Part shown: piece by piece, positions 1 through 64,000 of the stretch | Numbering within the stretch: position 1 is the first letter of the stretch | Layout of the letters: each line of letters starts with the position of its first letter | Source of the DNA: a bacterium | GTDB lineage: Bacteria > Patescibacteriota > Minisyncoccia > Phycocordibacterales > UBA12079 | DNA length: 64,000 nucleotides | Direction of reading: 5' to 3' | Assembly: GCA_018401295.1 (NCBI GenBank) | Contig: JAGYLJ010000002.1 | Location: 26,727 to 90,726, forward strand | Program-made: the position numbers and the translations under genes | Notes under the pieces: model-generated | The model's database searches: none | Told to the model about the DNA's origin: nothing | What the model saw: only the letters and a program-made list of their open reading frames with translations

Positions 1-2
1 TT

Positions 3-530
3 CTTGAGAATAAAAACAAGGAAAAAGAGTTTGGTAATCGGATTACCAAATTAGTGGAGATTGTTTCTTATAGTTTAAATCCTAACCATTATCATTTTAT
101 TTTAAGTCCTTTGGTTGAGAATGGAATTGAAAAATTTATGCAGAAATTAGGTATTGGTTTTACAAGATATTTTAATGAAAAATACAAGAGATCAGGGGTT
201 TTATTTCAAGGTAAGTATAAATCTATACATATAAATACAGATAAATATTTAATGTATTTGAGTGCATATATAAATTTGAATAATAAGATACATTTTCTCT
301 CACATCCAGAATCTAAAGTAGATAAAGAAAAATTGTTTTATAAAAGTAGCTGGAAGGAATATTTGGGGGAAAACAAAGAAAATTTTTGTAATAAGAGTAT
401 TGTTTTAGGTAGATATAAAACAATTGATGATTATAGAGAATTCGCTGAAAGTGTGGCCGAGGGGATAATCGGAAGAAGAATTGATGAGGGAATACAACTA
501 GGGGAAGATTTGTTAATGGAAAAGTTTTGA
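3..530 (+). CDS. REP-associated tyrosine transposase (RAYT, IS200-like Y1/HUH family); 5' end lies upstream of window
   Basis: Frame open from base 3; HUH motif NHYHFIL; Tyr motif LFQGKYKS; REP-like palindromes inside and just downstream. Confidence 0.75.
   Translation, partial: LENKNKEKEFGNRITKLVEIVSYSLNPNHYHFILSPLVENGIEKFMQKLGIGFTRYFNEKYKRSGVLFQGKYKSIHINTDKYLMYLSAYINLNNKIHFLSHPESKVDKEKLFYKSSWKEYLGENKENFCNKSIVLGRYKTIDDYREFAESVAEGIIGRRIDEGIQLGEDLLMEKF
30..50. repeat. REP-like palindrome TTTGGTAATCGGATTACCAAA, inside the RAYT ORF (reads FGNRITK)
   Basis: Exact 21-bp palindrome shared with 5 other loci in the window. Confidence 0.9.
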
Positions 531-535
531 ATTAT

Positions 536-556
536 TTGGTAATCCGATTACCAAAC
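536..556. repeat. REP-like palindrome TTTGGTAATCCGATTACCAAA
   Basis: Exact copy 6 nt after the RAYT stop; central base orientation opposite to copy at 30. Confidence 0.9.
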
Positions 557-570
557 TGTAATACTCTTTC

Positions 571-591
571 TTTGGTAATCCGATTACCAAA
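571..591. repeat. REP-like palindrome TTTGGTAATCCGATTACCAAA
   Basis: Second tandem copy, 35 nt from the first. Confidence 0.9.
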
Positions 592-597
592 GAATAG

Positions 598-720
598 TTA
601 TCCACAGTTTTTTGGGTATTTATGGGGGATAAATTTAAATTGATAAGGTATAATAAAATTATTAATTTAGGGGAGGAATGGGTAAATAATGGAAGCAAGA
701 AGTGGATAAACTGTGGATAA
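598..720. promoter_or_regulatory. Cluster of DnaA-box-like 9-mers
   Basis: TTATCCACA at 598-606; AGTGGATAA at 701-709 (1 mismatch); TGTGGATAA at 712-720. Confidence 0.4.
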
Positions 721-729
721 CATATCGAA

Positions 730-879
730 ATGATAAATAAAATATCTTTAAAGTTTGTACTTGGTTTTTTTGGAATTTTGTTGCTAGCTATGATTGTTTT
801 GGTGGTAACTAGTTATTTTGATCAGAGTGGAGTTGATACAACTTCACCAGAAATTAATTTAGCAAATAATCAAATTTAA
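730..879 (+). CDS. Small (49 aa) membrane-anchored hypothetical protein
   Basis: ATG ORF below track cutoff, MINKISLKFVLGFFGILLLAMIVLVV..., one hydrophobic helix. Confidence 0.35.
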   Translation: MINKISLKFVLGFFGILLLAMIVLVVTSYFDQSGVDTTSPEINLANNQI

Positions 880-898
880 CTTACTTTAATAAAAAATT

Positions 899-1459
899 AT
901 GATTATAAGAAATATGAAGCCGAGAAAGAAGTATTTTATCGGTGGTTTTTTGGTGTTAGTGTTGGCGATTGGAGTGTTCCTAATGTTGCAAAACAGGGAA
1001 TTAGAAGTTAATTTTGATGAGAATGGAGTTCTAGTTGTGCCAGAGAAAGAATGGTTTGAGAGTCAGACACAATTTAATAAGAAGTTGGTTGATTTATTTG
1101 ATAGATTAGAAGAAATGAAAGCTCAAGATGATTTTGGTGGAGAAACTCCTCAGGAGACTTTTGATGCTTTTGTGGAAGCGTTGAAAGCGGGAGACACAGA
1201 TTTGGCTAGTCGGTATTTTGTGTTTAACAAACAAGAACAGATGGCGGAGGAGTTGGCCATTGGGAAGGAAAATGGGAACTTAGATTTGTTGATTGGTGAT
1301 TTGGAGAGAGTAATTGATGGGAGATTTTACTTTGGGAGAGATGATAAATATGAGTTTGTCGTAATAGGTAATAGTGGAGAATGGAATGGAATTGTAGAAT
1401 TTAGTTATAATCTGGTTAGGAATCCGGATACAAAAGTGTGGAAAATAGAAAGTTTGTAA
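899..1459 (+). CDS. Hypothetical protein with N-terminal membrane anchor
   Basis: ORF track; hydrophobic segment FIGGFLVLVLAIGVFLML; overlaps start of next gene. Confidence 0.6.
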   Translation: MIIRNMKPRKKYFIGGFLVLVLAIGVFLMLQNRELEVNFDENGVLVVPEKEWFESQTQFNKKLVDLFDRLEEMKAQDDFGGETPQETFDAFVEALKAGDTDLASRYFVFNKQEQMAEELAIGKENGNLDLLIGDLERVIDGRFYFGRDDKYEFVVIGNSGEWNGIVEFSYNLVRNPDTKVWKIESL

Positions 1460-4400
1460 AAATAATAATTGTTTTAATGGGGATGCTGAGCATCCCCATT
1501 TTTAGTAGTTTTGCTTACGATGATGAGATTACTCATCCTGCTTTGACTCAAGAAATAATTAAATTGTTTGAATCATATTATCCAGAATTTGGATTTAGTG
1601 AGAAAGAGATTAGCCGTATTGAATATGGGAGCCAAGCAGAAGATTCTCCTAATATAAGATGTTTGGCACATTTTTATGATCCTGTTTATGAAACTGGTTT
1701 GTTTGGAAATTTATCAGCCAAACAATGGGCTCTGTCCTCTGTGGCGCAAGGTCTTTTAGATGTTAAATATGATATATTTTTAGCTAATGTCTCTCAGAAT
1801 TTATTTGAATCTGAGACTGATTTTTCTTTTAATAGGGCAGTGTTTGAATATGTGCATGGGTATAAGCTGAGAGGTTTGGAAAGTTTGGGACACACCTTAC
1901 ATCTTCTTGAAGATATGGCCGTGCCTGATCATACAAGGAACGACGACCATGCTTTTGGTTCACCTTATGAGGAATATGCCAAGATGTGGAACAAAGATAA
2001 TATTGATATTGCTGACAACTTGATCGAAAACAGACAAAATCCTGTTGTTTATTCTAATTTAAATGATTATTTTTATAATTTGGCTTTGTTTAGTAATCAA
2101 AACTTTTTTAGCAAGGACACTATTTTTGATAAAAAATATGTAGAGCCGGTTATTGATTATGGAAAAGAAGAAATTTTGAGCGATGGTAGACACTATATCT
2201 TTGGTCATAAGAGGGTTAATAGTAACAAATTAATTAGAATAAAAAGAGAACGTGATATAAATAGCGGTGAGGTATATGAAAGATATTATCTTGATGATAT
2301 TGACAACCTAATCTTCACCGACTACTGGAACACTCTTTCTAAACAAGCTGTATTATACGGAGCAGGAGTTATCAAATTATTTTTTGATGCTGTAGAAGAA
2401 GAGAAGCAAACCCTAGCTTTGTATAAGAAAAATAGGAGTGGTTTTGATGTCGTTGTGGCCGGAGCCACTGATATAGCAAGAAGAATAGCTAAATTGACTT
2501 CAAGTTTGGCGGCGAATGTTAATAGGAGTTTGGGAGGTATCGATAGGCAAGATTTATTAGCAAATATTAGTTCTCAAGAAGAAGATGGTGTAAATGGAGA
2601 GGATTTAGGGGTGGAAATTGTAAGTGAAAGCTTGCAATTTCCACTCCTAAATCCTCCTAGTACCTCTGGTTTAAAACCCGAGGATCCAAATAGTCTTGAA
2701 CTGCAAAGACTCGCTTTAATTTTAAAAGAAGCACAAAAGTTAGTTAATCGCTTAGAAGAAAATATCGGCAATATTCGTGATCAAAACGTCGGAGGCGCTG
2801 GTGATGAAGACCTAATTACTGGTGAAAATGGTAATAATGGGAGTGAGGAAACAGGAAATAAAAATCACCCGGTAATCCAATTACCAAGTGATTTGGTGGG
2901 AAGTAATAATAATTATGGCGGGGGAGGAAGTGGTGGTGGCGGAGTCACCACCATCTCCTCGCCGTCAGTATCGGCAAGCACAGCAAGCGTCACGGTTGCC
3001 ACAACAACCCCCACAGAAACAGCCACCACCACTACCTCTACTGTGACAATTAACCCCCCTATTATAATTTCTCCTTTTAATTTCTCTAGATTTGCTACCA
3101 CTACAATAACTTTTTCGGGAACTGCTTCTTCAACTCAAATTATTTCAACAGATTTTTCCAGTGCCACCACAACTGTTGATCAAAATAACGATTGGGAATT
3201 AAATCTTTCTAATTTTTCACAAGGTACAACCACTTTGGCGTTTTTTGCTAATGACGGCCAAAATACTTCAAGTTCAACTGAAATTGAAATTTTTGTTAAC
3301 TCTACTGCCACAACAACTCCTCTTGTTACCATTGATGCTCCATCTTTAGAGATTAACCAGTGTGATAATTCAATTTCATCATCTTCTTGTTTAATTACTA
3401 CTACAACCCTAGATATCCAGTGGGCGACTAGTTCTCCCTGTACCGATTTTTCTCATTTTAATATTGAAAGTGATGGTGTTTTTTCAACCACCGTTGCCAC
3501 CAGCACTCGGATTACCAATTTAAACGACAATTCTAATTATACTTTTTCGGTGGCGGTGGTTGATATCAATGGAAACGCCTCTGCCACCACCACTCAAATG
3601 GCAATAGTAAGTATTTTACCAGTTGTTATTAATGAAATTGCTTGGGCGGGGACAGATGCTTCCAGTGCTGATGAATGGATTGAACTTTATAATCGTAGTA
3701 ATCGAGATATTGATCTAACAGATTGGGTTCTATATGCAGAAGATTTCTCCCCTGTGATTTCTTTTTCTGAAGCCTCAGACAAAATTATTGAAGCTAGGAG
3801 TTATTATTTGATTGAAAGAACTGATGATACGACCATCAGCGATATTTCTGCTGATTTTACAGCGCCTTTTAGTGGTTGGACAAGTAGTTCGGGCTTATCT
3901 AATAATGGTGAAAATCTTATTTTAGCTTATAAAAAAACTAATCAAGCCACCACGACAGTAGACGAAATCCTTTTTGGAAGTGGTTGGCCCACAGGAGATA
4001 ATTATAGGACATTAGAAAAGTACGATCCAGATTTACCGGGGTCAGAAACAGGGAATTGGGCTTTGTCTATTGGGAAATACATTTTGAATGGTCATGATAG
4101 TAGTGGGGTGACTACAATAAAAGGAACACCAAAAGCTAGAAATAGTATTAATTATAAAATTGCGAAGGAAGATTCTTTGGCTAAAGACAAAATAATTACA
4201 AAAACCAATTCGCCATATTTTGTTGGGATTGACGGGTTAACCATTCAAAGTGGAGTAGTTTTAACCATTGAAGAGGGAGTTATTATTAAATCTGTCCGAT
4301 ACAACAACGCGGATATAATAGTTAATGGTTCTATTCATGCGAACGGCTCAGATAGTGAACCAATTATTTTCACTGCTTTTTCTGATGACATAAATGGAGA

Positions 4401-5478
4401 TACCAACGGTGATGGTGTTTGCGTGTCTCCTTATTGTCCTGGCGAAGATAATTATTGGTCTCAGATAATTTTTTTACCTAATAGCCAAAATTCAGAATTT
4501 AATCATACAATTTTCCGATACGGTGGTCAGCGACTTAGTTCTACATATCCAACAGCGATGGTTATAATGGATGAGGCTACTGCTAATTTTAATGATAGTA
4601 TTTTTGAAAATTCTTATACCAGTGGTGCGTACTTTGAATCGGCCACTTCAACTATTTCAAACTGTACTTTTCAAAATAACAAAACACAGATTGCTTATAC
4701 TGATTATCATCCAACTTATTATAACCAATATTACGGATTGGTTGCTTTAGGTGGAGGAATCACGGTTCGAAATTCTAATTTTAATCATAATCAAGTGGGT
4801 TTGGGTTTATCTGATACATTCGGGGCTGTGGTTGATTCCAATATATTTGATAATAATAACAGTAATGAGGAATCTTTTCCTTTGGAACTTAGTGGTTCCT
4901 CTGGGTTTATCTTAACGAGTAATTCAGGTACAGGTAATGATAAAAATGGTATTTCTGTTTGGGGGAATGTCACAAAAGAAGGTATAAATACTGTTTTGGT
5001 GGAAAATTCTTTACCCTATATCTTAGAAAAAGGGTTATCTGTGGCAGGAAATTCCACTTTAGAAATTGGGCCTAAAACTGTTTTCAAGTTTGATGGAGGG
5101 GGTATAGGTGTTAGTGGATATTTAAATATAGACGGGGGTAATAATGAGGTAGATAAAATTTTATTCTCATCAATGTCTAATAGTATCGCTAGCCAAAGTG
5201 GAATAAGTTTTAGTTCGTCGACTTCAAGTATTAAAAACGCTGAGTTTAGTTATTTAGATAAAGCGTTAGCTTTTATAAACTGCAATCCAGTAGATCTAAA
5301 CCTAGAAAACGTGAGATTTAATAACAACACTTGGTCTATTTACGCCGATAATCAAAATGCTCAGGTGACTTTTGCCAATAAATTGTTATTTGCTACCACA
5401 ACATCACAGTCAATGAATGCTGCTGTTCAGACAGCTTTACAAAATGCTAAGGATAATGGGGCTGATATTGCCTGGTAG
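1438..5478 (+). CDS. Giant secreted/surface protein with four recognisable parts. They are a Zn-phospholipase C / S1-P1 nuclease-like N-terminus, a Thr-rich linker, a lamin-tail (LTD) domain and right-handed beta-helix-like repeats
   Basis: 1346-aa ORF; signal-like MGMLSIPIFSSFA; LHLLEDMAVPDHTRND; LTD-like VINEIAWAGT...EWIELYN; domain names are from memory. Confidence 0.8.
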   Translation: MENRKFVKIIIVLMGMLSIPIFSSFAYDDEITHPALTQEIIKLFESYYPEFGFSEKEISRIEYGSQAEDSPNIRCLAHFYDPVYETGLFGNLSAKQWALSSVAQGLLDVKYDIFLANVSQNLFESETDFSFNRAVFEYVHGYKLRGLESLGHTLHLLEDMAVPDHTRNDDHAFGSPYEEYAKMWNKDNIDIADNLIENRQNPVVYSNLNDYFYNLALFSNQNFFSKDTIFDKKYVEPVIDYGKEEILSDGRHYIFGHKRVNSNKLIRIKRERDINSGEVYERYYLDDIDNLIFTDYWNTLSKQAVLYGAGVIKLFFDAVEEEKQTLALYKKNRSGFDVVVAGATDIARRIAKLTSSLAANVNRSLGGIDRQDLLANISSQEEDGVNGEDLGVEIVSESLQFPLLNPPSTSGLKPEDPNSLELQRLALILKEAQKLVNRLEENIGNIRDQNVGGAGDEDLITGENGNNGSEETGNKNHPVIQLPSDLVGSNNNYGGGGSGGGGVTTISSPSVSASTASVTVATTTPTETATTTTSTVTINPPIIISPFNFSRFATTTITFSGTASSTQIISTDFSSATTTVDQNNDWELNLSNFSQGTTTLAFFANDGQNTSSSTEIEIFVNSTATTTPLVTIDAPSLEINQCDNSISSSSCLITTTTLDIQWATSSPCTDFSHFNIESDGVFSTTVATSTRITNLNDNSNYTFSVAVVDINGNASATTTQMAIVSILPVVINEIAWAGTDASSADEWIELYNRSNRDIDLTDWVLYAEDFSPVISFSEASDKIIEARSYYLIERTDDTTISDISADFTAPFSGWTSSSGLSNNGENLILAYKKTNQATTTVDEILFGSGWPTGDNYRTLEKYDPDLPGSETGNWALSIGKYILNGHDSSGVTTIKGTPKARNSINYKIAKEDSLAKDKIITKTNSPYFVGIDGLTIQSGVVLTIEEGVIIKSVRYNNADIIVNGSIHANGSDSEPIIFTAFSDDINGDTNGDGVCVSPYCPGEDNYWSQIIFLPNSQNSEFNHTIFRYGGQRLSSTYPTAMVIMDEATANFNDSIFENSYTSGAYFESATSTISNCTFQNNKTQIAYTDYHPTYYNQYYGLVALGGGITVRNSNFNHNQVGLGLSDTFGAVVDSNIFDNNNSNEESFPLELSGSSGFILTSNSGTGNDKNGISVWGNVTKEGINTVLVENSLPYILEKGLSVAGNSTLEIGPKTVFKFDGGGIGVSGYLNIDGGNNEVDKILFSSMSNSIASQSGISFSSSTSSIKNAEFSYLDKALAFINCNPVDLNLENVRFNNNTWSIYADNQNAQVTFANKLLFATTTSQSMNAAVQTALQNAKDNGADIAW
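2862..2894. repeat. Variant REP palindrome AAATCACCCGGTAATCCAATTACCAAGTGATTT inside the giant ORF
   Basis: 33-nt imperfect palindrome with GGTAATCCAATTACC core; translated HPVIQLPSD. Confidence 0.7.
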
Positions 5479-5591
5479 TTGACAATTTTGCTTGTTTTTC
5501 GTTATTTTAAGGACTTCGTTGACTTTTTTAGTGCCACAGCTATACTAACAGTATTAGTCGAGGTAATTATTAAATTTAATTCAAAGTAAAT

Positions 5592-5945
5592 ATGGATTCT
5601 TTTAAAGACGGGAAATATATTATAGGTTTTTTGATAGGAATTATTTGTTCTTTTTTGGTAATGGGTGGGATTAAAAATTATCTAGGCGTTGATGACGCAG
5701 ATTTGTCTGATACACAGGTACCAGGAGAAAGCCAAGTGATTGGTGAAAAAGAAGGTGAAGATTTAACTGTTGTTGATGAACAGTCTGAATCTGATGTTGT
5801 TAGCCAAACTACACCTGTTAATTCTGGAGTAACTAAACCTGAGGACCCACATAGTCCAGAATTACAGAGACTTGATTTAATTCTAAGAGAGGCTGGAAAG
5901 ATGGTAGATAGAATGTCTGCAGAGATAAATTCTGCCACAAAATAA
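5592..5945 (+). CDS. Membrane-anchored protein sharing a ~65-aa module with the giant protein
   Basis: KPEDPHSPELQRLDLILREAGKMV here versus KPEDPNSLELQRLALILKEAQKLV in ORF 1438..5478. Confidence 0.6.
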   Translation: MDSFKDGKYIIGFLIGIICSFLVMGGIKNYLGVDDADLSDTQVPGESQVIGEKEGEDLTVVDEQSESDVVSQTTPVNSGVTKPEDPHSPELQRLDLILREAGKMVDRMSAEINSATK

Positions 5946-6113
5946 TACTGAGGACTAAATCTAACTAAAAAAGTATAAAATGCTATTTTATTGCATATCT
6001 CTTTTATATATGCTTTAATAATACCAATAAAGATCAGAGAAAGTAGGCACCACTCCAATTTGGGGTATAAATTAAGCCCTACCGAGGTCGAAACATATAA
6101 GTGTTTTTCTCTG

Positions 6114-6142
6114 AATCTTATTAGAAATAATAAGATTTTTTT
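6114..6142 (+). terminator. Intrinsic terminator-like hairpin
   Basis: AATCTTATTA-GAAA-TAATAAGATT followed by a T-run. Confidence 0.5.
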
Positions 6143-6239
6143 AGTTCAGTAGTGGGCTAAATAAACCCTGTTAGAAACCGATTCGTATTTTTATTAGATT
6201 TCAGCGTTTTAGTTTTTGATGGGGTAAATAAAAATTAAT

Positions 6240-6731
6240 ATGGCAATTAAAAAAGGGAAGAAGGAAGAAATTTGTAAAAAAGTGAAAGACGTTGTAGATG
6301 ATTTTTCTACGGTTGTTTTTGTTAACTTTCACGGCCTTAATGTTATAGACACGACCCAACTTAAGTCTTCTTTAAGAGAAGATGATTCGTTTTATCTAGT
6401 TGCTAAAAAGTCTTTAGTTAAGAGGGTTTTGCAAGATTCTTCTATTAAAGGTGAAATCCCAGAGTTGGACGGTGAACTTGCGTTAGCTTATAGCAAGGAT
6501 CAAATTTCCCCAGCTCGAGGTGTTTTTGAATTTCAAAAGAAACATAAAGAAAAAATCTCTATTTTGGGGGGTATTTTTGAGGGGACCTATGTTGATAAAG
6601 ACAAAATGTCATCAATTGCACAAATTCCTTCACTATTGACGTTGAGAGCTCAATTTGTGAACCTCATTAATTCACCAATTCAAGGTTTAGTTATAGCTTT
6701 GAATCAAATAGCTGAGAAACAAGAAGTTTAA
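6240..6731 (+). CDS. rplJ: 50S ribosomal protein L10
   Basis: Translation typical of L10; followed by rplL. Confidence 0.9.
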   Translation: MAIKKGKKEEICKKVKDVVDDFSTVVFVNFHGLNVIDTTQLKSSLREDDSFYLVAKKSLVKRVLQDSSIKGEIPELDGELALAYSKDQISPARGVFEFQKKHKEKISILGGIFEGTYVDKDKMSSIAQIPSLLTLRAQFVNLINSPIQGLVIALNQIAEKQEV

Positions 6732-6747
6732 ATTATTAAAATAATTT

Positions 6748-6850
6748 AAAAGTCTATAAGGTCCATAAAGTTCATAAAGTCGGAAGTAAAATTTGCAAAA
6801 CAAATTTTATAGAATAGACTTTACGACTTTAAAGACTTTTGACTTTTGAC
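6748..6850. promoter_or_regulatory. Long imperfect palindrome of GACTTT-type units around the hairpin AAAATTTG-CAAAA-CAAATTTT (6788-6808)
   Basis: Left arm AAAGTC.. units mirror right arm TAGACTTTACGACTTTAAAGACTTTTGACTTTTGAC; lies between rplJ and rplL. Confidence 0.6.
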
Positions 6851-6860
6851 TAACAATATT

Positions 6861-7373
6861 ATGACTGAAGATAAAAAAGATGATGTAGTAGTTTCTGAAG
6901 ATGTTGTGGAAACTCCTGCCGTAGTAGAAGAAGTAAAAGCAGAAAAAGTTGAAGAAAAGAAAGAAGTAAAAGAGGAAGCTCAAGGAGCAGAAGTTGAAGT
7001 ACCAAAGAAATTTAAAGCAATTGTTGATGAAATTGATTCAATGTCAGTTTTAGATTTATATGAATTAGTAAAATTGCTTGAGAAGAAATTTGGTGTTTCT
7101 GCTGCAGCCGTTGCTGTTGCTGGGGGTGCATCAAATGGAGGAGGTGAAGAGTCAGAAGAAAAAAGTTCTTTTGATGTTGAACTTACATCTTCCGGAGCTC
7201 AAAAAATAGCGGTTATTAAGGTAGTTAAAGCTTCTCTAGGTTTAGGTCTAAAAGAAGCTAAAGAATTAGTTGATTCTGCTCCTGTAGCTCTAAAGAAAGG
7301 AATGAAGAAAGATGAAGCTGAAGCTTTAAAGAAAGAGATTGAAGACGCAGGTGGAACAGTAGAATTAAAATAA
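6861..7373 (+). CDS. rplL: 50S ribosomal protein L7/L12 with an acidic/Lys-rich N-terminal extension of ~48 aa
   Basis: C-terminal 120 aa canonical ([22 protein letters not shown]...[11 protein letters not shown]); first ATG at 6861. Confidence 0.9.
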
Positions 7374-7400
7374 AGGGTTAAATCTACGAATATAGGTATA

Positions 7401-7436
7401 AAAAAAGACGATTTGCTAAAGCAAATCGTCTTTTTT
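7401..7436 (+). terminator. Intrinsic terminator after rplL
   Basis: AAAAAAGACGATTTGC-TAAA-GCAAATCGTCTTTTTT. Confidence 0.8.
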
Positions 7437-7473
7437 GTTGCTGGTATAAAAGACAGGTGTTATAATATTTACC

Positions 7474-8088
7474 ATGGAAATATTAGCTAAATTATTTGGA
7501 AGTGTTGCGAGAGTTAAAATAATGAAGTTATTTTTACTTAACCCTGAACAAGCCTTTGAAAATAAAGAAATCTCTGAGAGAACAAAGATTACTGCAACGG
7601 CCTCAAGAACAGAATTGAATTTATTAAGTAAAATAGACTTTATTAAAAAAAAGACTTTTTTTAAGGAAAGTGTAAAAAAGTCTAACAGTGGCAAAATAAG
7701 TAAAAAAAAGGTTGAAGGTTGGATTTTAAATAAAGATTTTCGTTTTATAGCGCCTTTAGAAAATCTTTTGGTTGAGAGTGGAACTTTGAAATCAGAGGAA
7801 ATTATTGATAAGTTAAAAAGTGTTGGAAATTTGAAGTTATTGATAGTGGCAGGTGTCTTTATCCAAGATATGAATAGCCGAGCTGACATTTTGATAGTGG
7901 GGGATAATTTGAACGAAGTATTTCTGGAAAAATCAATGAGGGTCTTAGAATCTGAGGTTGGGAAGGAATTAAGATATGTAGTTTTTGAGACAGATGATTT
8001 CAAATATCGTTTGGGTATATACGATAAATTATTACGTGATATTCTTGATTACTCTCATAAGAAGATTATAAATAAAATTGGAGTTTAA
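7474..8088 (+). CDS. Hypothetical protein, possible winged-helix N-terminus
   Basis: ORF track; the antisense ORF 7416..8003 is judged a shadow. Confidence 0.55.
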   Translation: MEILAKLFGSVARVKIMKLFLLNPEQAFENKEISERTKITATASRTELNLLSKIDFIKKKTFFKESVKKSNSGKISKKKVEGWILNKDFRFIAPLENLLVESGTLKSEEIIDKLKSVGNLKLLIVAGVFIQDMNSRADILIVGDNLNEVFLEKSMRVLESEVGKELRYVVFETDDFKYRLGIYDKLLRDILDYSHKKIINKIGV

Positions 8089-8249
8089 TTTATCCACAGT
8101 TTTCTTCCTTTTATTCTTGTTTAAATGTTATTATGTAAGTTACAAATAGAAAAGAGGTCGTTAACCCATGGCAATTAATGTTATACATATTGTTGTGGTG
8201 ATGTTTATTAGCAATTATTATTAATTTTTTTAATCTTAAAATAAATAAC

Positions 8250-8933
8250 ATGATATCAACTTGGAGTGAGATATTAAATCAATCGTTTCAAAGTCTTTGG
8301 ATCGGTGTAGTAAGTTTTATGCCTAATTTGATTGTTGCCATTATTATTTTCATAATTGGTTGGATAATCAGCGCTCTTTTTGGCAGGATAGTGGCGCAAA
8401 TAATTCATTCTCTTAATATAGATAAAGTTCTTAGAAGAACTGGTGTAGAGAAAACTTTAAATAAAGCTGGTTTTCAACTAAATTCTGGTAAGTTTATCGG
8501 TTCTTTAGTTAAGTGGTTCATCATCATTGTATTTTTGGTGGCGGCCTTTGACGTATTGGGACTTGTTCAAGTTAACCAATTTCTACAGCAAGTAGTTCTG
8601 CTTTACCTTCCTAGGGTGATTGCTGCTGTATTAATTCTCTTAGTGGCAGCTGTTATTGCTGAAGTTGTTGAGGGGTTAGTAAAAGGATCAGCAAAAATGG
8701 CTGACGTTAAAGTTTCTCATTTTTTGGGAGTGATAGCTCGTTGGTCTATTTGGGTATTTGCAGTATTGATGGCACTTTACCAAATGGGGGTTGCTGCTAC
8801 TTTCATTCAGACTATTTTCACAGGGTTAGTCGTTGCTTTTTCTTTAGCAATTGGATTAGCTTTTGGTTTGGGTGGCAAGACTGCAGCCGGAGAAGCTATT
8901 GAAAAGTTCAAGAAAAATATTGGCAGTAAATAA
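8250..8933 (+). CDS. Polytopic membrane protein with conserved-TM-helix repeats (MscS-related-like)
   Basis: Several hydrophobic helices with repeated pattern; family assignment from memory. Confidence 0.6.
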   Translation: MISTWSEILNQSFQSLWIGVVSFMPNLIVAIIIFIIGWIISALFGRIVAQIIHSLNIDKVLRRTGVEKTLNKAGFQLNSGKFIGSLVKWFIIIVFLVAAFDVLGLVQVNQFLQQVVLLYLPRVIAAVLILLVAAVIAEVVEGLVKGSAKMADVKVSHFLGVIARWSIWVFAVLMALYQMGVAATFIQTIFTGLVVAFSLAIGLAFGLGGKTAAGEAIEKFKKNIGSK

Positions 8934-8951
8934 ATCAGATTGACCAGAAAG

Positions 8952-8990
8952 AAAAATCCACCTAATTTTTTTTGAATTAGGTGGATTTTT
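8952..8990 (+). terminator. Intrinsic terminator
   Basis: AAAAATCCACCTAATT...AATTAGGTGGATTTTT. Confidence 0.8.
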
Positions 8991-9000
8991 ATTATTTTTA

Positions 9001-9028
9001 TTGACATTATTGTAAATTTTGTTAAGAT
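9001..9028 (+). promoter_or_regulatory. Sigma70-like promoter for the rpsS operon
   Basis: TTGACA (9001-9006), 16-nt spacer, TAAGAT (9023-9028). Confidence 0.5.
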
Positions 9029-9077
9029 GTAGTTGTTAAATTGGACTCCCAATGAGGAGTTAGTTTTTTTAAATTAC

Positions 9078-9407
9078 ATGACAAGATCACTTAAAAAAGG
9101 TCCTTATGTGGACGAAAAACTTTTGAAGAAAATTGAAGGTAAAAAGCCAGCTGATATTGGTGTGATTAAGACGTGGGCGAGAGCCAGTCAAATATCACCA
9201 GAAATGGTTGGTTGGACTTTTGGAGTTCACAACGGAAAAGAACATAAGGAAGTTCTTGTAACTGAAGATATGGTAGGTCATCGTTTGGGTGAATTTTCTC
9301 CATCTAAGAAATTCATAAAACATGGAGGACGTATGCAGAAAGAATTAGATCAAAAGAAGAAAGAGGCAGAAATAGCTTCAGCGAAAGCAGCTAAAGCTTC
9401 AGTTTAA
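9078..9407 (+). CDS. rpsS: 30S ribosomal protein S19 (Lys/Ala-rich C-terminal tail)
   Basis: [12 protein letters not shown]... canonical S19 start; the track ORF begins earlier at 9033. Confidence 0.9.
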
Positions 9408-9412
9408 AAATC

Positions 9413-9808
9413 ATGACAATTATTAAAGCAAAATTAAGCGATTATAGAGAGTCACCAAGAAAAGTACGTTTGGTAGCTGATTTGGTTCGTGGTAAAAAAG
9501 TTGAGAGGGCGCTACAAGAACTTAGTTTTGTTAATAAAAAAGCTACGAGAGTAATAAAGAAACTTCTAGAGTCAGCAGTAGCTAATGCAAAACACAACGA
9601 AGGGATTGATAAAAAAGATTTGCTTTTACAGGAAATTAGAGTAGACAATGGACCAACAATGAAGAGATTCAGAGCTGGCGCGAGGGGACAGGCTTATCCC
9701 TTAAAAAGGAGAACAAGTCACATTTCAATTGCTCTTGAGACTGTTACACCGGTTGTTGAAAAGGAAGAAACCGTTAATAAGTTAAAAAAATCAGATTTAA
9801 AGAAATAA
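9413..9808 (+). CDS. rplV: 50S ribosomal protein L22
   Basis: Translation and operon position. Confidence 0.9.
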   Translation: MTIIKAKLSDYRESPRKVRLVADLVRGKKVERALQELSFVNKKATRVIKKLLESAVANAKHNEGIDKKDLLLQEIRVDNGPTMKRFRAGARGQAYPLKRRTSHISIALETVTPVVEKEETVNKLKKSDLKK

Positions 9809-9809
9809 T

Positions 9810-10469
9810 ATGACACACGTAGTACATCCATATGCGCAAAGACTAGGAATATTAAGAGATTGGAAATCTCGTTGGTTTGGTTCGCGTGAACAATATAGGG
9901 AATATTTAGAGACAGATATTTTAGTTAGGGAATTTTTAGAAAAAGAATTAAGAAAATTTTTTATTAGTTCTATAGAAATGGAAAGAAGCGAAAAGCTTTT
10001 TAGAATCGTTATCAAGACTTCTCGAGCAGGGATGTTAATTGGAAGAAGTGGAGAAGGAGCACAAAAAATAAAAAATGATGTTTTGTCTTTCTTGAACAAA
10101 CATAAATTGTCGCAATCAAAAGAATTAAAAATTGACATAGAAGAGATTAGGTATCCAGAAACAGATGCCGCTGTCGTCGGAATGATGGTAGCAGAAGGTT
10201 TGGAAAAAAGGCTTCCTTTTAGAAGGATTTTAAAGACCACTATAGACAAGGTATCAGCTAGTAGAGATGTCAAAGGTGTAAAGATTGCATTATCAGGACG
10301 TTTAGGGGGAGCAGAAATGGCCAGAAGAGAGAGTTTGAAAAAAGGGAGAATTCCTCTTCAAACATTGAGAGCTGATGTTGATTTTGCAAAAGAAAAAGCT
10401 TATATGTCATATGGGATTGTAGGAATTAAGGTTTGGATTTATAAGGGGGACATTTTTAATAAGAAATAG
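9810..10469 (+). CDS. rpsC: 30S ribosomal protein S3
   Basis: Translation (KH domain, [10 protein letters not shown]) and position. Confidence 0.92.
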
Positions 10470-10479
10470 ATTTAAAATT

Positions 10480-10905
10480 ATGTTATTTCCAAAAAAAGCA
10501 AAACATAGAAAATGGCAGACTGGGAGAGAAAATCCTGAGAAGGTTGGTGTTGCTACTCGTGGTAACAAGGTTTCTTTTGGTTCTTTTGGATTGAAAGCTT
10601 TGGCTGGAGCAAGAATTAAATCTAATCAAATTGAAGCAGCTAGAAGAGCTTCTAAAAGATATATTGGAAAAACAGGTATGATGTGGGTTAGAATTTTCCC
10701 AGATCGACCTTTCACATCAAAACCAGCTGAGGTAAAAATGGGTAAAGGAAAAGGAAATCCAGAGGGGTATTGTGTTCCAGTTAAACCAGGTAGAATTCTT
10801 TTTGAGGTAGACGGTGTTGATGAAAAAACAGCCAAAGAAGCGATGAGAAAAGCGGGTACCAAATTACCTGTTAAGACAAAGATCGTTGCTAGAAAAGATA
10901 TTTAA
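10480..10905 (+). CDS. rplP: 50S ribosomal protein L16
   Basis: Translation and position. Confidence 0.92.
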
Positions 10906-10923
10906 ATTTTTTATATAAAAATT

Positions 10924-11100
10924 ATGGATTTTAAAAAGAAAACAGATGAAGATTTGAATAAAACATTATCAGAAAAAAGATCTGATTTAAAGGATTTTCG
11001 TTTTGGTTTATCAGGAAGTAAAACAAAGAATGTTAAAAAAGGGAAAGAAATAAAAAGAGATATCGCGCGTGTTTTGACAGAAATGAATAGTCGTAAATAA
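10924..11100 (+). CDS. rpmC: 50S ribosomal protein L29 (58 aa, below the ORF-track cutoff)
   Basis: Hand translation MDFKKKTDEDLNKTLSEKRSDLKDFRFGLSGSKTKNVKKGKEIKRDIARVLTEMNSRK; lies between rplP and rpsQ. Confidence 0.85.
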   Translation: MDFKKKTDEDLNKTLSEKRSDLKDFRFGLSGSKTKNVKKGKEIKRDIARVLTEMNSRK

Positions 11101-11112
11101 TCAGTATTAATT

Positions 11113-11397
11113 ATGAAAAAAGAAACAGAAAACAAAAAAGAAGAAAAAATAGAAGCACCTAAAAGCAGAAAAAAAGTTTTAGGTGGTGTAGTTACTTCTA
11201 CAAAAATGCAAGATACTGTAGTTGTTTTAGTTAAGAGATTTGTAAAACATCCTAAATACGATAAATATATGACTATTTCAAAGAAATATAAGGCAGATAG
11301 TAAAGGAGGTGAATATCAGGTTGGAGATGAAGTTAAGATTGAAGAATGTAATCCAATATCAAAAGACAAAAGATTTAAAATAGCAGGTAGAGAGTAG
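11113..11397 (+). CDS. rpsQ: 30S ribosomal protein S17
   Basis: Translation and position. Confidence 0.9.
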   Translation: MKKETENKKEEKIEAPKSRKKVLGGVVTSTKMQDTVVVLVKRFVKHPKYDKYMTISKKYKADSKGGEYQVGDEVKIEECNPISKDKRFKIAGRE

Positions 11398-11479
11398 AAG
11401 GTGGAAAGTAGTAAAATTTTAGTAAAACAAAAATTTAAAAAACTACATTCTACATTCCACATCCTACATACCAAAAATT

Positions 11480-11851
11480 ATGATTCAACCACAAACAATA
11501 GTAAAAATAACAGATAATTCAGGAGGAAAAGTTGGCCGTGTTTTCAAAGTGCTCGGGGGTTCAAAAAGACGTTATGCTCGGATTGGTGATATTGTTGTGT
11601 TGTCTGTTCAGGTAGCTGAACCAAGGAAACAGGTTAAAAAGAAAGATGTTTTAAGAGCTGTGGTTGTAAGACAAAAAAAGGCTTTTAGAAGGAAAGATGG
11701 TTCATATATCAGTTTTGATGACAATGCTGTCGTCATAATTGACAAGGAAAAGAAAGAACCAAAGGCGGGAAGAATCTTCGGCCCTATTCCAAGAGAAATT
11801 GCTGATTTAGGTTACCAGAAGATAATTTCTTTAGCCCCTGAGGTTATTTAA
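11480..11851 (+). CDS. rplN: 50S ribosomal protein L14
   Basis: MIQPQTIVKITDNSGGK... Confidence 0.93.
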   Translation: MIQPQTIVKITDNSGGKVGRVFKVLGGSKRRYARIGDIVVLSVQVAEPRKQVKKKDVLRAVVVRQKKAFRRKDGSYISFDDNAVVIIDKEKKEPKAGRIFGPIPREIADLGYQKIISLAPEVI

Positions 11852-11860
11852 TATAAAATC

Positions 11861-12168
11861 ATGAAAATAAAAAAAGGAGACATTGTTAAAATAATTTCTG
11901 GTAAAGATAAGAATAAAACCGGTAAGGTCTTAAAGGCTTTTCCTGTAAAAGAACAGGTTGTCGTTGAGAATGTTAATTTAAAAAAGAAACATCAGAAAGC
12001 GAATAAAGGGGGACAGAAAGGTCAAATTATTGAGAAAACTTATCCTGTTCATGTTTCCAATGTGGCTTTTGTTGATTCAAAAACAAAAAAAGCACAAAGA
12101 TCGGGAAGAAGTTGGTAAATGGTAAATTTGTTAGAGTAAGCAAGAAAAGTGGTACAGTTTTAAATTAA
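11861..12168 (+). CDS. rplX: 50S ribosomal protein L24, interrupted by an apparent -1 frameshift near 12100
   Basis: Frame 0 stops at 12118; the conserved C-terminus IGKKLVNGKFVRVSKKSGTVLN is encoded in the -1 frame at 12100-12168. Confidence 0.8.
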
Positions 12169-12187
12169 GTCTGTTAATAACACTATT

Positions 12188-12751
12188 ATGAATATCAAGG
12201 AAAAACAAAAAAAATTTTTTGACGAAGCGAAAAAGGAATTTGCTTATAAAAATATTATGCAAGCGCCTTCATTGGATAAAGTTGTTTTGAATACTGGGGT
12301 TGGTAAAGCTTCTAAGGATAAAAAAAGATTGGATTTGATTAATGACCGTTTAATAAAAATATCAGGTCAAAAACCTGTTCCTAGAAAAGCGAAGAAATCC
12401 ATCGCTGCTTTTAAAGTTAGGGAGGGTGAAGTAGTTGGTTACCAAGTGACATTGAGAGGAAATAGGATGTTTGGTTTTTTGGATAAATTTGTTGATGTAA
12501 CCTTACCAAGAACTAAAGATTTTAGAGGACTACCTTTAAAATCAATTGATGAAATGGGTAATTGTACTATTGGGCTTAAGGAACATACTATTTTCCCAGA
12601 AACATCGGATGAAGAATTAAGGGATGTTTTTGGTTTATCTGTTACTATTGTGACTACCTCTGATAATAAGGAGGAGACAACTGCTTTTTTAAGGTATCTT
12701 GGTTTCCCTTTCAAAAAAGAGGAAGAAATAAAGAAAAAAGCAAGAAAATAA
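12188..12751 (+). CDS. rplE: 50S ribosomal protein L5
   Basis: Translation and position. Confidence 0.92.
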   Translation: MNIKEKQKKFFDEAKKEFAYKNIMQAPSLDKVVLNTGVGKASKDKKRLDLINDRLIKISGQKPVPRKAKKSIAAFKVREGEVVGYQVTLRGNRMFGFLDKFVDVTLPRTKDFRGLPLKSIDEMGNCTIGLKEHTIFPETSDEELRDVFGLSVTIVTTSDNKEETTAFLRYLGFPFKKEEEIKKKARK

Positions 12752-12774
12752 TTAAATTTAATATAAAAAAATAA

Positions 12775-12812
12775 AAAATAACACCCCAAGAAATTGAGGT
12801 GTTATTTTTTTT
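12775..12812 (+). terminator. Intrinsic terminator after rplE
   Basis: AAAATAACACC...GGTGTTATTTT plus T-run. Confidence 0.75.
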
Positions 12813-12838
12813 GGTTACTATAGACACTTCACTATAAT
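12811..12838 (+). promoter_or_regulatory. Candidate promoter of the inserted gene, overlapped by a 7-bp inverted repeat
   Basis: TTGGTT, 16 nt, TATAAT (12833-12838); inverted repeat CACTATA-n7-TATAGTG. Confidence 0.4.
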
Positions 12839-12917
12839 TAGTGTATAGTGTTGGACAGGTAGTTTAGGTTCGGGCTTTATTGAAATAAACATTTAAACGA
12901 AAAGAGGAGGATTTGAA

Positions 12918-13577
12918 ATGAAGAAATTGTTGGTCACACTGTTGGTTATGGGTATTTTTTTTGTGAGTTTACCTTTAGCAGATGCTTCTTTCTTTTTCAC
13001 TCGTTATCAAAATCAACAGGTGGAGGGGGGTGGAAGCATTGAGTGGACTTCCAGTATTATGGAGTTGGATTGGAAGGAGTGGAGTTTTGGGGCCGAGGTA
13101 GGAACTGGTCCTGATGGGTATATGTATACTGTTCCTTATTTTAATAGGAAACTTCCTTCTTTGGGAAAAGGTTGGGAAGTAGGGGCGAGACTTGAACAGG
13201 ACTCTCTTCAGAATACTTCGTTTGCTCCATCCATTCGTTATGCTGGGGTAACGGAGGTCTGGCCGAAAAATAAGTTTCTCTTTCTTCTTCAAGTAGATTA
13301 TTTTATTGGAGATCAAGAAAAGTTAGAAGTTTGGGGAAACGTAACATATCTTAGCTTCGGCCAGTGGCGTATTGGAGCAGAGGCATTTATTCGGGCCGAT
13401 CGTTTCGGTAATAGGAATTATCAGTTCCGCCCTCTTCGTCTTGGGTATAGATTCCCTGGTTTTGGTCCTTTTAAGGCGGTTACTCCTTTTACTATGTTTG
13501 AGTATCGCTGGGACAAATGGACGGAGGAGACCGTTGAAAGTAAATCGGGATTCCTCGGTGTTGTGTTTAATTGGTGA
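12918..13577 (+). CDS. Secreted protein with outer-membrane beta-barrel-like features, inserted between rplE and rpsN
   Basis: Signal peptide MKKLLVTLLVMGIFFVSLPLADA; strong RBS AGAGGAGG; aromatic/Gly-rich alternating strands; C-terminal ...GVVFNW; visibly GC-richer than its neighbours. Confidence 0.7.
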   Translation: MKKLLVTLLVMGIFFVSLPLADASFFFTRYQNQQVEGGGSIEWTSSIMELDWKEWSFGAEVGTGPDGYMYTVPYFNRKLPSLGKGWEVGARLEQDSLQNTSFAPSIRYAGVTEVWPKNKFLFLLQVDYFIGDQEKLEVWGNVTYLSFGQWRIGAEAFIRADRFGNRNYQFRPLRLGYRFPGFGPFKAVTPFTMFEYRWDKWTEETVESKSGFLGVVFNW

Positions 13578-13592
13578 AATTATGAATCTTTT

Positions 13593-13630
13593 GGGCTGGG
13601 AGGTAAGGTAAACCTCTCAGCCCTTTTTTT
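13593..13630 (+). terminator. Intrinsic terminator
   Basis: GGGCTGGGAGG...CCTCTCAGCCC then TTTTTTT. Confidence 0.8.
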
Positions 13631-13676
13631 ATAATTATATTTTAACAAAAGAAGGTTATTTTAATTCAATATTTTA

Positions 13677-13705
13677 TTGACTTTTGGGGCTTATCTTGAT
13701 AATAT
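13677..13705 (+). promoter_or_regulatory. Sigma70-like promoter restarting the spc operon
   Basis: TTGACT, 17 nt, TAATAT. Confidence 0.5.
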
Positions 13706-13750
13706 AAACCAGTATTCGCTGTATGCGAATTTTATTAAAATTAAAGGAAT

Positions 13751-13936
13751 ATGGCAAAAAAATCAGTAATTGCGAGAGCAAATAAAAAACCGAAGTTTTC
13801 TTCAAGAATCGTCAGAAGATGTTTTAAATGTGGACGAGGAAGAGCTTATATGAGTGAATTTGGTTTGTGTAGAATTTGTTTTAGAGAATTAGCTAACGAA
13901 GGTAAAATTCCGGGGATTAAGAAATCATCTTGGTAA
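13751..13936 (+). CDS. rpsN: 30S ribosomal protein S14, type Z (zinc-binding)
   Basis: 61 aa; CxxC...CxxC (CFKCGRG...CRIC). Confidence 0.9.
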
Positions 13937-13945
13937 AAAAATAAT

Positions 13946-14341
13946 ATGAGTAGAGATTCAATTTCAGAATTAATAATAGGTATAAAAAACGCAGGTAAAG
14001 CAGGAAAAGATTCTGTTAAGTTTCCTTACTCTAATTTTAAGATGGCAGTTGCAGAGGTCTTAAAAAAAGAAGGATATGTTAAGTCTGTTTCAAAAGTTGG
14101 AAAAATTCCAAAGAGAGTCTTGGAGGTTGGAATCGCTTACAAAGAAAGAGATGTTCCTAAGATAAAAGATGTTGTTAGAGTTTCAAAATTATCAAAGAGG
14201 ATTTATAGAGGAACAAAGGATATAAAACAGGTAAAGAATGGTTATGGTCTTTCAGTTATATCAACTTCAAATGGAATTATGACAGATAAAGAGGCTAATA
14301 AAGCAAAAGTGGGAGGAGAGGTTCTCTTTAAGATTTGGTAA
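13946..14341 (+). CDS. rpsH: 30S ribosomal protein S8
   Basis: Translation and position. Confidence 0.9.
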   Translation: MSRDSISELIIGIKNAGKAGKDSVKFPYSNFKMAVAEVLKKEGYVKSVSKVGKIPKRVLEVGIAYKERDVPKIKDVVRVSKLSKRIYRGTKDIKQVKNGYGLSVISTSNGIMTDKEANKAKVGGEVLFKIW

Positions 14342-14349
14342 ATATTTTT

Positions 14350-14886
14350 ATGAGTAGAATAGGAAAACAACAAATAGAAATTCCAGAAAAAACAGAAGTC
14401 ACTATTACCGGTGATGAACTTTTAGTTAGGGGTCCTTTGGGTGAATTAAAAAAGAATTTTAAACCAGAGGTTGTAAAGGTAGAAATTAAAGATAGGATAA
14501 TTTCATTAGCTCCTTTAGAAGAGACGCCTTTTAGTAAAGCTCTCTGGGGGACAACTGCTTCTCATATTATAAATATGATAAAAGGAGTTAATGAGGTTTA
14601 CCAGAAAAAATTGATTGTTGAAGGGGTTGGTTTTAAATCTGAAGTAAAAGGCGATAAGTTAGTAATGAGTTTAGGTTTTTCTCATTTGGTTGAGATTGAT
14701 ATCCCTAAAGAATTAACGGTTACAGCAGAAAAAAATAATATCACAGTATCAGGTATAAATAAGGAATTAGTGGGACAGTGGACAGCTATGGTAAGATCTA
14801 AAAAGAAACCAGAACCCTATAAAGGTAAGGGAATTAGATATAAAGATGAGGTGGTTCGTCGAAAACAAGGTAAGAAGAGCGTATAA
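14350..14886 (+). CDS. rplF: 50S ribosomal protein L6
   Basis: MSRIGKQQIEIP... canonical start; the track ORF starts at 14335. Confidence 0.9.
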   Translation: MSRIGKQQIEIPEKTEVTITGDELLVRGPLGELKKNFKPEVVKVEIKDRIISLAPLEETPFSKALWGTTASHIINMIKGVNEVYQKKLIVEGVGFKSEVKGDKLVMSLGFSHLVEIDIPKELTVTAEKNNITVSGINKELVGQWTAMVRSKKKPEPYKGKGIRYKDEVVRRKQGKKSV

Positions 14887-14895
14887 TATATTTTT

Positions 14896-15246
14896 ATGGA
14901 TAAAAGTAAAACAAAAATTGAAAAGAGATCAAGACGACGTTTAAGGACTCGGGCAAAAATATCAGGAACAGCTGATAGGCCTCGTTTGACTGTGTTTAAG
15001 TCAAATAAGTATATTTATGCTCAAATTATAGATGATGAGAAGAAACAAACAATTGCTTCAGCTTCTTCGATTAAAATGGGAGCTAATGATTTAGTAAAAA
15101 AGGCTAAGTTGGTGGGAAGTGAGTTGGCTGAAATAGCAAAGAAAAAGAAGATTAAAGAAGTAGTTTTTGATAAAGGGGGGTATTTATTTACTGGGAGAAT
15201 AAAGGCTTTGGCTGATGGTTCTCGTGAAGCTGGGTTGAAGTTTTAA
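14896..15246 (+). CDS. rplR: 50S ribosomal protein L18
   Basis: Translation and position. Confidence 0.9.
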   Translation: MDKSKTKIEKRSRRRLRTRAKISGTADRPRLTVFKSNKYIYAQIIDDEKKQTIASASSIKMGANDLVKKAKLVGSELAEIAKKKKIKEVVFDKGGYLFTGRIKALADGSREAGLKF

Positions 15247-15260
15247 TTTGATTTAAAAAA

Positions 15261-15899
15261 ATGACAGAAGAAAAAGAAAAAAATATAAATATTAATGAAA
15301 CTGAAGCAAAGAAAGACGAGAAAATCGTTCCTGACGTTACTGGTGATGATGAAATAAAAAAAACTCCTATAGTGCCGGCAACAGCTGGAACTACGAGACC
15401 AACAAGACCAGCAAGAGTTTTCAAGAAGAATTCCAGTTTCAGAAGAAAAAGAACAGAACGTCCTAGATCAGAATTTGATCAAAAAATTATTAAAATTAGA
15501 AGGGTTACTCGTGTGGTAAAGGGGGGAAGAAGATTCAGTTTCAGTGTGGCGATGGTTATCGGTAACAAGAAGGGATCTGTTGGAGTAGCTGTTGCAAAAG
15601 GAGCTGATGTAGCTTTAGCTATTGAAAAAGCGGTTAAAAAAGCTAAAAGAGATTTGGTTAAGTTAAAATTAACTTCTAATAAATCAATTATTCATGATGT
15701 TGAAAGTAAATACTGTTCTTCTGTTGTTAAGATTTCTCCGACTAAAGAAGGAAGGGGTTTAAGCGCTGGTAGTTCGGCAAAAAATGTTTTAGAATTAGCT
15801 GGAATTACAGATGTGGTATCCAAGATAACTTCAAGAAGTAGAAATAAATTAAACATCGCTATGGCGACGTTACAGGCTCTGAAGGAATTTAAAATATAA
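15261..15899 (+). CDS. rpsE: 30S ribosomal protein S5 with a ~60-aa N-terminal extension
   Basis: Core RVTRVVKGGRRFSF...; followed directly by rplO with no rpmD. Confidence 0.9.
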   Translation: MTEEKEKNININETEAKKDEKIVPDVTGDDEIKKTPIVPATAGTTRPTRPARVFKKNSSFRRKRTERPRSEFDQKIIKIRRVTRVVKGGRRFSFSVAMVIGNKKGSVGVAVAKGADVALAIEKAVKKAKRDLVKLKLTSNKSIIHDVESKYCSSVVKISPTKEGRGLSAGSSAKNVLELAGITDVVSKITSRSRNKLNIAMATLQALKEFKI

Positions 15900-15904
15900 T
15901 TATC

Positions 15905-16336
15905 ATGCAACTTCATCAAATAAAAAGAAAAAATCCAAATAAAAAGGCCGTTCAGATTGGGAGAGGAGGGAAGAGAGGAAAAACTTCTGGTAGAGGCCAT
16001 AAAGGTCAGAATGCTAGGGCGGGTACTAGTAAGAGACCAGAAATGAGGGATATTATTAAAAAATTACCTAAAAAAAGGGGTTATCGTTTTAAGAGTATCC
16101 AAGTAAGGCCAGTGAATGTTAATTTGATTTCTCTTGAGAAAAATTTTTCTGATGGGGATAAAATAACTCCAATCGTTCTATTTGAAAAATCTTTAATCAG
16201 TAAAAAAGGGGGTAGTTTACCTGTTATCAAGATTCTATCAGATGGTAAAATTACAAAAAAACTTGTTGTTTCAGGTTGCCTTTTTTCAAAGACAACAAAG
16301 GAAAAAATAGAAAAAGCTGGAGGTGAGATAGAATAA
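15905..16336 (+). CDS. rplO: 50S ribosomal protein L15
   Basis: Translation and position. Confidence 0.9.
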   Translation: MQLHQIKRKNPNKKAVQIGRGGKRGKTSGRGHKGQNARAGTSKRPEMRDIIKKLPKKRGYRFKSIQVRPVNVNLISLEKNFSDGDKITPIVLFEKSLISKKGGSLPVIKILSDGKITKKLVVSGCLFSKTTKEKIEKAGGEIE

Positions 16337-16342
16337 ATTGTT

Positions 16343-17611
16343 ATGAACTTTATACATAAATTTAAGTTAATTCTTCGAGATAAAAATTTAAGAAACAGGA
16401 TACTTTTTGTGTTAGGGGCTTTAGTGGTTTTTAGATTACTAGCTTCTATTCCTATTCCGGGTGTTAATATTGAACGACTTAATGATTTCTTTTCTAATAA
16501 TCAGTTTCTGGGCATGTTGAATATCTTTTCTGGTGGAGGTTTGTCTAATTTATCTATTGTGATGTTAGGTGTTTCTCCTTATATTACTGCATCTATTATT
16601 ATGCAGTTGGCAACCATGATGTTCCCTAGGTTAAAGCAGTTGTACCACGAAGAGGGTGAAGCAGGCAGAAAGAAATTTAGCCAGTATTCTCGTATGTTAA
16701 CTATACCATTGGCATTTATTCAAGGGTTTGGTTTCCTTAAATTATTACAAAGTCAGGGTATTGTTAATATCATGGGTAATTTTGAGTTATTTACTAATAT
16801 TGCTGTTATTATGGCAGGTTCTATATTCTTAGTTTGGATAGGAGAGCTTATTAGTGAATATGGAATCGGTAACGGTGTTTCCCTCTTGATTTTTGCTGGT
16901 ATAGTGGCCAGTTTACCGACGGCTATTTCACAATTATATCTTGGTTTTGAGGTTACACAAATTCCTCTTTTGCTTGGTTTCCTTGCGGTAGCAATTGCTA
17001 TTATATTAGGGATTGTTATTGTGACAGAGGCAGAGAGACCTATTCCAATTAATTATGCTAAAAGAGTTAGGGGTTCAAAAGTTTATGGTGGTATATCTAC
17101 TTACTTACCGCTGAGGGTAAATCAGGCAGGAGTGATTCCTATTATTTTTGCCATGTCAATAATGTTATTTCCTCAAATGATTTTAAATTTCTTTGCAGGG
17201 ACAACTAATGAGGTTCTGAAGGTTTTTGTTGATTTTACTTTAAGAATTCTAGAAAACGGTTGGTTTTATGCTATTTTTTACTTTGTTTTGGTCTTCTTAT
17301 TTACTTATTTTTATACAGCTGTTACGTTTGACCCAGAGGCAATTGCTACTAATTTGAAGAAGAGTGGGGCCTTTATTCCAGGAATACGACCAGGTCAATC
17401 TACTTCGGAGTATTTAGGAAAGGTTTTGACCAGGATAACTTTGGTGGGAGCATTATTCCTTGGTGTTGTGGCCGTTTTACCTCTAATTATGAAAGCAATA
17501 ACAGGGATAGCTACTTTAGCGATTGGAGGAACTGCGCTCTTAATTGTAGTTTCTGTTGTTCTTGATTTGATAAAGAAAATTGACGCCCAAATCTCTATGA
17601 GGGAATACTAA
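16343..17611 (+). CDS. secY: Preprotein translocase subunit SecY
   Basis: 422 aa polytopic protein in the canonical position. Confidence 0.93.
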   Translation: MNFIHKFKLILRDKNLRNRILFVLGALVVFRLLASIPIPGVNIERLNDFFSNNQFLGMLNIFSGGGLSNLSIVMLGVSPYITASIIMQLATMMFPRLKQLYHEEGEAGRKKFSQYSRMLTIPLAFIQGFGFLKLLQSQGIVNIMGNFELFTNIAVIMAGSIFLVWIGELISEYGIGNGVSLLIFAGIVASLPTAISQLYLGFEVTQIPLLLGFLAVAIAIILGIVIVTEAERPIPINYAKRVRGSKVYGGISTYLPLRVNQAGVIPIIFAMSIMLFPQMILNFFAGTTNEVLKVFVDFTLRILENGWFYAIFYFVLVFLFTYFYTAVTFDPEAIATNLKKSGAFIPGIRPGQSTSEYLGKVLTRITLVGALFLGVVAVLPLIMKAITGIATLAIGGTALLIVVSVVLDLIKKIDAQISMREY

Positions 17612-17612
17612 A

Positions 17613-17636
17613 AATTTGCAAAAAAGTTTGCAAATT
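17613..17636. terminator. AATTTGCAAA-n4-TTTGCAAATT hairpin (member of an intergenic hairpin family)
   Basis: Perfect 10-bp stem immediately after the secY stop. Confidence 0.6.
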
Positions 17637-17754
17637 AAATTTTTAATTTTTGAATTTTATAAATAATTTCTAATGTATAAATTTTCGTGTTTAAAAATTA
17701 AAAATTTAGATTTATTTAAAAATTATAAAATTATAAAATTATAAAATTTTTATT

Positions 17755-18339
17755 ATGGATAAACAAGCATATATTTTTATTGGCCGTTCTGGTTGTGGTA
17801 AAGGGACACAGGTTAAATTGTTGATTGAAGAATTGAAGAAACAAGGGAAAGAAGTTTTTAATTTAGAGATGGGAAATAAATTTAGGGAATTTATTAAGGG
17901 TGAATCCTATTCAAGCAAATTAGCTAAAGAAATCGGTGATAGGGGCGGTTTACAGCCTGAATTTTTGGCAGTGTCTATATGGGCTAAGACGATCACAGAT
18001 AATTTGAAAGGAGGCGATACTATGGTGTTAGATGGTGTTGCAAGAAAAATATTAGAAGCAAAATTATTAGATACAATTTTTGGTTTTTTGGGTTATAAGA
18101 GGCCAGTAGTAATTTTTATGAATGTTTCTAGAAAGTGGTCTGAAGATAGGATGTTAGGAAGAGGGAGATCTGATGATGACGCGCAAGAAATAAAAAGAAG
18201 ATTAGATTGGTACGAAACAGATGTAGAGCCAGTTATTGAGTGGTATAGGGGAAATCCTGAATATAATTTTCTGGATATAAATGGGGAACAGACAATTGAA
18301 GAAGTTCATCAGGAAATAATGGATAAGATTATTAATTAG
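17755..18339 (+). CDS. adk: Adenylate kinase-like nucleoside monophosphate kinase
   Basis: P-loop GRSGCGKGTQ; position after secY. Confidence 0.75.
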   Translation: MDKQAYIFIGRSGCGKGTQVKLLIEELKKQGKEVFNLEMGNKFREFIKGESYSSKLAKEIGDRGGLQPEFLAVSIWAKTITDNLKGGDTMVLDGVARKILEAKLLDTIFGFLGYKRPVVIFMNVSRKWSEDRMLGRGRSDDDAQEIKRRLDWYETDVEPVIEWYRGNPEYNFLDINGEQTIEEVHQEIMDKIIN

Positions 18340-18364
18340 GAAAAGAAAGTTGTTTTGTGTTCCT

Positions 18365-18395
18365 CTTTTGACTTTATGGACTTTCGACTTTAGAC
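18365..18395 (+). promoter_or_regulatory. GACTTT-repeat leader motif CTTTTGACTTTATGGACTTTCGACTTTAGAC
   Basis: Ends 8 nt upstream of the map ATG; the same 20-mer lies upstream of trxB. Confidence 0.6.
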
Positions 18396-18403
18396 TAATT
18401 ATT

Positions 18404-19174
18404 ATGTTACCTAATATTTATACAAAAGAAGAAATAGAAATTTTAAGAGAAGGAGGAAAAATCTTGAATAATATTTTGCGTGTTGTAGCACAAGAAGCAA
18501 AAGTAGGTGTTACTCTAGATACACTTAATTCTTTGGCTGAAAAATTGATTAAGGAAGGGGGGGGAAAGCCAGCTTTTTTAAATTATAAAACTAGTAAATT
18601 TGCTAGGCCCTATCCGTCCTCGTTATGCGCTTCCGTTAACGATGAAGTTGTTCATGGAGTAGCAAAAAATAATCATCGTAAACTAGAAGAAGGTGATATT
18701 GTTAATTTAGATTTAGGTTTTACTTATAAAGGTTTGATAACAGATAAGACCTTAATGGTTGGCATAGGAAAAATAAAATCAGAAGATATTAATCTAATTG
18801 AAACTACTAGATTAGCTCTTGAAGCTGGTATAAAGGCTGTTAAGAGTAACAAAACTACTAATGATATTGGTTGGGCTATTGAGGAGGTTACTAAAAAGAG
18901 GGGATTTGTTGTTGTTAGGGAATTAGGTGGTCACGGTGTAGGTAGAAATGTTCACGAAGAACCATTCATTCCTAATTTTAAAGAAGGGAAAAGTGGAATT
19001 CAATTGAAAGAAGGGATGGTAATAGCTTTGGAACCGATTGTTACTTCTGGCACGGCTGAGATATTTTTAGCTGACGATGGTCATACCTACAAGACGGTTG
19101 ATGGGACCAATTGTGCTCAGTGGGAAGATACGGTTTTAGTAACGGCTACAGGTTATGAAATCCTCACTAGATAA
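18404..19174 (+). CDS. map: Methionine aminopeptidase type I
   Basis: MLPNIYTKEEIEILREGGKIL...; the track ORF starts at 18350. Confidence 0.9.
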   Translation: MLPNIYTKEEIEILREGGKILNNILRVVAQEAKVGVTLDTLNSLAEKLIKEGGGKPAFLNYKTSKFARPYPSSLCASVNDEVVHGVAKNNHRKLEEGDIVNLDLGFTYKGLITDKTLMVGIGKIKSEDINLIETTRLALEAGIKAVKSNKTTNDIGWAIEEVTKKRGFVVVRELGGHGVGRNVHEEPFIPNFKEGKSGIQLKEGMVIALEPIVTSGTAEIFLADDGHTYKTVDGTNCAQWEDTVLVTATGYEILTR

Positions 19175-19296
19175 AATAAATCCAAATTTGACGCATTTCT
19201 TCGTTAGCTTTGGAAAAATTTTTTTCATCGTATGCTTGATACGATTCAAAAAATTTTTCCTCGCTTCCTCGAACTGTGTCAAATTTGGATTTATTT
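19174..19296. repeat. 123-bp nested foldback element
   Basis: Perfect 19-bp inverted repeat AAATAAATCCAAATTTGAC / GTCAAATTTGGATTTATTT. Inner inverted repeats are GGAAAAATTTTTT / AAAAAATTTTTCC and ATCGTAT / ATACGAT. Confidence 0.85.
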
Positions 19297-19329
19297 AATA
19301 AATTATTAAGAATTAATTATTTAAAAAAT

Positions 19330-19806
19330 ATGAGTCAGCAGCAAGAAGAAAAAACACTTATTATTATAAAACCAGATGCTATCCAAAGAAGTTTATTTGG
19401 TGAAATTTTAGGTAGATTTGAGAGAAAAGGTTTAAAAATAATTGGAATGAAGATGATGAGGATAGAGGACGTTGTTATTGAGGAACATTATGAACATTTA
19501 AAAGACAAACCCTTTTTTCAAACACTTAAAAATTATATGCAATCTTCGCCTGTAGTTGTTATGGCTCTATCAGGAGTAAACGCAATTTCAGCAACACGAC
19601 TTATCGTTGGGCCTACGAAGGGCTATGAAGCTGATGCGGGGAGTATTCGAGGGGATTTATCTTTAAGTGGACAATCAAATCTTGTTCATGCTTCAGACGG
19701 ACCAGAGACAGCAGAAAAAGAAATAAAAAGATTTTTTGAAGAGAAAGAATTGTTCGATTATAAAAAGCCCGACTATAAATTAGTTTATTCAGAAGATTAC
19801 TTCTAA
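19330..19806 (+). CDS. ndk: Nucleoside diphosphate kinase
   Basis: LIIIKPDAIQRSL...NLVHASDG; the track ORF starts at 19276 inside the foldback. Confidence 0.9.
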   Translation: MSQQQEEKTLIIIKPDAIQRSLFGEILGRFERKGLKIIGMKMMRIEDVVIEEHYEHLKDKPFFQTLKNYMQSSPVVVMALSGVNAISATRLIVGPTKGYEADAGSIRGDLSLSGQSNLVHASDGPETAEKEIKRFFEEKELFDYKKPDYKLVYSEDYF

Positions 19807-19851
19807 ACATTGTCAATCTTTACATCACTGGTAGTGGTGTATAATGAAAAG

Positions 19852-19981
19852 TGAGGATCGTCTGGGGAAATAACCTAGCTTTCAAAAAAAGAAGAGAGCG
19901 AATTGTTTTATTGCACCGTGGTGTAGTATCCATCGCACTCACCTAGAGATTTTCTAGGGTTATTTACATCAGATGGTTCTC
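19852..19981 (+). ncRNA. Candidate structured small RNA or cis-regulatory leader, class unknown
   Basis: TATAAT at 19840-19845. Long-range helix GAGGATCGTCTGGGGAAATAACCTAG / CTAGGGTTATTTACATCAGATGGTTCTC. Competing local hairpin CCTAGA-GATT-TCTAGG. A terminator follows. Confidence 0.45.
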
Positions 19982-19983
19982 AT

Positions 19984-20020
19984 AAAAAATTTCACATGAA
20001 AGTGTGAAATTTTTTATTTT
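19984..20020 (+). terminator. Intrinsic terminator
   Basis: AAAAAATTTCACA-TGAAA-GTGTGAAATTTTTT. Confidence 0.75.
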
Positions 20021-20123
20021 TAGTAGAAGTGAAATGAGATTTTTAAATATATCCTAAGTTTTTATACTTTAGTGGTTAATTTTAAAAATTGTAATAAGCC
20101 TTTATATTTGTTATATTTGAAAG

Positions 20124-22316
20124 ATGAAATTAGATAAAATACTAAGGTTTGTGTCTCTGAGCGCTGTCTTTTTGATACCTTTTGTCCCCCTAGTGGTTAT
20201 GAGTTCTCTTTTCTTTCCTTATATTGTGGGTAAGAATTTGCTATTTAGGGTTTTGGTGGAGGTAGCCTTTGGATCATGGGCTATCCTCGCGATAAGGGAT
20301 AGGAGATATCGTCCTAAACCGTCTTGGATTTTAGGTGGTATTTTGGTTTTTGTAGGTGTAATTTTTTTAGCTGACTTATTAGGTGAAAACCCATTGAAAA
20401 GCTTTTGGAGTAATTATGAAAGGATGGAAGGCTGGGTGACGCTTCTTCACTCATTTGGATATTTTATTGTTGTTGCTTCTCTCCTTAATTCAAAAAAATT
20501 GTGGAGGTTTTTTTTACATACAACCGTTTTTGTTAGTGTTTATGTTGCTCTATCTGGGGTAGTTAAGCTGTTGGGTCAACAAGGTGTTTCTAGATTAGAT
20601 TTGAGTTTCGGGAATGCTTCTTATTTGGCTGTCTATATGCTTGTTCATATCTTTATTATTTTGTTTCTGTGGAATTCTAGGAAAGAAGAACACAAAAGGA
20701 TTGGTTTTTGGAATTGGTTTTATGGCCTGACTATTTTTACTGAAATTATTATTCTTTACCACACAGCTACCCGTGGAGCTATTTTAGGTTTCATTGGCGC
20801 CATACTGTTGATGTCTCTTTTAATTGCCATTTTTGAAAAAGAAAAAAAGGTTTTAAGGAAAATAAGTTTTGGTATTTTAGTAGGGACTTTGGTTTTAATA
20901 GGTAGTTTCTTTTCTTTTAAAGATTCTGATTTTGTTAGAAGTAGTCATGTCTTGAGTCGTTTTTCTAGCATTTCTCTTCAGGAAACCACCACCAAATCAA
21001 GGTTTATGATTTGGAATATGGCATGGGAAGGGGTAAAAGAAAGGCCTCTATTAGGATGGGGTCAGGAAAATTTTAATTACGTATTTAACAAAAATTATGA
21101 TCCTAAAATGTATGGGCAGGAGTCGTGGTTTGACAGAACACATAATGTTTTCTTTGATTGGTTAATAGCCGGAGGGTTTCTTGGTCTACTGGCTTACTTA
21201 TCTTTGTTTGGAGCTGTTCTGTACTATCTTTGGAATGGGAAAAGAAGTGGTAATTTTTCTTTAGTGGAGAAAAGTATCTTTACGGGTTTGTTAGCTGGAT
21301 ATTTTGTTCATAACTTATTTGTTTTTGATAATATAACTAGCTATATCTTATTTTTTACAATTTTAGGTTTCGTTCATTGGCGGGCTAATAATTTAGAAGA
21401 ACAGGACAAGAGGAAAGGTTGGCTGGACGGGTTAGATGAAGATACTACCGCAAAAATTATTACTCCTGTTATTATTATTCTTACTATTTTCTCTGTTTAT
21501 TTTTTTAATGCTAAATGTATTTTAGCCAATCGTGCACTTCTTCAGGCTATTGCTCCACAACAAGAAGGGATAGATAAGAACTTAGAATTTTATAATAAGG
21601 CTTTGTCTTATAATTCATTCGCCAATCAAGAGATTAGAGAACAGTTGATGCAGTTTATGGTAAAAATAAAAGATTTAGATTTAGATTCTGATGTCAAAAA
21701 TGAACTGTTTAATTTAGCGGTCTCAGAAGCAAAAAAAGAAATTGAGAGAGACCCATTGAATGCCAGGACGGAAGTTTTTCTAGGTTCTTTATTAGGAATG
21801 TATGGACATATAGATGATGGTTTAGAGCATCTAAAGAAAAGTTTGGAAATTTCACCAAAAAAACAATCAATTAGGTTTGAGATTGGTTCAACTTATATAA
21901 TTCAAAATCAGTACGATAAGGCTTTTGATATTTTTAAAGAGACATATGAGTTAGAGCCAAATTATTATCAGGCCAAAAGTTTATATGTTTTGTCTGCGAT
22001 TTATGCAGGGAAGGAAAAAATTATAGAGGAATCCTTGGGTCCTATAGATGAAATAGGTGTTGTATTTGATATGAATTTTGTGAAAGCTTATAGTACCTTG
22101 GGGGACAATTTAAAGTCTATTGAAATTTTGGAGAAATTAGTTGAAGAAAACCCAGAAAATGTACAGTACCATATTTCTTTGGCGGCAGCTTATTTTGAGA
22201 ATAAACAAAATATAAAATCGATTGCTGAGTTAGAAAAAGCGATTGAATTAGATCCTAACTTTAAAGAACAGGGAGAGAGATTCATTGAAGAAATAAAGGC
22301 AGGGAAAAGACCTTAA
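20124..22316 (+). CDS. O-antigen ligase / Wzy_C-like polytopic membrane protein with C-terminal TPR repeats
   Basis: 730 aa; motif THNVFFDWLIAGGFLGLLAY; TPR-like C-terminus. Confidence 0.75.
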   Translation: MKLDKILRFVSLSAVFLIPFVPLVVMSSLFFPYIVGKNLLFRVLVEVAFGSWAILAIRDRRYRPKPSWILGGILVFVGVIFLADLLGENPLKSFWSNYERMEGWVTLLHSFGYFIVVASLLNSKKLWRFFLHTTVFVSVYVALSGVVKLLGQQGVSRLDLSFGNASYLAVYMLVHIFIILFLWNSRKEEHKRIGFWNWFYGLTIFTEIIILYHTATRGAILGFIGAILLMSLLIAIFEKEKKVLRKISFGILVGTLVLIGSFFSFKDSDFVRSSHVLSRFSSISLQETTTKSRFMIWNMAWEGVKERPLLGWGQENFNYVFNKNYDPKMYGQESWFDRTHNVFFDWLIAGGFLGLLAYLSLFGAVLYYLWNGKRSGNFSLVEKSIFTGLLAGYFVHNLFVFDNITSYILFFTILGFVHWRANNLEEQDKRKGWLDGLDEDTTAKIITPVIIILTIFSVYFFNAKCILANRALLQAIAPQQEGIDKNLEFYNKALSYNSFANQEIREQLMQFMVKIKDLDLDSDVKNELFNLAVSEAKKEIERDPLNARTEVFLGSLLGMYGHIDDGLEHLKKSLEISPKKQSIRFEIGSTYIIQNQYDKAFDIFKETYELEPNYYQAKSLYVLSAIYAGKEKIIEESLGPIDEIGVVFDMNFVKAYSTLGDNLKSIEILEKLVEENPENVQYHISLAAAYFENKQNIKSIAELEKAIELDPNFKEQGERFIEEIKAGKRP

Positions 22317-22330
22317 GTTTTTTAGAGCCT

Positions 22331-23341
22331 ATGAAGATTCAAGAAAATATTTCTTTAGCTAGATATACTACTTTTAAGATAGGTGGATTGGCTAAATATT
22401 TTGTGGTAGTAAAAACAGTTAGTGACCTAATAAAGGCAGTGAATTTTGCAAAGCAAAATTCACTGCCTTTATTTATTCTTGGTGGCGGTTCTAATTTACT
22501 TGTCTCAGATAATGGTTTTTTGGGTTTGGTTGTTAAAATGGAAATAAAAGGTATAGATTTTATAGAAAGAAAAAATGAAACTGACATAATAGCTGGAGCA
22601 GGAGAAGTCTGGGATAATTTAGTTAAAAAAACAGTTGAGAAAAATTTGATAGGTTTAGAGAATCTTTCTCTGATACCAGGAACCGTGGGAGCCAGCGTCG
22701 TACAAAATATTGGGGCCTTTGGAACTGAAATCAAAGATGTCGTTTTAGAGGTTGAAGCTCTTGATAAAAAATCTTTAACAATAAAAAAAATAAATAATTT
22801 GCAGTGTAATTTTGGTTATAGAGAAAGTTTATTCAAAAAAACTCAGGGAAAAAATTTAATTGTAACTAAAGTTATTTACAGATTAAAGAAAAATAATAAA
22901 TTAAATTATAATTATTATGAAATTGAGAATAAGTTAAAAGGAAAGAATATTACGGTTAAAAATGTTAGAAGTACTATTATTCAGATTAGGAAAGAGAGAT
23001 ATCCTTTTTCAAAAAAAATAGGATCAGCTGGATGTTTTTTTAAAAATCCCATTATTTCCCAGACAAAATTTAGAAAGGTTAAAAAGTTGTACCCTAAAAT
23101 GCCTTATTATATGGCCAATAACAACAATATAAAGATACCCATTGCTTGGTTTATTGAAGAATTTGGTTGGAAAGGATATTGTGAAAGTAACGTCGGCGTT
23201 TATAAAAAACATTCTTTGATTTTGGTAAATTATGGAAAAGGAACATCTAGAGAAATTAAAAAGATAGCTAATAAGATATCAAAAGATATTTTTTTAAAAA
23301 CAAATTTAAATATTTTACCTGAAGTTGTTTTTTTAGAATAA
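22331..23341 (+). CDS. murB: UDP-N-acetylenolpyruvoylglucosamine reductase
   Basis: LARYTTFKIGGLAKYF...LGGGSNLL. Confidence 0.88.
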   Translation: MKIQENISLARYTTFKIGGLAKYFVVVKTVSDLIKAVNFAKQNSLPLFILGGGSNLLVSDNGFLGLVVKMEIKGIDFIERKNETDIIAGAGEVWDNLVKKTVEKNLIGLENLSLIPGTVGASVVQNIGAFGTEIKDVVLEVEALDKKSLTIKKINNLQCNFGYRESLFKKTQGKNLIVTKVIYRLKKNNKLNYNYYEIENKLKGKNITVKNVRSTIIQIRKERYPFSKKIGSAGCFFKNPIISQTKFRKVKKLYPKMPYYMANNNNIKIPIAWFIEEFGWKGYCESNVGVYKKHSLILVNYGKGTSREIKKIANKISKDIFLKTNLNILPEVVFLE

Positions 23342-23511
23342 TTTTTTTAAAAATAAAAAATTTTTTTAAAAAAAAGTTATCCACTTTTTTTCTATTTTGA
23401 AATTGTTTTTGTTTTTTATTTGTAAGATAATTAAAGGTAAGAAGGAAGAAAGTTTATTAAAAAAATAACTTGTGGTCGGAAGTTATTATAGTTTTAAAAA
23501 AAATAAAAGAT

Positions 23512-23640
23512 ATGGCAGTAAAAAAGAAAGCAGCTAAAAAGAAAGTTGTAAAAAAAGCAGCTAAAAAGAAAGTTGTAAAGAAGAAAGTGGCTAAAAAGCC
23601 AGCAGCTAAAAAGAAAGTTGTTAGGAAGAAGAAAAAATAG
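23512..23640 (+). CDS. 42-aa lysine/alanine-rich basic protein (histone H1-like repeats)
   Basis: Hand translation MAVKKKAAKKKVVKKAAKKKVVKKKVAKKPAAKKKVVRKKKK; strong terminator follows; track ORF 23457..23657 (-) is its shadow. Confidence 0.6.
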   Translation: MAVKKKAAKKKVVKKAAKKKVVKKKVAKKPAAKKKVVRKKKK

Positions 23641-23649
23641 AGAGAAGAG

Positions 23650-23687
23650 AAAACCACCCCACATAATGTGGGGTGGTTTTATTTTTT
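23650..23687 (+). terminator. Intrinsic terminator
   Basis: AAAACCACCCCACA-TAA-TGTGGGGTGGTTTT plus T-run. Confidence 0.85.
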
Positions 23688-23732
23688 ATAAATCGTGCTT
23701 ATACCCTTATTTTATGATAATATGTTGTTTAT

Positions 23733-26207
23733 ATGATGAATTTAAAGAACGTTTTCGGAAATCAAAACGATAAAATATTAAAGAAATTTAATCCTCTTGT
23801 GCTTAAAATAAATAATTTAGAGGAGAGTTTTTCTGCTATGTCAGATAGTGAAATTCTTCAATATACCGGAATTCTTAAAAATAAATTAACAGAAGGTAAA
23901 ACACTTGAAGATATTTTACCAGAAGCTTTCGCTGTTGTTCGGGAGGCTTCAAAGAGAACTTTAAATCAAAGACACTACGATGTTCAGCTTGTGGGAGGAG
24001 CTATTTTACACCAAGGTAAAGTTACTGAGATGAGAACTGGTGAAGGAAAAACATTGGTGGCTACTCTTCCTGTTTATCTTAATGCTTTATTAAGAAAAGG
24101 TGTTCATGTTGTTACTGTTAACGATTATTTGTCTAGAAGAGATGCTGTCTGGATGGGACAAATTTATGCAGCATTGGGTTTAACCATAGGAGTGATAAAC
24201 CACGACTCGTCTTATTTATATGATCCTGGGCATAGAGAAGTTGATGAAGAAAGAGATGAATTAGGTTCTTTTAAAGTTGTTTATGAATTTTTAAAACCTT
24301 GTACAAGACAGGAGGCTTATTTAGCAGACATTACTTACGGAACCAATAGTGAATTCGGTTTTGATTATCTGAGGGATAATATTGAATATGATAAAAAAAA
24401 TCTGCGTCAGAGAGGTTATAATTTTGCCATTGTTGATGAAATTGATTCTATTTTAATAGATGAGGCGAGAACGCCACTGATTATTTCAATGCCAGATAAT
24501 GAATCTGAAGATTTGTATTCTAAATTTACACAGATAGTTAAAAATTTTGAAAAGGACATTGATTTTGAGATTGATGAAAAAAGAAAAGCTATTAGTTTGA
24601 AAGATAGCGGAATAGAAAAAGCAGAAAAGGCTTTAGGAGTTGATAATATTTATACAGATAAAGGAATTAAGTATGTTCATCATTTAGAAACTGCTATACG
24701 AGCTAAATCACTTTTCACATTGAATAAAAGTTACGTAGTTAAAGATGGTGCCATTGTCATTGTAGATGAATTTACAGGTAGGTTACAGCCGGGAAGAAGG
24801 TGGTCTGAAGGTTTACACCAAGCTATTGAGTCAAAAGAAGGATTGAAAGTTCAGAAAGAATCAAGAACTTTTGCTTCAATTACTTATCAAAATTATTTTA
24901 GGATGTATAAAAAATTAAGTGGAATGACAGGGACAGCCCAAACATCATCTGAAGAGTTTCAGAAAGTTTATAATTTGGAGACTTTGGTTTTGCCAACTAA
25001 TAAAGCTATTCAGAGAAACGATAAAAATGATTTAATTTTTCAAACTAAACAAGGTAAGTTTAAAGCCATTGCAAGAAAAGTAAAAGAATTAAATGAAAAG
25101 GGCCAACCAGTGTTGATAGGAACAGTCTCTATTGAAAATAATGAATTGTTGTCTAATTATTTAAAAACAGAGGGGGTTGAACATGAAATATTGAACGCAA
25201 AAAATCATGAGAGAGAAGGTGAAATAATTGCTGGGGCTGGTGAAAAAAGTAAGGTAACAGTCGCCACAAACATGGCAGGGAGGGGAGTCGATATTAAATT
25301 AGGAGGATTGCCTTTTGATGAAGAAAAATATGAGGATGTTAAAAAGCTTGGCGGTCTTTTTGTTTTAGGAACAGAGAGACATGAAGCGCGAAGAATTGAT
25401 AACCAGTTACGAGGTAGGTCTGGCCGACAGGGTGATCCCGGAGAAACCCAGTTCTTTGTTTCTCTGGAAGATAGTTTAATGAGGGTCTTTGCTTCTGATA
25501 CAGTTAAAAAGATGATGGGCCGTTTGGGAATTCCTGAAGATCAAGCTATAGAAAATAAGATGGTATCTCGATCTTTGGAGTCGGCGCAAACTAAGATTGA
25601 AGGATTCCATTTTGATTCACGTAAACATATTTTACAGTATGACGATGTTTTAAATCATCAAAGGAAAACAGTTTATAGTAGGAGGAGAGATGTTTTGGTG
25701 GGTGATGAATCTAAAATTGAAGAAAAATTAAATGAAATAATAGAAACCACATCTAATGATTCAATTAGGAATATCATTAAAGAAAAAGAAGAACAGCTTG
25801 GGAAGGTGGATTTTTTTAATGTCGTTCGTAGAATAATTCTTCAGACTATTGATATGTTTTGGGTGGATCATTTAGAGGCTATGGATTATCTTCGTTCTAG
25901 TGTAAACCTTAGAGCTTATGGTCAGAGAGATCCTTTGGTAGAGTATAGGAAAGAAGGTCTTAAGCTTTTCCAAGAGATGCAAGAGGCAATTGATGAACAG
26001 ATTTTGCGTTTAATCCCTAACATTGCGATTAATGCTTTTGTAAGAAATGAGAATGAAGAAAAAATGAAGGAAATTCAAAATCAAGCCAAAGTACTTACTC
26101 AAACCAATAGTGTTGTGAATTTAAAATCAGATAAGGTGGGTAGAAATGATCCATGTCCTTGTGGGAGTGGAAAAAAGTATAAAAAATGTTGTGGTGAAAA
26201 TAAGTAA
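23733..26207 (+). CDS. secA: Preprotein translocase ATPase SecA
   Basis: 824 aa; canonical motifs; C-terminal zinc finger CPCGSGKKYKKCCG. Confidence 0.95.
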   Translation: MMNLKNVFGNQNDKILKKFNPLVLKINNLEESFSAMSDSEILQYTGILKNKLTEGKTLEDILPEAFAVVREASKRTLNQRHYDVQLVGGAILHQGKVTEMRTGEGKTLVATLPVYLNALLRKGVHVVTVNDYLSRRDAVWMGQIYAALGLTIGVINHDSSYLYDPGHREVDEERDELGSFKVVYEFLKPCTRQEAYLADITYGTNSEFGFDYLRDNIEYDKKNLRQRGYNFAIVDEIDSILIDEARTPLIISMPDNESEDLYSKFTQIVKNFEKDIDFEIDEKRKAISLKDSGIEKAEKALGVDNIYTDKGIKYVHHLETAIRAKSLFTLNKSYVVKDGAIVIVDEFTGRLQPGRRWSEGLHQAIESKEGLKVQKESRTFASITYQNYFRMYKKLSGMTGTAQTSSEEFQKVYNLETLVLPTNKAIQRNDKNDLIFQTKQGKFKAIARKVKELNEKGQPVLIGTVSIENNELLSNYLKTEGVEHEILNAKNHEREGEIIAGAGEKSKVTVATNMAGRGVDIKLGGLPFDEEKYEDVKKLGGLFVLGTERHEARRIDNQLRGRSGRQGDPGETQFFVSLEDSLMRVFASDTVKKMMGRLGIPEDQAIENKMVSRSLESAQTKIEGFHFDSRKHILQYDDVLNHQRKTVYSRRRDVLVGDESKIEEKLNEIIETTSNDSIRNIIKEKEEQLGKVDFFNVVRRIILQTIDMFWVDHLEAMDYLRSSVNLRAYGQRDPLVEYRKEGLKLFQEMQEAIDEQILRLIPNIAINAFVRNENEEKMKEIQNQAKVLTQTNSVVNLKSDKVGRNDPCPCGSGKKYKKCCGENK

Positions 26208-26253
26208 TAAAATGATCATCTAAAGATGGTCATTTTTATTTTTTCCCACTTTC

Positions 26254-26286
26254 TTACCACTTGGAAACCCGGTTTCCAATTGGTAA
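26254..26286. repeat. 33-nt palindrome TTACCACTTGGAAACCCGGTTTCCAATTGGTAA (covarying REP variant)
   Basis: Core TTGGAAACCCGGTTTCCAA differs from TTGGTAATCCGATTACCAA by symmetric changes only. Confidence 0.7.
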
Positions 26287-26397
26287 AACTAAAAGTTTTC
26301 CCCATCCCCTCCATATATTTAACCTCAAATTAAGTTATACTGTTATAGTTAGGTATGTTTTAAAATACCAAGCGTTTTAAGTATAAAAACGTTTTTA

Positions 26398-28574
26398 ATG
26401 AAAATCTTTCTCAAAAAAACAATTCTCCTAATATCAGTGATATTAATCATTTTAATTAGTAATGTTACCCATGCAGCCTTCACCGAACCCACAACAGCCC
26501 CATCCTCTTCAGATCAAGACTTTCCCCAAAACATCCTAGGAGCTAACAATAACAACAATGACTTTGATTCTACCAATGTCACAGCTAATAACGATGGTAG
26601 TCTCATAGAAAGACTAGAATACATCATTACATCTCTCTCCTCCCTCTGGACAAAAGTAGGTAACTTACTCTATTACAACACAGGTAATGAGGTATAGGTA
26701 CCTCCACACCTTCTGCTCTCCTCGAAGTCTCAGGAGATGGACAATCAGCTCTCAAAGTCACAGATGTCACTAACTCTATTACCACAGGTATCTGGTCAGG
26801 TACTACTCAAGGCTCCATAGGAACTCTAACTAATACAGATCTTCGTTTCTTAACTAATGGAACTTCTAAGATGACTATTGATACAAGTGGGAATGTGGGG
26901 GTGGGGACGACGGGGCCAGAATATCTCATGGATGCTCAAACGGCTTCTGGAAATGCACAATTTAGAATTAAATCAGGGGGCGATTTAGCTCAAATGATAT
27001 TGGTATCAACAGATACCTCCATTTCTGGAACATCAGCAATTAATTTTGCTGATGCTGATGATATAAATATAGGCCAAATTAGTTATTATCATCCTAACGA
27101 TAGTTTAACGTTTAGAGTTAATGATGCTTCAAAAATGATAATAAATAGCAGTGGCAACGTCGGCATCGGGACGACAGGGCCGAGTGCTAAATTGCAAATT
27201 TATGATAACACAGCAGGTTCTAATGTAGATGGTTTATATATTTATAAAGCATCTGATGAGTCAAATTATGCCTTAAAGGTTAAGCATGACACAAGTGTAT
27301 CTAGTCGTGTAGTTGCAGATTTCCAAAATCAACTTGGTTCGGTGTTGTATATTCAAGGCGATGGCAACGTTGGCATTGGTACGACGGCTCCAGGTGCTAA
27401 ATTAGAGGTGAGCGGTGGTCGGTTACGGGTTACCTTGCGTAATTCTGGCACTATTGAACTATTGGACGATGGTACAGCTGCGGCTGGTTCGGTTAATCTT
27501 ATGGGAAGGGATTCCGGAGGCACTGCCACCACCTATGCCTTTATTCAAGGGTTGATTTCAGATACGACCGATACCTCGGAAGACGGCGCATTGGCTTTTT
27601 ACACGACATTAGCAGGTACCTCTGCTGAAAAAGTTAGGATAACAAACAGTGGCAACGTCGGCATCGGCACGACGGGGCCGAATGAATTATTAGAAATAGC
27701 AGGAGAGGCTGGACAAGGTACAACGCCACCAACATTACGAATTAACAATCTACAACATGATTATAGCAATTCTGCAACACTCAATGTTCCGCATGGGTCT
27801 ATCGAATTTTACGCAACAGAAAGTTCTGGAACATATCTTCCTGGAGTTACTACCTCTATTAAATCTATTAATGAAGGTTCGTATGCTACTGTATTTGGTT
27901 TAGGTTTCTTTACATATGATGACAGCGCTGAAAACGGTGAAGAGCGGATGAGAATCACAGGCACCGGCAACGTCGGCATTGGGGTGACGGGTCCAGGGGC
28001 AAAACTTACCGTAGTTAGTACTAGTGGTGAAGTTTTTAGAGCGGATGCAGTTTCGGGAGCCTATAGGATTATTGCAAATCAAAGTTATGTTTTACTTAAC
28101 GGCAACGTTGGCATCGGAATTACCAATCCAGGTTATAAACTAACAGTCGCCGGCACAGCTTGGGTAACCAGTGGAGCATGGAGTGGTTCAGATAGAAGAT
28201 GGAAGAAAGACATTGTTTCTTTAACTAATTCTCTAGATAAAATCAATCAATTACAGGGAGTATCATATAATTGGAGAACAGATGAATTTCCAGAAATGAA
28301 TTTTGGTACTAATACACAATTAGGCTTTATAGCTCAAGATGTAGAACCTATTATCCCAGAAGTCGTTACAACTAACTCTGATGGCTATAAAGGTATATCT
28401 TATGAGAAGTTGGTGCCTGTTTTGGTGGAGGGGATGAAGGAATTGAGGAGAGAAAAAGACACAGATATAGAGGAATTAAATATTAAATTAGGAGAAAAAG
28501 ATGAGGAGGTGAAGGAATTAAAAAATATTGTAGAGGAATTACAAAAAGAAGTAGAATCATTGAAAAACAAATAA
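26398..28574 (+). CDS. Tail-fibre-like surface protein, split by a -1 frameshift at ~26690. It has GNVGIGTTxP repeats and a C-terminal peptidase S74 / intramolecular chaperone-like domain
   Basis: ORF 26398..26697 carries a signal peptide. The frame of ORF 26871..28574 is open back to 26691 (GIGTSTPSALLEVSG...). C-terminal motif SDRRWKKDI...GVSYNW...GFIAQDVE. Confidence 0.75.
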
Positions 28575-28577
28575 ATT

Positions 28578-28608
28578 AAAAAACAACGTCGGAGTAACGT
28601 TGTTTTTT
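28578..28608. terminator. Bidirectional terminator hairpin
   Basis: AAAAAACAACGT-CGGAGTA-ACGTTGTTTTTT between convergent genes. Confidence 0.8.
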
Positions 28609-28615
28609 ATTTCAT

Positions 28616-28963
28616 TTATTTTTTAACTTCAGTTACAATTTTTTCAAATACTTCTGGATTATCGTTAGCTATTTCTGAAAGTACTTTACGGTTTAGAAGG
28701 ATATTTTTTTTATTGAGTAAATCTATAAATTTACTATAGGATAGATCAAATTCTCTAACTTTGGCATTTATCCTAACTGCCCACAATCTTCTAAAAACAC
28801 CTTTCTTTTTTCGACGGTCATTGAAGGCATGCATCGCGGCATGAGTAATAGCGGTGTTAGCTTGTCTTTCTTTAGTAGAAAGTCCATAACGATAACCCTT
28901 GGCCAATTTAAGAATTTTCCTTCGTCTCTTTAATGCAGTTGTCCCTCTTTTAACTCTGGTCAT
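28616..28963 (-). CDS. rplT: 50S ribosomal protein L20
   Basis: MTRVKRGTTALKRRRKILKLAKGYRY... Confidence 0.92.
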   Translation of the reverse strand: MTRVKRGTTALKRRRKILKLAKGYRYGLSTKERQANTAITHAAMHAFNDRRKKKGVFRRLWAVRINAKVREFDLSYSKFIDLLNKKNILLNRKVLSEIANDNPEVFEKIVTEVKK

Positions 28964-28997
28964 TTTATTAGATATTAGTTATTAGTAAATTGGGTTT

Positions 28998-29192
28998 TTA
29001 GTTAATTGATTGTCTTGGTAAGAATCTACGTGTTATTTTTGTTGATAAACTTAAAGCTGCCTTATTTTGCTTTGATCTTCTAACATCTCCTGATTCTTTG
29101 GCATTAAAATGACATTGGCCTGGTATTCTGGCTAGTATCTTACCATTCTTGGTTACCTTTAATCTTTTTGTGTATGATTTATTTGTTTTCAT
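28998..29192 (-). CDS. rpmI: 50S ribosomal protein L35
   Basis: Translation; position between infC and rplT. Confidence 0.88.
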   Translation of the reverse strand: MKTNKSYTKRLKVTKNGKILARIPGQCHFNAKESGDVRRSKQNKAALSLSTKITRRFLPRQSIN

Positions 29193-29712
29193 TTTTTTGT
29201 TTTTGTTGTTTTTCTAAAATTAGAGTTAAACCTTTAGGGCCTTTTTTAGGACCGTCAGCAATTTTATATTCCTCAGAAATGAGCTTAAGAATTCTTTCTA
29301 ATCTCTCTTTCAGAAAGCCGAACTCCATATATTTTGAACGCCCGATTAAAAATAAATCAAGCTTGACTCTATTTCCTTCTTTTAACCATTCAGAAATTCT
29401 TTTTGCTTTTAGGTTTAGATCGTGTTCTCCAGTTCCTATTTTAATCTGAATGACCTTTGTTTCTGTCTTATGAGCTTTTAGTTTAGAAGTATTAGCCTTT
29501 TTTTTCTGTTCGTACTGAAATTTACCATAATCTGTTATTTTCGCAATAGGCGGTTTGCTGGTAGAAGAAATTTCAATTAGGTCAAGGTCAACATCCTCCG
29601 CTTTTTTTATAGCGTCAGTCGTTAACATAACCCCTAAATTTTCACCATCCGGGCCAACAACCCTTACTTCTCGGCTTCTTATTTGATTGTTAATTCTTAC
29701 AAATATACTCAA
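29179..29712 (-). CDS. infC: Translation initiation factor IF-3 (TTG start)
   Basis: INNQIRSREVRVVGPDGENLGV...; overlaps the rpmI start. Confidence 0.9.
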   Translation of the reverse strand: MSIFVRINNQIRSREVRVVGPDGENLGVMLTTDAIKKAEDVDLDLIEISSTSKPPIAKITDYGKFQYEQKKKANTSKLKAHKTETKVIQIKIGTGEHDLNLKAKRISEWLKEGNRVKLDLFLIGRSKYMEFGFLKERLERILKLISEEYKIADGPKKGPKGLTLILEKQQKQKNENK

Positions 29713-29853
29713 ATTAAATTAAATATCGCTCCAATAATTCATTAAATATAACATCTTTATCATCTAAAAGCAATATTTTGTGGCCGTCTTGCTACTTTGT
29801 GGCTTTTATTTCCATAGGGATAAATTTAACATATTTTTTGCTATAATATATAA

Positions 29854-30495
29854 ATGAATAAGAAAATAGAAGAATTAGAGTTAAAAATATTTCCAACTGG
29901 AGGGTTAGGGACCAATGCCTATTTAGTTTTTAGTCAGAAGACTAAGGAGGCGTTTTTGGTGGATTGTCCTAGCCCGATAGGAGAATATAGCGATTTTATT
30001 AAAGATAACCATTTGGATTTAAAGTTTTTGATTATTACACATGGTCACTGTGACCATATTGATGGTTTGGAGGATTTTTTAAAAAAATTTCCGATTCCTT
30101 TTTATATTCAGGAAAATGACTTACCGATGTTAATAAACCCACTTAATAATGGTTCTTTGGCTTTTGGCTCAGTTATTTCTATAAAACAAGAACCGATTTT
30201 TTGTAAGGAAGGGGAAGATATCTTTTTAGGGGAACATAGACTTCAAATAATTGAAACTCCTGGTCATACTCCTGGTTCAATAGCTATTTTGGTTAGTGAT
30301 TGGTTATTTAGTGGGGATACTTTATTTTATCATTCTGTTGGGAGGACTGATTTTCCTTTCTCAAATTCAGAACACTTAATGAAATCGATAAAAAAGAAGA
30401 TATTTAATCTTAATCCTCAAATTGTTGTTTACCCTGGCCATGGCCGCCAGACTATCCTTGGAGAAGAAATAGAAAATAATCCTTTTATTAGATAA
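29854..30495 (+). CDS. MBL-fold metallo-hydrolase (glyoxalase II-like)
   Basis: THGHCDH motif. TATAAT at 29842-29847 puts the predicted transcription start on the ATG, so the mRNA may be leaderless. Confidence 0.8.
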   Translation: MNKKIEELELKIFPTGGLGTNAYLVFSQKTKEAFLVDCPSPIGEYSDFIKDNHLDLKFLIITHGHCDHIDGLEDFLKKFPIPFYIQENDLPMLINPLNNGSLAFGSVISIKQEPIFCKEGEDIFLGEHRLQIIETPGHTPGSIAILVSDWLFSGDTLFYHSVGRTDFPFSNSEHLMKSIKKKIFNLNPQIVVYPGHGRQTILGEEIENNPFIR

Positions 30496-30540
30496 TAGAA
30501 GCATGTTATACTTAGATTATTATAATTATCATTAATTAAA

Positions 30541-30685
30541 TTTACCCTGTTAAGTAAATTTATTTTCCAAAATAAATTTAAGATTTGACAAAAGCGGTAA
30601 ATAAAAAAGAATTAATTAAAAAATATTAGTAGTTATTAAATTTCCTAGTTAGATAATGTAGAGTCAAATCTTATTTAACAGGGTA
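30541..30685. repeat. ~145-bp foldback element related to the one at 19174
   Basis: TTTACCCTGTTAA / TTAACAGGGTAAA (13 bp) and AAGATTTGAC / GTCAAATCTT; the left arm carries an extra hairpin. Confidence 0.75.
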
Positions 30686-30694
30686 AACAATATT

Positions 30695-31456
30695 ATGATT
30701 TCATTTATTTTTTCTAATCCTATTTATATTATCCCGATTGTAATTGTTTTAGCAATTTTTTTGCTTAGACAAATCAATCAATATCAAAGAGGTGTGATGT
30801 TTACATTAGGTAAGTTTACGGGGATAAAAAATCCTGGTTGGAGGTTGGTAATTCCAATTTTTCAATCAATGCGAAAGATTGATATTAGAACTAAAGCTGT
30901 GGACGTACCCGATCAAGAAGTTATTACTAAGGATAATATTCCTGTAAAAATTAATGCAGTTGTTTATTATAAAATCGTTGACTCGTCTAAAGCTGTCTTG
31001 GCGGTAGAAGACTATTATTATGCTACGTCTCAAGTTGCTCAAACTACTATGAGGAACGCAGTGGGCGAAAGAACCTTGGATGAACTTTTACAAAAGAGGG
31101 CTCAAGTGGCTGAACAGATCAAGTTAAGAGTAGATTCTTTGACTGATCCGTGGGGTATTGATGTTGAGTCTGTGGAATTAAAAGATGTAATTATCCCAGA
31201 GGATCTAAAAAGAACTATTTCCAAAGAGGCGGAAGCAGAAAGGGAAAAAAGAGCAGTTATTATTAACGCGGAGGGAGATATGATTGCTGCTGATAATTTA
31301 GCTTTAGCTGCTAGAAAACTGAACGACGTTCCCGGGGCTTTACACTTGAGGACGTTACAAACGATTAACGATTTAAGCTCTGATCAGTCAAATACAACTG
31401 TTTGGATGATCCCAATGGAAATTTTGAAGGCGTTGGAAGGATTTGGAAAGAAATAA
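30695..31456 (+). CDS. SPFH / band-7 (stomatin-like) membrane protein
   Basis: Translation typical of the SPFH domain with an N-terminal TM helix. Confidence 0.85.
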   Translation: MISFIFSNPIYIIPIVIVLAIFLLRQINQYQRGVMFTLGKFTGIKNPGWRLVIPIFQSMRKIDIRTKAVDVPDQEVITKDNIPVKINAVVYYKIVDSSKAVLAVEDYYYATSQVAQTTMRNAVGERTLDELLQKRAQVAEQIKLRVDSLTDPWGIDVESVELKDVIIPEDLKRTISKEAEAEREKRAVIINAEGDMIAADNLALAARKLNDVPGALHLRTLQTINDLSSDQSNTTVWMIPMEILKALEGFGKK

Positions 31457-31480
31457 TAAACAATAAATCTATATTTTTTT

Positions 31481-32335
31481 GTGACTATCTCTCAAAATAA
31501 AATAAAAGGATTATTTTTAGGTTTTTTTCTTTGTCTTACATTATTTATCTGGTCAGTTGTTTTGGGTCAGGAAAGAAATGGTTTGTTAACAGTTGCTTTT
31601 TTAGATGTGGGACAAGGTGATTCTATTTTTATTGAGACACCAGAAGGGAAGCAAATCTTAGTTGATGCTGGGCCTAATAAAAAAGTTCTTAGGGAGCTAA
31701 CCGAACAGATGCCTTTCTATGATAGAAACATTGATGTACTAATTGCTTCTCATCCGGACTCTGATCACATCGGTGGTTTTCCTGCGATCTTTGATGCCTA
31801 TAAGATTGGAAAGTATTTTAATTCAGGAGTGGTTTGTGAGACAGCTTTGTGTTCTGAGTTGAATATTGATATAGAAGAAGAGGGAATCCAAAAAGAAATT
31901 TTAACTCGAGGACAAATTATTGATTTAGGTGACGGGGTTTATTTGGAGGTTTTATTCCCTGATAGGGATGCGACTAATTTTGAAACTAATTTATCTTCAT
32001 TGGTGTTAAAATTAACCTATGGGGATAGTTCATTTTTATTGACAGGGGATTCTCCTCAAGAGATAGAAGAGTATCTAGTCTCTTTAGATTCGTTTAATTT
32101 AGATGTAGACGTGTTAAAATTAGGTCACCATGGTTCGAAAACGTCCTCCTCCAAGCTTCTTGTTGGTTATACGAGTCCTGAGTTTGCTATTATCTCAGTA
32201 GGGAAAGATAACCGTTATGGCCATCCTCATAAAGAGGTTCTTGATATTTTAAATGAGTTTGAGATTGAGGTTTTAAGAACAGATGAAGATGGAACCATTG
32301 TAATAAAAAGTGATGGTAAAAATTTATTTTATTAA
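31481..32335 (+). CDS. Membrane-anchored MBL-fold hydrolase resembling the ComEC/Rec2 C-terminal domain
   Basis: DVGQGDS and HPDSDHIGG motifs; GTG start. Confidence 0.75.
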   Translation: MTISQNKIKGLFLGFFLCLTLFIWSVVLGQERNGLLTVAFLDVGQGDSIFIETPEGKQILVDAGPNKKVLRELTEQMPFYDRNIDVLIASHPDSDHIGGFPAIFDAYKIGKYFNSGVVCETALCSELNIDIEEEGIQKEILTRGQIIDLGDGVYLEVLFPDRDATNFETNLSSLVLKLTYGDSSFLLTGDSPQEIEEYLVSLDSFNLDVDVLKLGHHGSKTSSSKLLVGYTSPEFAIISVGKDNRYGHPHKEVLDILNEFEIEVLRTDEDGTIVIKSDGKNLFY

Positions 32336-32357
32336 TTTTAAATTGAAGAATGTATAA

Positions 32358-32432
32358 ACAAAATTAAGAAACGAACTTTTCTACAGGGAGATAAACATTT
32401 AAACCCTTAGAAAAGTTGTTTCTTAATTTTGT
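32358..32432. terminator. Long hairpin with a 25-bp stem
   Basis: ACAAAATTAAGAAACGAACTTTTCTA / TAGAAAAGTTGTTTCTTAATTTTGT (one indel). Confidence 0.5.
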
Positions 32433-32462
32433 GGGGTGTTAACATTGGGTATTAAGTTAATT

Positions 32463-32885
32463 ATGGACAAAATTCTAGAAAATAAAATTGGAATAAAATC
32501 ACCTGTAATAAGGCAGTTTATTATTTATGGTTTTGTGGCTTTAATACCAACTGTCGTCGATTTTTCTTTGTTTTATATTTTAATTGAGTTTGCTGGTTTT
32601 TATTATATGGCTTCGTTGGTCTTCGCTTTTATGATAGGGATTCTTGTAAGTTATATTTCGCAAAAAAATCTGACTTTTAAAAATAGCAGTAAAAAATATG
32701 CACCTCAATTTTCTATTTTTTGTTTAATTAGTTTAGTTGGTTTATTGATAAGTGCAGTGGTTGTGTTTGGGACTGTAGAGTATTTTGGTTTGTGGTATAT
32801 CTTCGGGAAAGTTATTGCGACGATTGGAACTTATTTTTGGAACTTTTTTGCACATAGATATGTAACATTTAAAAAATTTCAGTGA
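32463..32885 (+). CDS. GtrA family membrane protein
   Basis: Four TM helices; ...FWNFFAHRYVTFK C-terminal motif. Confidence 0.75.
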   Translation: MDKILENKIGIKSPVIRQFIIYGFVALIPTVVDFSLFYILIEFAGFYYMASLVFAFMIGILVSYISQKNLTFKNSSKKYAPQFSIFCLISLVGLLISAVVVFGTVEYFGLWYIFGKVIATIGTYFWNFFAHRYVTFKKFQ

Positions 32886-32925
32886 GATACTGAAATTTTT
32901 AGGTTTTTTTGTAGTTTTTTTTGTG

Positions 32926-33168
32926 TTAGATTAAGTTGGCTTTTTTTAGAGTTTGGTAAGCGCCGTTCTTATTGATAGTTTTTATAGCTTTTGTTGAAAT
33001 ATTTAGTGTCACAGATTCTCCTAGCTCAGGAACATAGATTTTCTTTTTCTGTATGTTAGCGTGCCTTCGGACATTACCTGTTGGATTAAATTTGGTAGCA
33101 CGAACACGGTTACTGTATCGGCCAGCCATTTTAGAACTTTTATTAGTTATTGGGCATATTTTAGACAT
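32926..33168 (-). CDS. rpmB: 50S ribosomal protein L28
   Basis: MSKICPITNKSSKMAGRYSNRVRATKF... Confidence 0.88.
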   Translation of the reverse strand: MSKICPITNKSSKMAGRYSNRVRATKFNPTGNVRRHANIQKKKIYVPELGESVTLNISTKAIKTINKNGAYQTLKKANLI

Positions 33169-33214
33169 ATATTTATTCCTCTTATTACGAGTTTTATGGT
33201 ATCATAAAGAGTGT

Positions 33215-33238
33215 AATTTGCAAAGGGGTTTGCAAATT
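33215..33238. repeat. AATTTGCAAA-GGGG-TTTGCAAATT hairpin (same arms as the one at 17613)
   Basis: Perfect 10-bp stem in the divergent intergenic region. Confidence 0.7.
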
Positions 33239-33252
33239 GAATTTTTAAAATC

Positions 33253-33867
33253 ATGGATATTAATTTTTTATTTACAATTATCATATTAATAATGTCAGTG
33301 GTCATTCATGAGGTTTCTCATGGTTATTCAGCTTACTTGATGGGCGATTCAACTGCGAAAAATGCTGGACGATTAACCTTGAATCCTTTGGCTCATTTGG
33401 ATTTTATGGGATCACTAGTTGTTCCTGTTTTGGCCTATCTAAGTGCTGGTTTTATGTTTGGTTGGGCAAAACCTGTTCCTTATAATCCTTATAACCTAAA
33501 AAATCAAAAACACGGTGATGCTATTGTGGCTTTGGCTGGACCAGCTTCAAATCTATTGGTGGCATTAATTTTTGGATTATTAATTCGTTTTGATGTTTTT
33601 GTGGATGTTGTTAATTTAACAAGTGCAATTCAGATGATAGTCATAATTAATCTGGTTTTGGCCATTTTTAATTTAATTCCTATTCCACCTCTTGATGGTT
33701 CAAAGGTTTTATTTTCATTTTTACCTTATAAATATATGGAATTAAGGCAAAATTTAGAGAGATATTCCTTATTTCTTATGCTATTCGTTATTTTCTTTTT
33801 ATGGAAGTTATTATTTCCTTTATTGGCTTTTCTCTTTGTGGTCATTACGGGGGTTAATTTAATTTAA
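33253..33867 (+). CDS. Site-2 protease family (M50) membrane metalloprotease
   Basis: HEVSHG and NLIPIPPLDGSK motifs. Confidence 0.85.
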   Translation: MDINFLFTIIILIMSVVIHEVSHGYSAYLMGDSTAKNAGRLTLNPLAHLDFMGSLVVPVLAYLSAGFMFGWAKPVPYNPYNLKNQKHGDAIVALAGPASNLLVALIFGLLIRFDVFVDVVNLTSAIQMIVIINLVLAIFNLIPIPPLDGSKVLFSFLPYKYMELRQNLERYSLFLMLFVIFFLWKLLFPLLAFLFVVITGVNLI

Positions 33868-34002
33868 AGAAATATTTTCCCTCACTTTTGGACTAAGGTG
33901 AGGGACCTTGTTATCTAAGCGTTTTTCGTAACGAAAAACACTTAGTTGACTTGCTTTTTGCCTTCAAATATAGTAAATTTAGAGAATTAAGTTAAAAGAA
34001 AT

Positions 34003-34413
34003 ATGTCGACAGTTAACCAATTATTAAAGAAAAAAAGGAAGAAATTAATTAAAAAACCTAAAGCGGTTGCTTTGGGGAGAGGTTTTAATAGTCAACAGAA
34101 TAGGCCGACTTCTTATAATTCTCCTTTTAAAAGGGGTGTTTGTATAAAGGTTACTACGAAGAATCCTAAGAAACCAAACTCAGCTGTTAGGAAGATTGCT
34201 AGAGTTCGATTGACTAATGGTATGGAGGTAACAGCTTATATTCCAGGTATGGGTCATAAATTACAAGAGCACTCAGTTGTCTTATTGAGAGGAGGGAAGG
34301 TAAAGGATATTGGAGTTCGATATACTATTGTTAGAGGTAAATTGGACGCTGAAGGGGTGGAAAAGAGAAAACAGAGCCGAAGTCGTTATGGTACTAAAAG
34401 AGCTAAAAAATAA
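34003..34413 (+). CDS. rpsL: 30S ribosomal protein S12
   Basis: Translation. Confidence 0.93.
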
Positions 34414-34471
34414 TTTTTGTTAAAAATTATTTTAAATTATAAATTGAAAATTTTAAATTAAAGATGAATGA

Positions 34472-34498
34472 AGAAAAATTTGCAAAGCAAATTTTTCT
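34472..34498. repeat. GAAAAATTTGC-AAA-GCAAATTTTTC hairpin between rpsL and rpsG
   Basis: Member of the AAATTTGC hairpin family. Confidence 0.7.
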
Positions 34499-34537
34499 CC
34501 CAAACAACTGACACCTAAATAACTAATCAAATAAACT

Positions 34538-35008
34538 ATGAGAAGAAAATTAAAAGCAAAAAAAGAATTAGTTCCTGATAGAGTTTATAACTCAGCAAAA
34601 GTTTCGAAGTTTATAAATTATATTATGATTGGTGGTGAAAAGAGTGTTGCTAGAAAGATTGTTTATAAGTCTTTTGACCTAATTAAGGATAAAGAAAAAG
34701 GCAATAACCCTCTTGAGGTGTTTGAAGGAGCTCTTAAAAATGCTGGACCAACTATGGAAGTAAGATCAAGAAGAGTTGGGGGTGCTAATTATCAAATTCC
34801 TAGGGAAGTAGCTTCTGATCGAAGATTGGCTTTAGCTATGAGATGGATAATTGGTGCAGCTCAATCAAAAAAAGGACAAGCTATGTATAAAAGATTGGCT
34901 GACGAATTATTGTTAGCTAATAAAAATGAAGGTGAAGCAGTAAAGAAAAAAGAGAATGTTCACAAAATGGCTGAAGCTAACAAAGCCTTCGCACATTTTA
35001 GCTGGTAA
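34538..35008 (+). CDS. rpsG: 30S ribosomal protein S7
   Basis: Translation. Confidence 0.93.
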
Positions 35009-35228
35009 ACTAATAAAAGTTTGAGTTGAAAAAATGGCCACAATTTTGTGGTTGTTTTTTAATTGATTTGTCTAAAATTTTTAATTTTGTAATTTTGTAA
35101 TTTTTAAATAAATTCTAATATCTAATTTTTAAAAATTTAAAATTAAAAATTATTTATAAAATTAAGAATTAACAATTTAAAAATTCGGTATACTGGATTC
35201 TAAACATAGAATTCAGTATACTGTTCTT

Positions 35229-36212
35229 ATGTTTGTAGATGAATTAAAAATACATGCTGAAGCTGGAGATGGAGGAAATGGCGTAGTTAGATGGCTACAT
35301 TTAAGAGGAAAGGAATTTTCTGGCCCCTCTGGCGGAAATGGTGGAAATGGCGGGGATGTCTTCGTTAGGGCCATTCGTGATTTAAGTGTTTTACAAAACT
35401 ATCAACATAAAAAGGACTTTGATGCTGAAGATGGTGAGATGGGGATGAAAAATAGTAAGTATGGGAAGAATGGAGAAGACCTTTTTATTGATTTACCTAT
35501 TGGTTCGGTTGTTACAAATCTGTCCACAAAAAAACAGTTTCAGCTTTTAAAAGAGGGGGAAGAGGTTTTGATTTTAAAAGGGGGAAAAGGAGGGCTAGGG
35601 AATGAATCATTTAAAAGCTCTCGTAATACTACTCCTTTGGAATGTACTGCTGGGACTGCTGGAGAAAAAGGTAATTTTTTTATAGAACTAGAAATAATCG
35701 CTGACGCTGGTTTTATTGGTTTCCCTAATATAGGTAAATCTACTTTATTAAATGAGATTACTCACGCAAGAGCTAAAGTTAAGAACTATCCTTTTACAAC
35801 ACTAGAACCAAATTTGGGAGATTTTTATGGGTATATTTTGGCTGACATTCCTGGTTTGATAAAAGGAGCTGCTGAGGGTAAGGGTTTAGGTCATAAATTT
35901 TTGAGACATATAAGAAGGACTAGATTTTTAATTCATTGTATATCTTTGGAATCTGAGAATTCTCCTAAAGAAATGTTGGAGAAATATGAAATTATTCGAG
36001 ATGAGTTAAGACAATACCATGAAGAGTTAATTATTAAACCAGAAATAATTGTTTTAACAAAATCTGATTTAATTGAGGAAAAAGAAATAAAAAAAATAAT
36101 TACAGCTTTAAAAGAGAAAAATAAAGAGATAGTTGTTACTTCAGCTTATGATGATGGTACTCTCAAAGTTTTTTCTGAATTTTTATCTAAGAAATTAGAA
36201 ACAACTGTTTAA
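35229..36212 (+). CDS. obg: GTPase Obg
   Basis: Gly-rich Obg fold GDGGNGVV...GGNGGNGGDV; G motifs GFPNIGKST and DIPG. Confidence 0.9.
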   Translation: MFVDELKIHAEAGDGGNGVVRWLHLRGKEFSGPSGGNGGNGGDVFVRAIRDLSVLQNYQHKKDFDAEDGEMGMKNSKYGKNGEDLFIDLPIGSVVTNLSTKKQFQLLKEGEEVLILKGGKGGLGNESFKSSRNTTPLECTAGTAGEKGNFFIELEIIADAGFIGFPNIGKSTLLNEITHARAKVKNYPFTTLEPNLGDFYGYILADIPGLIKGAAEGKGLGHKFLRHIRRTRFLIHCISLESENSPKEMLEKYEIIRDELRQYHEELIIKPEIIVLTKSDLIEEKEIKKIITALKEKNKEIVVTSAYDDGTLKVFSEFLSKKLETTV

Positions 36213-36230
36213 TTTTGGTATAATCTAACT

Positions 36231-37649
36231 ATGGGAGAATATAAAACAACTATCGGTTTAGAAATTCATGCTGAATTGAGAACTAAGACTAAAATGTTCT
36301 GTAATTCTAAGAACGATTCTGATGAAATAAGGCCAAATGTCAATATCTGTCCAGTTTGTACAGCTCAACCGGGAACATTACCTGTTATCAATAAAGAGGC
36401 AGTAAAAAGTGTTTTAAAAGTGGGGTTAGCTTTAAATGGTCATCTGGCTGATTTTACAGAATTTGACAGAAAAAATTACTTTTATCCTGATATACCTAAA
36501 GGCTATCAGATTTCTCAGTATAAATATCCGCTTGTTTCTGGTGGGCAATTAAATGGAATTGAGATCACAAGAATACACTTGGAGGAAGACACAGCCAGAT
36601 CTAGCCATAAAGGCAATTATTCATTGGTTGATTTTAATAGGGCAGGAGTTCCTTTGATGGAGTTAGTGACAGAACCTGTTATTGAGACAGCTAGACAAGC
36701 GGGGAATTTTGCTCGTGAACTGCAACTTTTATTACGTTATTTGGGCGTATCTGATGCAAATATGGAAAAAGGTGAAATGCGGGTGGAAGCAAATATTTCA
36801 GTTAGTTTAGATGATAATTTTGGCACTAAAGTTGAAGTCAAGAACCTGAATTCTTTTCGTGTAGTTGAAAAAGCGATTGCCTATGAGGTAGATAGACAGA
36901 AAGCAGTTTTGGAGGATGGAGGAATTATTGTTCAAGAAACTAGAGGGTGGGATGAAAATTCTCAGAAAACTTTTTCCCAAAGAATTAAAGAGGGTTCAGC
37001 CGATTATCGTTATTTCCCTGATCCTGATTTACCAAAATTGAAAATAAGTGAAATACCTGAATTTCAAGAGGAAGAATTAAGAAAGGAAATTCCTGAATTA
37101 CCCAATGAGAAAAGGGAGAGGTATAGGAATAACTTTGGTATTAAGGAAGAAGATATTGAAGTTTATATTTTAAATAAAGATTTAGCTGAATTATTTGAAG
37201 CAGTTGGAAATAATTTTTCAGAAGATAAAGATATTATTAAATTGGCTTCTAATTATCTTACTTCTGATTTGGTTGGTTTAATTAAAGGGAAAAATCAAGT
37301 GGAAGGTTTAGGGAAAATAGAAGTGGACAACTTTGTGAATTTGATTAAATTAGTTAAGGAGGAAAAAATTTCTTCTCGTGGAGCTAAGGATATTTTGGCT
37401 CTAATGTATTTAGAAGGAGGAAACCCAGAAAAAATAGCTGAGGAAAAAGGGCTTTTCCAGATGACTGATAACGGTGAATTGCAAAAAATTATTGAACAGG
37501 TTATTTTAGAAAATCCTATTGTTATAGAAGAATATAGGGGAGGAAAAGAAGCTTCTTTGCAATATCTAGTAGGGCAAGGAATGAAAATTAGCAAAGGATC
37601 AGCTAATCCAGCTAGAATTAGCGAATTATTAAAAGAGAATCTCTCATAA
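36231..37649 (+). CDS. gatB: Asp/Glu-tRNA amidotransferase subunit B
   Basis: GLEIHAEL...CPVCTAQPGTLPV... Confidence 0.92.
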   Translation: MGEYKTTIGLEIHAELRTKTKMFCNSKNDSDEIRPNVNICPVCTAQPGTLPVINKEAVKSVLKVGLALNGHLADFTEFDRKNYFYPDIPKGYQISQYKYPLVSGGQLNGIEITRIHLEEDTARSSHKGNYSLVDFNRAGVPLMELVTEPVIETARQAGNFARELQLLLRYLGVSDANMEKGEMRVEANISVSLDDNFGTKVEVKNLNSFRVVEKAIAYEVDRQKAVLEDGGIIVQETRGWDENSQKTFSQRIKEGSADYRYFPDPDLPKLKISEIPEFQEEELRKEIPELPNEKRERYRNNFGIKEEDIEVYILNKDLAELFEAVGNNFSEDKDIIKLASNYLTSDLVGLIKGKNQVEGLGKIEVDNFVNLIKLVKEEKISSRGAKDILALMYLEGGNPEKIAEEKGLFQMTDNGELQKIIEQVILENPIVIEEYRGGKEASLQYLVGQGMKISKGSANPARISELLKENLS

Positions 37650-37712
37650 CTCAAGACAAATTAAAAACACTCTACCTTCAGTAGAGTGTTTTTAATTTGT
37701 CTTGGAATATAT

Positions 37713-37994
37713 TTATTGGAATACTTCAGATGGAAATGTCGGGGGTGTTACTCCAAAAGAATTCAAAGCAATCAAAATTATTCCCCAAGCACTTACCATA
37801 ATAAAGATTCCAACTATTCCCCAAATCATATGATCTTTACCGGCTTTTCTAGCAACTTCATTTTCAGCTCCGCGGATAAAATCTACTACCCCCCAAAAAA
37901 AGACAACCAAAGATAGAACAAATAAAAGCAATATTATAGGAGCAATTATTTGGGTATTTAAATTATCTATCAGATTTTGGGTTCCAGTGGACAT
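37713..37994 (-). CDS. VirB2/TrbC-like pilin-family small membrane protein (paralog 1)
   Basis: Two hydrophobic helices separated by a charged loop; shared motif KDHMIWGIVGIFIMVSAWG. Confidence 0.7.
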   Translation of the reverse strand: MSTGTQNLIDNLNTQIIAPIILLLFVLSLVVFFWGVVDFIRGAENEVARKAGKDHMIWGIVGIFIMVSAWGIILIALNSFGVTPPTFPSEVFQ

Positions 37995-38000
37995 TTGATA

Positions 38001-38330
38001 TTACGGTGTTAGAGTTGGTGTTGGAATATTGGCATTAGAAACGCCAAATGTCTCACCTAGCACAGCAACTAATCCCCACATAGCGACTATTGAGAAAAGA
38101 ATAACTATTCCCCAAATCATTTGAGTCTTAGCTTTAGCTTTCTCTTCCCCTTCTCGTAGAAGGAACATAAGCAGAGAAATAATAAAGAAAAGAACAGCCA
38201 ATGTGATAGCAATAGGAACAGCTGCTGTAAATAGAGCTCCAACTGTTGTTAGCATCGTACCAAGTGTTGCTGCAAAAGTTAAAAGAGGCATTAATGCCAT
38301 AATTGAACCTAGAACAATATATTTTTTCAT
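38001..38330 (-). CDS. VirB2/TrbC-like pilin-family small membrane protein (paralog 2)
   Basis: Signal peptide plus two helices; motif TQMIWGIVILFSIVAMWG. Confidence 0.7.
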   Translation of the reverse strand: MKKYIVLGSIMALMPLLTFAATLGTMLTTVGALFTAAVPIAITLAVLFFIISLLMFLLREGEEKAKAKTQMIWGIVILFSIVAMWGLVAVLGETFGVSNANIPTPTLTP

Positions 38331-38474
38331 ATAATTTTTAATTTATTGGCTCTATTAAATAATTATTTTTAATAAAGCAGGTTAATAATACTAATAATGT
38401 TAACGACCTTGATTTTTAAATCATAACAGATTCTCATCTCTATAAGAAGAAGCCCTGTGGATAATTTATCTTTC

Positions 38475-38783
38475 TTAAAGTAGGAAGGTGTTTTCTAGAA
38501 TAGCCACTAATCCCCAAATTGAGATCATCACAAAGAGAATAACTATTCCCCAAATCATATGACCCTTAGCTTCATTTTTGGCGTCTCCTTCTTTTAGAAT
38601 ATATTGTGATGTGGACCAGATAAAATAGATAACTGCTAAGGAAAATATTAGTGGAACGACAGCTGAAAGAATTCCTTGAATCGTACTGATGAGACCAAGG
38701 ACATTATCAGCTGCGAAAACAAAGGATAATGATGTTGCCCAAAGAAGTAAAGATAAAGTAAAATATTTTGTGTGTTTTTTCAT
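38475..38783 (-). CDS. VirB2/TrbC-like pilin-family small membrane protein (paralog 3)
   Basis: Start MKKHTKYF at 38783; motif GHMIWGIVILFVMISIWG. Confidence 0.7.
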   Translation of the reverse strand: MKKHTKYFTLSLLLWATSLSFVFAADNVLGLISTIQGILSAVVPLIFSLAVIYFIWSTSQYILKEGDAKNEAKGHMIWGIVILFVMISIWGLVAILENTFLL

Positions 38784-38815
38784 TTTTTTATATAAAAGAA
38801 TTATTAATGTATAAA

Positions 38816-39220
38816 TTACTGTGGATTTTCTGTATCTGTACCAGACCAATCAGTTGATATAATATCAGATATCGGTGGTGTGTGGGTTCCAGTTAATGGC
38901 ACAAATGTATTTGTTAAAATTGTTATAAATCCCCAAACAGAAACCATCACAAAAAGAGCAATTATTCCATTGACCATAACTGTTTTTGCTTCTTCTTTTT
39001 TACCCTCATCTGCTTTGATATATTGAGTAATTCCCCAAAGAAAATAAATGACAGCTAGAGAAACTATAACTGGTAAAACAGCCGTTAGAATACCTACTAC
39101 GACTGTTATAACCCCTTTGAAATTGGTTGGTGTTGCGACAGCTAGTGTTATAAGTGGGGAAAACAAAAATAAAGTTATTCCTGCTAAAAAAATATAATTA
39201 TTTGACAATCTTTTCTTCAT
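38816..39220 (-). CDS. VirB2/TrbC-like pilin-family small membrane protein (paralog 4)
   Basis: Start MKKRLSNNY at 39220; motif TVMVNGIIALFVMVSVWG. Confidence 0.7.
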   Translation of the reverse strand: MKKRLSNNYIFLAGITLFLFSPLITLAVATPTNFKGVITVVVGILTAVLPVIVSLAVIYFLWGITQYIKADEGKKEEAKTVMVNGIIALFVMVSVWGFITILTNTFVPLTGTHTPPISDIISTDWSGTDTENPQ

Positions 39221-39444
39221 TAAAATACATTTTAACAAAGAAATCTTAATTTAACTACAACCCTGCTGTGAATAAACTATTAGTAGTTTAAGTGTTAATT
39301 ATTTTAGTAAAGTGTTAAAAAAATTAAAAAAAGGGCGGAGGATAAAATCCTCTCGCCCCCATGACTATAAAAAATGAACAAGTATCCGACTTAGAAGCTC
39401 GGCTTCTAAGTCGTTGGTATCACCTCCTTTCTTTTGTTGAATTA

Positions 39445-39729
39445 CTAACGGTAGTAGCCACCGTACCTACCGTATCCGTAGCCACTGCCATAATCTTGCC
39501 ATTGGTATGGCCGGTCTGTTTTTTCTTCTTCATTCCACTCATCAGTTGTAATGACTTCACCGACGACTTCGCCCTTTACCTTTGTAGCAACGGTGTGGGT
39601 CTTCACACCTTTTTTTGTTTTGGTTTCGATATATCTGTCCGGTAAATTAGAAATCCGGATCCCGCGACATCCACTGATCATGACGATCATGATAGTTACC
39701 AGCAAAAGGGATAAAAAAAATTTTTTCAT
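39445..39729 (-). CDS. Small lipoprotein with a Gly/Tyr-rich C-terminus
   Basis: Lipobox MISGC; GC-richer than surroundings; terminator at 39330-39362. Confidence 0.65.
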   Translation of the reverse strand: MKKFFLSLLLVTIMIVMISGCRGIRISNLPDRYIETKTKKGVKTHTVATKVKGEVVGEVITTDEWNEEEKTDRPYQWQDYGSGYGYGRYGGYYR

Positions 39730-39911
39730 CTCGTTCCTCCTTTCAGCTCATAGGTTGAGCTCCACGAGTGGCTAAACTTGTTTTGATAATATCTATCATT
39801 GTTGGATATTATAGGGAAAGGGTTAAGGATTAGAATTTCTCCCTTAACTCCACACCCACCTAGACAGATGAGGGTTACGATTGCTAGTAGAATAAACCAA
39901 AAGAATTTCAT
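39726..39911 (-). CDS. Small lipoprotein
   Basis: MKFFWFILLAIVTLICLGGC lipobox; RBS GGAGGA; stop overlaps the downstream start. Confidence 0.6.
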   Translation of the reverse strand: MKFFWFILLAIVTLICLGGCGVKGEILILNPFPIISNNDRYYQNKFSHSWSSTYELKGGTR

Positions 39912-40085
39912 TTTTTCTCCTCCTTGCCCGACCATCTTTTTGATGGTTTAGGGCTTTTCAGCGCTTGGAGCGCTGAATTTTGATTTTTTAATTTTCAAAG
40001 GGTTTCCTCTGTGTTCAATAAAAGAAGACCCAAACCATTAACCTATATATATTATATAACAGAACTACTTATTTTGTCAATAGTG

Positions 40086-40171
40086 GAAAAAGAGGTCTGA
40101 CCTCGGTAGTGATAGGACAAAATTTAGTGAATAGAGATAACAGTTATCTTATACAAGAGATCGGACCTCGA
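40086..40171. repeat. ~85-nt conserved hairpin element, copy 1
   Basis: Gap-free alignment to 42595-42680, about 70% identical by eye, including AGTGATA and ACAGTTATCTTA blocks. Confidence 0.75.
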
Positions 40172-40174
40172 TTA

Positions 40175-40324
40175 TTAGAGTATTTCTACCATTGTTTCTA
40201 TAAAAAGGAAGAGTCCTTTTAGAAATAAACCAGCCAGCATTGAAAGTATTATAGTTCCAGATGGTCCATCGTACCATCTTTTTTTTCTTGCTAGATTTTT
40301 TAACTTAGCAATCTTTTTTCTCAT
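40175..40324 (-). CDS. Possible 49-aa tail-anchored membrane peptide
   Basis: Hand translation MRKKIAKLKNLARKKRWYDGPSGTIILSMLAGLFLKGLFLFIETMVEIL. Confidence 0.3.
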   Translation of the reverse strand: MRKKIAKLKNLARKKRWYDGPSGTIILSMLAGLFLKGLFLFIETMVEIL

Positions 40325-40377
40325 GATCTTATTATATCATTTTGTAGGAGATTGGTAATTTTGGTTGTGGATATTTG

Positions 40378-40448
40378 TTGCCAGACTAGGATTCGAACCT
40401 AGATACCATCCTCCAGAGGGATGTGTCCTACCATTAGACGATCTGGCA
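40378..40448 (-). tRNA. tRNA-Gln (CUG)
   Basis: Hand-folded cloverleaf: acceptor TGCCAGA/TCTGGCA (U1-A72), anticodon loop CTCTGGA, T-arm CTAGGTTCGAATCCTAG; CCA not encoded. Confidence 0.9.
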
Positions 40449-40454
40449 ATGTAA

Positions 40455-40694
40455 TTATTTTATTTTACTTTTCAATATCTTTTTACCTTTTGCTGATTTA
40501 TAAAGTCTTTCGGCTTTGTATGCTTCATATTTATTATCATAGTTTTCAGAATAAATAAGTTTTATTGGCAATCTTCCTTTTGTTGAAAAAACTTTCCCTT
40601 GATTGTGATATTTTAATCTTTTATCTAAATTAGAAGTGCAACCAATATACAAATTATTATCTTTTAAGCTTTTTAATACATATATTTTATACAT
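40455..40694 (-). CDS. GIY-YIG nuclease family protein (79 aa)
   Basis: MYKIYVLKS...LYIGCTSNLDKRLKYHNQG; the track ORF extends to 40754 through a tRNA fragment. Confidence 0.8.
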   Translation of the reverse strand: MYKIYVLKSLKDNNLYIGCTSNLDKRLKYHNQGKVFSTKGRLPIKLIYSENYDNKYEAYKAERLYKSAKGKKILKSKIK

Positions 40695-40702
40695 GGAAAT
40701 TT

Positions 40703-40753
40703 CTACCATTAGCCTCGCCCGTGGCCGGTCTACGGCCGAGGGACGATCCGGCA
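40703..40753 (-). repeat. Duplicated 5' fragment of tRNA-Gln interrupted by a 29-nt GC-rich hairpin
   Basis: TGCCGGATCGTC-[CCTCGGCCGTAGACCGGCCACGGGCGAGG]-CTAATGGTAG compared with TGCCAGATCGTCTAATGGTAG in the real tRNA. Confidence 0.75.
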
Positions 40754-40817
40754 ATTGGTAGATTTGGTTTTTATCTATGTTATAATATTACTTATTATTA
40801 AAGAAAAAACAAATAAT

Positions 40818-41204
40818 ATGAGTTATAAAAAAATATTACTTTTATTTATTATTATAATTTTAGTTGGAGTAGGCATCAATTTCTTTTTAAAGGAAAAGAC
40901 AGTGGAAGCCCCTATAACTCCTGAATCTCCTTTACTTGGTGGTGATCGTGACGAACATGGTTGTATTGGTTCGGCTGGTTATTCATGGTGTGAGGCTAAA
41001 GCTGAGTGTTTAAGGCCGTGGGAAGAACAATGGGATGATTCATGTGGAGTTGTAGGAGGTGATCCCGTTGGGGTTGTGCCTCCACTTGGAGGGGAACCTA
41101 TTAACCCTTGTACGGAGGAAGCTAAGATATGCTCAGATGGTTCTGCTGTTGGAAGATCAGGACCTAATTGTGAGTTTGAAAAATGTCCTGATGAAGAAAT
41201 TTAG
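40818..41204 (+). CDS. Secreted Cys-rich small protein
   Basis: N-terminal TM/signal sequence and 8 Cys; start MSYKK at 40818. Confidence 0.6.
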   Translation: MSYKKILLLFIIIILVGVGINFFLKEKTVEAPITPESPLLGGDRDEHGCIGSAGYSWCEAKAECLRPWEEQWDDSCGVVGGDPVGVVPPLGGEPINPCTEEAKICSDGSAVGRSGPNCEFEKCPDEEI

Positions 41205-41257
41205 TTTGGATGTTTATTATTTGAAAAAGGCGACTTTTTAGTCGCCTTTTTGATATA

Positions 41258-42565
41258 ATGGTTTATATGAAATTACCAATAATAAAAAATATAAAACAAT
41301 TAGCAATAAATTCTCTGAGACAGGACGCCCTAGATATTCTGGAGGTTGGTTATGAATCAGTATTAACTGAAAAAGTAATGGTGGAAAATATCACTTTAAA
41401 AGGTCAGGTTCTTAAAATTAAGAATAAAAAATACGATCTAAAAAAGTATAAGAGAGTTTTTGTTGTTGCTATTGGTAAATGTGCTAATCAATCAGCAAAA
41501 GTTTTAGAGGAAATTTTAGGTGATAAAATTTTTAATGGTGTGGTCCTAGATATTGCTCCTGGTCAGTTTAAAAAATTAAGGTCAGAAGTTGGAACTCATC
41601 CATTTCCATCAGAACAGAATATATTAGCGACTAAATCTATTTTACAAGTATTAAAAGAAGCTAAAGAAAACGATTTGGTTATAACTATTATTTCTGGTGG
41701 GGGCTCTTCTCTCCTATGTAATCCTGTTGATGGAATTGAGAGTGAGGTTTTAAAAGATATTACACAATTATTAATGAAGAAGGGGGCGACTATTGAAGAA
41801 ATGAATATTGTTAGAAAACATTTATCTAAGATTAAAGGGGGTCAATTAGCTGAATTAATTTATCCAGCTAAGTTGGTCTCTTTAATTTTTTCAGATGTCC
41901 CCAAGGACGATCTATCTTTGGTAGCTTCTGGTCCGACAGTTAAAGATGAGTCAACCAAAGAAGATGCTCAGCTTATACTGGAGTCTTACTTAGGCGATGG
42001 AATGTTAGATGAAAATGATAACTACGTTTCTTTTTTGAAAGAAACTCCTAAAGATAAAAAATATTTTGAAAAAGTTGATAACATCTTGGTGGTTAGTAAT
42101 AAAATTGCTTTGAAAGCGATGCAAAAAAAAGCGGAAGAATTTGGTTATGAGGTAAATGTAGATTCTGATGAATTAGAAGGTGAAGCTAGAGAGCTAGGAA
42201 GAAGTTTAGTAAAACAAGAATTTCCTTCAAAATCTTGTCAAATTTGGGGAGGCGAAACAACAGTTCACATTAGAGGGGATGGACAAGGAGGAAGAAATCA
42301 GGAATTTGTTTTAGGCGCCTTAAATGGTTTGGAAGATGATATTCTTGTCATGGCTGTGGCTTCTGATGGACGGGATAATACTGATGTGGCGGGAGCTTTG
42401 GCTGATGGGGAGTTGTTGAAAAATATCCAAAAAGATGGAATTGATGTTGATGAGTATCTAGAAAATAATGATTCCTATAATTTTTTTAAGAAAGTGGAAA
42501 CTCAAATTAAAACTGGTCAAACAAGTATCAACGTCGCTGATTTTTATTTGATTTTGAAAAAATAG
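41258..42565 (+). CDS. Glycerate kinase (MOFRL family, glycerate 2-kinase-like)
   Basis: 435 aa; ...ISGGGSSLL...GGETTV...GGRNQEF pattern. Confidence 0.8.
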   Translation: MVYMKLPIIKNIKQLAINSLRQDALDILEVGYESVLTEKVMVENITLKGQVLKIKNKKYDLKKYKRVFVVAIGKCANQSAKVLEEILGDKIFNGVVLDIAPGQFKKLRSEVGTHPFPSEQNILATKSILQVLKEAKENDLVITIISGGGSSLLCNPVDGIESEVLKDITQLLMKKGATIEEMNIVRKHLSKIKGGQLAELIYPAKLVSLIFSDVPKDDLSLVASGPTVKDESTKEDAQLILESYLGDGMLDENDNYVSFLKETPKDKKYFEKVDNILVVSNKIALKAMQKKAEEFGYEVNVDSDELEGEARELGRSLVKQEFPSKSCQIWGGETTVHIRGDGQGGRNQEFVLGALNGLEDDILVMAVASDGRDNTDVAGALADGELLKNIQKDGIDVDEYLENNDSYNFFKKVETQIKTGQTSINVADFYLILKK

Positions 42566-42594
42566 AGTGTGTTTTAAACACTCCACAAACTTCC

Positions 42595-42680
42595 GAAAAG
42601 ACGTCCGACCTCAGCAGTGATAAAATGACACGAAGTGGCTAAAGGTTACAGTTATCTTAGTTAAGAGGTCGGACGTCGTC
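42595..42680. repeat. ~85-nt conserved hairpin element, copy 2
   Basis: Perfect 13-bp closing stem GACGTCCGACCTC / GAGGTCGGACGTC; homologous to 40086-40171. Confidence 0.75.
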
Positions 42681-42837
42681 TAAATTTCTCTGTCCTAACG
42701 GGCAGTAAAGAAATTTGTGCTCTTTCTTACAGAAACTGTCCACTCATTGGCTCTTTTGTTTCGCTCCAAGCTCACCAAAGAGCTCAATGAGTCTTGCGAA
42801 GCTCCAAGTATTCGCTTCTCACTCGTCCTTGCTCAAT

Positions 42838-42905
42838 GATGTTGATTTTTAAAATGGTAAATAGTGCAGTTAACTGCACTATTTACCATTTTAAAAATCA
42901 ACATC
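42838..42905. repeat. Perfect 68-bp palindrome
   Basis: GATGTTGATTTTTAAAATGGTAAATAGTGCAGTT | AACTGCACTATTTACCATTTTAAAAATCAACATC, checked base by base. Confidence 0.9.
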
Positions 42906-43026
42906 TCTATCTTCGCTCAGACTGTGCAAGTTTTTTGAAAAGAAATTTGTTTTGTGTTTATAACCTTCTTATAAGAAACTATGGTATAATAATTTTTAAT
43001 TTAATAGATAAGATTTTAATAAAAAA

Positions 43027-45492
43027 ATGTCAAAAAAAGAAGAAAAAAATGTATTGTTTTTTAACCAATTAGAAAAAGGAGACGTTGGAATTGTGGGGGG
43101 AAAGAATTCTTCTTTAGGAGAAATGTATCAAAAATTGACTCAACATGGTGTTTTGATTCCTAATGGTTTTGCAACAACGGCAAAAGCTTATCATGTTTTT
43201 ATGGCTGAATCCGGTCTAAAAGAAAAAATACAGGAAATCTTCAAAGATTTAGATACAGGCAATATTGAAAATTTGATGGAAAGAGGGAAAAAAGCACGAG
43301 AGTTGATTGTAGAGGCAAATTTTTCTGATGAATTAAAGGAAGATATTTTAGAAGCTTACAAAAGATTATCTGAAGAAGGTGGAGTAGAAAATATGAGCGT
43401 GGCTGTTCGTTCATCAGCAACGGCTGAAGATTTACCCGATGCTTCTTTCGCTGGGCAACAGGAAACTTTTTTAAATGTTCAAGGTTCAGAAAATTTGTTG
43501 TTAGCCGTTAAAAAATGTGTGGCCTCTTTGTTTACTAACAGAGCAATTTCTTATCGTGTAGACAAAGGTTTTGATCACTTTTCCATAGCTTTATCTGTGG
43601 GAGTGCAAAAGATGGTGAGATCTGATAAAGGTAGTTCTGGTGTAATGTTTACTATTGATACTGAATCTGGTTTTGAAGACGTAGTTTTGATTAACTCCCT
43701 TTATGGTTTGGGAGAGAATATTGTTCAAGGGAAAGTTAATCCTGATGAATTTTATGTATTTAAGCCAACTCGGGCAATTATTTCTCGTTCTATAGGGGAG
43801 AAAAAAATTAAAATGATTTATAACACCGATGAAGGAGCTGAACGACCAGTTAAAGATGTTTCTGTAAATGGTGAAGATCAAAAAAAACAATCGATTACTG
43901 ATGAACAAGTTTTACAGTTGGCTGATTGGGGGGTAGTGATTGAAAAACATTATGGGAGGCCCATGGACATGGAATGGGCTTTAGACGGCGAAGATGGAAA
44001 ATTATATATCGTGCAGGCTCGACCGGAAACTGTGCAAAGTCAGAAAAATATGACTGTGATAGAAGAATACAAAATGAAAGACCCTAATCCTACGGATGGG
44101 CAAGAAAAGCGTGAAGTCCTGGTTGAAGGTCAAAGTGTTGGTTGGAAGATTGGAGCAGGTCAGGTTAATAAGATTTTAGATGTTCAACAAATTAGTGAGT
44201 TTAAAAAGGGAGAAGTTTTGGTGACTACTATGACCGATCCGGATTGGGAACCGATTATGAAAATTGCTTCGGCTATTGTTACAGATAAAGGAGGAAAGAC
44301 TTGTCACGCTGCAATTGTGTCTCGTGAGTTAGGGATTCCCTGTATTGTGGGAAGTAATGACGCAACTGAGAAGTTAAATTCTGGTGATCAAGTAACAGTA
44401 TCTTGTAGCGAAGGGGAAAGAGGGAAGGTTTATAAGGGTATTTTAGAATTTGAAGTTAAAACTACAAAAATTGATAATTTACCAAAACCAAAAACTAAAG
44501 TAATGATGCACATTGGTGATCCATCTTTAGCTTTTGCTTCTTCTTTTATTCCTAATGAAGGGGTGGGATTGGCACGCCTAGAATTTATTATAAACAATTC
44601 TATTAAGATTCATCCATTGGCTTTGATTAATTATGATAAACAGGAGGGCGAAGTGAAGAGTAAAATTGATGAGTTGACGGTTGGTTATGATGATAAGAAA
44701 AAATTTTTTATAAATAAATTAGCTGAAGGAGTGGGAACTATTGCGGCCGCTTTTTACCCTAAAGATGTGATTGTGAGATTGTCGGATTTTAAGACTAATG
44801 AATATGCTAACCTAATCGGAGGAACTCAGTATGAGCCGATTGAAGCAAACCCAATGATGGGATGGCGTGGGGCCAGTCGTTATTATTCAGAGGCCTTTCT
44901 GCCTGCTTTTGAAATGGAATGTGCTGCTTTGAAAAAAGTGCGAGATGATATGGGATTGAAAAATTTAAAGGTGATGATTCCAATTTGTAGAACCGTGGAA
45001 GAGGGGGAAAAAGTTTTGGGGATTATGGCGGAGAATGGTTTAAAGAGAGGTGAAAACCCTAATCCTGCGGACGGGCAAGGTGGACTGGAAGTTTATGTGA
45101 TGGCAGAAGTTCCTTCTAATATAATTTTAGCTGAGAAATTTGCTGAAATTTTTGACGGATTCTCTATTGGTTCAAATGATTTAACTCAATTTACTTTAGC
45201 TATTGATAGAGACTCCAGCGCTAATTTTGATGTGGAGGGAGTATCCAATGAAAATAATGAAGCAGTCAAAATTTTGTTAAAAGATTTAATTACGAAGGCG
45301 AAAAAATCAAAAACAAAAGTTGGTATTTGTGGACAAGCACCGAGTGACTATCCAGAAATGGTTGAATTTTTGGTAGAATGTGGAATTGATAGTATTTCTT
45401 TGACGCCTGATACTGTGATTAAAAGTACTGAGGTTGTTTATCAAACTGAACAAAAATTAAAGAAGGGTTTATTCAAGTTCGGTAAAAAATAA
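43027..45492 (+). CDS. ppsA: Phosphoenolpyruvate synthase
   Basis: 821 aa; TDPDWEP, GGKTCHAAIVSRELGIP, GFSIGSNDLTQ motifs. Confidence 0.93.
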   Translation: MSKKEEKNVLFFNQLEKGDVGIVGGKNSSLGEMYQKLTQHGVLIPNGFATTAKAYHVFMAESGLKEKIQEIFKDLDTGNIENLMERGKKARELIVEANFSDELKEDILEAYKRLSEEGGVENMSVAVRSSATAEDLPDASFAGQQETFLNVQGSENLLLAVKKCVASLFTNRAISYRVDKGFDHFSIALSVGVQKMVRSDKGSSGVMFTIDTESGFEDVVLINSLYGLGENIVQGKVNPDEFYVFKPTRAIISRSIGEKKIKMIYNTDEGAERPVKDVSVNGEDQKKQSITDEQVLQLADWGVVIEKHYGRPMDMEWALDGEDGKLYIVQARPETVQSQKNMTVIEEYKMKDPNPTDGQEKREVLVEGQSVGWKIGAGQVNKILDVQQISEFKKGEVLVTTMTDPDWEPIMKIASAIVTDKGGKTCHAAIVSRELGIPCIVGSNDATEKLNSGDQVTVSCSEGERGKVYKGILEFEVKTTKIDNLPKPKTKVMMHIGDPSLAFASSFIPNEGVGLARLEFIINNSIKIHPLALINYDKQEGEVKSKIDELTVGYDDKKKFFINKLAEGVGTIAAAFYPKDVIVRLSDFKTNEYANLIGGTQYEPIEANPMMGWRGASRYYSEAFLPAFEMECAALKKVRDDMGLKNLKVMIPICRTVEEGEKVLGIMAENGLKRGENPNPADGQGGLEVYVMAEVPSNIILAEKFAEIFDGFSIGSNDLTQFTLAIDRDSSANFDVEGVSNENNEAVKILLKDLITKAKKSKTKVGICGQAPSDYPEMVEFLVECGIDSISLTPDTVIKSTEVVYQTEQKLKKGLFKFGKK

Positions 45493-45496
45493 TTTT

Positions 45497-46693
45497 ATGG
45501 AAGTTACTAGCTGTCATGCTTATAAAATAAATGATTCTCGTGGAGATGAGACTTTAGAAGTGGAGATGTTCGCTGGTGAATTTTCTGCGAAAGCGTCTGT
45601 TCCTTCTGGAAAATCAACTGGATCAAGGGAAGCTGTGGCTTTATCAGCTGATGAAGCGATAAAAAATGTTAATGAGGTTGTTGCTCCACAATTGGTTGGT
45701 AGGGAGGTCAATTTTTCTGAAATTGATAAGTTCCTTTTGGAGTTAGACGGGACAGAAAATAAATCAGAATTAGGGGCTAACGCTATTTTAGGATTGAGTA
45801 TCGCTGTTTTAAAATTGGAGGCAAAAATTGAAGGACAACCACTTTGGCAATATATTCAATCACTTGGATGTTCAACCTCCAAGGATTCTGGGGATAATTC
45901 AATTAGGTTTCCGAGACTGTTTGCTAATGTTTTAAATGGAGGGACTCATGCTGATTTTCGATTACCTTTTCAAGAATATATGTTTGTGTTGGGGAATGGT
46001 TTAAATGTGGCTGGACCAGTAGAACAGTTGAAAGTTTTGTTTGAACAATTAGGAAAGAAATTAAAAAAGAATGGTAAGGAGATTAAAATGGGGGACGAGG
46101 GAGGTTTTTCTTTTAAGTCTGATAATATCGAAGAACCATTTGATATTTTATCAGAGTTGCATAATAAACTTGCACTTGATGTGGCGGGAGGGGAATTTTT
46201 TGAGAACGGTAAGTATCGTATTTTTGATAAGGAGTACTCATCTGGGGAATTATTGGAAATTTATGAGAATTTAGTCAAAAAATTCCCTATAGTCAGTATT
46301 GAGGATCCTTTCTCAGAAAATGATTTTAATGGTTTTAAACAAGTGATGGAAAAGACAGGCGAGATTGTTTTAATTGTGGGGGATGATTTGACAACGACTA
46401 ATGTAAAGATGATTGAGAAAACGATTGAGGAAAAAATGATAAATGCAGTTTTAATTAAACCTAATCAAATTGGAACAGTCACAGAAACTTTGGAGGCTAT
46501 TCAGATGACTCATAAAGCTGGATTGAAAACAATTATTTCCCATCGTTCTGGCGAGACTGAGGATTCTTTCATTGCTGATTTAGCCGTAGGGGTAGGAGCC
46601 TACGGAATTAAGGCTGGAGCTATTAGTCAACTAGAAAGGATGACTAAGTATGATAGATTGATAGAGATTGAAAAAGAGGTAGGTAAATGTTAA
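45497..46693 (+). CDS. eno: Enolase (short form)
   Basis: SRGDETLEVE...SVPSGKSTGSREA...SHRSGETED. Confidence 0.9.
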   Translation: MEVTSCHAYKINDSRGDETLEVEMFAGEFSAKASVPSGKSTGSREAVALSADEAIKNVNEVVAPQLVGREVNFSEIDKFLLELDGTENKSELGANAILGLSIAVLKLEAKIEGQPLWQYIQSLGCSTSKDSGDNSIRFPRLFANVLNGGTHADFRLPFQEYMFVLGNGLNVAGPVEQLKVLFEQLGKKLKKNGKEIKMGDEGGFSFKSDNIEEPFDILSELHNKLALDVAGGEFFENGKYRIFDKEYSSGELLEIYENLVKKFPIVSIEDPFSENDFNGFKQVMEKTGEIVLIVGDDLTTTNVKMIEKTIEEKMINAVLIKPNQIGTVTETLEAIQMTHKAGLKTIISHRSGETEDSFIADLAVGVGAYGIKAGAISQLERMTKYDRLIEIEKEVGKC

Positions 46694-46702
46694 CTTAGGG
46701 TG

Positions 46703-47332
46703 ATGATATTTCATATTATTACAATCTTCCCAGAGTCGTTTGATTCGTATTTAAACGAGTCGATTTTGGCGCGGGCAGTTAAAAATAAAAAAATTCAGGT
46801 TAAATTCTATAACCCGAGAGATTATGTAAAAGAAGGGCGAGTAGATTATAAGCCTTATGGAGGAGGTCCTGGAATGGTTATGAAAGTGGAGCCAGTCGTA
46901 AAAGCTATCCAAAAAGCTGTTGGTAGGAAAAAAGGATTGAAAATTATTTTTTTGTCACCATCTGGAAAACTATTTGATAACACCTTTGCTAAGAAACTTT
47001 CTAAAAGTCATAAAGAGGTTGTTATCATCTGTGGCAACTATGAAGGGATTGATGCAAGAGTTAAAAAGATTTTTAGGGCTCAAGAAATTTCTATTGGAGA
47101 TTATGTGTTGACGGGTGGGGCATTGCCAGCGATGATTTTGATTGACGTAATTTCTCGCCAAGTAGAGGGAGTGTTAAATAAAATGGAATCATTGGAAGAA
47201 AACCGTGTGTCCAGTTCGGAGGTTTATACTCGCCCAGAAGTATTTAAATACAAAAATAAAAATTATAAAGTGCCCAAGATTCTTCTTTCTGGCCACCACA
47301 AAAAAATTGAAGAGTGGAAACAGAGAAAATAG
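46703..47332 (+). CDS. trmD: tRNA (guanine37-N1)-methyltransferase
   Basis: MIFHIITIFPESFDSYL...; GGPGMVM; YEGIDAR. Confidence 0.9.
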   Translation: MIFHIITIFPESFDSYLNESILARAVKNKKIQVKFYNPRDYVKEGRVDYKPYGGGPGMVMKVEPVVKAIQKAVGRKKGLKIIFLSPSGKLFDNTFAKKLSKSHKEVVIICGNYEGIDARVKKIFRAQEISIGDYVLTGGALPAMILIDVISRQVEGVLNKMESLEENRVSSSEVYTRPEVFKYKNKNYKVPKILLSGHHKKIEEWKQRK

Positions 47333-47466
47333 GGAATTGTTAGATAATTGGTTGTTAAAAAACTGTTCAGACTACTAATTGTGTTTTTTATTAATTTATT
47401 TTCTTAGGACTTTTTTATACATGAGGTATTTCTTTATTAGAGCTTTTTATAGTAAAATATAATCTA

Positions 47467-48723
47467 ATGATAGAAAGTTTCATTACTTCTTTACCGGTAT
47501 CTTTTCAATGGTTGTTTTCATCTGTTTTAAATAATTTATATTTATTTTTGCCGCTTTGGTTGCCTTTTGTTTTGTTATATATTCTTTGGCACGTTTGGAT
47601 TAATTATATAAAAATGAAGTTTGTGGTTGACCAGGAATATGTACTTATTGAAGTAAAATTACCTAATGAGATTAAGAAAACACCGTTGGCCATGGAGTTA
47701 TTTTTAAATGCTTTAAATCAAACAATCGGAGAAAGTACTTTTATTCACAGATATATAAAAGGTTCAGAAAGACCAACTTTTTCTTTGGAGTTGGTTTCAT
47801 TAGAAGGGGATGTAAAGTTTTTTATTTGGACTAGGAAATTTTGGAAGAATTTGGTTGAAGCTCAAATTTATGCTCAATACCCTGATATAGAAGTAATGGA
47901 AGTTGTTGATTACACAAAGCTTGTTAAATACAGTCCTGAAAATTTATCTATGTGGGGATGTGAGTATAAATTAAAAAAAGATGATTTTTATCCAATTAAA
48001 ACATATATAGATTACCGTTTAGAAACTGAGGGAATTAAGGAAGAAGAAAAAACAGATCCTTTGAGCCCTATTTTGGAATTTCTAGGGGCTGTTGGTTCTG
48101 GTCAGCAGGTCTGGATGCAGATCCTAGTTAAGGCTCATAAGGCTGAGAGACATAAAAGTTTAAAATGGAAAGAAAGGATTAAAAAGATGGAATTTTCTGG
48201 TAAGGAAGACTGGAGAGATCAGGGGCAAAAAGAAGTTCAAAATTTGGTGAAAAAGGTTTTAGTTGATGAAAAAGATCCAACTAAGGGTTATCGAATAATG
48301 ACCAAAGGTGAGTTAAATGTTGTTTCAGCTTTAGAAAGAAGTATTTCTAAATTAAGTTTTGACTGCAATATTAAGGCTATTTATTTAGCTGAAAAAGATA
48401 AGTTTGATGCTATAAATATTATGGGTTTGTTAGGAGCATTTAAACAATTTAATTCACTTGATTTAAATCAATTCGGGGTTAAGTCATCGACGAGTTTTGA
48501 TTATCCTTGGCAAGATTATAAAGGTATGAGAGCTAATCGACTCAAGAGACTTCTTTTTAATTCTTTTAAGAGGAGATCTTTTTCAGCAGAATATCGGCCT
48601 TTTGTTTTAAATACAGAGGAGCTAGCCACCATTTATCATTTCCCTGGAGGTGTTATTCAAACCCCTACTTTTTCTCGTCTGGTATCAAAAAAGGAAGAGG
48701 CTCCTTCGAATTTACCGATTTAA
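47467..48723 (+). CDS. Conserved hypothetical membrane-anchored protein
   Basis: N-terminal TM helices; C-terminal motif TEELATIYHFPGG. Confidence 0.65.
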   Translation: MIESFITSLPVSFQWLFSSVLNNLYLFLPLWLPFVLLYILWHVWINYIKMKFVVDQEYVLIEVKLPNEIKKTPLAMELFLNALNQTIGESTFIHRYIKGSERPTFSLELVSLEGDVKFFIWTRKFWKNLVEAQIYAQYPDIEVMEVVDYTKLVKYSPENLSMWGCEYKLKKDDFYPIKTYIDYRLETEGIKEEEKTDPLSPILEFLGAVGSGQQVWMQILVKAHKAERHKSLKWKERIKKMEFSGKEDWRDQGQKEVQNLVKKVLVDEKDPTKGYRIMTKGELNVVSALERSISKLSFDCNIKAIYLAEKDKFDAINIMGLLGAFKQFNSLDLNQFGVKSSTSFDYPWQDYKGMRANRLKRLLFNSFKRRSFSAEYRPFVLNTEELATIYHFPGGVIQTPTFSRLVSKKEEAPSNLPI

Positions 48724-48726
48724 TTT

Positions 48727-49800
48727 ATGTTCAACTTAAATAATTATAATCCAAGGAATATTAAGATTCTTTTGAAAAAAATTTTAGTTAATTGTTACCA
48801 CTGGGTAATTATGGTTATTGATTGTGTTAAAATTTCCATCTTACAAAAATCACCAAAAATAAGATTAAGGGTTAATTTAATAGCTTTCAGTTTAATAGCA
48901 TTGTCTTTTTTATATTTTTCTCTAATTTCTTCTCCAAGTGATTTTCCTGTTGGGGCAATTATTAGGATAGAGAAGGGCATGACATTAAATCAAGTTTCCG
49001 ACATGTTGAAGGAAAGGAACGTGATTAAATCATCTGTGGCATTTAGCAATTTAGTAAAGATATTTATGGATGATCGTCCTGTGATAGCCGGGGATTATTT
49101 TTTTGAAGAAAAATGTTCTCTGGCTAAAGTCCTACATAGAATGACTCTCGGTATTTATGGTATTTCTCCAACTAAAATAATGTTCGTAGAGGGACTGACT
49201 ATCTATGATATGGCGAATCTTCTTAACAAGAAATTCCCGGGGTTTAATAAGGAAGAGTTCATTGAGTTGGCTCAAGATGAGGAAGGCTTTCTATTCCCTG
49301 ATACATATTATTTTTTACCAACTGTAACACCGAGAGCTGTAATTTCTACAATGAAAGATAACTTTTATGAAAGAATTAAAGAGATATCTGAACAGATAGA
49401 TAAATTTGGTAAGGAGTTAAAAGAAGTGGTTATAATGGCTTCAATCTTAGAGAAAGAAGCAAGAACTTTAAAATCAAAACAGATGATTGCTGGAATTTTA
49501 TGGAAAAGAATCGAAATTAATATGCCCCTTCAGGTAGATGCTGTTTTTCCTTATATTATTGGTAAAAATACCTATCAGTTGAGCTTAGAGGATCTAAAAG
49601 TTGATTCTCCTTATAATACTTATACAAATAAAGGGCTGCCAATAGGCCCGATTGCTAATCCGAGTTTATGGTCTCTTTTAGCTGCTGTTACTCCGGTCAG
49701 TTCTGATTACCTTTTCTATTTGTCAGATGATTATGGAAATATGCATTATGCCGTCGATTTTGAACAACATAAAAACAACAAGCGTTTGTATTTATACTAA
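48727..49800 (+). CDS. mltG: Endolytic murein transglycosylase MltG (YceG-like)
   Basis: ASILEKEA...SPYNTYTNKGLPIGPIANP. Confidence 0.85.
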   Translation: MFNLNNYNPRNIKILLKKILVNCYHWVIMVIDCVKISILQKSPKIRLRVNLIAFSLIALSFLYFSLISSPSDFPVGAIIRIEKGMTLNQVSDMLKERNVIKSSVAFSNLVKIFMDDRPVIAGDYFFEEKCSLAKVLHRMTLGIYGISPTKIMFVEGLTIYDMANLLNKKFPGFNKEEFIELAQDEEGFLFPDTYYFLPTVTPRAVISTMKDNFYERIKEISEQIDKFGKELKEVVIMASILEKEARTLKSKQMIAGILWKRIEINMPLQVDAVFPYIIGKNTYQLSLEDLKVDSPYNTYTNKGLPIGPIANPSLWSLLAAVTPVSSDYLFYLSDDYGNMHYAVDFEQHKNNKRLYLY

Positions 49801-49891
49801 GTGGGTTAGATTTAATGGGAATTAAAATGAAAACAACCACCTTTTAAAAGATGGTTGTTTTTAGATATTATTTAAAAATAATTTGGAGGTA

Positions 49892-50341
49892 TTAGTTTTT
49901 TACTCTTAATTGAGTTCTCCTTTCTTTATCTATCTTAGGTAACGTCAGTATTAAGAGGCCATATTTTTCTGTGGCGTTAGACTCTTCAATATCGATTTCT
50001 GCTGGTAACATAATTGTTCTTGAAAAAGAACCCCAATATAATTCCTGATGATAGTAATTATCTTTGGTAATTTCTTGTTCTTCTAGGCGTGTTCCTTTTA
50101 TAGTTACCATATCTCTGGTAATAGATATATCTAAATCTTCAGGTCTAACTCCTGCTACCATAGTTTTAACTATTATCCTATCTTTATCATCGTAAACGTC
50201 AACAGATAATTCACCGTCACTTTCTTCCCAAGAAGAACTTTCAGATTGCTGGTTTTCATCATCTATACTGAGACTTACAAAATCCTCTGTCTCATCTTCT
50301 CTACCAGCTGTTCCAGTTAATTTATCAAAAAATGATTTCAT
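49892..50341 (-). CDS. Hsp20 / alpha-crystallin small heat-shock protein
   Basis: ACD-like core ...FSRTIMLPAEID...GLLILTLPK. Confidence 0.85.
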   Translation of the reverse strand: MKSFFDKLTGTAGREDETEDFVSLSIDDENQQSESSSWEESDGELSVDVYDDKDRIIVKTMVAGVRPEDLDISITRDMVTIKGTRLEEQEITKDNYYHQELYWGSFSRTIMLPAEIDIEESNATEKYGLLILTLPKIDKERRTQLRVKN

Positions 50342-50388
50342 CTTTTATTAAACTTAATTATATTATTTTTTTAAGTTTATTTTAGTTA

Positions 50389-51102
50389 TTAATTTCTTTT
50401 TTTTATTTTTTTAACTATCTCAAATAAAAATATTAATAGAATTGCCACCGCCCAAATCATTATAAACATGAAGAACATTTCGCTACCTTTTGTTTTAATT
50501 ATAAAAAAATTAAAAAAACTATGCAATAGGACGGAGAGGGTAATTCCAATAAGCAGGTACCACATTTTTAAAACCTTATTTTTGTAGAAAGATAGTGCAA
50601 TAAATAAACCGATGACACCAGATGAAATTGTGTGAAGTAGTGTAGCCCCGATAAATCGCATATTTCCTACTAGTAGCGCTTGGGTTAAGTTACCACCAGT
50701 TGTTTTTACTGAGTGAAGTAAAAATAAAGTGTTTTCTAAAGCTGCAAATCCAAGAGCAATAACGATCATATATATGATTGCATCGATGGGTTCGTCCATA
50801 TATCTTTTTCTTAAGGAACTGAAATAAGCTCCAAAATACTTAAATATTTCTTCGGCGAAAGAGAAAACGACAATGGGTATAATACCAGCTACAGGAAGAA
50901 ACTTTGCGAGGAATTCTTCTACTGGAAGGACTAGCATTGCTGATATAGCTCCGAAAATAAAAGCCAGAAGAATATATTTGCGTGGTTCAGGGTGGAGTTT
51001 ATCTTCTCTTAACCAAAACCACAACCAAATAAGGATTGGAAGTATCCCCCCTAGAATTGTGTAAAAGATAGTTGTTTGGCTCAAAGTGACTTGTTCTAAC
51101 AT
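50389..51102 (-). CDS. PrsW-family intramembrane protease
   Basis: Polytopic; AEEIFKY and HTISSG motifs. Confidence 0.75.
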   Translation of the reverse strand: MLEQVTLSQTTIFYTILGGILPILIWLWFWLREDKLHPEPRKYILLAFIFGAISAMLVLPVEEFLAKFLPVAGIIPIVVFSFAEEIFKYFGAYFSSLRKRYMDEPIDAIIYMIVIALGFAALENTLFLLHSVKTTGGNLTQALLVGNMRFIGATLLHTISSGVIGLFIALSFYKNKVLKMWYLLIGITLSVLLHSFFNFFIIKTKGSEMFFMFIMIWAVAILLIFLFEIVKKIKKRN

Positions 51103-51107
51103 AGGAG

Positions 51108-53321
51108 TTAATTGGAATTAGGCCAGTTTTCAATCATTAAAAGTTTTTTATTTTTGATTGGTAATTCAGACCAAATTTCTTCTGTGATGAAAGGCATAAA
51201 GGGATGTAGGATTTTTAAAATATTTTGTAATATATATAACAGTATCAACTGAGTTTCTTTTCTTTGCCCGTCTGAAAGATTAGGGTCTGATAGCTTACTT
51301 TTACTTTCTTCTATTATTTTATCAGCAAACTCATGCCAAGTATAGTGATATATTTTTTCACTAGCTAGATAGAAACGATAGTTTTCCATATCACTTGTTA
51401 TATCAGAGATAATTTTTTCTAATTCCTCAATTTGTAGATTGGAACTTCTAATTTTTCTTAATTCTTCTGAATCGAAATCTATCTCTCCTAGAGCTTGGGT
51501 GTTATCTAAAATAAATCGGGTAATGTTCCAAAGTTTATTTGAGAATTTTTTGTAGGCTTTTACTTTATCTTCACTGAATTTGACATCTTGTCCCGGTGCA
51601 ACAGCGACTAATAAAGACATACGTAGGGCATCAGTTCCGTATTTTTCGATTATATCTAACGGGTCGATAGCATTACCTAGAGATTTGGAAAATTTTCTAT
51701 TTTTATCATCCCTAACTAGCCCATGGATGTAAACTGTTTTAAAAGGAATTTCACCAATTAAATATGTACTCATAAGAATCATTCTGGCTACCCAAAAGAA
51801 CAATATGTCATGGGCTGTTTCTAGTAGATCAGTGGGGTGATATAGTTCTAGATCATTAGTTTTATTAGGCCATCCTAGGGTTGAAAATGTCCACAAACCA
51901 GAAGAAAACCAGGTATCTAGGGTATCTGGGTCTTGTTCCCAACTATTTTCCTGAGGAGCTTCTATTCCTACATGGACTTCTTCGTCAGACTTATCCTTAT
52001 TTTTATACCAAACAGGGATCTGATGTCCATACCAGATTTGTCTTGAAATGCACCAGTCTTGTAGTTTATCTATCCAGTTGAAATAAGTTTTATTAAAACG
52101 GTCTGGTAAAATTTTAACTTCTTTTGTTTCAACAACTTTTTTCATCAGGTCTTTTAGACAGACTTCTTCTGAAGTTTTTATTCCTTCAATTTTGGAATGA
52201 GGGAGTTTAAATTTTTTATTAACGTCAATAAACCATTGTAATTTTGGTAGTGGTTCAATAACTGCACTTGTTCTTTCCGCGGTGGAAACATTGTGTTCTA
52301 TTTCTTTTTCCTCCATCATCAAGTTATTCTCTTTGAGCCATCCAATAACTATCTCTCTGGCTTCTTTTACTTTTTTACCATTGAGATTTTCACCTACATT
52401 TTTCATGCAAGCATACTCGCTAATGATCTCTTTAGAAGGTAAATTATTATCTAATGCCATTTTTTCATCTACCTTTGAATGGGCAGGAGTTACACCTAGA
52501 GCACCAGTTCCAAATTCTGGATCGACTTCTCGATCAGAGATAATTTTAATAGAAAGCTTAACTCCACAAAAATCTTCAATTTCAAAAGTTTTTCCAACAA
52601 ATTCTTTGTATCTTTTGTCGTTAGGGTTTACAGCCACAGCAGTATCACCGACTTTTGTTTCTGGACGTGTAGTTGAGATAGCAATAGGGAAATCTTTTGA
52701 ATATTTAAATGTATATAAGGTTGTTTTTCTTTCTTCGTAAACAATCTCGTCATCAGAAATAACGGTTTGACCTTTAGGATCCCAGTTAATAACTTTATTT
52801 TTTCTATAAATTAACCCATCTTCGTACATTCTTTGAAAAGCTGTTTTAACTGCTAAGTTTCTTTGTTCATCAAGTGTGAAAGCTAGACGAGACCAATCCA
52901 AAGAAGACCCCATTCTTTTGGTCTGAGATATAATAGTTTTTTGAGAATCCATTGCAAACTCATTAACTTTATCTAAAAATTTTTCTCTACCTAGGTCGTG
53001 TTTTTTAATCCCTTCTTTTGCTAGGAGTTTTTCTACTTTGGTTTGGGTGGCAATAGCAGCGTGATCTGTTCCGGGTAACCATAGAGTTTTTTTCCCTTGC
53101 ATTCTTTGAAAACGGATAGCTGTATCTTCAATGGCTAACATGTCAGCATGTCCTAAATGAAGAATTCCTGTGACGTTGGGAGGAGGTAAAACCATAGAAT
53201 ATGGTTTTTGGTGTCTCTCTGGTAGATTGTCAGGATTAAAATAACCGCTATCTTCCCAAATTTTATAGATTTTTTCCTCTGTTTCTTGAGGGTTATAGGG
53301 TTTTAAGAATTTCTCGTGCAT
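51108..53321 (-). CDS. valS: Valyl-tRNA synthetase (short, 737 aa)
   Basis: PPPNVTGILHLGH (HIGH) and KFSKSLGN (KMSKS). Confidence 0.92.
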   Translation of the reverse strand: MHEKFLKPYNPQETEEKIYKIWEDSGYFNPDNLPERHQKPYSMVLPPPNVTGILHLGHADMLAIEDTAIRFQRMQGKKTLWLPGTDHAAIATQTKVEKLLAKEGIKKHDLGREKFLDKVNEFAMDSQKTIISQTKRMGSSLDWSRLAFTLDEQRNLAVKTAFQRMYEDGLIYRKNKVINWDPKGQTVISDDEIVYEERKTTLYTFKYSKDFPIAISTTRPETKVGDTAVAVNPNDKRYKEFVGKTFEIEDFCGVKLSIKIISDREVDPEFGTGALGVTPAHSKVDEKMALDNNLPSKEIISEYACMKNVGENLNGKKVKEAREIVIGWLKENNLMMEEKEIEHNVSTAERTSAVIEPLPKLQWFIDVNKKFKLPHSKIEGIKTSEEVCLKDLMKKVVETKEVKILPDRFNKTYFNWIDKLQDWCISRQIWYGHQIPVWYKNKDKSDEEVHVGIEAPQENSWEQDPDTLDTWFSSGLWTFSTLGWPNKTNDLELYHPTDLLETAHDILFFWVARMILMSTYLIGEIPFKTVYIHGLVRDDKNRKFSKSLGNAIDPLDIIEKYGTDALRMSLLVAVAPGQDVKFSEDKVKAYKKFSNKLWNITRFILDNTQALGEIDFDSEELRKIRSSNLQIEELEKIISDITSDMENYRFYLASEKIYHYTWHEFADKIIEESKSKLSDPNLSDGQRKETQLILLYILQNILKILHPFMPFITEEIWSELPIKNKKLLMIENWPNSN

Positions 53322-53382
53322 TTAAATATAGTATCATAAATAAAGAGTCTTTTCCAAAACCTTGTTTTGTATAAGTATAGTT

Positions 53383-54633
53383 TTAGAGATTTAAATTTCC
53401 ATCGGCTTTTAGGCCAACGAGGTCGGTTGCAGTTTGCAACTGACCTTTTTCTTTTAGTTTTAAATATTGGAAATAACCAGCGATACCTATCATAATGGCG
53501 TTATCGGTGGAGAATTCTCTTTCTGGCATTAAAACCTTTAGTTTGGTAATCGGATTACCAAGTGATCGAAAAGCTTGGCGAATTTGAGAGTTGGCTACAA
53601 CGCCACCACCTAAGATTAAGGTTTTTGCGTTAAATTTTTCAAGGGCTTTTTGGGATTTTTTCAAAAGGACTTCTACGACAGCATCTTCAAATTCTTGAGA
53701 GATGGTTTGTTTGGTTTCAAGTGGAATTTCTTTCCAATGATTGGCTTCTTTTAAATTTTTGACCAAATACAAAACAGCGGTTTTGAGACCAGAAAAAGAA
53801 AAATTAAAATCATCGGTATGTATCATCGGTCGTGGTAATTTAATTTCTTGGTTTAATAATTCAGCGCTCGGAGCGCCGAATTTTTCTTCTCGGGCGGTTT
53901 GGGCCAATTTAGATATTTCTGGACCGCCAGGGTAGGGAAGATTCAACATTCGAGCGACTTTATCAAAGGCCTCACCGACAGCATCGTCTAAAGTTTGCCC
54001 AATTTTTTCATACTTCATCCATCCTTTCATTAAAATAAGTTCTGTATGACCACCTGAAATAAGCAATCCAATCATCGGAAATTGAAAATTGGAAATTGAA
54101 AATTCCTTTCCGCTTGCAAAAGATGAAAGGAGATGCCCTTCCATATGATTAACTGGGATGAGTGGTTTTCCCCAAACTAAACTGAGAGTTTTAGCAAAAT
54201 TAATTCCTACCCATAAAGCTGGTTCCAATCCTGGTCCTTGAGTGACTGCAATAGCATCAATTTTAGGAATTTCAATAGTCGGAATATATTCAAGAAATAA
54301 TTTAAGTAATTCAGGCTCTCTCTCTAATATCTTTTCAACTTCAGTCCATTTGGTAATCCGATTACCAAGTGGATTTGATTTGGTAATCGGATTACCAATT
54401 TTTGCCTCGGTGAGAGTTTTGGCGAGAAGGGGTATGAGGTTTTTGGAATGCTCTCGTTTAGCTAAAGCAGGGAAGACACCGCCATATTCTTCGTGAATAT
54501 CAATTTGGGAGATTAAATTATTGGCCAAAATTTTGAATTTAGGCGGATTATTTTCATCACCAAAAGTACCCTCAGCTTCTAAGACACTGATAGCGGTTTC
54601 ATCACAGCTGGTTTCGATAGAAAGGATTTTCAT
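53383..54633 (-). CDS. tsaD: tRNA N6-adenosine threonylcarbamoyltransferase TsaD carrying three in-frame REP insertions
   Basis: GIETSCDET...NHMEGH...SGGHTE...GGGVVAN; peptides GNPITK / GNRITK are encoded by REP copies. Confidence 0.92.
   Translation of the reverse strand: MKILSIETSCDETAISVLEAEGTFGDENNPPKFKILANNLISQIDIHEEYGGVFPALAKREHSKNLIPLLAKTLTEAKIGNPITKSNPLGNRITKWTEVEKILEREPELLKLFLEYIPTIEIPKIDAIAVTQGPGLEPALWVGINFAKTLSLVWGKPLIPVNHMEGHLLSSFASGKEFSISNFQFPMIGLLISGGHTELILMKGWMKYEKIGQTLDDAVGEAFDKVARMLNLPYPGGPEISKLAQTAREEKFGAPSAELLNQEIKLPRPMIHTDDFNFSFSGLKTAVLYLVKNLKEANHWKEIPLETKQTISQEFEDAVVEVLLKKSQKALEKFNAKTLILGGGVVANSQIRQAFRSLGNPITKLKVLMPEREFSTDNAIMIGIAGYFQYLKLKEKGQLQTATDLVGLKADGNLNL
53542..53562. 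repeat. REP-like palindrome inside tsaD (reads LGNPITKL)
   Basis: Exact TTTGGTAATCGGATTACCAAG. Confidence 0.9.
54349..54369. repeat. REP-like palindrome inside tsaD (reads GNRITK)
   Basis: Exact TTTGGTAATCCGATTACCAAG. Confidence 0.9.
54379..54398. repeat. REP-like palindrome inside tsaD (reads GNPITK)
   Basis: Exact TTTGGTAATCGGATTACCAA, 9 nt from the previous copy. Confidence 0.9.
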
Positions 54634-54636
54634 GGG

Positions 54637-55449
54637 TTAAAATGGACTTTTAATTTTCTTAATGGCTGGATTCATAGCATGAGTATAAATTTGGGTTGTT
54701 CTGATGTTAGCATGTCCTAATAATTCTTGCACATATCTAACATCAACTCCGTTTTCTAATAAATGGGTAGCAAAACTGTGTCGCAAAGAATGAAATGTTG
54801 CGTCTTTTTTTATTCCTGATTTTCGTAAGGCATTTTTAAAAACTTTTTGAGCGGTTCGTTCGGTTAATTTTCCACCTCGCTCACTAGTAAAAAAATAATC
54901 ATTGGAATTTTTATTAGCTATTGATTTTTCAACATCTATTATTAACTTTTCCGGAAAAACCGTAATTCTATCTTTATTTCCTTTAGCTCCTTTAATATGA
55001 ATAATTAGTTCCGCTAAATTTATATCTTTAATTTTCAAATTGATAATTTCACTCACGCGCAAACCTCCAGAATATGCTAAAACTATCATTAATTTATGTT
55101 TCTCATTGGAAATCTCCGACAATATTTTCTGAATTTCATCTCGAGACAAAATAATCGGCAATTTATTAGGAGTTTTCGCAAAATGAATATCAATTTTTCC
55201 TTTATATTTCAAAACATTCCAACAAAAAAAATTTATCGCTTGCAAATTTTGATTAGTAGTTTGTGATGACTTCCCTGCATTAATTTTAGAAAGTATATAT
55301 TGCTTAATAAAATTAACATCCACAATTTCAAAATTACTTCTTTTAGCTTTCAGATAATTTTCAACACAAACTGTATATGCTTTTATGGTTTTAGGGCTGT
55401 ATTTTCTCAACTTTAATTCATCTTCTAATTTTTTCAAATAGACGTCCAT
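54637..55449 (-). CDS. Tyrosine recombinase / integrase (XerC/D-like with SAM-like N-domain)
   Basis: R (GLRVSE), HSLRHSFATH, LLGHANIRTTQIYTH; C-terminal ...KIKSPF. Confidence 0.88.
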   Translation of the reverse strand: MDVYLKKLEDELKLRKYSPKTIKAYTVCVENYLKAKRSNFEIVDVNFIKQYILSKINAGKSSQTTNQNLQAINFFCWNVLKYKGKIDIHFAKTPNKLPIILSRDEIQKILSEISNEKHKLMIVLAYSGGLRVSEIINLKIKDINLAELIIHIKGAKGNKDRITVFPEKLIIDVEKSIANKNSNDYFFTSERGGKLTERTAQKVFKNALRKSGIKKDATFHSLRHSFATHLLENGVDVRYVQELLGHANIRTTQIYTHAMNPAIKKIKSPF

Positions 55450-55521
55450 TTATTTTTATGATACAATTAAATTATAATAAAATTATACATAATATTCGTA
55501 AACTTAGCAATATTAAGTATA

Positions 55522-55544
55522 ATATACGAAAACACTTCGTATAT
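55522..55544. promoter_or_regulatory. 23-bp palindrome ATATACGAA-AACAC-TTCGTATAT upstream of the recombinase gene
   Basis: 9-bp arms with a 5-nt spacer; a third related half-site AATATTCGTA lies at 55491-55500. Confidence 0.5.
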
Positions 55545-55621
55545 AAAAGAGTTAGGCGAAATTTTATTCAAAAATATTTTTTAATTTTTATTGAGCCCTT
55601 TTGAAACTTTTTTAGAAAAAG

Positions 55622-55668
55622 AAAAAAGCCCCGTGCGAACTGTTCATTTGAACATTTTAACACGGGGC
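55622..55668 (-). terminator. GC-rich terminator of the cassette gene
   Basis: GCCCCGTG...CACGGGGC followed by a T-run on the minus strand. Confidence 0.7.
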
Positions 55669-55687
55669 GCTGGTGCAGGCGTGGCCT

Positions 55688-56140
55688 CTACTTGTCGACG
55701 GCAATGAGTTCGGCCGGAACAAAAGACCATGTTCCAAGATCTATATACGCATCAACAAGAACAATTTTCTTGCCCTCCCATTCGTATATCTTGCCGATAT
55801 CGTTACACTCACTTGCCGATTTCAAGCAATCAGGGATTGGCTGGCATGAGCTATCATAGCCATCACTGAATGTAAGAATCGGCCAATGAGATGGGATAGC
55901 ACCATATTCGACTAGGTGCCAATCTCCCGGTCCGAATTGATTGTTGTAAGATTCCGCTTCCTGCGCTTTCTTTATCAAAACTGATAACGGAATCGGCCCC
56001 GCCTGCTGTTCGTTTGAAAAGTACTCAGGAAACCGCTCGACTACCATTCGACCAAGGTCAGTGGCAAGGTTAAGCAGTGCCAGCGCCCACATAAAATGGG
56101 TGTCCGTAATCTGGCAAATCGCCTTCCAGTTCTTGTACAT
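55688..56140 (-). CDS. Orphan 150-aa protein of foreign-looking composition
   Basis: ORF track. RBS AAAGGAGG; upstream TTGACA-17-TTAAAT. Much higher G+C by eye than all neighbouring genes. Confidence 0.7.
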   Translation of the reverse strand: MYKNWKAICQITDTHFMWALALLNLATDLGRMVVERFPEYFSNEQQAGPIPLSVLIKKAQEAESYNNQFGPGDWHLVEYGAIPSHWPILTFSDGYDSSCQPIPDCLKSASECNDIGKIYEWEGKKIVLVDAYIDLGTWSFVPAELIAVDK

Positions 56141-56261
56141 ATCTATTCCTCCTTTGTTTGGGTTGATTTTGTCCGAAACTGGTCAGACATAGTATTTAAG
56201 CATATTAGTAAGTTACTGTCAAGCAAACAAAAAAAATTCAAAAGGGCTCTTTTAATAAGGA

Positions 56262-56520
56262 ATATATTTTTGAACAAAACTCAAGCCACGCTGCGCTCTC
56301 GCCCTGCCTCTTTTTTAAAATATAATAAGGAGGGCAGGGCTCGGGTCGTTTAACAAAGAATAAAAGGAGAATGCCTCGGCTCGGCATTTTCCCAAATCCC
56401 ACGCCTTAGTTCTGTGATATAATAGAGCCAGTGCCATTTAACAAGCCTTGAGGATAGTAAAAGTTTTACGTTTTTAGTCGGCGCGGGACTTCTTTTATTC
56501 TTAAACGTTATACGCAATTC
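56262..56520. repeat. Non-coding element X1 (attC-like imperfect palindrome 56347-56507)
   Basis: Block homology to 58128-58320; arms CGTTTAAcaAGAATAAAAG / CTTTTATTCTTAAACG. Confidence 0.6.
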
Positions 56521-56669
56521 AAAAAATATTTTTCTAACGGAGGGTAAGGAATGATAGGCTTTCAAAGGGGAATAAATTTGATTTTTTCTAAAAAGAGGAA
56601 AGGATAATATGGTGTTTTTTCCGCTCCGAAAACGATTTATTTATAAACTTATATTAACTTTATTCGAAT

Positions 56670-58097
56670 ATGAACAAAAAAATCCTAATTTCAATCATTA
56701 TAATTTTAATCCTTACTGCAGGTATTGGTGTATTTTTTGTTTTTCAAAAATCTGTTTTTATTGAAGAAAGTGGTATAACTCCACCAGTAGTTGATTATGA
56801 TGATTCTCCTTTTGGTATAATGGCTGCATTTGACTCTACTACATTGGTTCATATTAATACTCCAAATAAGCTTCAGTGGGCTGGTGAACAGTTTCAAAAT
56901 TTAGGGGCAAAGTTTACAAGAGGTGGTGCCATTAATTTAATCTGGGATGACATTGAACCTGTTCTGGGTCAAGGTTATTATTGGGCTTCTTCTGATGAAT
57001 ACTTAAAATCAATTTATCAATATGGTGGAGATAATGTTGATTATATTCCAGTTATTACTTCATGTAGAGGTAAACAGGTTTCGTGTGATTTGAGTAAGGA
57101 AAATGAGACTTATTTTAGGAACTATGTTAATGCTTTAGTTGAAAGATATGATGGTGATGGGATTGATGATTATAGTCCAATTATAAAAGTCAAATACTGG
57201 CAAGCATATAATGAACCATTTCCCCGAAATTGGGTTGATAGGAGAGGAGGGACAATAAAGGGTTTTGCTAGATTTGTTGAAATTTTATCTAATGCCGTTA
57301 GAGGGGCAGACAATGAGGCTAAAATTATTCTTGGTGCATGTGGGTTAGAAGAAAAGGAATATGTAAAAGAGTTTGATAAAGTAATCACAGAGATGAAAGG
57401 AAAAAATCTTTTTGATTATGTAGATACTCATTATTGGAATCAAGAAAACTATAAAATTAGTAATGTAGATCTTGCAAGAAATATTTTGGATAAGAATGGT
57501 TATTCTAATGCAAAGTTTGTTTCATTGGAATTTGCTTCTTGGAGAGGGCATAGGAATACTGAATATAATGTGGCCAAATATTTAATTAAGGGGTATTTAT
57601 ATAATATTGCCAATGGTTTTTCTTTTATAAACTGGAATAACCTTGTTGAATGGGAGAATTTTGGGGGATATGAAAATAGTCTTTATAATTCAATGGGATT
57701 AATCGCTGATGGAATTAATGATGATGATATTTCAGCCGGGACTTTATTATTGCCATATTATTCTTACAAACTAATGGTTGAAAAACTTGAAGGCTCTGAT
57801 TGGGATAACATCCAAACAATTCAAGAATCAAATGATGTTTATATTTACAAATTTACAAATAAAGAAACTGGAAAATCAACGTGGGTTGCTTGGAATGATA
57901 ATGCGAATTTACAAACAATTACTTTAAACGTCAGAGATATTAAGTCTGTAAAACTCATCGAAGCGGTTCCGAAATATGAAACCGGAAAAGAAATATTAGA
58001 TTACAGTACAGCTTTCAATATAGAAACTAAAAATGTAAACAATAATCAAGTTTCTATAACTTTGGAAGATGTACCAATATTTGTGTTAGGAGATTAA
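56670..58097 (+). CDS. Membrane-anchored glycoside hydrolase, clan GH-A TIM-barrel-like
   Basis: 475 aa; N-terminal TM helix; YWQAYNEP (NEP acid/base motif). Confidence 0.75.
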   Translation: MNKKILISIIIILILTAGIGVFFVFQKSVFIEESGITPPVVDYDDSPFGIMAAFDSTTLVHINTPNKLQWAGEQFQNLGAKFTRGGAINLIWDDIEPVLGQGYYWASSDEYLKSIYQYGGDNVDYIPVITSCRGKQVSCDLSKENETYFRNYVNALVERYDGDGIDDYSPIIKVKYWQAYNEPFPRNWVDRRGGTIKGFARFVEILSNAVRGADNEAKIILGACGLEEKEYVKEFDKVITEMKGKNLFDYVDTHYWNQENYKISNVDLARNILDKNGYSNAKFVSLEFASWRGHRNTEYNVAKYLIKGYLYNIANGFSFINWNNLVEWENFGGYENSLYNSMGLIADGINDDDISAGTLLLPYYSYKLMVEKLEGSDWDNIQTIQESNDVYIYKFTNKETGKSTWVAWNDNANLQTITLNVRDIKSVKLIEAVPKYETGKEILDYSTAFNIETKNVNNNQVSITLEDVPIFVLGD

Positions 58098-58127
58098 TAT
58101 TTTTTTTGAAAAATGAAATTGAATAAA

Positions 58128-58320
58128 AAATATTTTTTGAACTCACTCCACTATGCTCCGTGCCACGCTGTGCTCTCATCCTTTCAGTCGTCGGGGCGTA
58201 TAACAAGGGATATATGGTTCAACCCTCGGCTCGGGCTTCACCCAAATTTTTATTCCACTTCGTTCCAGAAAAACTTCTGATATCCCTAACGTTATGCAAA
58301 ATTTCGCTTCCCGCCAGAGG
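58128..58320. repeat. Non-coding element X2 (attC-like imperfect palindrome 58196-58297)
   Basis: Blocks GCCACGCTGTGCTCTC, GTATAACAAGGGATAT, CCTCGGCTCGG, CCCAAAT and AACGTTATGC are shared with X1. Confidence 0.6.
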
Positions 58321-58518
58321 CGGACAGGCGCTCCATTTTGCATAATGTCCACGCTTAGCAGCGCTGTTCTGCTCAGCAAAGCTTCGCATAACAGCTGCTT
58401 ATCCTAAATTTCTATCGAAAAGAAATCTTTTCTCCAGAAACTTCGGATCAAGCGCGGACATTACATTCAATTGACTCGCCTAAGAAAAATTTATACAAAT
58501 TATACAATTAATAAAAAT

Positions 58519-58941
58519 ATGAATTGGAAAGAATTTTTAAAGCCAAATTTACAAAAATTAAAAGAGACAATCTTATTTGTTTTTCTATTTTATATTTTGA
58601 TTAGTATATTTTTTTTCTTAGGTTCTGGTGTTATAGATGGGGATTGGGCTGTAGACAAATTCTATGTTGAACATCTTTCTCAACTTACAACGTCAGAAGC
58701 AGATTGTGAACGATTACCATCCGGTGTTACTTGGGACTGTCCAGGAGGTGAATTTGACTTCCAAATTATTTTAACTTGGATACTAATATTATTAACAGCT
58801 TATATTGTGAGTTGTTATAAAACACTTTTATTAGTTCAAATACCCAATAGCAAGAAAAAAATTATTTATCGTCTATTAGGAATTTGTATAGGTATTGGAT
58901 TTGTTCTCTTCTTGATAGTAATTTGGGCTATAAATAATTAA
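58519..58941 (+). CDS. Hypothetical membrane protein
   Basis: Start MNWKEF at 58519 (track ORF from 58471); 3 hydrophobic helices. Confidence 0.55.
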   Translation: MNWKEFLKPNLQKLKETILFVFLFYILISIFFFLGSGVIDGDWAVDKFYVEHLSQLTTSEADCERLPSGVTWDCPGGEFDFQIILTWILILLTAYIVSCYKTLLLVQIPNSKKKIIYRLLGICIGIGFVLFLIVIWAINN

Positions 58942-59106
58942 AACTGATTCTTTTTCTTGATATGCAAAAACCTAAACCAAACCTTGCGTCATACTGTCGG
59001 TTGCTTTATAGGATTGCCACATAACAGTGATTATTTGTGATTTTCCTGCCGAAAATTCCCGAACTCTGCTACACAGAACTTCAGATAATTCCGATGTTAA
59101 AAAGTG

Positions 59107-59190
59107 CGGTGGATACAGGACTCGAACCTGTAAGGGCTTTCACCCGACGCATTTCGAATGCGCTGCCTTACCAATTCGGCGCAATCCACC
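59107..59190 (-). tRNA. tRNA-Ser (CGA)
   Basis: Hand-folded: acceptor GGTGGAT/ATCCACC, discriminator G, anticodon loop TTCGAAA, long variable arm GGGTGAAAGCCC, T-arm ACAGGTTCGAGTCCTGT. Confidence 0.88.
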
Positions 59191-59260
59191 GTTTCATGTC
59201 TATAAATCTACCATTTTTTTGCTTTTTTGACAAAAATTGATATAATTTTTGCAGTGTTAT

Positions 59261-59332
59261 GGCCCTATCGTCTAACGGTTAGGACATCGGCTTTTCAAGC
59301 CGGCAATCCGGGTTCGATTCCCGGTAGGGTCA
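59261..59332 (+). tRNA. tRNA-Glu (UUC)
   Basis: GGCCCTATCGTCTAACGGTTAGGAC...; anticodon loop TTTTCAA; T-arm CCGGGTTCGATTCCCGG. Confidence 0.9.
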
Positions 59333-59436
59333 CAAAACGTTAAGAAAAAGTAAACCGCTTTACTTTTTTGGTTTTGTGGAGGCGGAGCGATGTTTTTGCT
59401 TCCACCCAGAAGCAAAAACCGCGAGCCGTGGATAAA

Positions 59437-59520
59437 AAACAAACTGCTTTGTTTTTTATCCGGTTTTTGCACAGCAAAAAATTTCCTTTATTGAGCAAAG
59501 CGAAATAGGAAATAGGCGGG
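59437..59520 (+). repeat. Three-hairpin module, copy A (105 nt downstream of tRNA-Glu)
   Basis: About 80% identical by eye to 60519-60612, with compensatory stem changes. Confidence 0.75.
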
Positions 59521-59671
59521 TCGACAAGTACTTAGACTTTTAGAATTCGTAAGAATTTTAAAAGACTTAGTAACTTGTGACCACGTAAAATCTGCGTGCG
59601 TAGCATTCCATATAACTTAACCAAAAAACCAAAGCATTAGTTTTGGTTTTTTATATTTTAGTAAAGGAACT

Positions 59672-60271
59672 ATGGATAAAAAAACTATAGATACTTACAA
59701 CAAAATGGCTAAAGAATATGACGAGGAAACAATCGGTTTTTGGAAAGAATTTCCTGATACCATTATTACTAAATTTTGCGAGAAAATGGAGGGAGATAAA
59801 AAAGTGTTAGACATTGGAAGTGGTCCTGGCCGAGATGGACTTTTATTGAAAGAAAGGGGATTAGATGTTGTTTGTTTAGATGCTTCATCAGAAATGGTAA
59901 AATTATGTGAGAACAAGGGGTTGGATTCAATTGAAGGAGATTTTTTGGATTTGCCTTTTGAAGATAGTACTTTTGATGGGGTTTGGTCATACACTTCTCT
60001 TTTACATGTACAGAAAAAGGAGATGAACAAAGCTTTATCTGAAGTTAGAAGGGTTTTAAAAAAAGACGGTATTTTTGGTTTAGGTTTAATAGAAGGGAAT
60101 AAGGAACTTTATCGTGAAAGTTCTGGGGTTGGAGAATTGAGATGGTTCGCTTTTTATCTCAGAGAAGAAATAGAAAAGTTATTAGAAGATCAGGGCTTTG
60201 TTGTTGAATATTTTGAAGATTTTACACCTAGTTCAAAAAAATATTTGAATTATATTTTGAGAAAAATTTAA
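59672..60271 (+). CDS. Class I SAM-dependent methyltransferase
   Basis: VLDIGSGPGRD motif I. Confidence 0.85.
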   Translation: MDKKTIDTYNKMAKEYDEETIGFWKEFPDTIITKFCEKMEGDKKVLDIGSGPGRDGLLLKERGLDVVCLDASSEMVKLCENKGLDSIEGDFLDLPFEDSTFDGVWSYTSLLHVQKKEMNKALSEVRRVLKKDGIFGLGLIEGNKELYRESSGVGELRWFAFYLREEIEKLLEDQGFVVEYFEDFTPSSKKYLNYILRKI

Positions 60272-60334
60272 AAATAAAGATAAAATATTGTTTGGAATTG
60301 GAGGATAAGATGGGTTATAATTAAATTAAATAAG

Positions 60335-60407
60335 GGGCGGTTAGCTCAGTTGGTAGAGCGCTACATTGACGTTGTAGATGTCACAGGTTCGAATCCTGTA
60401 TCGCCCA
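60335..60407 (+). tRNA. tRNA-Val (GAC)
   Basis: GGGCGGTTAGCTCAGTTGGTAGAGC...; anticodon loop TTGACGT; T-arm ACAGGTTCGAATCCTGT. Confidence 0.9.
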
Positions 60408-60427
60408 CAAATTTGAGACGAAGTGAA

Positions 60428-60900
60428 AAATTGGTGGGCGATAAGTAAGCCAATTGCTTGGCTTACGTCAGGATTCGAAAGTCGGAATATATTGCGAGCG
60501 ATAGCGAGTAATAATGAGACGGGGATAAAAAACAAACTACTTTGTTTTTTATCCGATTTTTCTGAAAGAGAAAATTTCTTATATCGAGCGAAGCGAGATA
60601 GGAAATAGGAGGACGCGAACACTTAATAGATTTCGAGCGAAGCGAAGAAATCTATTTAGTGATTTGTGATCGAATCCTGACTGGTTTATATTTGCCCACA
60701 AAATCTTAAGTCCTAAAGCGTTAGCTTTGAGACTTTTGATTTTGTCGTGACGATACAGGGTTCGAACCGAGCGAATATATTTTTCTGTAGCGAAGCGAAA
60801 GAAAAATTTGAGAGAGCGGAGGTCAAGGGATTGAGATATTTTTGGAGCGAAGCGAACAAAAATATCCATGAGAGTGACCGAATCCTATTTCCACCCCACC
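60428..60900. repeat. Array of degenerate tRNA-Val 3'-end copies in alternating orientation, interleaved with GAGCGAAGCGA-loop hairpins
   Basis: Inverted copies at 60428-60478 and 60738-60770; direct copies at 60661-60700 and 60868-60900. Hairpins at 60574-60606, 60625-60656, 60779-60807 and 60835-60866. Confidence 0.7.
60519..60612 (+). repeat. Three-hairpin module, copy B (112 nt downstream of tRNA-Val)
   Basis: GGATAAAAAACAAACTACTTTGTTTTTTATCC plus two further hairpins, homologous to copy A. Confidence 0.75.
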
Positions 60901-60939
60901 TATTTGCGCAGTTTTCAAGATAAGTTATAATATCTTTAT

Positions 60940-61647
60940 ATGAGATTATTTTTATTCAATAGTATTGGAGAGGAAGAAAAAGCTCAGGCAATTGAGAAAT
61001 TAATAACTCAAAGTACGCCAAGTCAGGATTTCTTTTTCATGATGGCTTTGTCCGTATTAACAGCTGTTTTTGGTATTTTATTAGAAAGTGTAGCTGTTGT
61101 AATTGGAAGTATGTTAATTGCTCCTCTTCTTTCTCCTATTTTAAGTTTATCATTAGGTATAACTATGGCTGATTCCAAATTGATAAGAAGATCGTCCCAA
61201 ACGATTCTTAAATCTGTAATTGTTGGGATTGGAGTCTCAGCAGTAGCAACTCTTCTTTTTGGAGCGGGAAAAATTCCAGAGGTTTTCGTTATTAACCCTA
61301 GTCCAAATTTATTGTCAGTGGCGGTGGCTGTTATAGCTGGTTTTGCTGCAACCTTTGCTTTAGTTAAACACAAGATGAACGAAACTTTGCCAGGGGTGGC
61401 TATTGCTGTGGCTTTAATTCCTCCCATTGCACTTATTGGTATTGGTTTAGCTGAAATGAGTTGGGTTATGATGACAGACGCCCTCATTTTATTTGGATTG
61501 AATATCGTCGGTATTATTTTCGCAGGAATGGTGACATTTTCTTTAATGAATTTTTATACAAAGAAAAAAGTAGCAGAGATTATCGTTATGAAAGAAGATA
61601 AAAAACTAGAAGAAGAGGAACCTAAAGAATTAAAAGAAAATATTTAA
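60940..61647 (+). CDS. DUF389-like polytopic membrane protein
   Basis: VIGSMLIAPLLSPIL motif; family name from memory. Confidence 0.6.
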   Translation: MRLFLFNSIGEEEKAQAIEKLITQSTPSQDFFFMMALSVLTAVFGILLESVAVVIGSMLIAPLLSPILSLSLGITMADSKLIRRSSQTILKSVIVGIGVSAVATLLFGAGKIPEVFVINPSPNLLSVAVAVIAGFAATFALVKHKMNETLPGVAIAVALIPPIALIGIGLAEMSWVMMTDALILFGLNIVGIIFAGMVTFSLMNFYTKKKVAEIIVMKEDKKLEEEEPKELKENI

Positions 61648-62657
61648 TTTGTTTCTAAATTAAACATACAATTATCATCCAAAACAATACCCTGGGTCAA
61701 GGATAAACATTCTGAAGTTGCTTCTTCGTAGGAGAGTAATTCTGGTTTGAAGTTTTTTACGGTCATAGGAAAAAGGTGGAAATATATTCTGCTTTTTTCT
61801 ATATTCATTCTTACTCCCAATTCTTTCTTGGTGATAGGGTCTAACTGGTCAAAAATGAAATTACCTAGAGAGTAAAAGATGATACCACCTTTGTATTTTT
61901 CTACCGGTTGGGTAGTGTGAGGATGATGCCCTAAGATTACAGTAGCCCCAGAATCTATCAATTTATGTCCTATCTCTATTTGATTTTTTGAAGGAAGGGA
62001 GTTGTATTCTTCTCCCCAATGAACAGAGACAATTATGAGATCAACTTTATTTTTTGTGTCCTCAACCATTTTATAATAAGGTTTTATGTCTCCCCAAAGA
62101 GCATTGATACCGAAGAAAGCTAATTTAAGACCATTTTTTTCTATTATAAGTGGTTGATTTTGAATACCAAAATGTTCTATTCCATACTCGTCTAAATATT
62201 TAATAGTATCGTCTAACCCTTGTTGTAAATAATCTTCTGTATGATTATTGGCTAAGGAAACTAAATTTATTCCGTTCTCTTGAAGGAGATAGGTATTACT
62301 TGGATCCATTTTTAGGGTTATATCTTTTTCTAAAGAGACTTCACTTCTAGTTATTGGACTTTCTAGGTTAGTTAAAATGTAATCCATTCCTTTAAAAAAA
62401 TTTCCTTCAGTCCCTCTAATATTTTCAAACATGTTTTCTCCACGAAAAATCAAAGTTTCAACATATCTCCCCAACATTAAATCACCGAATGCTAATATTG
62501 AAATATTTTTTGGGGCATTATCTTTAATATTTTTTTCTTGGCTTTTTGAAGACAGGGAATTAAACAAAATATTTGGAGTCTCGTTTTTTTGCAAATAATT
62601 TATAAACAAAAAAACAATCAATAAGGATATAAAGATTGTTGTTTTTTGATATTTCAT
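61644..62657 (-). CDS. CapA-family metallophosphoesterase (poly-gamma-glutamate synthesis-like)
   Basis: FGDLMLGR, SVHWGEEY, GHHPH motifs. Confidence 0.8.
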   Translation of the reverse strand: MKYQKTTIFISLLIVFLFINYLQKNETPNILFNSLSSKSQEKNIKDNAPKNISILAFGDLMLGRYVETLIFRGENMFENIRGTEGNFFKGMDYILTNLESPITRSEVSLEKDITLKMDPSNTYLLQENGINLVSLANNHTEDYLQQGLDDTIKYLDEYGIEHFGIQNQPLIIEKNGLKLAFFGINALWGDIKPYYKMVEDTKNKVDLIIVSVHWGEEYNSLPSKNQIEIGHKLIDSGATVILGHHPHTTQPVEKYKGGIIFYSLGNFIFDQLDPITKKELGVRMNIEKSRIYFHLFPMTVKNFKPELLSYEEATSECLSLTQGIVLDDNCMFNLETN

Positions 62658-62667
62658 ATTAGATGAA

Positions 62668-63585
62668 TTATTGATTTTGTAGCCAAGAATAGATGTTTTC
62701 TAAGGCTTTAGCTGCATCTCCTACAGCAATACAATTTTGGTGGTATAGCCCGTGAGTACAGTCTCCTGCAGCCCAAATTCCTTCTGTAGAGGTCTTTTGG
62801 GTTAGGGGATCTACAATGATAGCTTCATGTTCATTTTTATCAACAAAATCAATAAATTGAGTGGTGGGGGTAGAACCAACTTCTACAAATACTCCTTCAA
62901 CTGGAATTTCTGTTTCTTCTCCGTTTTCAGTATTTTTATAGATAATTGATTTAATAAAATTATCCCCTTTTATTTCTGTAATTTTAGAATTTAGGATGAT
63001 TTTAAAGTTTTCAATCTTAGACATATTCTGGGTTGTGATTTTGTCGGCTCTTAATTTATTGGAACGATTAAGTAAAGTAACGCTTTTGGCGTAAGCTAAC
63101 AGTTGAGAAGCTGATTCAAAAGCTGAATTTCCACCTCCGACTACTACGACATCTTTCCCTGTAAAAAGAGGACCGTCACAGGTAGCGCAATAAACCAATC
63201 CTTTACCTTCATATTTTTCAGCACCTAGACAGTCTAATTTTTTTCTAGAACTACCTGTGGCTATTAGAACCGTTTTGACTGTATATTCTTGTAAATTAGT
63301 TTTTATTTTAAATAGATTAGGGGATTGTTGTTCAACCTTTTCTACTTTTTCCTTTTTTATGTCAACCATATCTGCAGAATATGCTCGAAGATGAGCTTCC
63401 AGATTTTTTGCCAATTCTTGTCCTGAAATAGCAATGGTGCCAATCCAGTTTTCAATTTTTGTTGAATCAACACTTTGTCCGCCAAAGCTTTCAGCAAATA
63501 AAATAGTTTTTATTTTTTTTCTTGAAGCATAGACACCAGCGGTTACTCCAGCTGGTCCACCTCCTATGATAGCTAAATCATACAT
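62668..63585 (-). CDS. trxB: Thioredoxin-disulfide reductase
   Basis: IIGGGPAG, CATCDG, GGGNSA motifs. Confidence 0.92.
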   Translation of the reverse strand: MYDLAIIGGGPAGVTAGVYASRKKIKTILFAESFGGQSVDSTKIENWIGTIAISGQELAKNLEAHLRAYSADMVDIKKEKVEKVEQQSPNLFKIKTNLQEYTVKTVLIATGSSRKKLDCLGAEKYEGKGLVYCATCDGPLFTGKDVVVVGGGNSAFESASQLLAYAKSVTLLNRSNKLRADKITTQNMSKIENFKIILNSKITEIKGDNFIKSIIYKNTENGEETEIPVEGVFVEVGSTPTTQFIDFVDKNEHEAIIVDPLTQKTSTEGIWAAGDCTHGLYHQNCIAVGDAAKALENIYSWLQNQ

Positions 63586-63593
63586 AAATAAGT

Positions 63594-63628
63594 AAGTCGA
63601 AAGTTTATAAAGTCCATAAAGTCAAAAG
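63594..63628 (-). promoter_or_regulatory. GACTTT-repeat leader motif upstream of trxB
   Basis: Minus strand reads CTTTTGACTTTATGGACTTTATAAACTTTCGACTT; its first 20 nt are identical to 18365-18384. Confidence 0.6.
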
Positions 63629-63632
63629 TTAG

Positions 63633-63659
63633 AAATAAATTTGCAGGGCAAATTTATTT
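63633..63659. terminator. AAATAAATTTGC-AGG-GCAAATTTATTT hairpin overlapping the ftsZ stop
   Basis: Perfect 12-bp stem; member of the AAATTTGC hairpin family. Confidence 0.6.
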
Positions 63660-64000
63660 TTTTGATCTTTTTAGAAAGGAAGGAATAGCATCCCAAGTGT
63701 CTTCGTCATCCTCTTCTGGGATTATAATACTTGGTTTTTCTGGTAGAGGTTCTTCTTTCTTTTCTTCCTCTTTTTCTTTTTTGTTTAAGGAACCACCGAA
63801 AATACCACCTTTGTTTTCTTTCTTTGGCTCATCTTCCTTCTCTTCTCTAATAGTCTTTTGGAAAAGTCCATGTCCATTTCCCATAGAATCTTTAAAACCG
63901 GTAGCTATGACTGTAACTTTTATTTCATCTTTCTTTAGCTTATCAGTTCTCGATGTTCCAAATATGACTTTGGCATCTGGATCGATTGATTCTGTGACAA
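63654..64000 (-). CDS. ftsZ: Cell division protein FtsZ, C-terminal part (continues beyond window)
   Basis: Frame open to the window end: ...DPDAKVIFGTS...IKVTVIATGF...; C-terminal peptide WDAIPSFLKR. Confidence 0.85.
   Translation of the reverse strand, partial: VTESIDPDAKVIFGTSRTDKLKKDEIKVTVIATGFKDSMGNGHGLFQKTIREEKEDEPKKENKGGIFGGSLNKKEKEEEKKEEPLPEKPSIIIPEEDDEDTWDAIPSFLKRSKK

Follow-up and report, generated by a model that had tools for sequence, protein, structure and literature searches.

The gap between the ribosomal protein genes rplE and rpsN in a 64,000-nucleotide stretch of bacterial DNA (GCA_018401295.1, JAGYLJ010000002.1:26727-90726; hereafter the window) holds an open reading frame whose product is predicted to be a β-barrel of the outer-membrane type. 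We put at about two in three the probability that this is a functional monocistronic gene, that its product is exported by the Sec system and inserts as a 12-stranded, porin-like barrel in a bilayer outside the cytoplasmic membrane, and that it belongs to a small family traced so far only to Patescibacteria. Judging from the predicted structure and the searches described below, the protein is best assigned to a new family, not annotated so far, of outer-membrane barrels, a class that one would not expect in this phylum.

The assignment of the window to a Paceibacteria (CPR/Patescibacteria) bacterium, as judged from ribosomal protein L5, holds. The L5 of the window is 56-73% identical to the L5 proteins of Paceibacteria metagenome-assembled genomes (MAGs), the best matches, at 72-73%, being from Candidatus Paceibacterota/Patescibacteria MAGs, and the labels of the matching MAGs are Paceibacterota, Parcubacteria, Kaiserbacteria, Nomurabacteria and Patescibacteria; these matches back the CPR origin that the initial annotation had presumed. 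The rpmD gene (L30) is absent between rpsE and rplO in the window, among whose other products are a T4SS pilin, a Wzy_C-TPR protein and a giant surface protein of the LTD/fn3 type.

CPR/Patescibacteria account for a large share of bacterial diversity and are regarded as monoderm and host-dependent, and we know of no obvious home in such cells for a barrel of the outer-membrane type. In the literature that we searched, a partial coverage that does not prove absence, we found no mention of barrels of the outer-membrane type for CPR bacteria. It has been proposed that these bacteria are without an outer membrane and that TonB-ExbBD and PilQ are missing from them (PMC6744442), and microscopy points to an envelope that is not Gram-negative (PMC6744442; 10.1101/2025.01.22.634366). 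The families of their envelope proteins resemble those of Gram-positive bacteria, DUF4012 of exopolysaccharide clusters being one (PMC6744442), and the T4SS that they have is a monoderm-type system (10.1101/2025.01.22.634366). No BamA/Omp85 was seen within the 64-kb window, and when 845 kb of Paceibacteria DNA was screened crudely, the only finds were the barrel family described here, a single divergent paralogue and a single large surface protein.

The gene and its flanking signals

The + strand of the window contains a typical cluster of S10-spc ribosomal-protein genes, and all features given below lie on that strand unless stated otherwise. The upstream transcription unit ends with rplE (L5; 12188-12751), and the downstream unit opens with rpsN (S14, Zn-ribbon type, 61 aa; 13751-13936). 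Between them, the reading frame of 219 aa at 12918-13577 agrees in place, length and last residues, GFLGVVFNW, with what was described initially. It is the sole plausible gene of this interval, two short ORFs nested inside it having been listed as well; we take an antisense ORF at 12975-13316 and a nested ORF at 13372-13611 as by-products of the GC-richer gene.

An intrinsic terminator with an A-tract, 17-nt arms and a T-run lies 3′ of rplE (12773-12812). Its hairpin (12773-12810, followed by the T-run) has a predicted stability of -15.9 kcal/mol (z = -4.1), which was reached by 0 of 200 shuffled sequences; it looks bidirectional and, from comparison with relatives, appears to be a lineage-typical feature. 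The stronger terminator that closes the barrel gene (13593-13630) consists of a hairpin at 13593-13623, with a 12-bp stem containing 8 G-C pairs, and a run of seven T residues (-23.5 kcal/mol, z = -4.7, again 0/200 shuffles as stable). Among the terminator-like sites of the region 9000-18500, of which 10 were found and 4.3 expected, these two hairpins rank top, and both qualify as putative Rho-independent terminators. A Shine-Dalgarno sequence graded as strong, AGAGGAGG, is located at 12903-12910, 7 nt 5′ of the ATG. The ribosome-binding site and the two terminators that had been attributed to the gene are thus all present, and a search of Rfam gave only sub-threshold chance matches near the terminator.

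The promoters are less clear. A promoter-like region, TAGACA-17-TATAGT, with 10 of 12 consensus matches, lies at 12821-12849 and is overlapped by a TATAAT at 12833-12838, and a second site, TTGACT-17-TAATAT with an upstream TG (13677-13705), matches the consensus before rpsN, where it is followed by a small leader hairpin of weak stability (13714-13730; -6.6 kcal/mol, z -1.6). The two hexamers proposed previously, TATAAT at 12833 and TTGACT at 13677, do exist, but as promoters they do not rise above chance frequency: 37 promoter-like matches were found in the region, which is AT-rich, against 30.7 +/- 5.4 expected. Promoter-like hexamers alone are weak evidence because their number is no higher than chance. 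The arrangement as a whole nevertheless supports the view that the barrel gene is an autonomous, terminator-bounded, monocistronic unit, and its homologues at loci L001 and L096 are likewise standalone, each with an analogous terminator of its own.

The rplE-rpsN junction in relatives

The initial annotation regarded rplE and rpsN as normally adjacent and the location of the barrel gene as unexpected. Comparison with relatives alters this picture considerably. In the 62 relatives that have both genes, rpsN being detected by tblastn, the gap between them ranges from 72 to 3550 bp with a median of 462 bp, and in 28 of the 62 it exceeds 600 bp and contains unrelated genes. The control junctions behave differently, the rplX-rplE gap having a median of 76 bp and exceeding 600 bp in 2/80 cases, and the rpsN-rpsH gap having a median of about 0. 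A terminator, counted as a hairpin of -9 kcal/mol or lower with a T-run within 150 nt after the stop codon, follows rplE in 37/80 relatives, compared with 3/81 for rplX, 3/63 for rpsN and 1/61 for rpsH. The cargo ORFs at this junction are mutually unrelated, are found on either strand and in many cases have no assigned family; they include ROK, NADAR, Band_7, peptidase M50, ParB_N, peptidoglycan-binding and SDH-type protease proteins as well as a reverse transcriptase with bAvd. These comparisons indicate that the rplE-rpsN junction is, lineage-wide, both a break in the operon and a hotspot of insertion, which largely explains the location of the barrel gene, and it is the fold that is left as the unexpected part of the find, given a phylum that is thought to be without an outer membrane.

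The barrel gene itself is absent from the rplE locus of all 80 relatives fetched, so the insertion does not appear to be ancestral across the lineage. The closest relative in which both rplE and rpsN are in view (L009) has no inserted gene, and its 187-nt gap contains a terminator and, ahead of rpsN, a promoter-like site, ATTGACTTT, with a small leader hairpin, the latter two in the layout seen at 13677-13730 of the window. The ancestral order is thus rplE, terminator, rpsN promoter and rpsN, with the barrel cassette of ~820 bp (about 12813-13630) placed between that terminator and the rpsN promoter. The TTGACT element had been interpreted as a new promoter that restarts the operon after the insertion; as the promoter-like site and the leader hairpin are already present in L009, both predate it.

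Model bacteria have a single spc operon, while the site here is an intrinsic terminator/promoter boundary inside spc. Likeness to operon-internal accessory insertions and hotspots is found in the self-contained promoter-gene-terminator unit placed between conserved genes, but the site differs from known integration hotspots in that no integrase, tRNA or attachment repeats accompany it. If the S10-spc cluster of Paceibacteria usually stops after rplE and restarts at rpsN, as the comparison suggests, a cassette could be accommodated there without polar effects because transcription of the cluster would already be terminated and restarted on its two sides. The break and its cargo site should be useful for the annotation of CPR genomes and for the discovery of accessory genes.

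Export signal and predicted fold

The protein starts with a putative Sec signal peptide, MKKLLVTLLVMGIFFVSLPLADA (aa 1-23; 12918-12986), which in a rule-based reading contains no lipobox Cys and is followed by S, its A-x-A cleavage site preceding SFFF. A hydrophobic h-region is recognizable in 32 of 33 family members, in accordance with the classical signal peptide noted at the outset. The mature protein of 196 aa (12987-13577, including the stop codon) contains 20% aromatic residues, 11% glycine and no cysteine, and is predicted to form a 12-stranded antiparallel, transmembrane-type β-barrel. With an alignment of 30 sequences as input, which is shallow, AF2 gave a pLDDT of 92.7 and a pTM of 0.83, and all five models scored 91-93; the prediction from the single sequence was uninformative (pLDDT 42). 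In the model, 12 consecutive antiparallel strands are joined by connectors of 2-9 residues. Comparison with PDB by Foldseek gave 118 matches at E <= 1e-3, and the best 50 of the 118 are outer-membrane barrels throughout, led by KdgM and PcoB and followed by OmpG, VhGalP, Tsx and autotransporter β-domains. From the viral structure library BFVD, the same type of search returned only OMP-like barrels. The β-barrel proposed from the sequence is thus matched by the predicted structure, and we regard an exported protein with a 12-stranded fold of the outer-membrane type as a high-confidence prediction. The toxin-like alternative, an oligomeric β-pore-forming toxin, was rejected, since the modeled monomer already forms a complete barrel of 12 strands and none of those best 50 matches is a toxin fold.

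Several features of the alignment bear on where such a barrel might reside. Across the 30 sequences, the columns of most strands alternate between ~90-100% hydrophobic and ~90-100% polar or charged residues, and R29, R107, E155 and R171, which are invariant or nearly so, lie on the polar side according to this alternation; we read the hydrophobic face as probably lipid-facing and the polar face as probably lumen-facing. The last residues (13548-13574), with G at -5, F at -2 and a terminal W, had been compared with the C-terminal β-signal of outer-membrane barrels. That likeness extends through the family, as the terminal residue is F or W in 33 of 33 members, the residue at -2 is hydrophobic in 32 and that at -5 is G in 29. 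By known barrel geometry, the interior of a closed 12-stranded barrel is too wide for a hydrophobic core to fill. The fold, the alternation, the β-signal and the width of the barrel therefore indicate a membrane-embedded, water-filled and porin-like barrel. Another possibility is that the protein is a soluble or wall-associated exported barrel, with, for example, a ligand-binding or structural role, and that the porin-like model is a look-alike. This would fit with the fact that CPR bacteria are not known to have an outer membrane and that the sequence matched none of the outer-membrane protein families, but there are no soluble barrels among the best 50 of the 118 Foldseek matches, the barrel would be too wide for the hydrophobic core that a soluble form would need, and nearly every strand throughout the family is ~90-100% hydrophobic on one face and charged on the other. 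The abundance of aromatic residues in the mature chain and the terminal F/W motif also argue against such a protein, which we consider quite improbable.

Comparison with known barrel proteins

The best structural matches of the model are the KdgM/NanC porins (PF06178; PDB 4fqe and 4pr7, and VhGalP, 8xua), KdgM 4fqe/4pr7 being matched with a Foldseek E value of 5e-7 and target-normalized TM-scores of 0.70-0.73. The window protein shares with them a mature chain of ~200 aa, 12 antiparallel strands, which in the window protein are predicted, and a Sec signal peptide, and the C-terminal pattern of its family, ...S..S...G[VI].[FIV].F, resembles the ...SENSYRIGVSFKF of NanC. The protein differs from KdgM/NanC in having no pectin or sialic-acid catabolic genes as neighbors and in that its host phylum is held to be monoderm. 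Membership in the KdgM/NanC family is, moreover, ruled out at the sequence and profile levels: the PF06178 model did not match the window protein at E <= 10 or 21 family members at E <= 1, while E. coli NanC, used as the positive control, scored 1.2e-28, and hhalign of the family profile against E. coli NanC gave a probability of 3.8%, with the last hairpin alone aligned.

The highest query-normalized TM-score, 0.62, was obtained with the copper channel PcoB/CopB (PDB 7pge), which is also a 12-stranded barrel. Its sequence identity with the window protein is, however, <=13%, and the latter has neither a Pfam match nor copper-resistance genes in its vicinity. A relationship to PcoB/CopB (PF05275) was discarded in view of the missing HMM match and of the neighbors of the family, which are ribosomal, ileS, TrmB, methyltransferase and exopolysaccharide genes. 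OmpG, Tsx and the β-domains of autotransporters and intimin belong to the same architectural class (Foldseek E values of 1e-6 to 1e-4), but they differ in strand number (14 in OmpG) or carry an attached passenger domain, whereas in the window protein the predicted barrel makes up the whole mature chain. Pfam, PDB and profile comparisons thus provided no sequence-level link to characterized porin families. The resemblance to outer-membrane proteins that had been noted initially is therefore borne out by structural matching and finds no counterpart in Pfam or PDB sequence searches.

A small family found in Patescibacteria

The family is very small. A search of 5.8 billion clusters with the single protein returned only the protein itself and one that is 67% identical, an exhaustive HMMER search of 1.84 billion representative proteins returned 20 proteins of 195-227 aa, and profile searches added about a dozen, giving a total of ~35 sequences among billions. 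Searches of Pfam, NCBIfam, PHROGs and PDB sequences with the single protein and with profiles, at permissive thresholds, gave no match. The close subfamily, to which the window gene belongs, is absent from JGI metagenome contigs, and a collection scan with the main clade gave 5 loci only. The chance that the homologues might prove to be common soluble CPR proteins, which had been named as one outcome that would refute the proposal, is countered by these ~35 sequences with their signal peptides, which are neither common nor soluble. A family this rare cannot belong to the core envelope components of the phylum.

Seventeen family loci were fetched, and these comprise ~8 independent larger neighborhoods and several contigs too short to show neighbors. 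The larger neighborhoods are CPR-like in gene content, a T4SS pilin being encoded in one and DUF4012 in one, and for two members the source gives the name Parcubacteria or Patescibacteria; by this evidence the family traces, so far, only to Patescibacteria. Besides the MAG of the window, sequences carrying the family include JGI Ga0675942_0000013 (1.13 Mb), GCA_030641205.1, GCA_030626045.1, GCA_030625205.1 and GCA_034658815.1. In the main clade, the gene lies 17-33 nt 3′ of a SAM-methyltransferase gene and adjoins a divergent TrmB regulator, an arrangement that recurs in four lineages (L002/3, L004/5, L095 and L099). Members of the close subfamily are standalone genes, adjoining ileS in L006 and L096 (a 1.13-Mb contig) and TrmB in L097.

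In L093 and L094, the barrel gene is found at the end of an exopolysaccharide-type cluster, where genes for a GT2 protein, UDP-glucose dehydrogenase, a Wzy_C-like protein, DUF4012 and a ~96-aa protein precede one for a multipass membrane protein of ~390-403 aa, which is followed by the barrel gene and then RmlC. A homologue of this membrane protein occurs in L002 (37% identity, E 2e-80), with a divergent barrel paralogue 3′ of it (hhalign 95%, E 3.6e-8). The pairing of membrane protein and barrel is thus conserved. The gene of the membrane protein lies at 1495-2637 in L002 and at 6769-7941 in L093. Neither a known family nor a PDB entry matches this protein, and no copy of it is encoded in the 64-kb window.

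Base composition, selection and the question of recent import

The GC content of the barrel gene is 0.429 and its GC3 0.382, compared with means of 0.338 and 0.247 for the 49 other genes of the window (z = 3.6 and 3.3); both values are the highest among the 50 genes. These values, together with the absence of the insertion from 80/80 relatives and the restriction of DNA similarity with the closest homologue to the ORF, would agree with the idea that a porin gene was recently imported from a diderm bacterium and persists as a functionless passenger with foreign GC. However, similar values are seen in 8 of 10 homologous loci on other low-GC CPR contigs, where the gene has a GC of 0.39-0.44 and a GC3 of 0.39-0.47 and the flanks a GC of 0.33-0.39. 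The raised GC, which the initial annotation rightly observed, is therefore weakened as a mark of foreign origin; it looks like a trait of the gene family rather than a simple mark of recent import. Synonymous sites between family members are saturated, and the persistently raised GC seems to be explained neither by simple recent import nor by amelioration.

Other observations also disagree with the import of a passenger gene. The dN/dS ratio between the window gene and its 67%-identical homologue is 0.11 at a dS of 1.7, indicating that the gene is under purifying selection and probably functional. No relative outside the family was found among the 1.84 billion representatives or the 5.8 billion clusters, none in the phage, plasmid and viral-contig collections, and every larger gene neighborhood seen is CPR-like. 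Neither an integrase nor a tRNA gene marks the insertion, and target-site duplications and terminal repeats are likewise missing, its flanks sharing only low-complexity A/T matches. Recent import from a diderm is accordingly very improbable in our judgment. A mobile element or genomic island was also considered and rejected, given that neither integrase or transposase genes nor repeats or duplications were found and that phages, plasmids and viral contigs yielded no homologues.

Discussion

The mechanism that we favor for the barrel protein can be outlined as follows. After Sec export, signal peptidase I would cleave the precursor after ADA (aa 23), and the 196-aa mature chain would fold into a compact 12-stranded antiparallel barrel with very short loops. 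The barrel would then enter a lipid bilayer that lies beyond the cytoplasmic membrane, where it might act as a small, porin-like hydrophilic channel with the conserved Arg and Glu side chains lining it. It is the fold, the residue alternation and the β-signal that suggest membrane insertion and channel activity. As the recipient bilayer there are two candidates, an unrecognized outer lipid layer of the Paceibacteria themselves and the outer membrane of the host cell.

The latter would be used if the epibiont secreted the barrel, which would then enter the outer membrane of a Gram-negative host and open a channel that lets the metabolically poor CPR cell tap periplasmic solutes. An accessory role of the gene, possibly a host-directed one, is favored by the rarity of the family, by its variable location and by its residence in an insertion hotspot; the patchy distribution, the standalone cassettes at sites as varied as rplE-rpsN, ileS and TrmB, and the view that the producer is without an outer membrane all suit such a role, as does the predicted compactness of the short-looped barrel, a trait shared with the small monomeric porins at the head of the fold-search results. 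A host-directed porin is nonetheless unlikely, in our estimation, since the conserved BAM-type β-signal suggests assembly by an insertase from the periplasmic side, a route not available to a protein that arrives from outside through LPS. Furthermore, several members are encoded in the producer's own exopolysaccharide/envelope cluster together with the multipass membrane protein, and no precedent was found in the literature searched. A role in the cell's own envelope is favored by the β-signal, by the context of the exopolysaccharide cluster and by the conserved membrane partner.

We put forward, tentatively and at well below even odds, the broader proposal that Patescibacteria have a family of classical outer-membrane-type barrels, specific to them and bearing a BAM-like β-signal, which would mean either that some Paceibacteria possess an outer lipid layer with a barrel-insertion route of their own or that they export porins into the outer membrane of the host to siphon metabolites. 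If true, either option overturns the simple monoderm view of CPR bacteria. A conserved and selected gene for a predicted porin-type barrel offers a clonable handle on the outermost envelope layer of Paceibacteria, and the same family is a handle on how epibionts reach host solutes. For the option of an outer layer of their own, a candidate helper is the multipass partner of ~380-403 aa, which is encoded directly 5′ of barrel paralogues in three genomes.

The rplE-rpsN junction

In Paceibacteria, the operon is broken at the junction between rplE and rpsN, and this junction is a hotspot for insertions. In a comparison of 80 relatives (L008-L087, with rplE at about 4001-4560 in each; the window counterpart is 12752-13750), the gap between the two genes had a median length of 462 bp in the 62 relatives with both genes, and unrelated genes were found between them in 28 of these 62. 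This cargo includes ROK, NADAR, Band_7, M50, ParB_N, and PG-binding genes, as well as a reverse transcriptase accompanied by bAvd. A terminator hairpin is located 3' of rplE in 37 of the 80 relatives, as against 1-3 at neighbouring junctions. Just 5' of the rpsN start, the promoter-like TTGACT site and a little hairpin keep their positions between the window (13677-13730) and L009 (about 4650-4725), the closest relative with both genes in view. The hairpin is weak on its own (z -1.6), and the site and hairpin together may constitute a leader or regulatory element of the rpsN operon.

Composition and neighbourhoods of the barrel family

The barrel genes examined, i.e., that of the window (12918-13577) and those of L001, L006, L007, L093, L095, L096, and L097, have a GC content of 0.39-0.44 and a GC3 of 0.38-0.47, compared with a GC content of 0.33-0.39 for the flanks in the same genomes. 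The elevation persists despite the saturation of synonymous sites between members, and it seems to belong to the family as a compositional trait.

The main-clade barrel gene of four lineages starts 17-33 nt after a gene for a class I SAM-methyltransferase (TehB/UbiE-like), beside a divergent gene for a TrmB-family regulator (L002, 8246-10618; L004, 542-2981; L095, 2837-5171; L099, 2061-4386). The block is usually situated between rpsF-ssb-rpsR-efp and recA. A conserved arrangement pairs a multipass membrane protein of ~380-403 aa with a barrel-family member, or a divergent paralogue, encoded directly downstream (1495-2637 and 2711-3385 in L002; 6769-7941 and 8001-8642 in L093; 8739-9950 and 10001-10640 in L094). 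This protein, which is marked by the N-terminus ...DDYSWLL... and the motif RKGILETILADK, is unannotated and had no match in Pfam, NCBIfam, or PDB; it is a candidate partner for assembly or export. In L093 (1-9266) and L094 (865-11900), the barrel gene lies at the end of an exopolysaccharide-type cluster in the order GT2, UDP-glucose dehydrogenase, Wzy_C-like, DUF4012, a ~96-aa protein, the partner, and the barrel, followed by RmlC. The barrel copy of L094 contains a frameshift around position 10372.

In L096, the 470-nt spacer (9533-10000) between ileS (-) and the barrel gene holds GGTGGTACCACG on the ileS strand, which resembles a T-box motif in sequence and may represent the leader of ileS.

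Further genes in the window

The window also encodes a giant secreted protein of 1346 aa with LTD and fn3 domains (1438-5478, +), a Wzy_C and TPR membrane protein adjoining murB and secA (20124-22316, +), and four small membrane or signal-peptide proteins in a row, including at least one T4SS pilin (PF18895; 37713-39238, -), all of which are envelope-related features typical of CPR. A small signal-peptide protein (26398-26697) precedes a 567-aa protein (26871-28574, +) that carries at aa 440-499 a Peptidase_S74 (endosialidase intramolecular chaperone) domain, of a type also present in the tail fibres of phages and in certain surface fibres.

Follow-up and report, generated by a model that had tools for sequence, protein, structure and literature searches.

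A gene for a 79-residue GIY-YIG nuclease was found wedged between an intact tRNA-Gln gene and a displaced copy of that gene's own 5' end, the latter split in its D-loop by a GC-rich palindrome, in the window (the whole 64-kb stretch of DNA analyzed). The arrangement is probably a selfish element of very small size, a cassette with the D-arm region of tRNA genes as its target, which supplies a replacement tRNA 5' segment of its own. The minus-strand order given in the original prediction, namely tRNA fragment, hairpin, nuclease ORF and tRNA-Gln, was correct to the base. The features of the locus are as follows.

40753-40742, minus strand: displaced tRNA-Gln 5' end, nt 1-12 (TGCCGGATCGTC)
40741-40713, minus strand: GC-rich imperfect palindrome of 29 nt (CCTCGGCCGTAGACCGGCCACGGGCGAGG), with arms CCTCGGCCGTAG and CCACGGGCGAGG
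40712-40703, minus strand: CTAATGGTAG, the remaining part of the displaced tRNA 5' end, made up of tRNA nt 13-21 preceded by one additional C
Minus strand, between fragment and ATG: spacer of 8 nt (aaatttcc)
40455-40694, minus strand: GIY-YIG nuclease ORF, 79 aa, stop codon included, with its ATG at 40694
Minus strand, between nuclease stop and tRNA-Gln: spacer of 6 nt (ttacat)
40377-40448, minus strand: intact tRNA-Gln(CTG), found by ARAGORN and matching Rfam RF00005 at 62.3 bits
40774-40814, minus strand: conserved upstream block ATTTGTTTTTTC.TTAATAATAAGTAATATTATAACATAGA, in a divergent intergenic space with a plus-strand gene starting at 40818

Nucleotides 1-21 of the intact tRNA-Gln form the second copy of the duplicated segment, and the fragment matches them at 20 of 21 positions once the palindrome and one C are removed, as predicted. 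The palindrome is inserted in the D-loop between GTC and TAA and, together with the C after it, lengthens the sequence by 30 nt; its orientation is fixed by a single G.G mismatch. Within the window the 29-mer occurs once, even allowing 3 mismatches, and was not recovered in any of 100 shuffles, while the 12-mer TGCCRGATCGTC occurs twice (in tRNA and fragment) against an expectation of 0.13. A 99-aa ORF with a TTG start (MPDRPSAVDRPRARL...) is a read-through of the fragment, as had been supposed from the sequence, and the family N-terminus (MY.VYVLKS) agrees with the shorter form; the public call for this gene is an 84-aa form (P0001) whose start ATG lies inside the tRNA fragment. Exact look-up of the 79-aa product returned no match. 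The upstream block is presumed to comprise the promoter and leader of the resident tRNA-Gln; consensus scans of the locus for promoters and terminators gave background-level signal. RNA-level explanations were rejected, since no Rfam family other than tRNA reached E=0.1 between 40250 and 40900, the fold energy of the fragment region was unremarkable (z = -1.97), and neither of two candidate palindrome structures showed covariation in its stems, the arms being invariant in sequence.

The ORF product matched the GIY-YIG domain PF01541 (E=1.9e-14, 54.2 bits against a cut-off of 22.6) and contains all of the family-invariant residues (Y16, G18, R26, H30, P43, E50, A58, E62 and K66), with Y16, G18, R26, H30 and E62 invariant across 44 aligned sequences. 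An AF2 model was obtained with a pLDDT of 95.7, and with catalytic-type residues invariant and the fold confidently predicted the nuclease looks functional. Sequence searches returned 1zg2 (E=8e-12) and 1ywl (4e-11) ahead of Slx1 (1.6e-4) and I-TevI (0.012), and in Foldseek searches 1zg2 and Slx1 were matched with TM scores of 0.6-0.72, I-TevI and UvrC appearing only at E>0.1. The match to TIGR01453 was confined to residues 1-29 and scored 19.5 bits, the cut-off being 56. The protein is a single domain, with no second (DNA-binding) domain in an ORF that ends 79 aa after its start, and there is no Asn among the invariant or near-invariant columns of the family alignment. These properties resemble those of the prokaryotic Slx1-like cluster, described as a minimal stand-alone domain that lacks the C-terminal Asn conserved in the UvrC+ lineage; its members are regarded as vertically inherited repair enzymes, the selfish GIY-YIG proteins falling in the UvrC+ lineage (PMC1564403). 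Sequence and model thus point to a stand-alone domain of the Slx1/UPF0213 (YhbQ/YazA) type, a family of 5,664 clusters (50% identity, E<=1e-3), rather than to a classical homing endonuclease. The homing event that the original prediction offered as one possibility is not supported in that classical sense, the protein being a bare catalytic domain of this type without a DNA-binding domain. A role in defence was rejected, the sole PADLOC match being a weak one to PDC-S14 (E=7e-4, over 28 residues). A phage origin was also rejected: a PHROGs search with the nuclease gave no match, the palindrome was absent from viral contigs, and the nuclease family was almost absent from them (1 locus).

Linkage to tRNA genes proved to be a property of the nuclease family as a whole, defined here by >=50% identity (n=55; 50 non-redundant copies were used for architecture counts). 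A tRNA-Gln (41 genes) or tRNA-Glu (8 genes) lies directly 3' of the nuclease on the same strand in 49 of the 55 family genes, starting -22 to about +120 nt from the nuclease stop (-30 to +120 nt being the interval scored), which bears out the expectation that GIY-YIG paralogues would be found beside tRNA genes. In 31 of 50 non-redundant ORFs the stop codon is inside the tRNA itself, at the TAA or TAG of the D-loop. Nuclease clade and tRNA type are tied, all 8 Glu-linked genes falling in one subclade that covers both anticodons; Gln-linked subclades mix CTG and TTG anticodons. In a wider, protein-seeded set of 80 loci, 43 have a tRNA on the same strand whose start falls between -30 and +60 nt relative to the stop of the nuclease gene. 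The architecture recurs in more than 60 independent assemblies (NCBI, JGI, ENA and Logan), and the cassette family is widespread in Patescibacteria; Omnitrophota, Bacteroidota and other groups contain related forms.

The neighboring DUF4147/MOFRL gene, with 71-81% aa identity, served to locate syntenic relatives of the window locus in 9 related assemblies. The upstream block could be aligned and was largely invariant in the window and loci L201, L203 and L205, and it was present in L208-L211. In L201/L202, L208 and L211 this block directly abuts an intact tRNA-Gln with no fragment, giving an empty site at the 5' side, whilst in the window and in L210, which carries the same cassette, it abuts the fragment. 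Both alleles of the comparison proposed from the sequence, empty and occupied, are therefore represented. The window fragment TGCCGGATCGTC, which differs by 1 nt from nt 1-12 of the window's own tRNA, is identical to the corresponding nucleotides of the empty-site relative L208, and the junction CTAATGGTA followed by aaacttttt and ATG was also observed in L210. At the syntenic site of L203/204 a different GIY-YIG subfamily is present with different hairpins, inserted between nt 21 and 22, and L205/206 and L209 hold remnants without a nuclease. Fragments lacking a GIY-YIG gene, which the original prediction had named as evidence that would count against it, were on the surface encountered in L172, L090, L114, L205/206 and L209. 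However, L172 differs from its near-identical relative L007 by the clean loss of 205 bp from within the ORF, of which the first 8 nt and last 24 nt are kept, and L090 retains an apparent ORF 3' end; the nuclease-less loci are decay products rather than counter-examples. The occurrence of empty, same-cassette, other-subfamily and remnant states at one syntenic locus, together with the paralogue linkage and the recurrent D-loop palindrome, supports insertion into the tRNA gene as originally predicted.

The upstream fragment follows the local tRNA gene in sequence. Across 23 loci, which include 16 different acceptor sequences, it differs from the local tRNA 5' end by a mean of 0.74 mismatches per 12 nt, compared with 2.93 for non-self tRNAs, and it is identical over 12 nt at 14 loci. 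Its left junction is variable, ending at nt 12, 21, 26, 32 or about 50. Extra pseudo-tRNAs whose D, anticodon and T loops are full of palindromes were also observed beside the nuclease gene in L002, L025, L031 and L121, and in other subfamilies hairpins are present in pseudo-tRNAs at L034, L036, L039, L056, L064 and L073. GC-rich blocks were enriched approximately 1.8-fold near all 80 nuclease genes, a measure confounded by the tRNA sequence.

A palindrome is present in the upstream tRNA fragment of 47 of the 50 non-redundant cassettes, 14-32 nt from the nuclease gene. It is in direct orientation between nt 12 and 13 in 39 of the 50, the D-loop position that it has in the window, and inverted at approximately nt 6/7 in 8 of the 50, these inverted forms being spread over several nuclease subclades. 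In L107, L121 and L142 the 29-mer is identical to that of the window and is found at this point of the tRNA as well. Tandem and nested copies occur, and L003 and L004 carry two and one tandem palindromes, respectively, beside identical nuclease genes. With a G+C content of 79% against approximately 33% for the window, the insert stands out in composition, as the original prediction noted, but it is not a unique foreign sequence, belonging to a dispersed repeat family for which the matches listed comprise at least 130 copies spread over 120 metagenome loci. More than 100 of the copies lie outside cassettes. D-loop copies are mostly of a 39-nt form and dispersed copies mostly of a 26-nt form, the latter often in-frame inside essential genes with insert lengths of 27, 30 or 54 nt. 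The palindrome is preceded by the tRNA's own CGTC in tRNA context and by C only in dispersed copies, and its GTAG pairs with CTAC within the stem rather than forming an unpaired terminal tag. Each cassette carries at least one palindrome, whereas approximately 168 kb of sequence flanking cassette-bearing loci yielded a single arm-like stretch, which departs from the arm consensus at 2 positions. Given this scarcity in the flanks and the distinct length class, the palindrome is a component of the cassette.

We propose a unit in which an approximately 80-aa GIY-YIG gene is followed by a duplicate of a tRNA gene's first 12-21 nt, along with a small number of leader bases. When such a unit enters a resident tRNA-Gln or tRNA-Glu gene in its D-arm region, the resident 5' end would be displaced upstream, where it would stay as a dead fragment behind the resident promoter, and the 5' segment supplied by the cassette would be joined to the remaining 3' portion of the resident gene and restore an intact tRNA, such that the essential tRNA gene would never be lost. 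The nuclease would probably be co-transcribed from the tRNA promoter. The hairpin would be a copy of a mobile palindromic repeat, almost always splitting the displaced fragment, and may be of benefit to the cassette, whether through destruction of the leftover target or through disruption of a direct repeat that could otherwise delete the cassette. As to nuclease activity, cut site and transfer mechanism, we infer that an active enzyme would nick or cut structured or specific DNA at the tRNA D-arm and that spread would occur by nuclease-initiated recombination between tRNA alleles, a homing-like gene conversion. Several observations sit uneasily with this proposal. Sequence-specific homing is hard to picture for a bare catalytic domain without a DNA-binding module, the closest relatives of the nuclease are structure-specific enzymes, and the intact tRNA of the occupied allele keeps the putative D-arm target, making self-immunity a difficulty. 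The variable left junction fits erosion or several events rather than a single exact site. No transfer vector was seen, and viral contigs have only the one locus of the family. Where nuclease genes share approximately 80% nt identity but have unrelated flanks, purifying selection could be the reason instead of transfer. The published placement of prokaryotic Slx1-like proteins among vertically inherited repair enzymes (PMC1564403) also speaks against the proposal, and the invariant palindrome arms offer no covariation in favor of a structural role.

Two other interpretations were considered, each of them rather unlikely. In a REPtron-like arrangement, the GIY-YIG nuclease would mobilize GC-rich palindromes as RAYT does REPs, with the tRNA-Gln 5' region acting as a safe haven for the nuclease gene and a master palindrome, an interpretation compatible with the cassette. 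The close juxtaposition of gene and palindrome in nearly all cassettes is consistent with this, as are other GIY-YIG subfamilies paired with other hairpins (hp1 and hp2 in L203; a 60-nt hairpin on both sides in L036), the palindrome-riddled pseudo-tRNAs described above and the tandem or nested palindromes beside the gene, of which there are four in L097. Slx1-type enzymes cut branched DNA and the bases of stem-loops (PMC7017083), and CGTC-tagged REP and RPE families without a known transposase have been described (PMC3733652). However, the approximately 100 dispersed palindromes have no GIY-YIG gene within the sequence covered around them, which would be expected of non-autonomous copies but lends no support; dispersed copies belong to a different length class, 26 nt as against 39 nt; and presence of the nuclease has not been accompanied by spread of the palindrome, there being none dispersed in the 64-kb window and only the single arm-like match in the flanks. 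The other interpretation, held to be about equally improbable, is that of a housekeeping host nuclease co-transcribed with the tRNA and serving, for example, in replication-transcription conflicts or at R-loops at tRNA genes, the fragments then being incidental scars of local tandem duplication or slippage and the palindromes piling up in dead copies. Membership of a family regarded as repair-related and vertically inherited favors such a role, tandem [tRNA-Pro - GIY]x3 arrays are present in L078, and identity of fragment and local tRNA at most loci is what local duplication would give. It accounts poorly for close relatives with no gene, or with a different subfamily, at the same site, for loss of the ORF by deletion while the tRNA remains intact, and for the single copy in the window, where tRNA-Glu, Ser and Val genes are unoccupied; moreover, ORFs ending at the D-loop stop within the tRNA resemble insertion junctions and not an evolved operon.

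Direct repeats of a tRNA around foreign DNA are typical of tRNA-targeting elements, and group I introns are common in tRNA genes of Patescibacteria (PMC13011429). Nevertheless, the footprint of a larger integrative element (integrase att duplication), or insertion of a group I intron or other ribozyme, is highly improbable and effectively refuted by the locus anatomy: the insert is only approximately 300 bp with the GIY-YIG gene as its sole ORF, the duplicated segment is the tRNA 5' end and not the 3' end, no integrase was found in any locus examined, the tRNA is continuous and no Rfam intron family was matched at E<=1. Chance similarity or assembly artefact is less probable still. Many contigs break near cassette loci and the fragment fold energy is, as noted, unremarkable, but the shuffle controls and the replication of the same architecture across the independent assemblies exclude this explanation.

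Searches of open-access literature and bioRxiv for GIY-YIG proteins with tRNA genes, Patescibacteria, palindromes or YhbQ/YazA returned no description of this arrangement. More broadly, and only tentatively, stand-alone Slx1/UPF0213 proteins of bacteria might, in many lineages, serve as nucleases for mobile DNA of a new class, cutting structured DNA at tRNA genes and GC-rich palindromes and propagating both the cassettes that encode them and RPE/REP-like palindromes, including in-frame copies. Were this so, it would constitute a GIY-YIG counterpart of the RAYT/REP system and a candidate for the missing enzyme of palindromic repeat families that lack a transposase. The arrangement described here offers a testable way into the function of bacterial Slx1-like (YhbQ/YazA, UPF0213) proteins, which have thousands of members and no known role. 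Replacement of the 5' end would represent a further route by which selfish DNA enters an essential tRNA gene without killing its host, in addition to self-splicing introns and integrative elements that replace the 3' end. The cassette accounts for recurrent annotation errors, with N- and C-terminal protein extensions being translated tRNA or palindrome and pseudo-tRNAs being missed, as well as for contig breaks in Patescibacteria assemblies. GC-rich palindromes in-frame in essential genes of reduced genomes parallel the Rickettsia palindromic elements in an unrelated phylum.

The proposed cassette shares features with several known systems. T4-like phages encode free-standing GIY-YIG homing endonucleases, including SegB in the T4 tRNA gene cluster (PMC2330249). 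As with SegB and other Seg enzymes, the GIY-YIG gene lies beside or between tRNA genes, shows presence/absence polymorphism and involves no intron or intein, and spread of the Seg genes has been proposed to occur via break-induced co-conversion of flanking markers. Seg enzymes are, however, phage-borne proteins of approximately 200 aa with DNA-binding modules and belong to the HEase/UvrC lineage, whereas the window nuclease is chromosomal, 79 aa in length, catalytic only and of the Slx1/UPF0213 type, and its cassette, unlike Seg, includes a palindrome and a second copy of part of the target gene. The best sequence and structure matches are instead to UPF0213 proteins (YhbQ of E. coli, YazA of B. 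subtilis; 1zg2 and 1ywl) and Slx1. To our knowledge neither yhbQ nor yazA is tRNA-adjacent. Linkage to tRNA genes, target duplication and selfish behavior are not described in the Slx1-like/UPF0213 literature consulted (PMC1564403; PMC7017083). Group I introns of Patescibacteria tRNA genes share phylum and target with the cassette and some carry homing endonuclease genes; the intron enzymes are HNH, LAGLIDADG and PD-(D/E)XK proteins, GIY-YIG not being mentioned (PMC13011429). These introns occupy the anticodon loop and are spliced, whereas the cassette affects the D-arm region, relies on duplication and has no ribozyme.

As in tRNA-targeting integrative elements, a supplied copy of a tRNA segment would make insertion harmless and a direct repeat results. 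Those elements are kilobases long, encode a tyrosine or serine integrase and replace the tRNA 3' end, while the window cassette is approximately 0.3 kb, replaces the 5' end and encodes only a GIY-YIG nuclease. The palindromes recall the Rickettsia palindromic elements, reportedly described by Ogata et al. in 2000, which insert in-frame in essential genes. With these and with REPtrons they have in common that they are short, GC-rich, imperfect and dispersed, some being tandem or nested and many in-frame in essential genes, and REPtrons likewise have a nuclease gene flanked by palindrome copies. In REP palindromes one end has a tag, GTAG (or CGTC), that is left unpaired (PMC3733652). The palindromes described here contain GTAG within the stem, and those in a tRNA follow its own CGTC. 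They differ from both groups in having Patescibacteria as hosts, and from REPtrons in that the flanked gene encodes a GIY-YIG nuclease and not an HUH/Y1 transposase.

The order of elements on the minus strand was confirmed exactly as the original prediction gave it, with a nuclease gene lying between a displaced, hairpin-split tRNA 5' fragment and an intact tRNA-Gln gene:

40753-40742, minus strand: first part of the tRNA 5' fragment, TGCCGGATCGTC, read from sequence
40741-40713, minus strand: 29-nt palindrome, CCTCGGCCGTAGACCGGCCACGGGCGAGG, read from sequence
40712-40703, minus strand: remaining part of the fragment, CTAATGGTAG, then 8 nt before the ATG
40694 (ATG) to 40455 (stop), minus strand: 79-aa GIY-YIG ORF, ending 6 nt before tRNA-Gln
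40448-40377, minus strand: tRNA-Gln(CTG) (ARAGORN; Rfam tRNA 62.3 bits)

Once the palindrome and one extra C were removed, tRNA nt 1-21 (counted from the gene 5' end) and the fragment were identical at 20/21 positions, confirming the fragment as a copy of the first 21 nt. The fragment and the tRNA were the sole two sites of the 12-mer TGCCRGATCGTC (0.13 expected by chance), and the 29-mer palindrome, with a G+C content of 79% against approximately 33% for the window, occurred once in the window and not at all in shuffled sequence. The ORF-track start was indeed a read-through, the 99-aa TTG ORF translating the fragment. Homologue protein sequences in public databases gave the first clue that this arrangement is family-wide: the called N-termini MPDRPSAVARPRARLMV... 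and MPGRPSAVARRLGLRARLMV... of several homologues are translated fragment plus palindrome, and many homologue C-termini (...HCGIV, ...HWGIV, ...ALSSNG, ..CGIVPRP) are translated tRNA 5' ends. The public records P0001 (84 aa), P0003 (99 aa) and P0012 (110 aa) are calls extended by translated fragment, palindrome or tRNA 5' end, and many 20-55-aa N-terminal extensions among wider homologues may have the same cause. Another record, P0209, is a predicted 1,390-aa protein with 20 separate GIY-YIG-like stretches and may result from reading through a tandem array of such cassettes (nuclease gene plus tRNA 5' segment) that has degenerated. Contigs end within 100-300 nt of cassettes in many loci (L010, L014, L016, L023, L037, L047, L208 and others), and short-read assemblies appear to be broken by the duplicated tRNA segments and palindromes.

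Association of paralogous nuclease genes with tRNA genes was borne out. Among 80 nuclease loci scanned, one genome per species, a same-strand tRNA started -30 to +60 nt from the nuclease stop in 43 and a tRNA ended no more than 250 nt upstream of the nuclease gene in 13. When all 123 GIY-YIG domains collected were clustered, 49 of the 55 members of the window family (≥50% identity) were directly followed by a tRNA gene, tRNA-Gln in 41 and tRNA-Glu in 8. The eight Glu-linked genes group together in a single subclade, in which both Glu anticodons are represented, and CTG and TTG anticodons are intermixed in the Gln-linked subclades. The ORF stop lies inside the tRNA gene in 31/50 non-redundant copies, as a D-loop TAA (Gln) or TAG (Glu). 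More distant GIY-YIG subfamilies neighbour tRNA-Ser, Tyr, Asn, Met, Val, Pro and Thr, and a Prolixibacteraceae genome (L078) carries a tandem [tRNA-Pro - GIY]x3 array. The window also holds an unoccupied tRNA-Glu(TTC) at 59261-59333, immediately preceded by a consensus-like promoter, whose D-arm ATCGTCTAACGGTTAGGAC is the sequence used by the Glu-linked subclade.

The palindrome follows fragment nt 12 in direct orientation (..TCGTC|palindrome|CTAAYGG..) in 39 of 50 non-redundant cassettes, including the window layout; in eight cassettes scattered over several nuclease subclades it is inverted at approximately nt 6|7 and nt 12 is exactly where the fragment stops, and an upstream palindrome is absent from three. 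Past the palindrome the fragment extends to nt 21, 26, 32 or approximately 50 depending on the locus. Across 23 loci, among which 16 different acceptor sequences occur, the fragment tracks the local tRNA, being identical to it in 14 and showing a mean of 0.74 mismatches in 12 nt, compared with 2.93 for non-self pairs. The palindrome arms, CCTCGGCCGTAG and CTACGGGCGAGG, are invariant with one fixed G.G mismatch, and covariation, absent from the pair counts, therefore speaks neither for a structural role nor against it. Palindromes are tandem or nested at some loci (L097 has four copies), and L003 and L004 share an identical nuclease gene, accompanied by two palindromes in L003 and one in L004. 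In L002, L025, L031 and L121 there are further tRNA-Gln copies, clearly degenerate, whose D, anticodon and T loops hold palindromes. In L034, L036, L039, L056, L064 and L073, tRNA copies with different GC-rich D-/T-loop hairpins (e.g. CCCCGC..GCGGGG, or a 60-nt hairpin flanking the L036 gene on both sides) lie within approximately 150 nt of GIY-YIG genes of other subfamilies, beside tRNA-Ser, Pro and Gln, which suggests hairpin partners specific to each nuclease subfamily.

Collinear relatives were found via the neighbouring DUF4147/MOFRL gene (window 41258-42565; neighbour percentages below are identities of this gene to the window copy), and all share a conserved upstream block:

L211 (neighbour 71%): block, then intact tRNA-Gln directly; both sides empty
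L208 (neighbour 79%): block, then intact tRNA-Gln directly, its 5' end TGCCGGATCGTC equal to the window fragment
L201/L202 (neighbour 81%): block, then intact tRNA-Gln directly
L210 (neighbour 75%): cassette of the window type, left junction as in the window
L203/L204 (neighbour 79%): 21-nt fragment, two different small GC hairpins at nt 21|22, GIY-YIG gene of another subfamily, tRNA
L205/L206 and L209 (neighbour 78% and 76%): layout of L203, nuclease gene missing

Both states of the site are therefore represented, empty in L211, L208 and L201/L202 and occupied in the window and L210, and among close relatives the site has undergone gain, replacement and loss. Fragments lacking a GIY-YIG gene, named in the original prediction as evidence against it, do exist, but as decay products: L172 differs from the near-identical L007 by a clean 205-bp deletion retaining the first 8 and last 24 nt of the ORF, and L090 and L114 hold similar remnants. 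A second UPF0213 GIY-YIG subfamily (MxYYTYILEC...GAHYTKIRRP) occupies the other, 3' side of tRNA-Gln (L201 1838-2098, L210 434-703, L002 3372-3600, L118 7734-8024), preceded in L201 (2110-2260) and L002 by tandem repeats with CGAACGAA[T/G]GTGAGG; both tRNA-Gln flanks are thus hot spots for different nuclease subfamilies. Also 3' of intact tRNA-Gln, on the minus strand of L209 (~440-560) and L210 (~880-1000), is a remnant resembling acceptor stem and T-arm only, TGCyGrATAGGATTCGAAA[...]GAATCCTAG...GGCAAC, with an approximately 110-nt insert in the T-loop. At window 58200-58480, a non-coding, G+C-richer stretch 5' of a small membrane-protein gene, the hairpin CCCGCCAGAGGCGG (~58310) resembles CCCGCCnnnGAGGCGGG, one hairpin of the L203/L205 cassettes; Rfam returned nothing above a chance-level match for this stretch.

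The 79-aa ORF matches the GIY-YIG domain PF01541 (E=1.9e-14), with Y16, G18, R26, H30 and E62 invariant in a profile of 44 relatives, and its AlphaFold model is a confident single domain (pLDDT 95.7). It groups with bacterial UPF0213 proteins (BH0048, 1zg2, sequence E=8e-12 and top Foldseek match; EF2693, 1ywl, E=4e-11) and Slx1 (E=1.6e-4; fold TM up to 0.72, rmsd 1.5 Å), far ahead of I-TevI (sequence E=0.012, fold E>0.1) and UvrC (fold E>0.1). Dunin-Horkawicz et al. (PMC1564403) term this cluster "prokaryotic Slx1"; it is described as a minimal stand-alone domain without established function, and YhbQ and YazA belong to it (PMC7017083). Dunin-Horkawicz et al. also describe the Slx1 family as mostly vertically inherited and derive selfish GIY-YIG enzymes from the other (UvrC+) lineage (PMC1564403). 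No PHROG family matched and PADLOC gave a weak match only. The protein has no DNA-binding domain and therefore lacks one of the features by which homing endonucleases of the classical type are defined.

An exact-pattern scan found the palindrome in at least 120 metagenome stretches and in none of the viral contigs. Among 130 copies listed, 29 lie in tRNA D-loop context (19 of them followed within 150 nt by a nuclease gene) and three more in inverted or nested tRNA context, and approximately 100 are dispersed, away from nuclease and tRNA genes save for five near other tRNA genes. C stands on both sides in 98% of copies listed, and the usual length is 39 nt for D-loop copies and 26 nt for dispersed ones. 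The 29-mer singled out by the original prediction has no further copy in the window, and metagenomes hold many dispersed copies of the same palindrome family. In ~168 kb of flanks of cassette-bearing loci the sole match was an arm-like one, departing from the arm consensus at 2 positions; the palindrome thus behaves, in these genomes, as a cassette component, not as a random sample of an abundant repeat. Dispersed copies are often in-frame insertions within essential genes, in approximately 25 metagenome loci besides the following seven:

L164 3426-3478: LepA (Pfam scan)
L150 5836-5861: ArgRS (Pfam scan)
L099 2992-3017: DnaG Toprim domain (Pfam scan)
L085 3338-3363: RpoC (assigned by reading the translation)
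L160 1196-1221: PurL-like (assigned by reading the translation)
L113 1606-1631: FtsK (assigned by reading the translation)
L190 2012-2040: PheT (assigned by reading the translation)

Insert length, counting the palindrome and one C, is divisible by 3 in approximately 77/101 dispersed copies listed (e.g. 27, 30 or 54 nt), and the insert encodes PLGRSPTGEA, GLAHRSTAEG or ASPVGLWPR by strand and frame. These insertions mirror those of Rickettsia palindromic elements in essential genes, and a literature search found no report of such in-frame palindromes in Patescibacteria. The five of ~100 listed copies near other tRNA genes (L156 2162-2187, L162 1763-1787, L135, L141, L168) directly abut the 5' end of tRNA-Val and Leu or are no more than 50 nt away from tRNA-His or Gly, more than expected by our rough estimate of <1 from tRNA gene density.

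The locus data fit a very small selfish cassette, probably comprising the nuclease ORF and a duplicate tRNA 5' segment that includes approximately 3 leader bases, the latter visible as a CAT/His codon preceding the tRNA. Such a cassette would occupy the D-arm region of the resident tRNA gene and restore that gene, the resident 5' end presumably remaining behind the promoter. Junctions recur at two positions. Type A cassettes have the palindrome at nt 12|13, where type B cassettes have their junction; nt 21|22 is where the cassette joins in the window and in L210, and where L203 has its hairpins. This recurrence suggests that breakage occurs in the D-arm. The putative nuclease would nick or cut there and recombination between tRNA alleles would spread the cassette, the palindrome being kept because it would disrupt a leftover target or direct repeat. 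The insertion originally predicted is supported, and probably represents a selfish cassette at a tRNA gene. The missing DNA-binding domain is a weak point of the selfish-cassette reading, as are the self-immunity of the intact tRNA, for which it does not account, the variable left junction and the lack of a vector in the loci examined. A REPtron-like process, in which palindromes are mobilised by the nuclease, may also operate and is perhaps complementary to the selfish cassette.

The arrangement was not found described in a search of open-access papers and bioRxiv, and a recent survey of group I and II introns in tRNA genes of Patescibacteria makes no mention of GIY-YIG (PMC13011429). Selfish nuclease genes targeting tRNA genes are already known in kind, and the nearest known systems include T4 SegB (PMC2330249), integrative elements replacing the tRNA 3' end, and REP/RAYT systems and Rickettsia palindromic elements (PMC3733652).

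Follow-up and report, generated by a model that had tools for sequence, protein, structure and literature searches.

Can gene cassettes be gathered at folded attC-like sites by a tyrosine recombinase that is not an integron integrase? This question is raised by a locus at 54.6–59.1 kb of the 64,000-nucleotide stretch of Patescibacteriota DNA analyzed here (the window). A preliminary description had noted two homologous imperfect palindromes, X1 and X2, on either side of a single gene near a short tyrosine recombinase and had suggested a possible integron-like cassette array. The idea of attC-like sites bracketing cassettes beside the recombinase is supported by our analysis. Three outcomes among those named as refuting it (no further X copies, no cassette polymorphism, and X1 and X2 being duplicated untranslated regions conserved with their genes) were tested, and all failed. 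We consider it highly probable that the locus is a real integron-like gene-capture platform. It is not a canonical integron because the recombinase lacks the IntI-specific domain.

Organization of the locus

The locus comprises the recombinase, an attI-like site, four cassettes, and then a tRNA-Ser gene, with the following features:

54637–55449 (−): tyrosine recombinase, putative cassette integrase, 270 aa (Pfam Phage_integrase and SAM_4)
55534–55562 (+): attI-like, dif-like site, ACTTCGTATAT-AAAAGA-GTTAGGCGAAAT; equivalent sites lie upstream of homologous recombinases
55552–56507 (+): cassette 1, ending in X1; boundaries taken from the attI and X1 crossover points
about 55625–55660: terminator hairpin of cassette 1, belonging to its reversed ORF
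55688–56140 (−): cassette 1 ORF, 150 aa (ORF and translation)
56262–56513 (+): X1, attC-like site, long variant (sequence, nhmmer, fold z-scores), with 5' bulged hairpin 56285–56347, R'' 56348–56354, L'' 56357–56366, hairpin A 56370–56388, CCCAAAT 56391–56397, L' 56492–56501, and R' 56507–56513
56508–58291 (+): cassette 2, with leader module 56508–56650, 475-aa ORF 56670–58097, and X2; it starts with TTATACGCAATTC... and ends in ...CCCTAACG
58126–58297 (+): X2, attC-like site, common short type (identity to contig L012, alignment, covariation), with 5' module 58162–58197, R'' 58198–58204, L'' 58207–58215, hairpin A with loop TCGGCTC, CCCAAAT 58241–58247, hairpin B, L' 58280–58286, and R' 58291–58297
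58292–58460 (+): cassette 3, without an ORF, in essence a variant att site ("Y", recognized by eye and by homology); outer stem of 13 bp, AATGTCCACGCTT/AAGCGCGGACATT; ends GGACA|TTA
58461–59097 (+): cassette 4, a predicted membrane protein and the divergent site X3
58519–58941: cassette 4 ORF, predicted membrane protein, 140 aa (translation)
59018–59103: X3, divergent site, tentatively assigned, with R'' CACATAAC at 59018–59025 and R' GTTAAAA at 59097–59103
59106–59190 (−): tRNA-Ser(CGA), at the distal end of the array (ARAGORN and Rfam)

The array that had been suspected is present and is longer than described, including the attI-like site, the ORF-less cassette, and the third site. X2 had been drawn as 58128–58320; the site is real, but it ends at about 58297, and 58298–58320 are part of the cassette that follows. 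Each cassette opens with the TT of a GTT core, and the last base of its attC-like site is the G (or A) of the following core. As had been reported, the gene of cassette 1 is reversed. The GC content of this cassette is 45–52%, compared to about 33% in the window. Neither the cassette 1 ORF nor the 475-aa ORF matched a family in Pfam (E up to 10) or an entry in a PDB sequence search, and the earlier labeling of the latter as a glycoside hydrolase remains unconfirmed.

Cassette 3 is strongly structured (z about −5), and its start, TTATGCAAAAT, is complementary to its own TTTTGCATAA. It is 98.8% identical to the segment that directly follows attI in contigs L221 and L222, which then diverge, and it is also found in L130 and L111. 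In cassette 4, positions 59018–59098 are common to L049, L126, and L132, and the X profile matches the L126 copy. The assignment of X3 is nevertheless the least certain part of the layout, having been made by eye with only a weak single-sequence fold. We also considered an island integrated at the tRNA-Ser gene; this was dropped, as the interior of the region is a cassette array and the recombinase lies at its far end.

X sites form a conserved, structured family

All of the ordered blocks that X1 and X2 had been said to share were recovered where they had been reported, far above chance. For example, GCCACGCTG[C/T]GCTCTC occurs at 56285 and 58162 (2 matches versus 0.03 expected) and CCTCGGCTCGG..CCCAAAT at 56374 and 58224 (2 versus 0.00). 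Positions 56341–56397 and 58191–58247 align without gaps at 74% identity, and AACGTTAT lies at 56504–56511 and 58288–58295. The long imperfect palindromes are also present, with AGAATAAAAG (56357–56366) pairing with CTTTTATTCT (56492–56501) in X1 and GGGATAT (58207–58213) with ATATCCC (58280–58286) in X2, as is the inner hairpin with a constant TCGGCTC loop and a stem that differs between the two sites. The pairing register, which had been thought to differ, is the same in both, with R'' being GTTTAAC/GTATAAC (56348–56354/58198–58204) and R' GTTATAC/GTTATGC (56507–56513/58291–58297). X1 is a long variant, also seen in L044, L107, L130, and L131, in which an insertion replaces the second inner hairpin; its nhmmer E-value is 4e-17, and its fold z-scores are −4.0 and −3.2. 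X2, the first row of our 81-sequence alignment (A3), is 93.5% identical to positions 1216–1385 of L012, with homology stopping at GTTAT.

Further X sites number in the hundreds. One scan with a 20-base fixed-spacing pattern matched at least 120 loci, with about one to two expected by chance according to our estimate, and nhmmer returned 203 sites in 122 sources, with two or more sites at 50 loci. These loci lie in CPR/Patescibacteria, DPANN archaea, and other MAGs. X2 had no BLAST match among PLSDB plasmids or GenBank phages, and in scans of viral contigs with three patterns, L012 was the sole true match; the 16-mer alone gave 16 chance matches in these contigs, in GC-rich ones.

The fold itself is conserved. 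Over 81 sites, 36 pairs are 93.5% paired, compared to 79.5% in shuffles, and the covariation score is 0.365, compared to 0.127 in shuffled alignments; none of 500 shuffles reached 0.365, and slid controls stayed at or below 0.10. Compensatory changes were found in 17 of the 22 pairs called by RNAalifold. The common architecture is an R''(…TAAC)–L''…L'–R'(GTT…) palindrome in which AAC and GTT are nearly invariant, the R''/R' cores match RYYYAAC/GTTRRRY or are one base off, and the R, L, and inner helices are 82–99% paired and covary. The R box reaches about 9 bp, and the central spacer is asymmetric (2 nt versus 4 nt). No extrahelical bases were found in X sites, where L'' and L' are 9 nt each and 96% paired without a bulge column. 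The sites also carry a conserved three-way junction, invariant unpaired TCGGCTC, CCCAAAT, and ACTTC motifs, and an extra 5' bulged hairpin, all of unknown role.

On the top strand, the apex motifs follow a covarying N1N2-TNC-N2'N1' pattern, which on the bottom strand is a GNA triloop of the d(GCGNAGC) mini-hairpin type (PMC13037366). When X2 is folded as DNA, the R/L stems of the bottom strand reach −17.2 kcal/mol, compared to −12.3 for the top strand. From the triloop covariation and these strand energies, and without experimental evidence, we infer that X acts as single-stranded DNA and not as RNA. Folding of both strands had been proposed as a check; the bottom strand of X2 does fold better, but with DNA parameters, the energy of a single sequence improves only modestly on that of its shuffles (z −1.5 and −1.7). 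Ordinary double-strand recombination is not excluded because the 3' half of X, as a duplex, is a complete dif-like site.

Cassette arrays and their breakpoints

Adjacent X sites are co-oriented in 85 pairs and opposite in 3, with a median gap of 919 bp, and the largest ORF is co-oriented with its site in 73 of 80 intervals. The inserts consist of single genes, most of them ORFans, and carry no functions for replication or transfer. Many cassettes share a leader of about 140 nt; the leader of cassette 2 directly follows R' in about 20 other cassettes with different cargo. For instance, in L012 the leader and X of cassette 2 surround an 845-aa restriction-modification gene and not the 475-aa ORF; leader and X2 are the only stretches shared with the window, and both stop exactly at GTTAT. 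With X sites flanking such unrelated genes, the alternative of duplicated untranslated regions fails.

When genomes are compared, homology is lost precisely at G|TT. The variation in cassette content that had been looked for exists: strains whose recombinase genes are 95.7% identical and whose attI is the same differ in the cassettes that follow G|TT. Among ENA contigs, four end exactly at ...AAAAGAGTTAT, and two others continue beyond G|TT into different cassettes. Logan contigs from the organism itself were too fragmented to address polymorphism; L001, for example, stops at window position 56579, inside the repeated leader.

The start of a cassette also relates to its own site. Cassette 2 begins with TTATACGC, the exact complement of the R'' flank of X2, GCGTATAA. 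More generally, when the 6 nt that follow GTT are compared with the reverse-complemented R'' flank of a site, 4.36 of 6 positions agree for the next site, compared to 3.55 of 6 for the abutting site and 3.24 ± 0.14 for random sites. Among the 37 discriminating pairs, 24 favor the next site and 7 the abutting one, and perfect 6/6 matches number 16 versus 1. This test used HMM-anchored site coordinates, which replaced two simpler site locators that were too noisy or permissive (one called 1251 "sites"). As far as sequence comparison can tell, the expectation for a circularizable unit, the first bases of which would complete the R box of its own site, is met.

Near-identical X sites occur in both CPR bacteria and DPANN archaea, which implies that cassettes may have been exchanged recently across domains. 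Cross-domain evidence also comes from L093, where aIF2-gamma lies 3 kb from a recombinase–attI–cassette–X unit. Many of the loci derive from MAGs, however, and mis-binning can inflate the apparent host range.

The recombinase and the attI-like site

Among NCBIfam models, the recombinase just passes the cut-off for XerA_Arch (NF040815; 221.8 bits, cut-off 220). It scores 213 bits against IntI (TIGR02249; cut-off 265), in two pieces that skip roughly profile positions 181–237, and with 185 bits for XerD and 180 for XerC, it falls far under the respective cut-offs. Aligned to VchIntIA (2A3V), residues 5–178 and 194–269 correspond to 6–182 and 241–316, leaving 15 aa in place of the 58 of IntI; XerA structures align to the recombinase contiguously. 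The position of the IntI additional domain holds no insertion in any of 13 homologues, and the catalytic R, K, H, R, H, and Y are conserved across all 13. Overall, IntI and XerA are equally close to the recombinase. The suspicion that it is too short to contain the IntI-specific domain is borne out by the alignment to IntI; judged from these comparisons, the protein is XerA-like in predicted architecture and IntI-like in sequence, without the IntI additional domain.

Linkage of the recombinase to X sites was found from both sides. Close homologues are present at about 19 of roughly 120 X loci, and in 18 of the 19 the recombinase gene stands upstream of X and is divergent from it. From the recombinase side, which was limited to relatives with at least 800 bp of upstream sequence, X lies upstream in 10 of the 12 that are at least 50% identical, with all 17 sites on the predicted strand. 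Relatives below 43% identity are mostly without attI and without X, and the attI/X association is confined to one clade of recombinases. The recombinase gene is tightly packed against housekeeping genes. In two organisms, the recombinase–attI module is 95.7% identical while the flanking genes differ, and homology ends at the stop codon of the recombinase gene, a pattern that indicates that the module was transferred horizontally.

The attI-like site lies about 100 nt upstream of the recombinase start, between the gene and the array. It has an 11-6-11 layout, with imperfect inverted arms of about 11 bp around a 6-bp spacer, and resembles the 3' half of X. Its arms are symmetric at 7 of 11 positions, as counted by hand, compared to 8 of 11 for the site in L119. 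We infer the crossover to be at G55551|T55552, with the conserved end |GTTRNNNNNAAT. At about 17 of 19 genome loci, and in most of the close relatives from metagenomes, an equivalent site is found 70–150 nt upstream of the recombinase ATG. These sites were identified by reading sequences, as an inverted-repeat scorer was swamped by AT-rich noise. Within the window, cumulative GC skew rises almost steadily over the 64 kb without a lasting switch; skew is positive nearly throughout and about −0.01 to −0.03 in two windows near 50–56 kb.

Comparison with known systems

The locus shares with integrons, for which the VchIntIA-VCR complex (PDB 2A3V) provides the structural basis, an integrase gene divergent from the array with attI adjoining, crossover at G|TT, and co-oriented, mostly one-ORF cassettes that each end in an R''(…AAC)-L''…L'-R'(GTT…) imperfect palindrome. 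Cassette content is likewise strain-variable, with mostly ORFan cargo, and the bottom strand seems to be the folded strand. However, the X-system integrase has 15 aa where IntI has its roughly 58-aa additional (I2) domain. X sites also lack extrahelical bases and have an R box of about 9 bp, they are highly conserved in sequence across phyla and domains, and they carry the three-way junction, single-stranded motifs, and 5' hairpin. The attI of the X system is a plain dif-like 11-6-11 palindrome, and many X cassettes share the 140-nt leader. Archaeal integrons (Ghaly et al. 2022, PMC9668308) include cassette arrays in DPANN and other archaea, mostly without a recognizable IntI, and near-identical attC sites between archaea and bacteria for which cross-domain transfer was proposed. 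They were defined by the canonical attC model and IntI with the additional domain, whereas CPR bacteria and a short Xer-like integrase are not mentioned there; X motifs were not found in three supplementary files of that study, the only ones searched.

Archaeal XerA (PDB 5HXY, 4A8E), with its contiguous alignment, provides the best structural and sequence relatives of the recombinase. The attI also has the layout of dif. CTX phage integrates through a folded single-stranded DNA hairpin that mimics dif, by single-strand exchange. Unlike dif, the site described here is not at a GC-skew switch, at least in the window, and the recombinase–attI module itself appears to be horizontally transferred; unlike IMEX such as CTX phage, the inserts are arrays of single-gene cassettes rather than phages or genomic islands. 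In Acinetobacter plasmids, pdif modules are similar in being small gene modules bounded by Xer-type sites and shuffled between replicons. The sites that flank pdif modules alternate in inverted orientation. They lack a long folded palindrome, while X sites are co-oriented (85 versus 3) and strongly structured.

Alternative explanations

These likenesses suggest other readings of the locus. The recombinase could be a housekeeping dimer resolvase, the attI-like site the chromosomal dif, and the cassettes small IMEX-like elements inserted at dif, as are CTX, TLC, and RS1 in Vibrio. The simple XerA architecture with its narrowly passed cut-off, the 11-6-11 layout, the tight packing beside housekeeping genes, and the known use of folded single-stranded DNA by Xer in CTX phage are all compatible with this. 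We nonetheless regard it as unlikely, given that there is no GC-skew switch at 55.5 kb, that the module appears to move between different genomic flanks at 95.7% identity, that the attI/X association is restricted to one recombinase clade, and that the inserts, like integron cassettes, are single and mostly ORFan-type genes that lack functions in replication or transfer. An ordinary integron array (CALIN), in which X is a lineage-specific attC served by a canonical IntI elsewhere and the short recombinase is a bystander, would account for R''/R' cores that fit the integron consensus or miss it by one base. Most archaeal and many bacterial arrays are CALINs, and DPANN integrons with a true IntI exist (PMC9668308). 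This reading has very little to recommend it in view of the short recombinase being adjacent and divergent, with a conserved attI before the first cassette, at about 18 of 19 and 10 of 12 loci. Moreover, attI is similar to the 3' half of X, the recombinase homologues found in X loci include no IntI-type protein with the additional domain, and X sites lack the extrahelical bases that IntI reads.

X might instead be a 3'-UTR terminator or stabilizer and the leader a promoter or 5'-UTR, with homologous recombination shuffling both between genes, as happens with PeSL cassettes in T4-type phages. X does follow co-oriented ORFs and the leader does precede ORFs, the structures are stable as RNA (z −4 to −5), and conserved flanks around variable genes are what PeSL-like cassettes would look like. 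Yet no RNA family was matched: with Rfam 15, which has no attC family, only tRNAs passed the gathering threshold in the window, and nothing credible appeared at E up to 10 in 55.4–59.7 kb. No T-run follows the stems, and a promoter and terminator scan of 55.4–59.25 kb gave counts at shuffle level. The breakpoints fall at a single phosphodiester (G|TT) and not inside homologous flanks, and homologous shuffling does not predict that a cassette start complements its own distal R''. Together with the tight linkage to a recombinase and attI site and the GNA-type triloop on the antisense strand, this leaves the RNA explanation scarcely tenable.

Proposed mechanism and implications

For the integron-like platform that we favor, a cassette would be excised as a circle, and one strand of its site, probably the bottom one, would fold into a hairpin; both the strand choice and the folded substrate are inferred. 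In this hairpin, R''/R' and L''/L' may together restore a two-armed, attI-like binding site for the recombinase, which would then exchange one strand at G|TT with attI or another site, a step for which there is no experiment. As the central regions of the partners differ, the product would probably be resolved by replication, as in integron attC × attI recombination and in CTX-phage single-stranded DNA integration by Xer. The integron mechanism cannot simply be transferred, since the integrase lacks the domain that canonical IntI needs to use folded attC. More tentatively, with a little less than an even chance of being right, we propose that the locus represents a separate cassette-platform lineage, a "proto-integron," in which a XerA-like integrase without I2 recombines folded, multi-domain attC-like sites with a dif-like attI and which serves as an inter-domain gene conduit among CPR/DPANN episymbionts. 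No description of such a system was found in the literature searched.

If this is true, the proto-integron would stand between Xer/dif and integrons, either as a natural intermediate or as something invented independently. IntI is thought to derive from Xer-type recombinases by gain of the I2 helix, which enabled the reading of folded attC (PMC4792948, PMC7790495). A natural system that has cassettes, attI, and folded sites yet no I2 would make the transition from Xer to integron directly testable and would show another route by which tyrosine recombinases recognize structured single-stranded DNA. Under the usual definition, which requires the IntI-specific domain, such a system would not count as a complete integron. 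It would also explain the variable, ORFan-rich islands in CPR and DPANN genomes and offer a concrete mechanism by which genes could flow between ultra-small bacteria and archaea in shared habitats.

Sites and cassettes in the window

Two GC-richer non-coding stretches of the AT-rich window (~33% GC), X1 (mapped here to 56262-56513) and X2 (58126-58297), had been described from sequence alone as sharing ordered blocks and long palindromes. A sequence check found all of the listed blocks, each in its described place, and the palindromes are present in the computed folds of both segments. The 16-mer GCCACGCTGYGCTCTC occurs in the window only at 56285 and 58162 (0.03 expected), and CCTCGGCTCGG…CCCAAAT only at 56374 and 58224 (0 expected). 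Positions 58191-58247 and 56341-56397 are 74% identical in an ungapped alignment, and the RNA folds of X1 and X2 beat shuffles (z -3.2 to -5.0). An Rfam search returned four tRNAs and nothing else. The region was mapped as follows.

Map of the putative cassette array
54637-55449, minus strand: 270-aa tyrosine recombinase
55534-55562: attI, a dif-like site
55552-56507: cassette 1, reversed 150-aa ORF (45-52% GC) and X1
56508-58291: cassette 2, leader, 475-aa ORF and X2
58292-58460: cassette 3, without an ORF
58461-59097: cassette 4, 140-aa membrane protein and divergent site X3
59106-59190, minus strand: tRNA-Ser

X3 is common to three other loci (L049, L126, and L132); its bounds were set by eye, and it is the least secure feature mapped. 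The cassette 1 ORF, in a segment (55600-56150) of 45-52% GC versus ~33% for the genome, has its own terminator hairpin at ~55625-55660. Given this deviant composition and the absence of a Pfam or PDB homologue for the ORF, a foreign origin is likely.

Other repeats are also found in the window. A 97-nt repeat (82% identical, hairpin GGATAAAAAACAAACTNCTTTGTTTTTTATCC inside) follows tRNA-Glu and tRNA-Val at 59423-59519 and 60516-60612, and near it the X profile has a weak partial match (60780-60817, minus strand, E=3e-4). The 20-nt perfect palindrome TTTGGTAATC(C/G)GATTACCAA has five copies (523-590, 53530-53561, 54337-54398), three of them in or beside the TsaD gene, immediately downstream of the recombinase. 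The tRNA-Gln region (tRNA-Gln 40377-40448) is bracketed by an 83-nt repeat at 40088-40170 and 42596-42678, whose copies are 73% identical and carry GGTCNGACCTCG motifs at their ends.

A conserved site family

The preliminary description had proposed looking for further X copies and for cassette variation between strains. Copies are plentiful: the fixed-spacing pattern TAACAA-N19-TCGGCTC-N8-CCCAAAT (20 specified bases) has matches in at least 120 GTDB genome stretches, and a profile search found 203 sites in 122 sources. All pattern matches listed have one architecture of eight ordered elements, with R'', L'', L', and R' as the paired boxes.

Ordered elements of the X site
1: bulged 5' hairpin surrounding invariant ACGCTGCGCT
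2: R'' box with a TAAC end, then a 2-nt spacer
3: L'' box, 9 nt
4: hairpin A, with invariant loop TCGGCTC
5: CCCAAAT, unpaired
6: hairpin B
7: ACTTC, L', and a 4-nt spacer
8: R', first bases GTT

For 81 aligned sites, RNAalifold predicted 22 pairs, 17 of which have compensatory changes. When a hand-written 36-pair structure was counted on the same alignment, 93.5% of cells were paired, versus 79.5% after shuffling, and its covariation score of 0.365 (versus 0.127) was reached by none of 500 shuffles; shifting the partner by 1-3 columns gave scores of at most 0.10. The 5' hairpin contains a swap from CC/GG to GG/CC (60 versus 18 sequences) and one from C-G to T-A (53 versus 18), but this support is less secure because the swaps represent essentially two haplotypes. 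By alignment and pair counts, no base bulges out of the L box, and extrahelical bases are therefore absent from X. In canonical attC sites, these bases are what the I2 domain reads.

X sites as probable cassette ends

A scan of viral contigs with GCCACGCTGYGCTCTC yielded one true relative, L012, whose homology to the window is limited to two non-coding pieces: X2 (58126-58295, 93.5% identical) and the leader, the 140 nt after X1 (56507-56647, 85%). Between them L012 carries an 845-aa type IIG restriction-modification gene in place of the 475-aa ORF, and both edges of the homology are at GTTAT. L012 is a 71-kb “viral” contig (IMG/VR UViG_3300001335_000566) with a DnaB-like helicase and an RNA ligase. 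A minimal site without a full X, GTTAACAAAGTGTTATCATATACACAA|GTTATACGC, lies at 4217-4260, 5' of the restriction-modification cassette, and no recombinase gene was found within the 9 kb examined; the cassette may have inserted at a secondary site of a phage or plasmid.

The leader (56508-56650 in the window, 4069-4216 in L012, and ~20 other loci) begins exactly at the crossover, 5' of unrelated cargo ORFs in ~20 cassettes. Conserved within it are a mini-ORF (MIGFQRGINLIFS…), TTGATTTTTTC…GGGGGATAATAT, and a hairpin, GTTTTC-(CCGCTTCGCTCC)-GAAAAC, which has the mini-hairpin motif also seen in X. The leader may serve as a promoter, or it may belong to the site when the cassette is circular.

At least two X sites were found in 50 loci (each no longer than 8 kb), with eight in one locus (L021). 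Neighboring sites were co-oriented in 85 cases versus 3 opposed, the median gap was 919 bp, and the largest ORF per gap had the orientation of X in 73 of 80. In an integron, the opening bases of a cassette (TTNNNN…) formerly followed the G that ends its own attC. Consequently, a cassette start should complement its own downstream R'' rather than that of the abutting site. For 55 adjacent site pairs with HMM-anchored coordinates, the 6 nt after GTT matched the next site at 4.36/6, versus 3.55/6 for the abutting site and 3.24 ± 0.14 for random sites. The next site won 24 of 37 discriminating pairs and the abutting site 7; perfect 6/6 matches numbered 16 and 1, respectively. In the window, the start of cassette 2 (TTATACGC) is the exact complement of GCGTATAA in X2, and that of cassette 3 (TTATGCAAAAT) is the complement of its own site. 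Outer R-box pairs are just 65-70% paired inside one site, which is what exchange at G|TT, the inferred crossover point, predicts. Judged from sequence, X sites behave as recombination sites terminating mobile cassettes.

Hairpin B, the 5' hairpin, and the leader hairpin have a common 7-nt apex motif. Its outer two pairs covary, one being A-T or G-C and the other C-G or T-A, and the loop reads T-N-C on the top strand and N N G-N-A N N on the bottom, where it is of the d(GCGNAGC) mini-hairpin class. According to a review, such mini-hairpins are formed by GNA triloops only and are found at single-strand DNA origins (PMC13037366). Folded with DNA parameters, X2 has the R/L stems on its bottom strand (-17.2 kcal/mol) but not on its top strand (-12.3 kcal/mol). 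The apex motif and the better bottom-strand fold favor folded bottom-strand DNA as the substrate, as in integrons, though this remains an inference.

A recombinase and an attI-like site beside the array

The recombinase looks dedicated to the cassettes. Searching all ORFs of X loci with phmmer gave close homologues in ~19 loci (E 1e-102 to 1e-9), archaeal loci among them. In 18 of the 19, the recombinase is upstream of X and divergent from it, and almost all have an attI-like site 70-150 nt upstream of the start codon (…TTCG(T/C)ATA(T/A)-N6-|GTTRNNNNNAAT, then the cassette ORF). The window attI, ACTTCGTATAT-AAAAGA-GTTAGGCGAAAT, is an imperfect palindrome whose 11-6-11 layout resembles dif, and it is homologous to the X 3' half, ACTTCGTATAT-CCCTGAC-GTTATACGCAAT. 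From the other side, metagenome contigs were scanned with the recombinase alignment. Twelve relatives were at least 50% identical and had 800 bp or more of upstream sequence; X lay upstream in 10 of them (17 of 17 sites on the predicted strand), and an attI-like site was seen in most relatives at this identity; below ~43%, both were mostly missing.

The archaeal XerA model of NCBIfam gave the recombinase 221.8 bits, just above its cut-off of 220. With the integron integrase model TIGR02249 the score was 213 (cut-off 265) and the match came in two pieces; XerD and XerC gave 185 and 180. The L039 recombinase scored highest with the IntI model. In the alignment with VchIntIA (2A3V), residues 5-178 correspond to 6-182 and residues 194-269 to 241-316. 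With 15 residues where IntI has 58, the additional (I2) domain is absent, bearing out an earlier caveat that the protein seems too short to contain it. XerA structures 5HXY and 4A8E align contiguously. The catalytic residues are common to 13 homologues, with no insertion in any of them.

Variation between strains

Recombinases of the same 90% cluster occur on six ENA contigs. In their DNA, similarity to the window is confined to 54641-55554 (recombinase and attI, 95.7% identical) and 58291-58463 (98.8%). Four stop exactly at …AAAAGAGTTAT, the attI crossover. In the other two (L221 and L222), window segment 58292-58460 lies directly after G|TT, which identifies it as an ORF-less cassette with a variant site. 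Both part ways with the window at GGACA|TTA and continue into different cassettes. L221 has an unknown ORF there and L222 a pair of NUDIX genes, and each cassette ends in an X-like site and then GTTATCGGAAAT or GTTATATGACAT. Cassette content after a common attI thus differs between strains. On its other side, the recombinase neighbors a pseudouridine synthase/L19/Mur cluster in the ENA contigs (L220-L225) and TsaD/ValRS in the window, with homology ending at the recombinase stop codon. This change of neighbor suggests transfer or relocation of the platform itself.

Alternative explanations

The serious rival is that attI is a chromosomal Xer/dif site settled by IMEX-like elements, since enzyme and attI are both Xer/dif-like. 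However, a GC-skew switch is absent here, the recombinase-attI module has apparently been transferred horizontally, and association with X arrays is confined to one recombinase clade. An ordinary CALIN, with a distant IntI acting on X, leaves unexplained why recombinase and attI are constantly adjacent. The reading of X and leader as RNA regulatory cassettes fails: breakpoints fall at a single bond, the circular-unit result is contrary to it, and promoter and terminator scans were no higher than background.

Distribution and relation to integrons

Recorded hosts among the pattern matches listed include many Patescibacteria/CPR lineages, DPANN archaea (Woese-, Pace-, and Nanoarchaeota), Omnitrophota, ANME/Methanosarcinales, Thermoplasmatota, and others. 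Many of these labels are MAG-derived, and mis-binning is possible. The assignment of L093 is more secure: aIF2-gamma, an archaeal/eukaryotic factor, lies 3 kb from its recombinase-attI-cassette-X unit. Several other X loci among the matches listed are on 100-800 kb contigs of CPR or DPANN genomes, and Woesearchaeota and Magasanikbacteria sites are nearly identical over ~135 nt. Neither PLSDB plasmids nor GenBank phages contained a match to X. A short-read Logan assembly of the same organism (SRR14300308) breaks at window position 56579, within the repeated leader. Given assembly breakpoints there and at the attI crossover, MAGs probably contain fewer of these arrays than their source genomes do.

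The paper on archaeal integrons describes a canonical IntI in which the additional domain is present (PMC9668308), and a tyrosine-recombinase survey merely grouped “Cand” Xer-like proteins of candidate phyla, assuming a Xer role (PMC8138268). In literature on integrons or attC with Patescibacteria, CPR, or DPANN, we found no description of this system. It seems to work as an integron does but fails membership on two counts, the integrase domain and the extrahelical bases. Consequently, we class it as a cassette system that is integron-like in its working, yet outside the criteria for a canonical integron.
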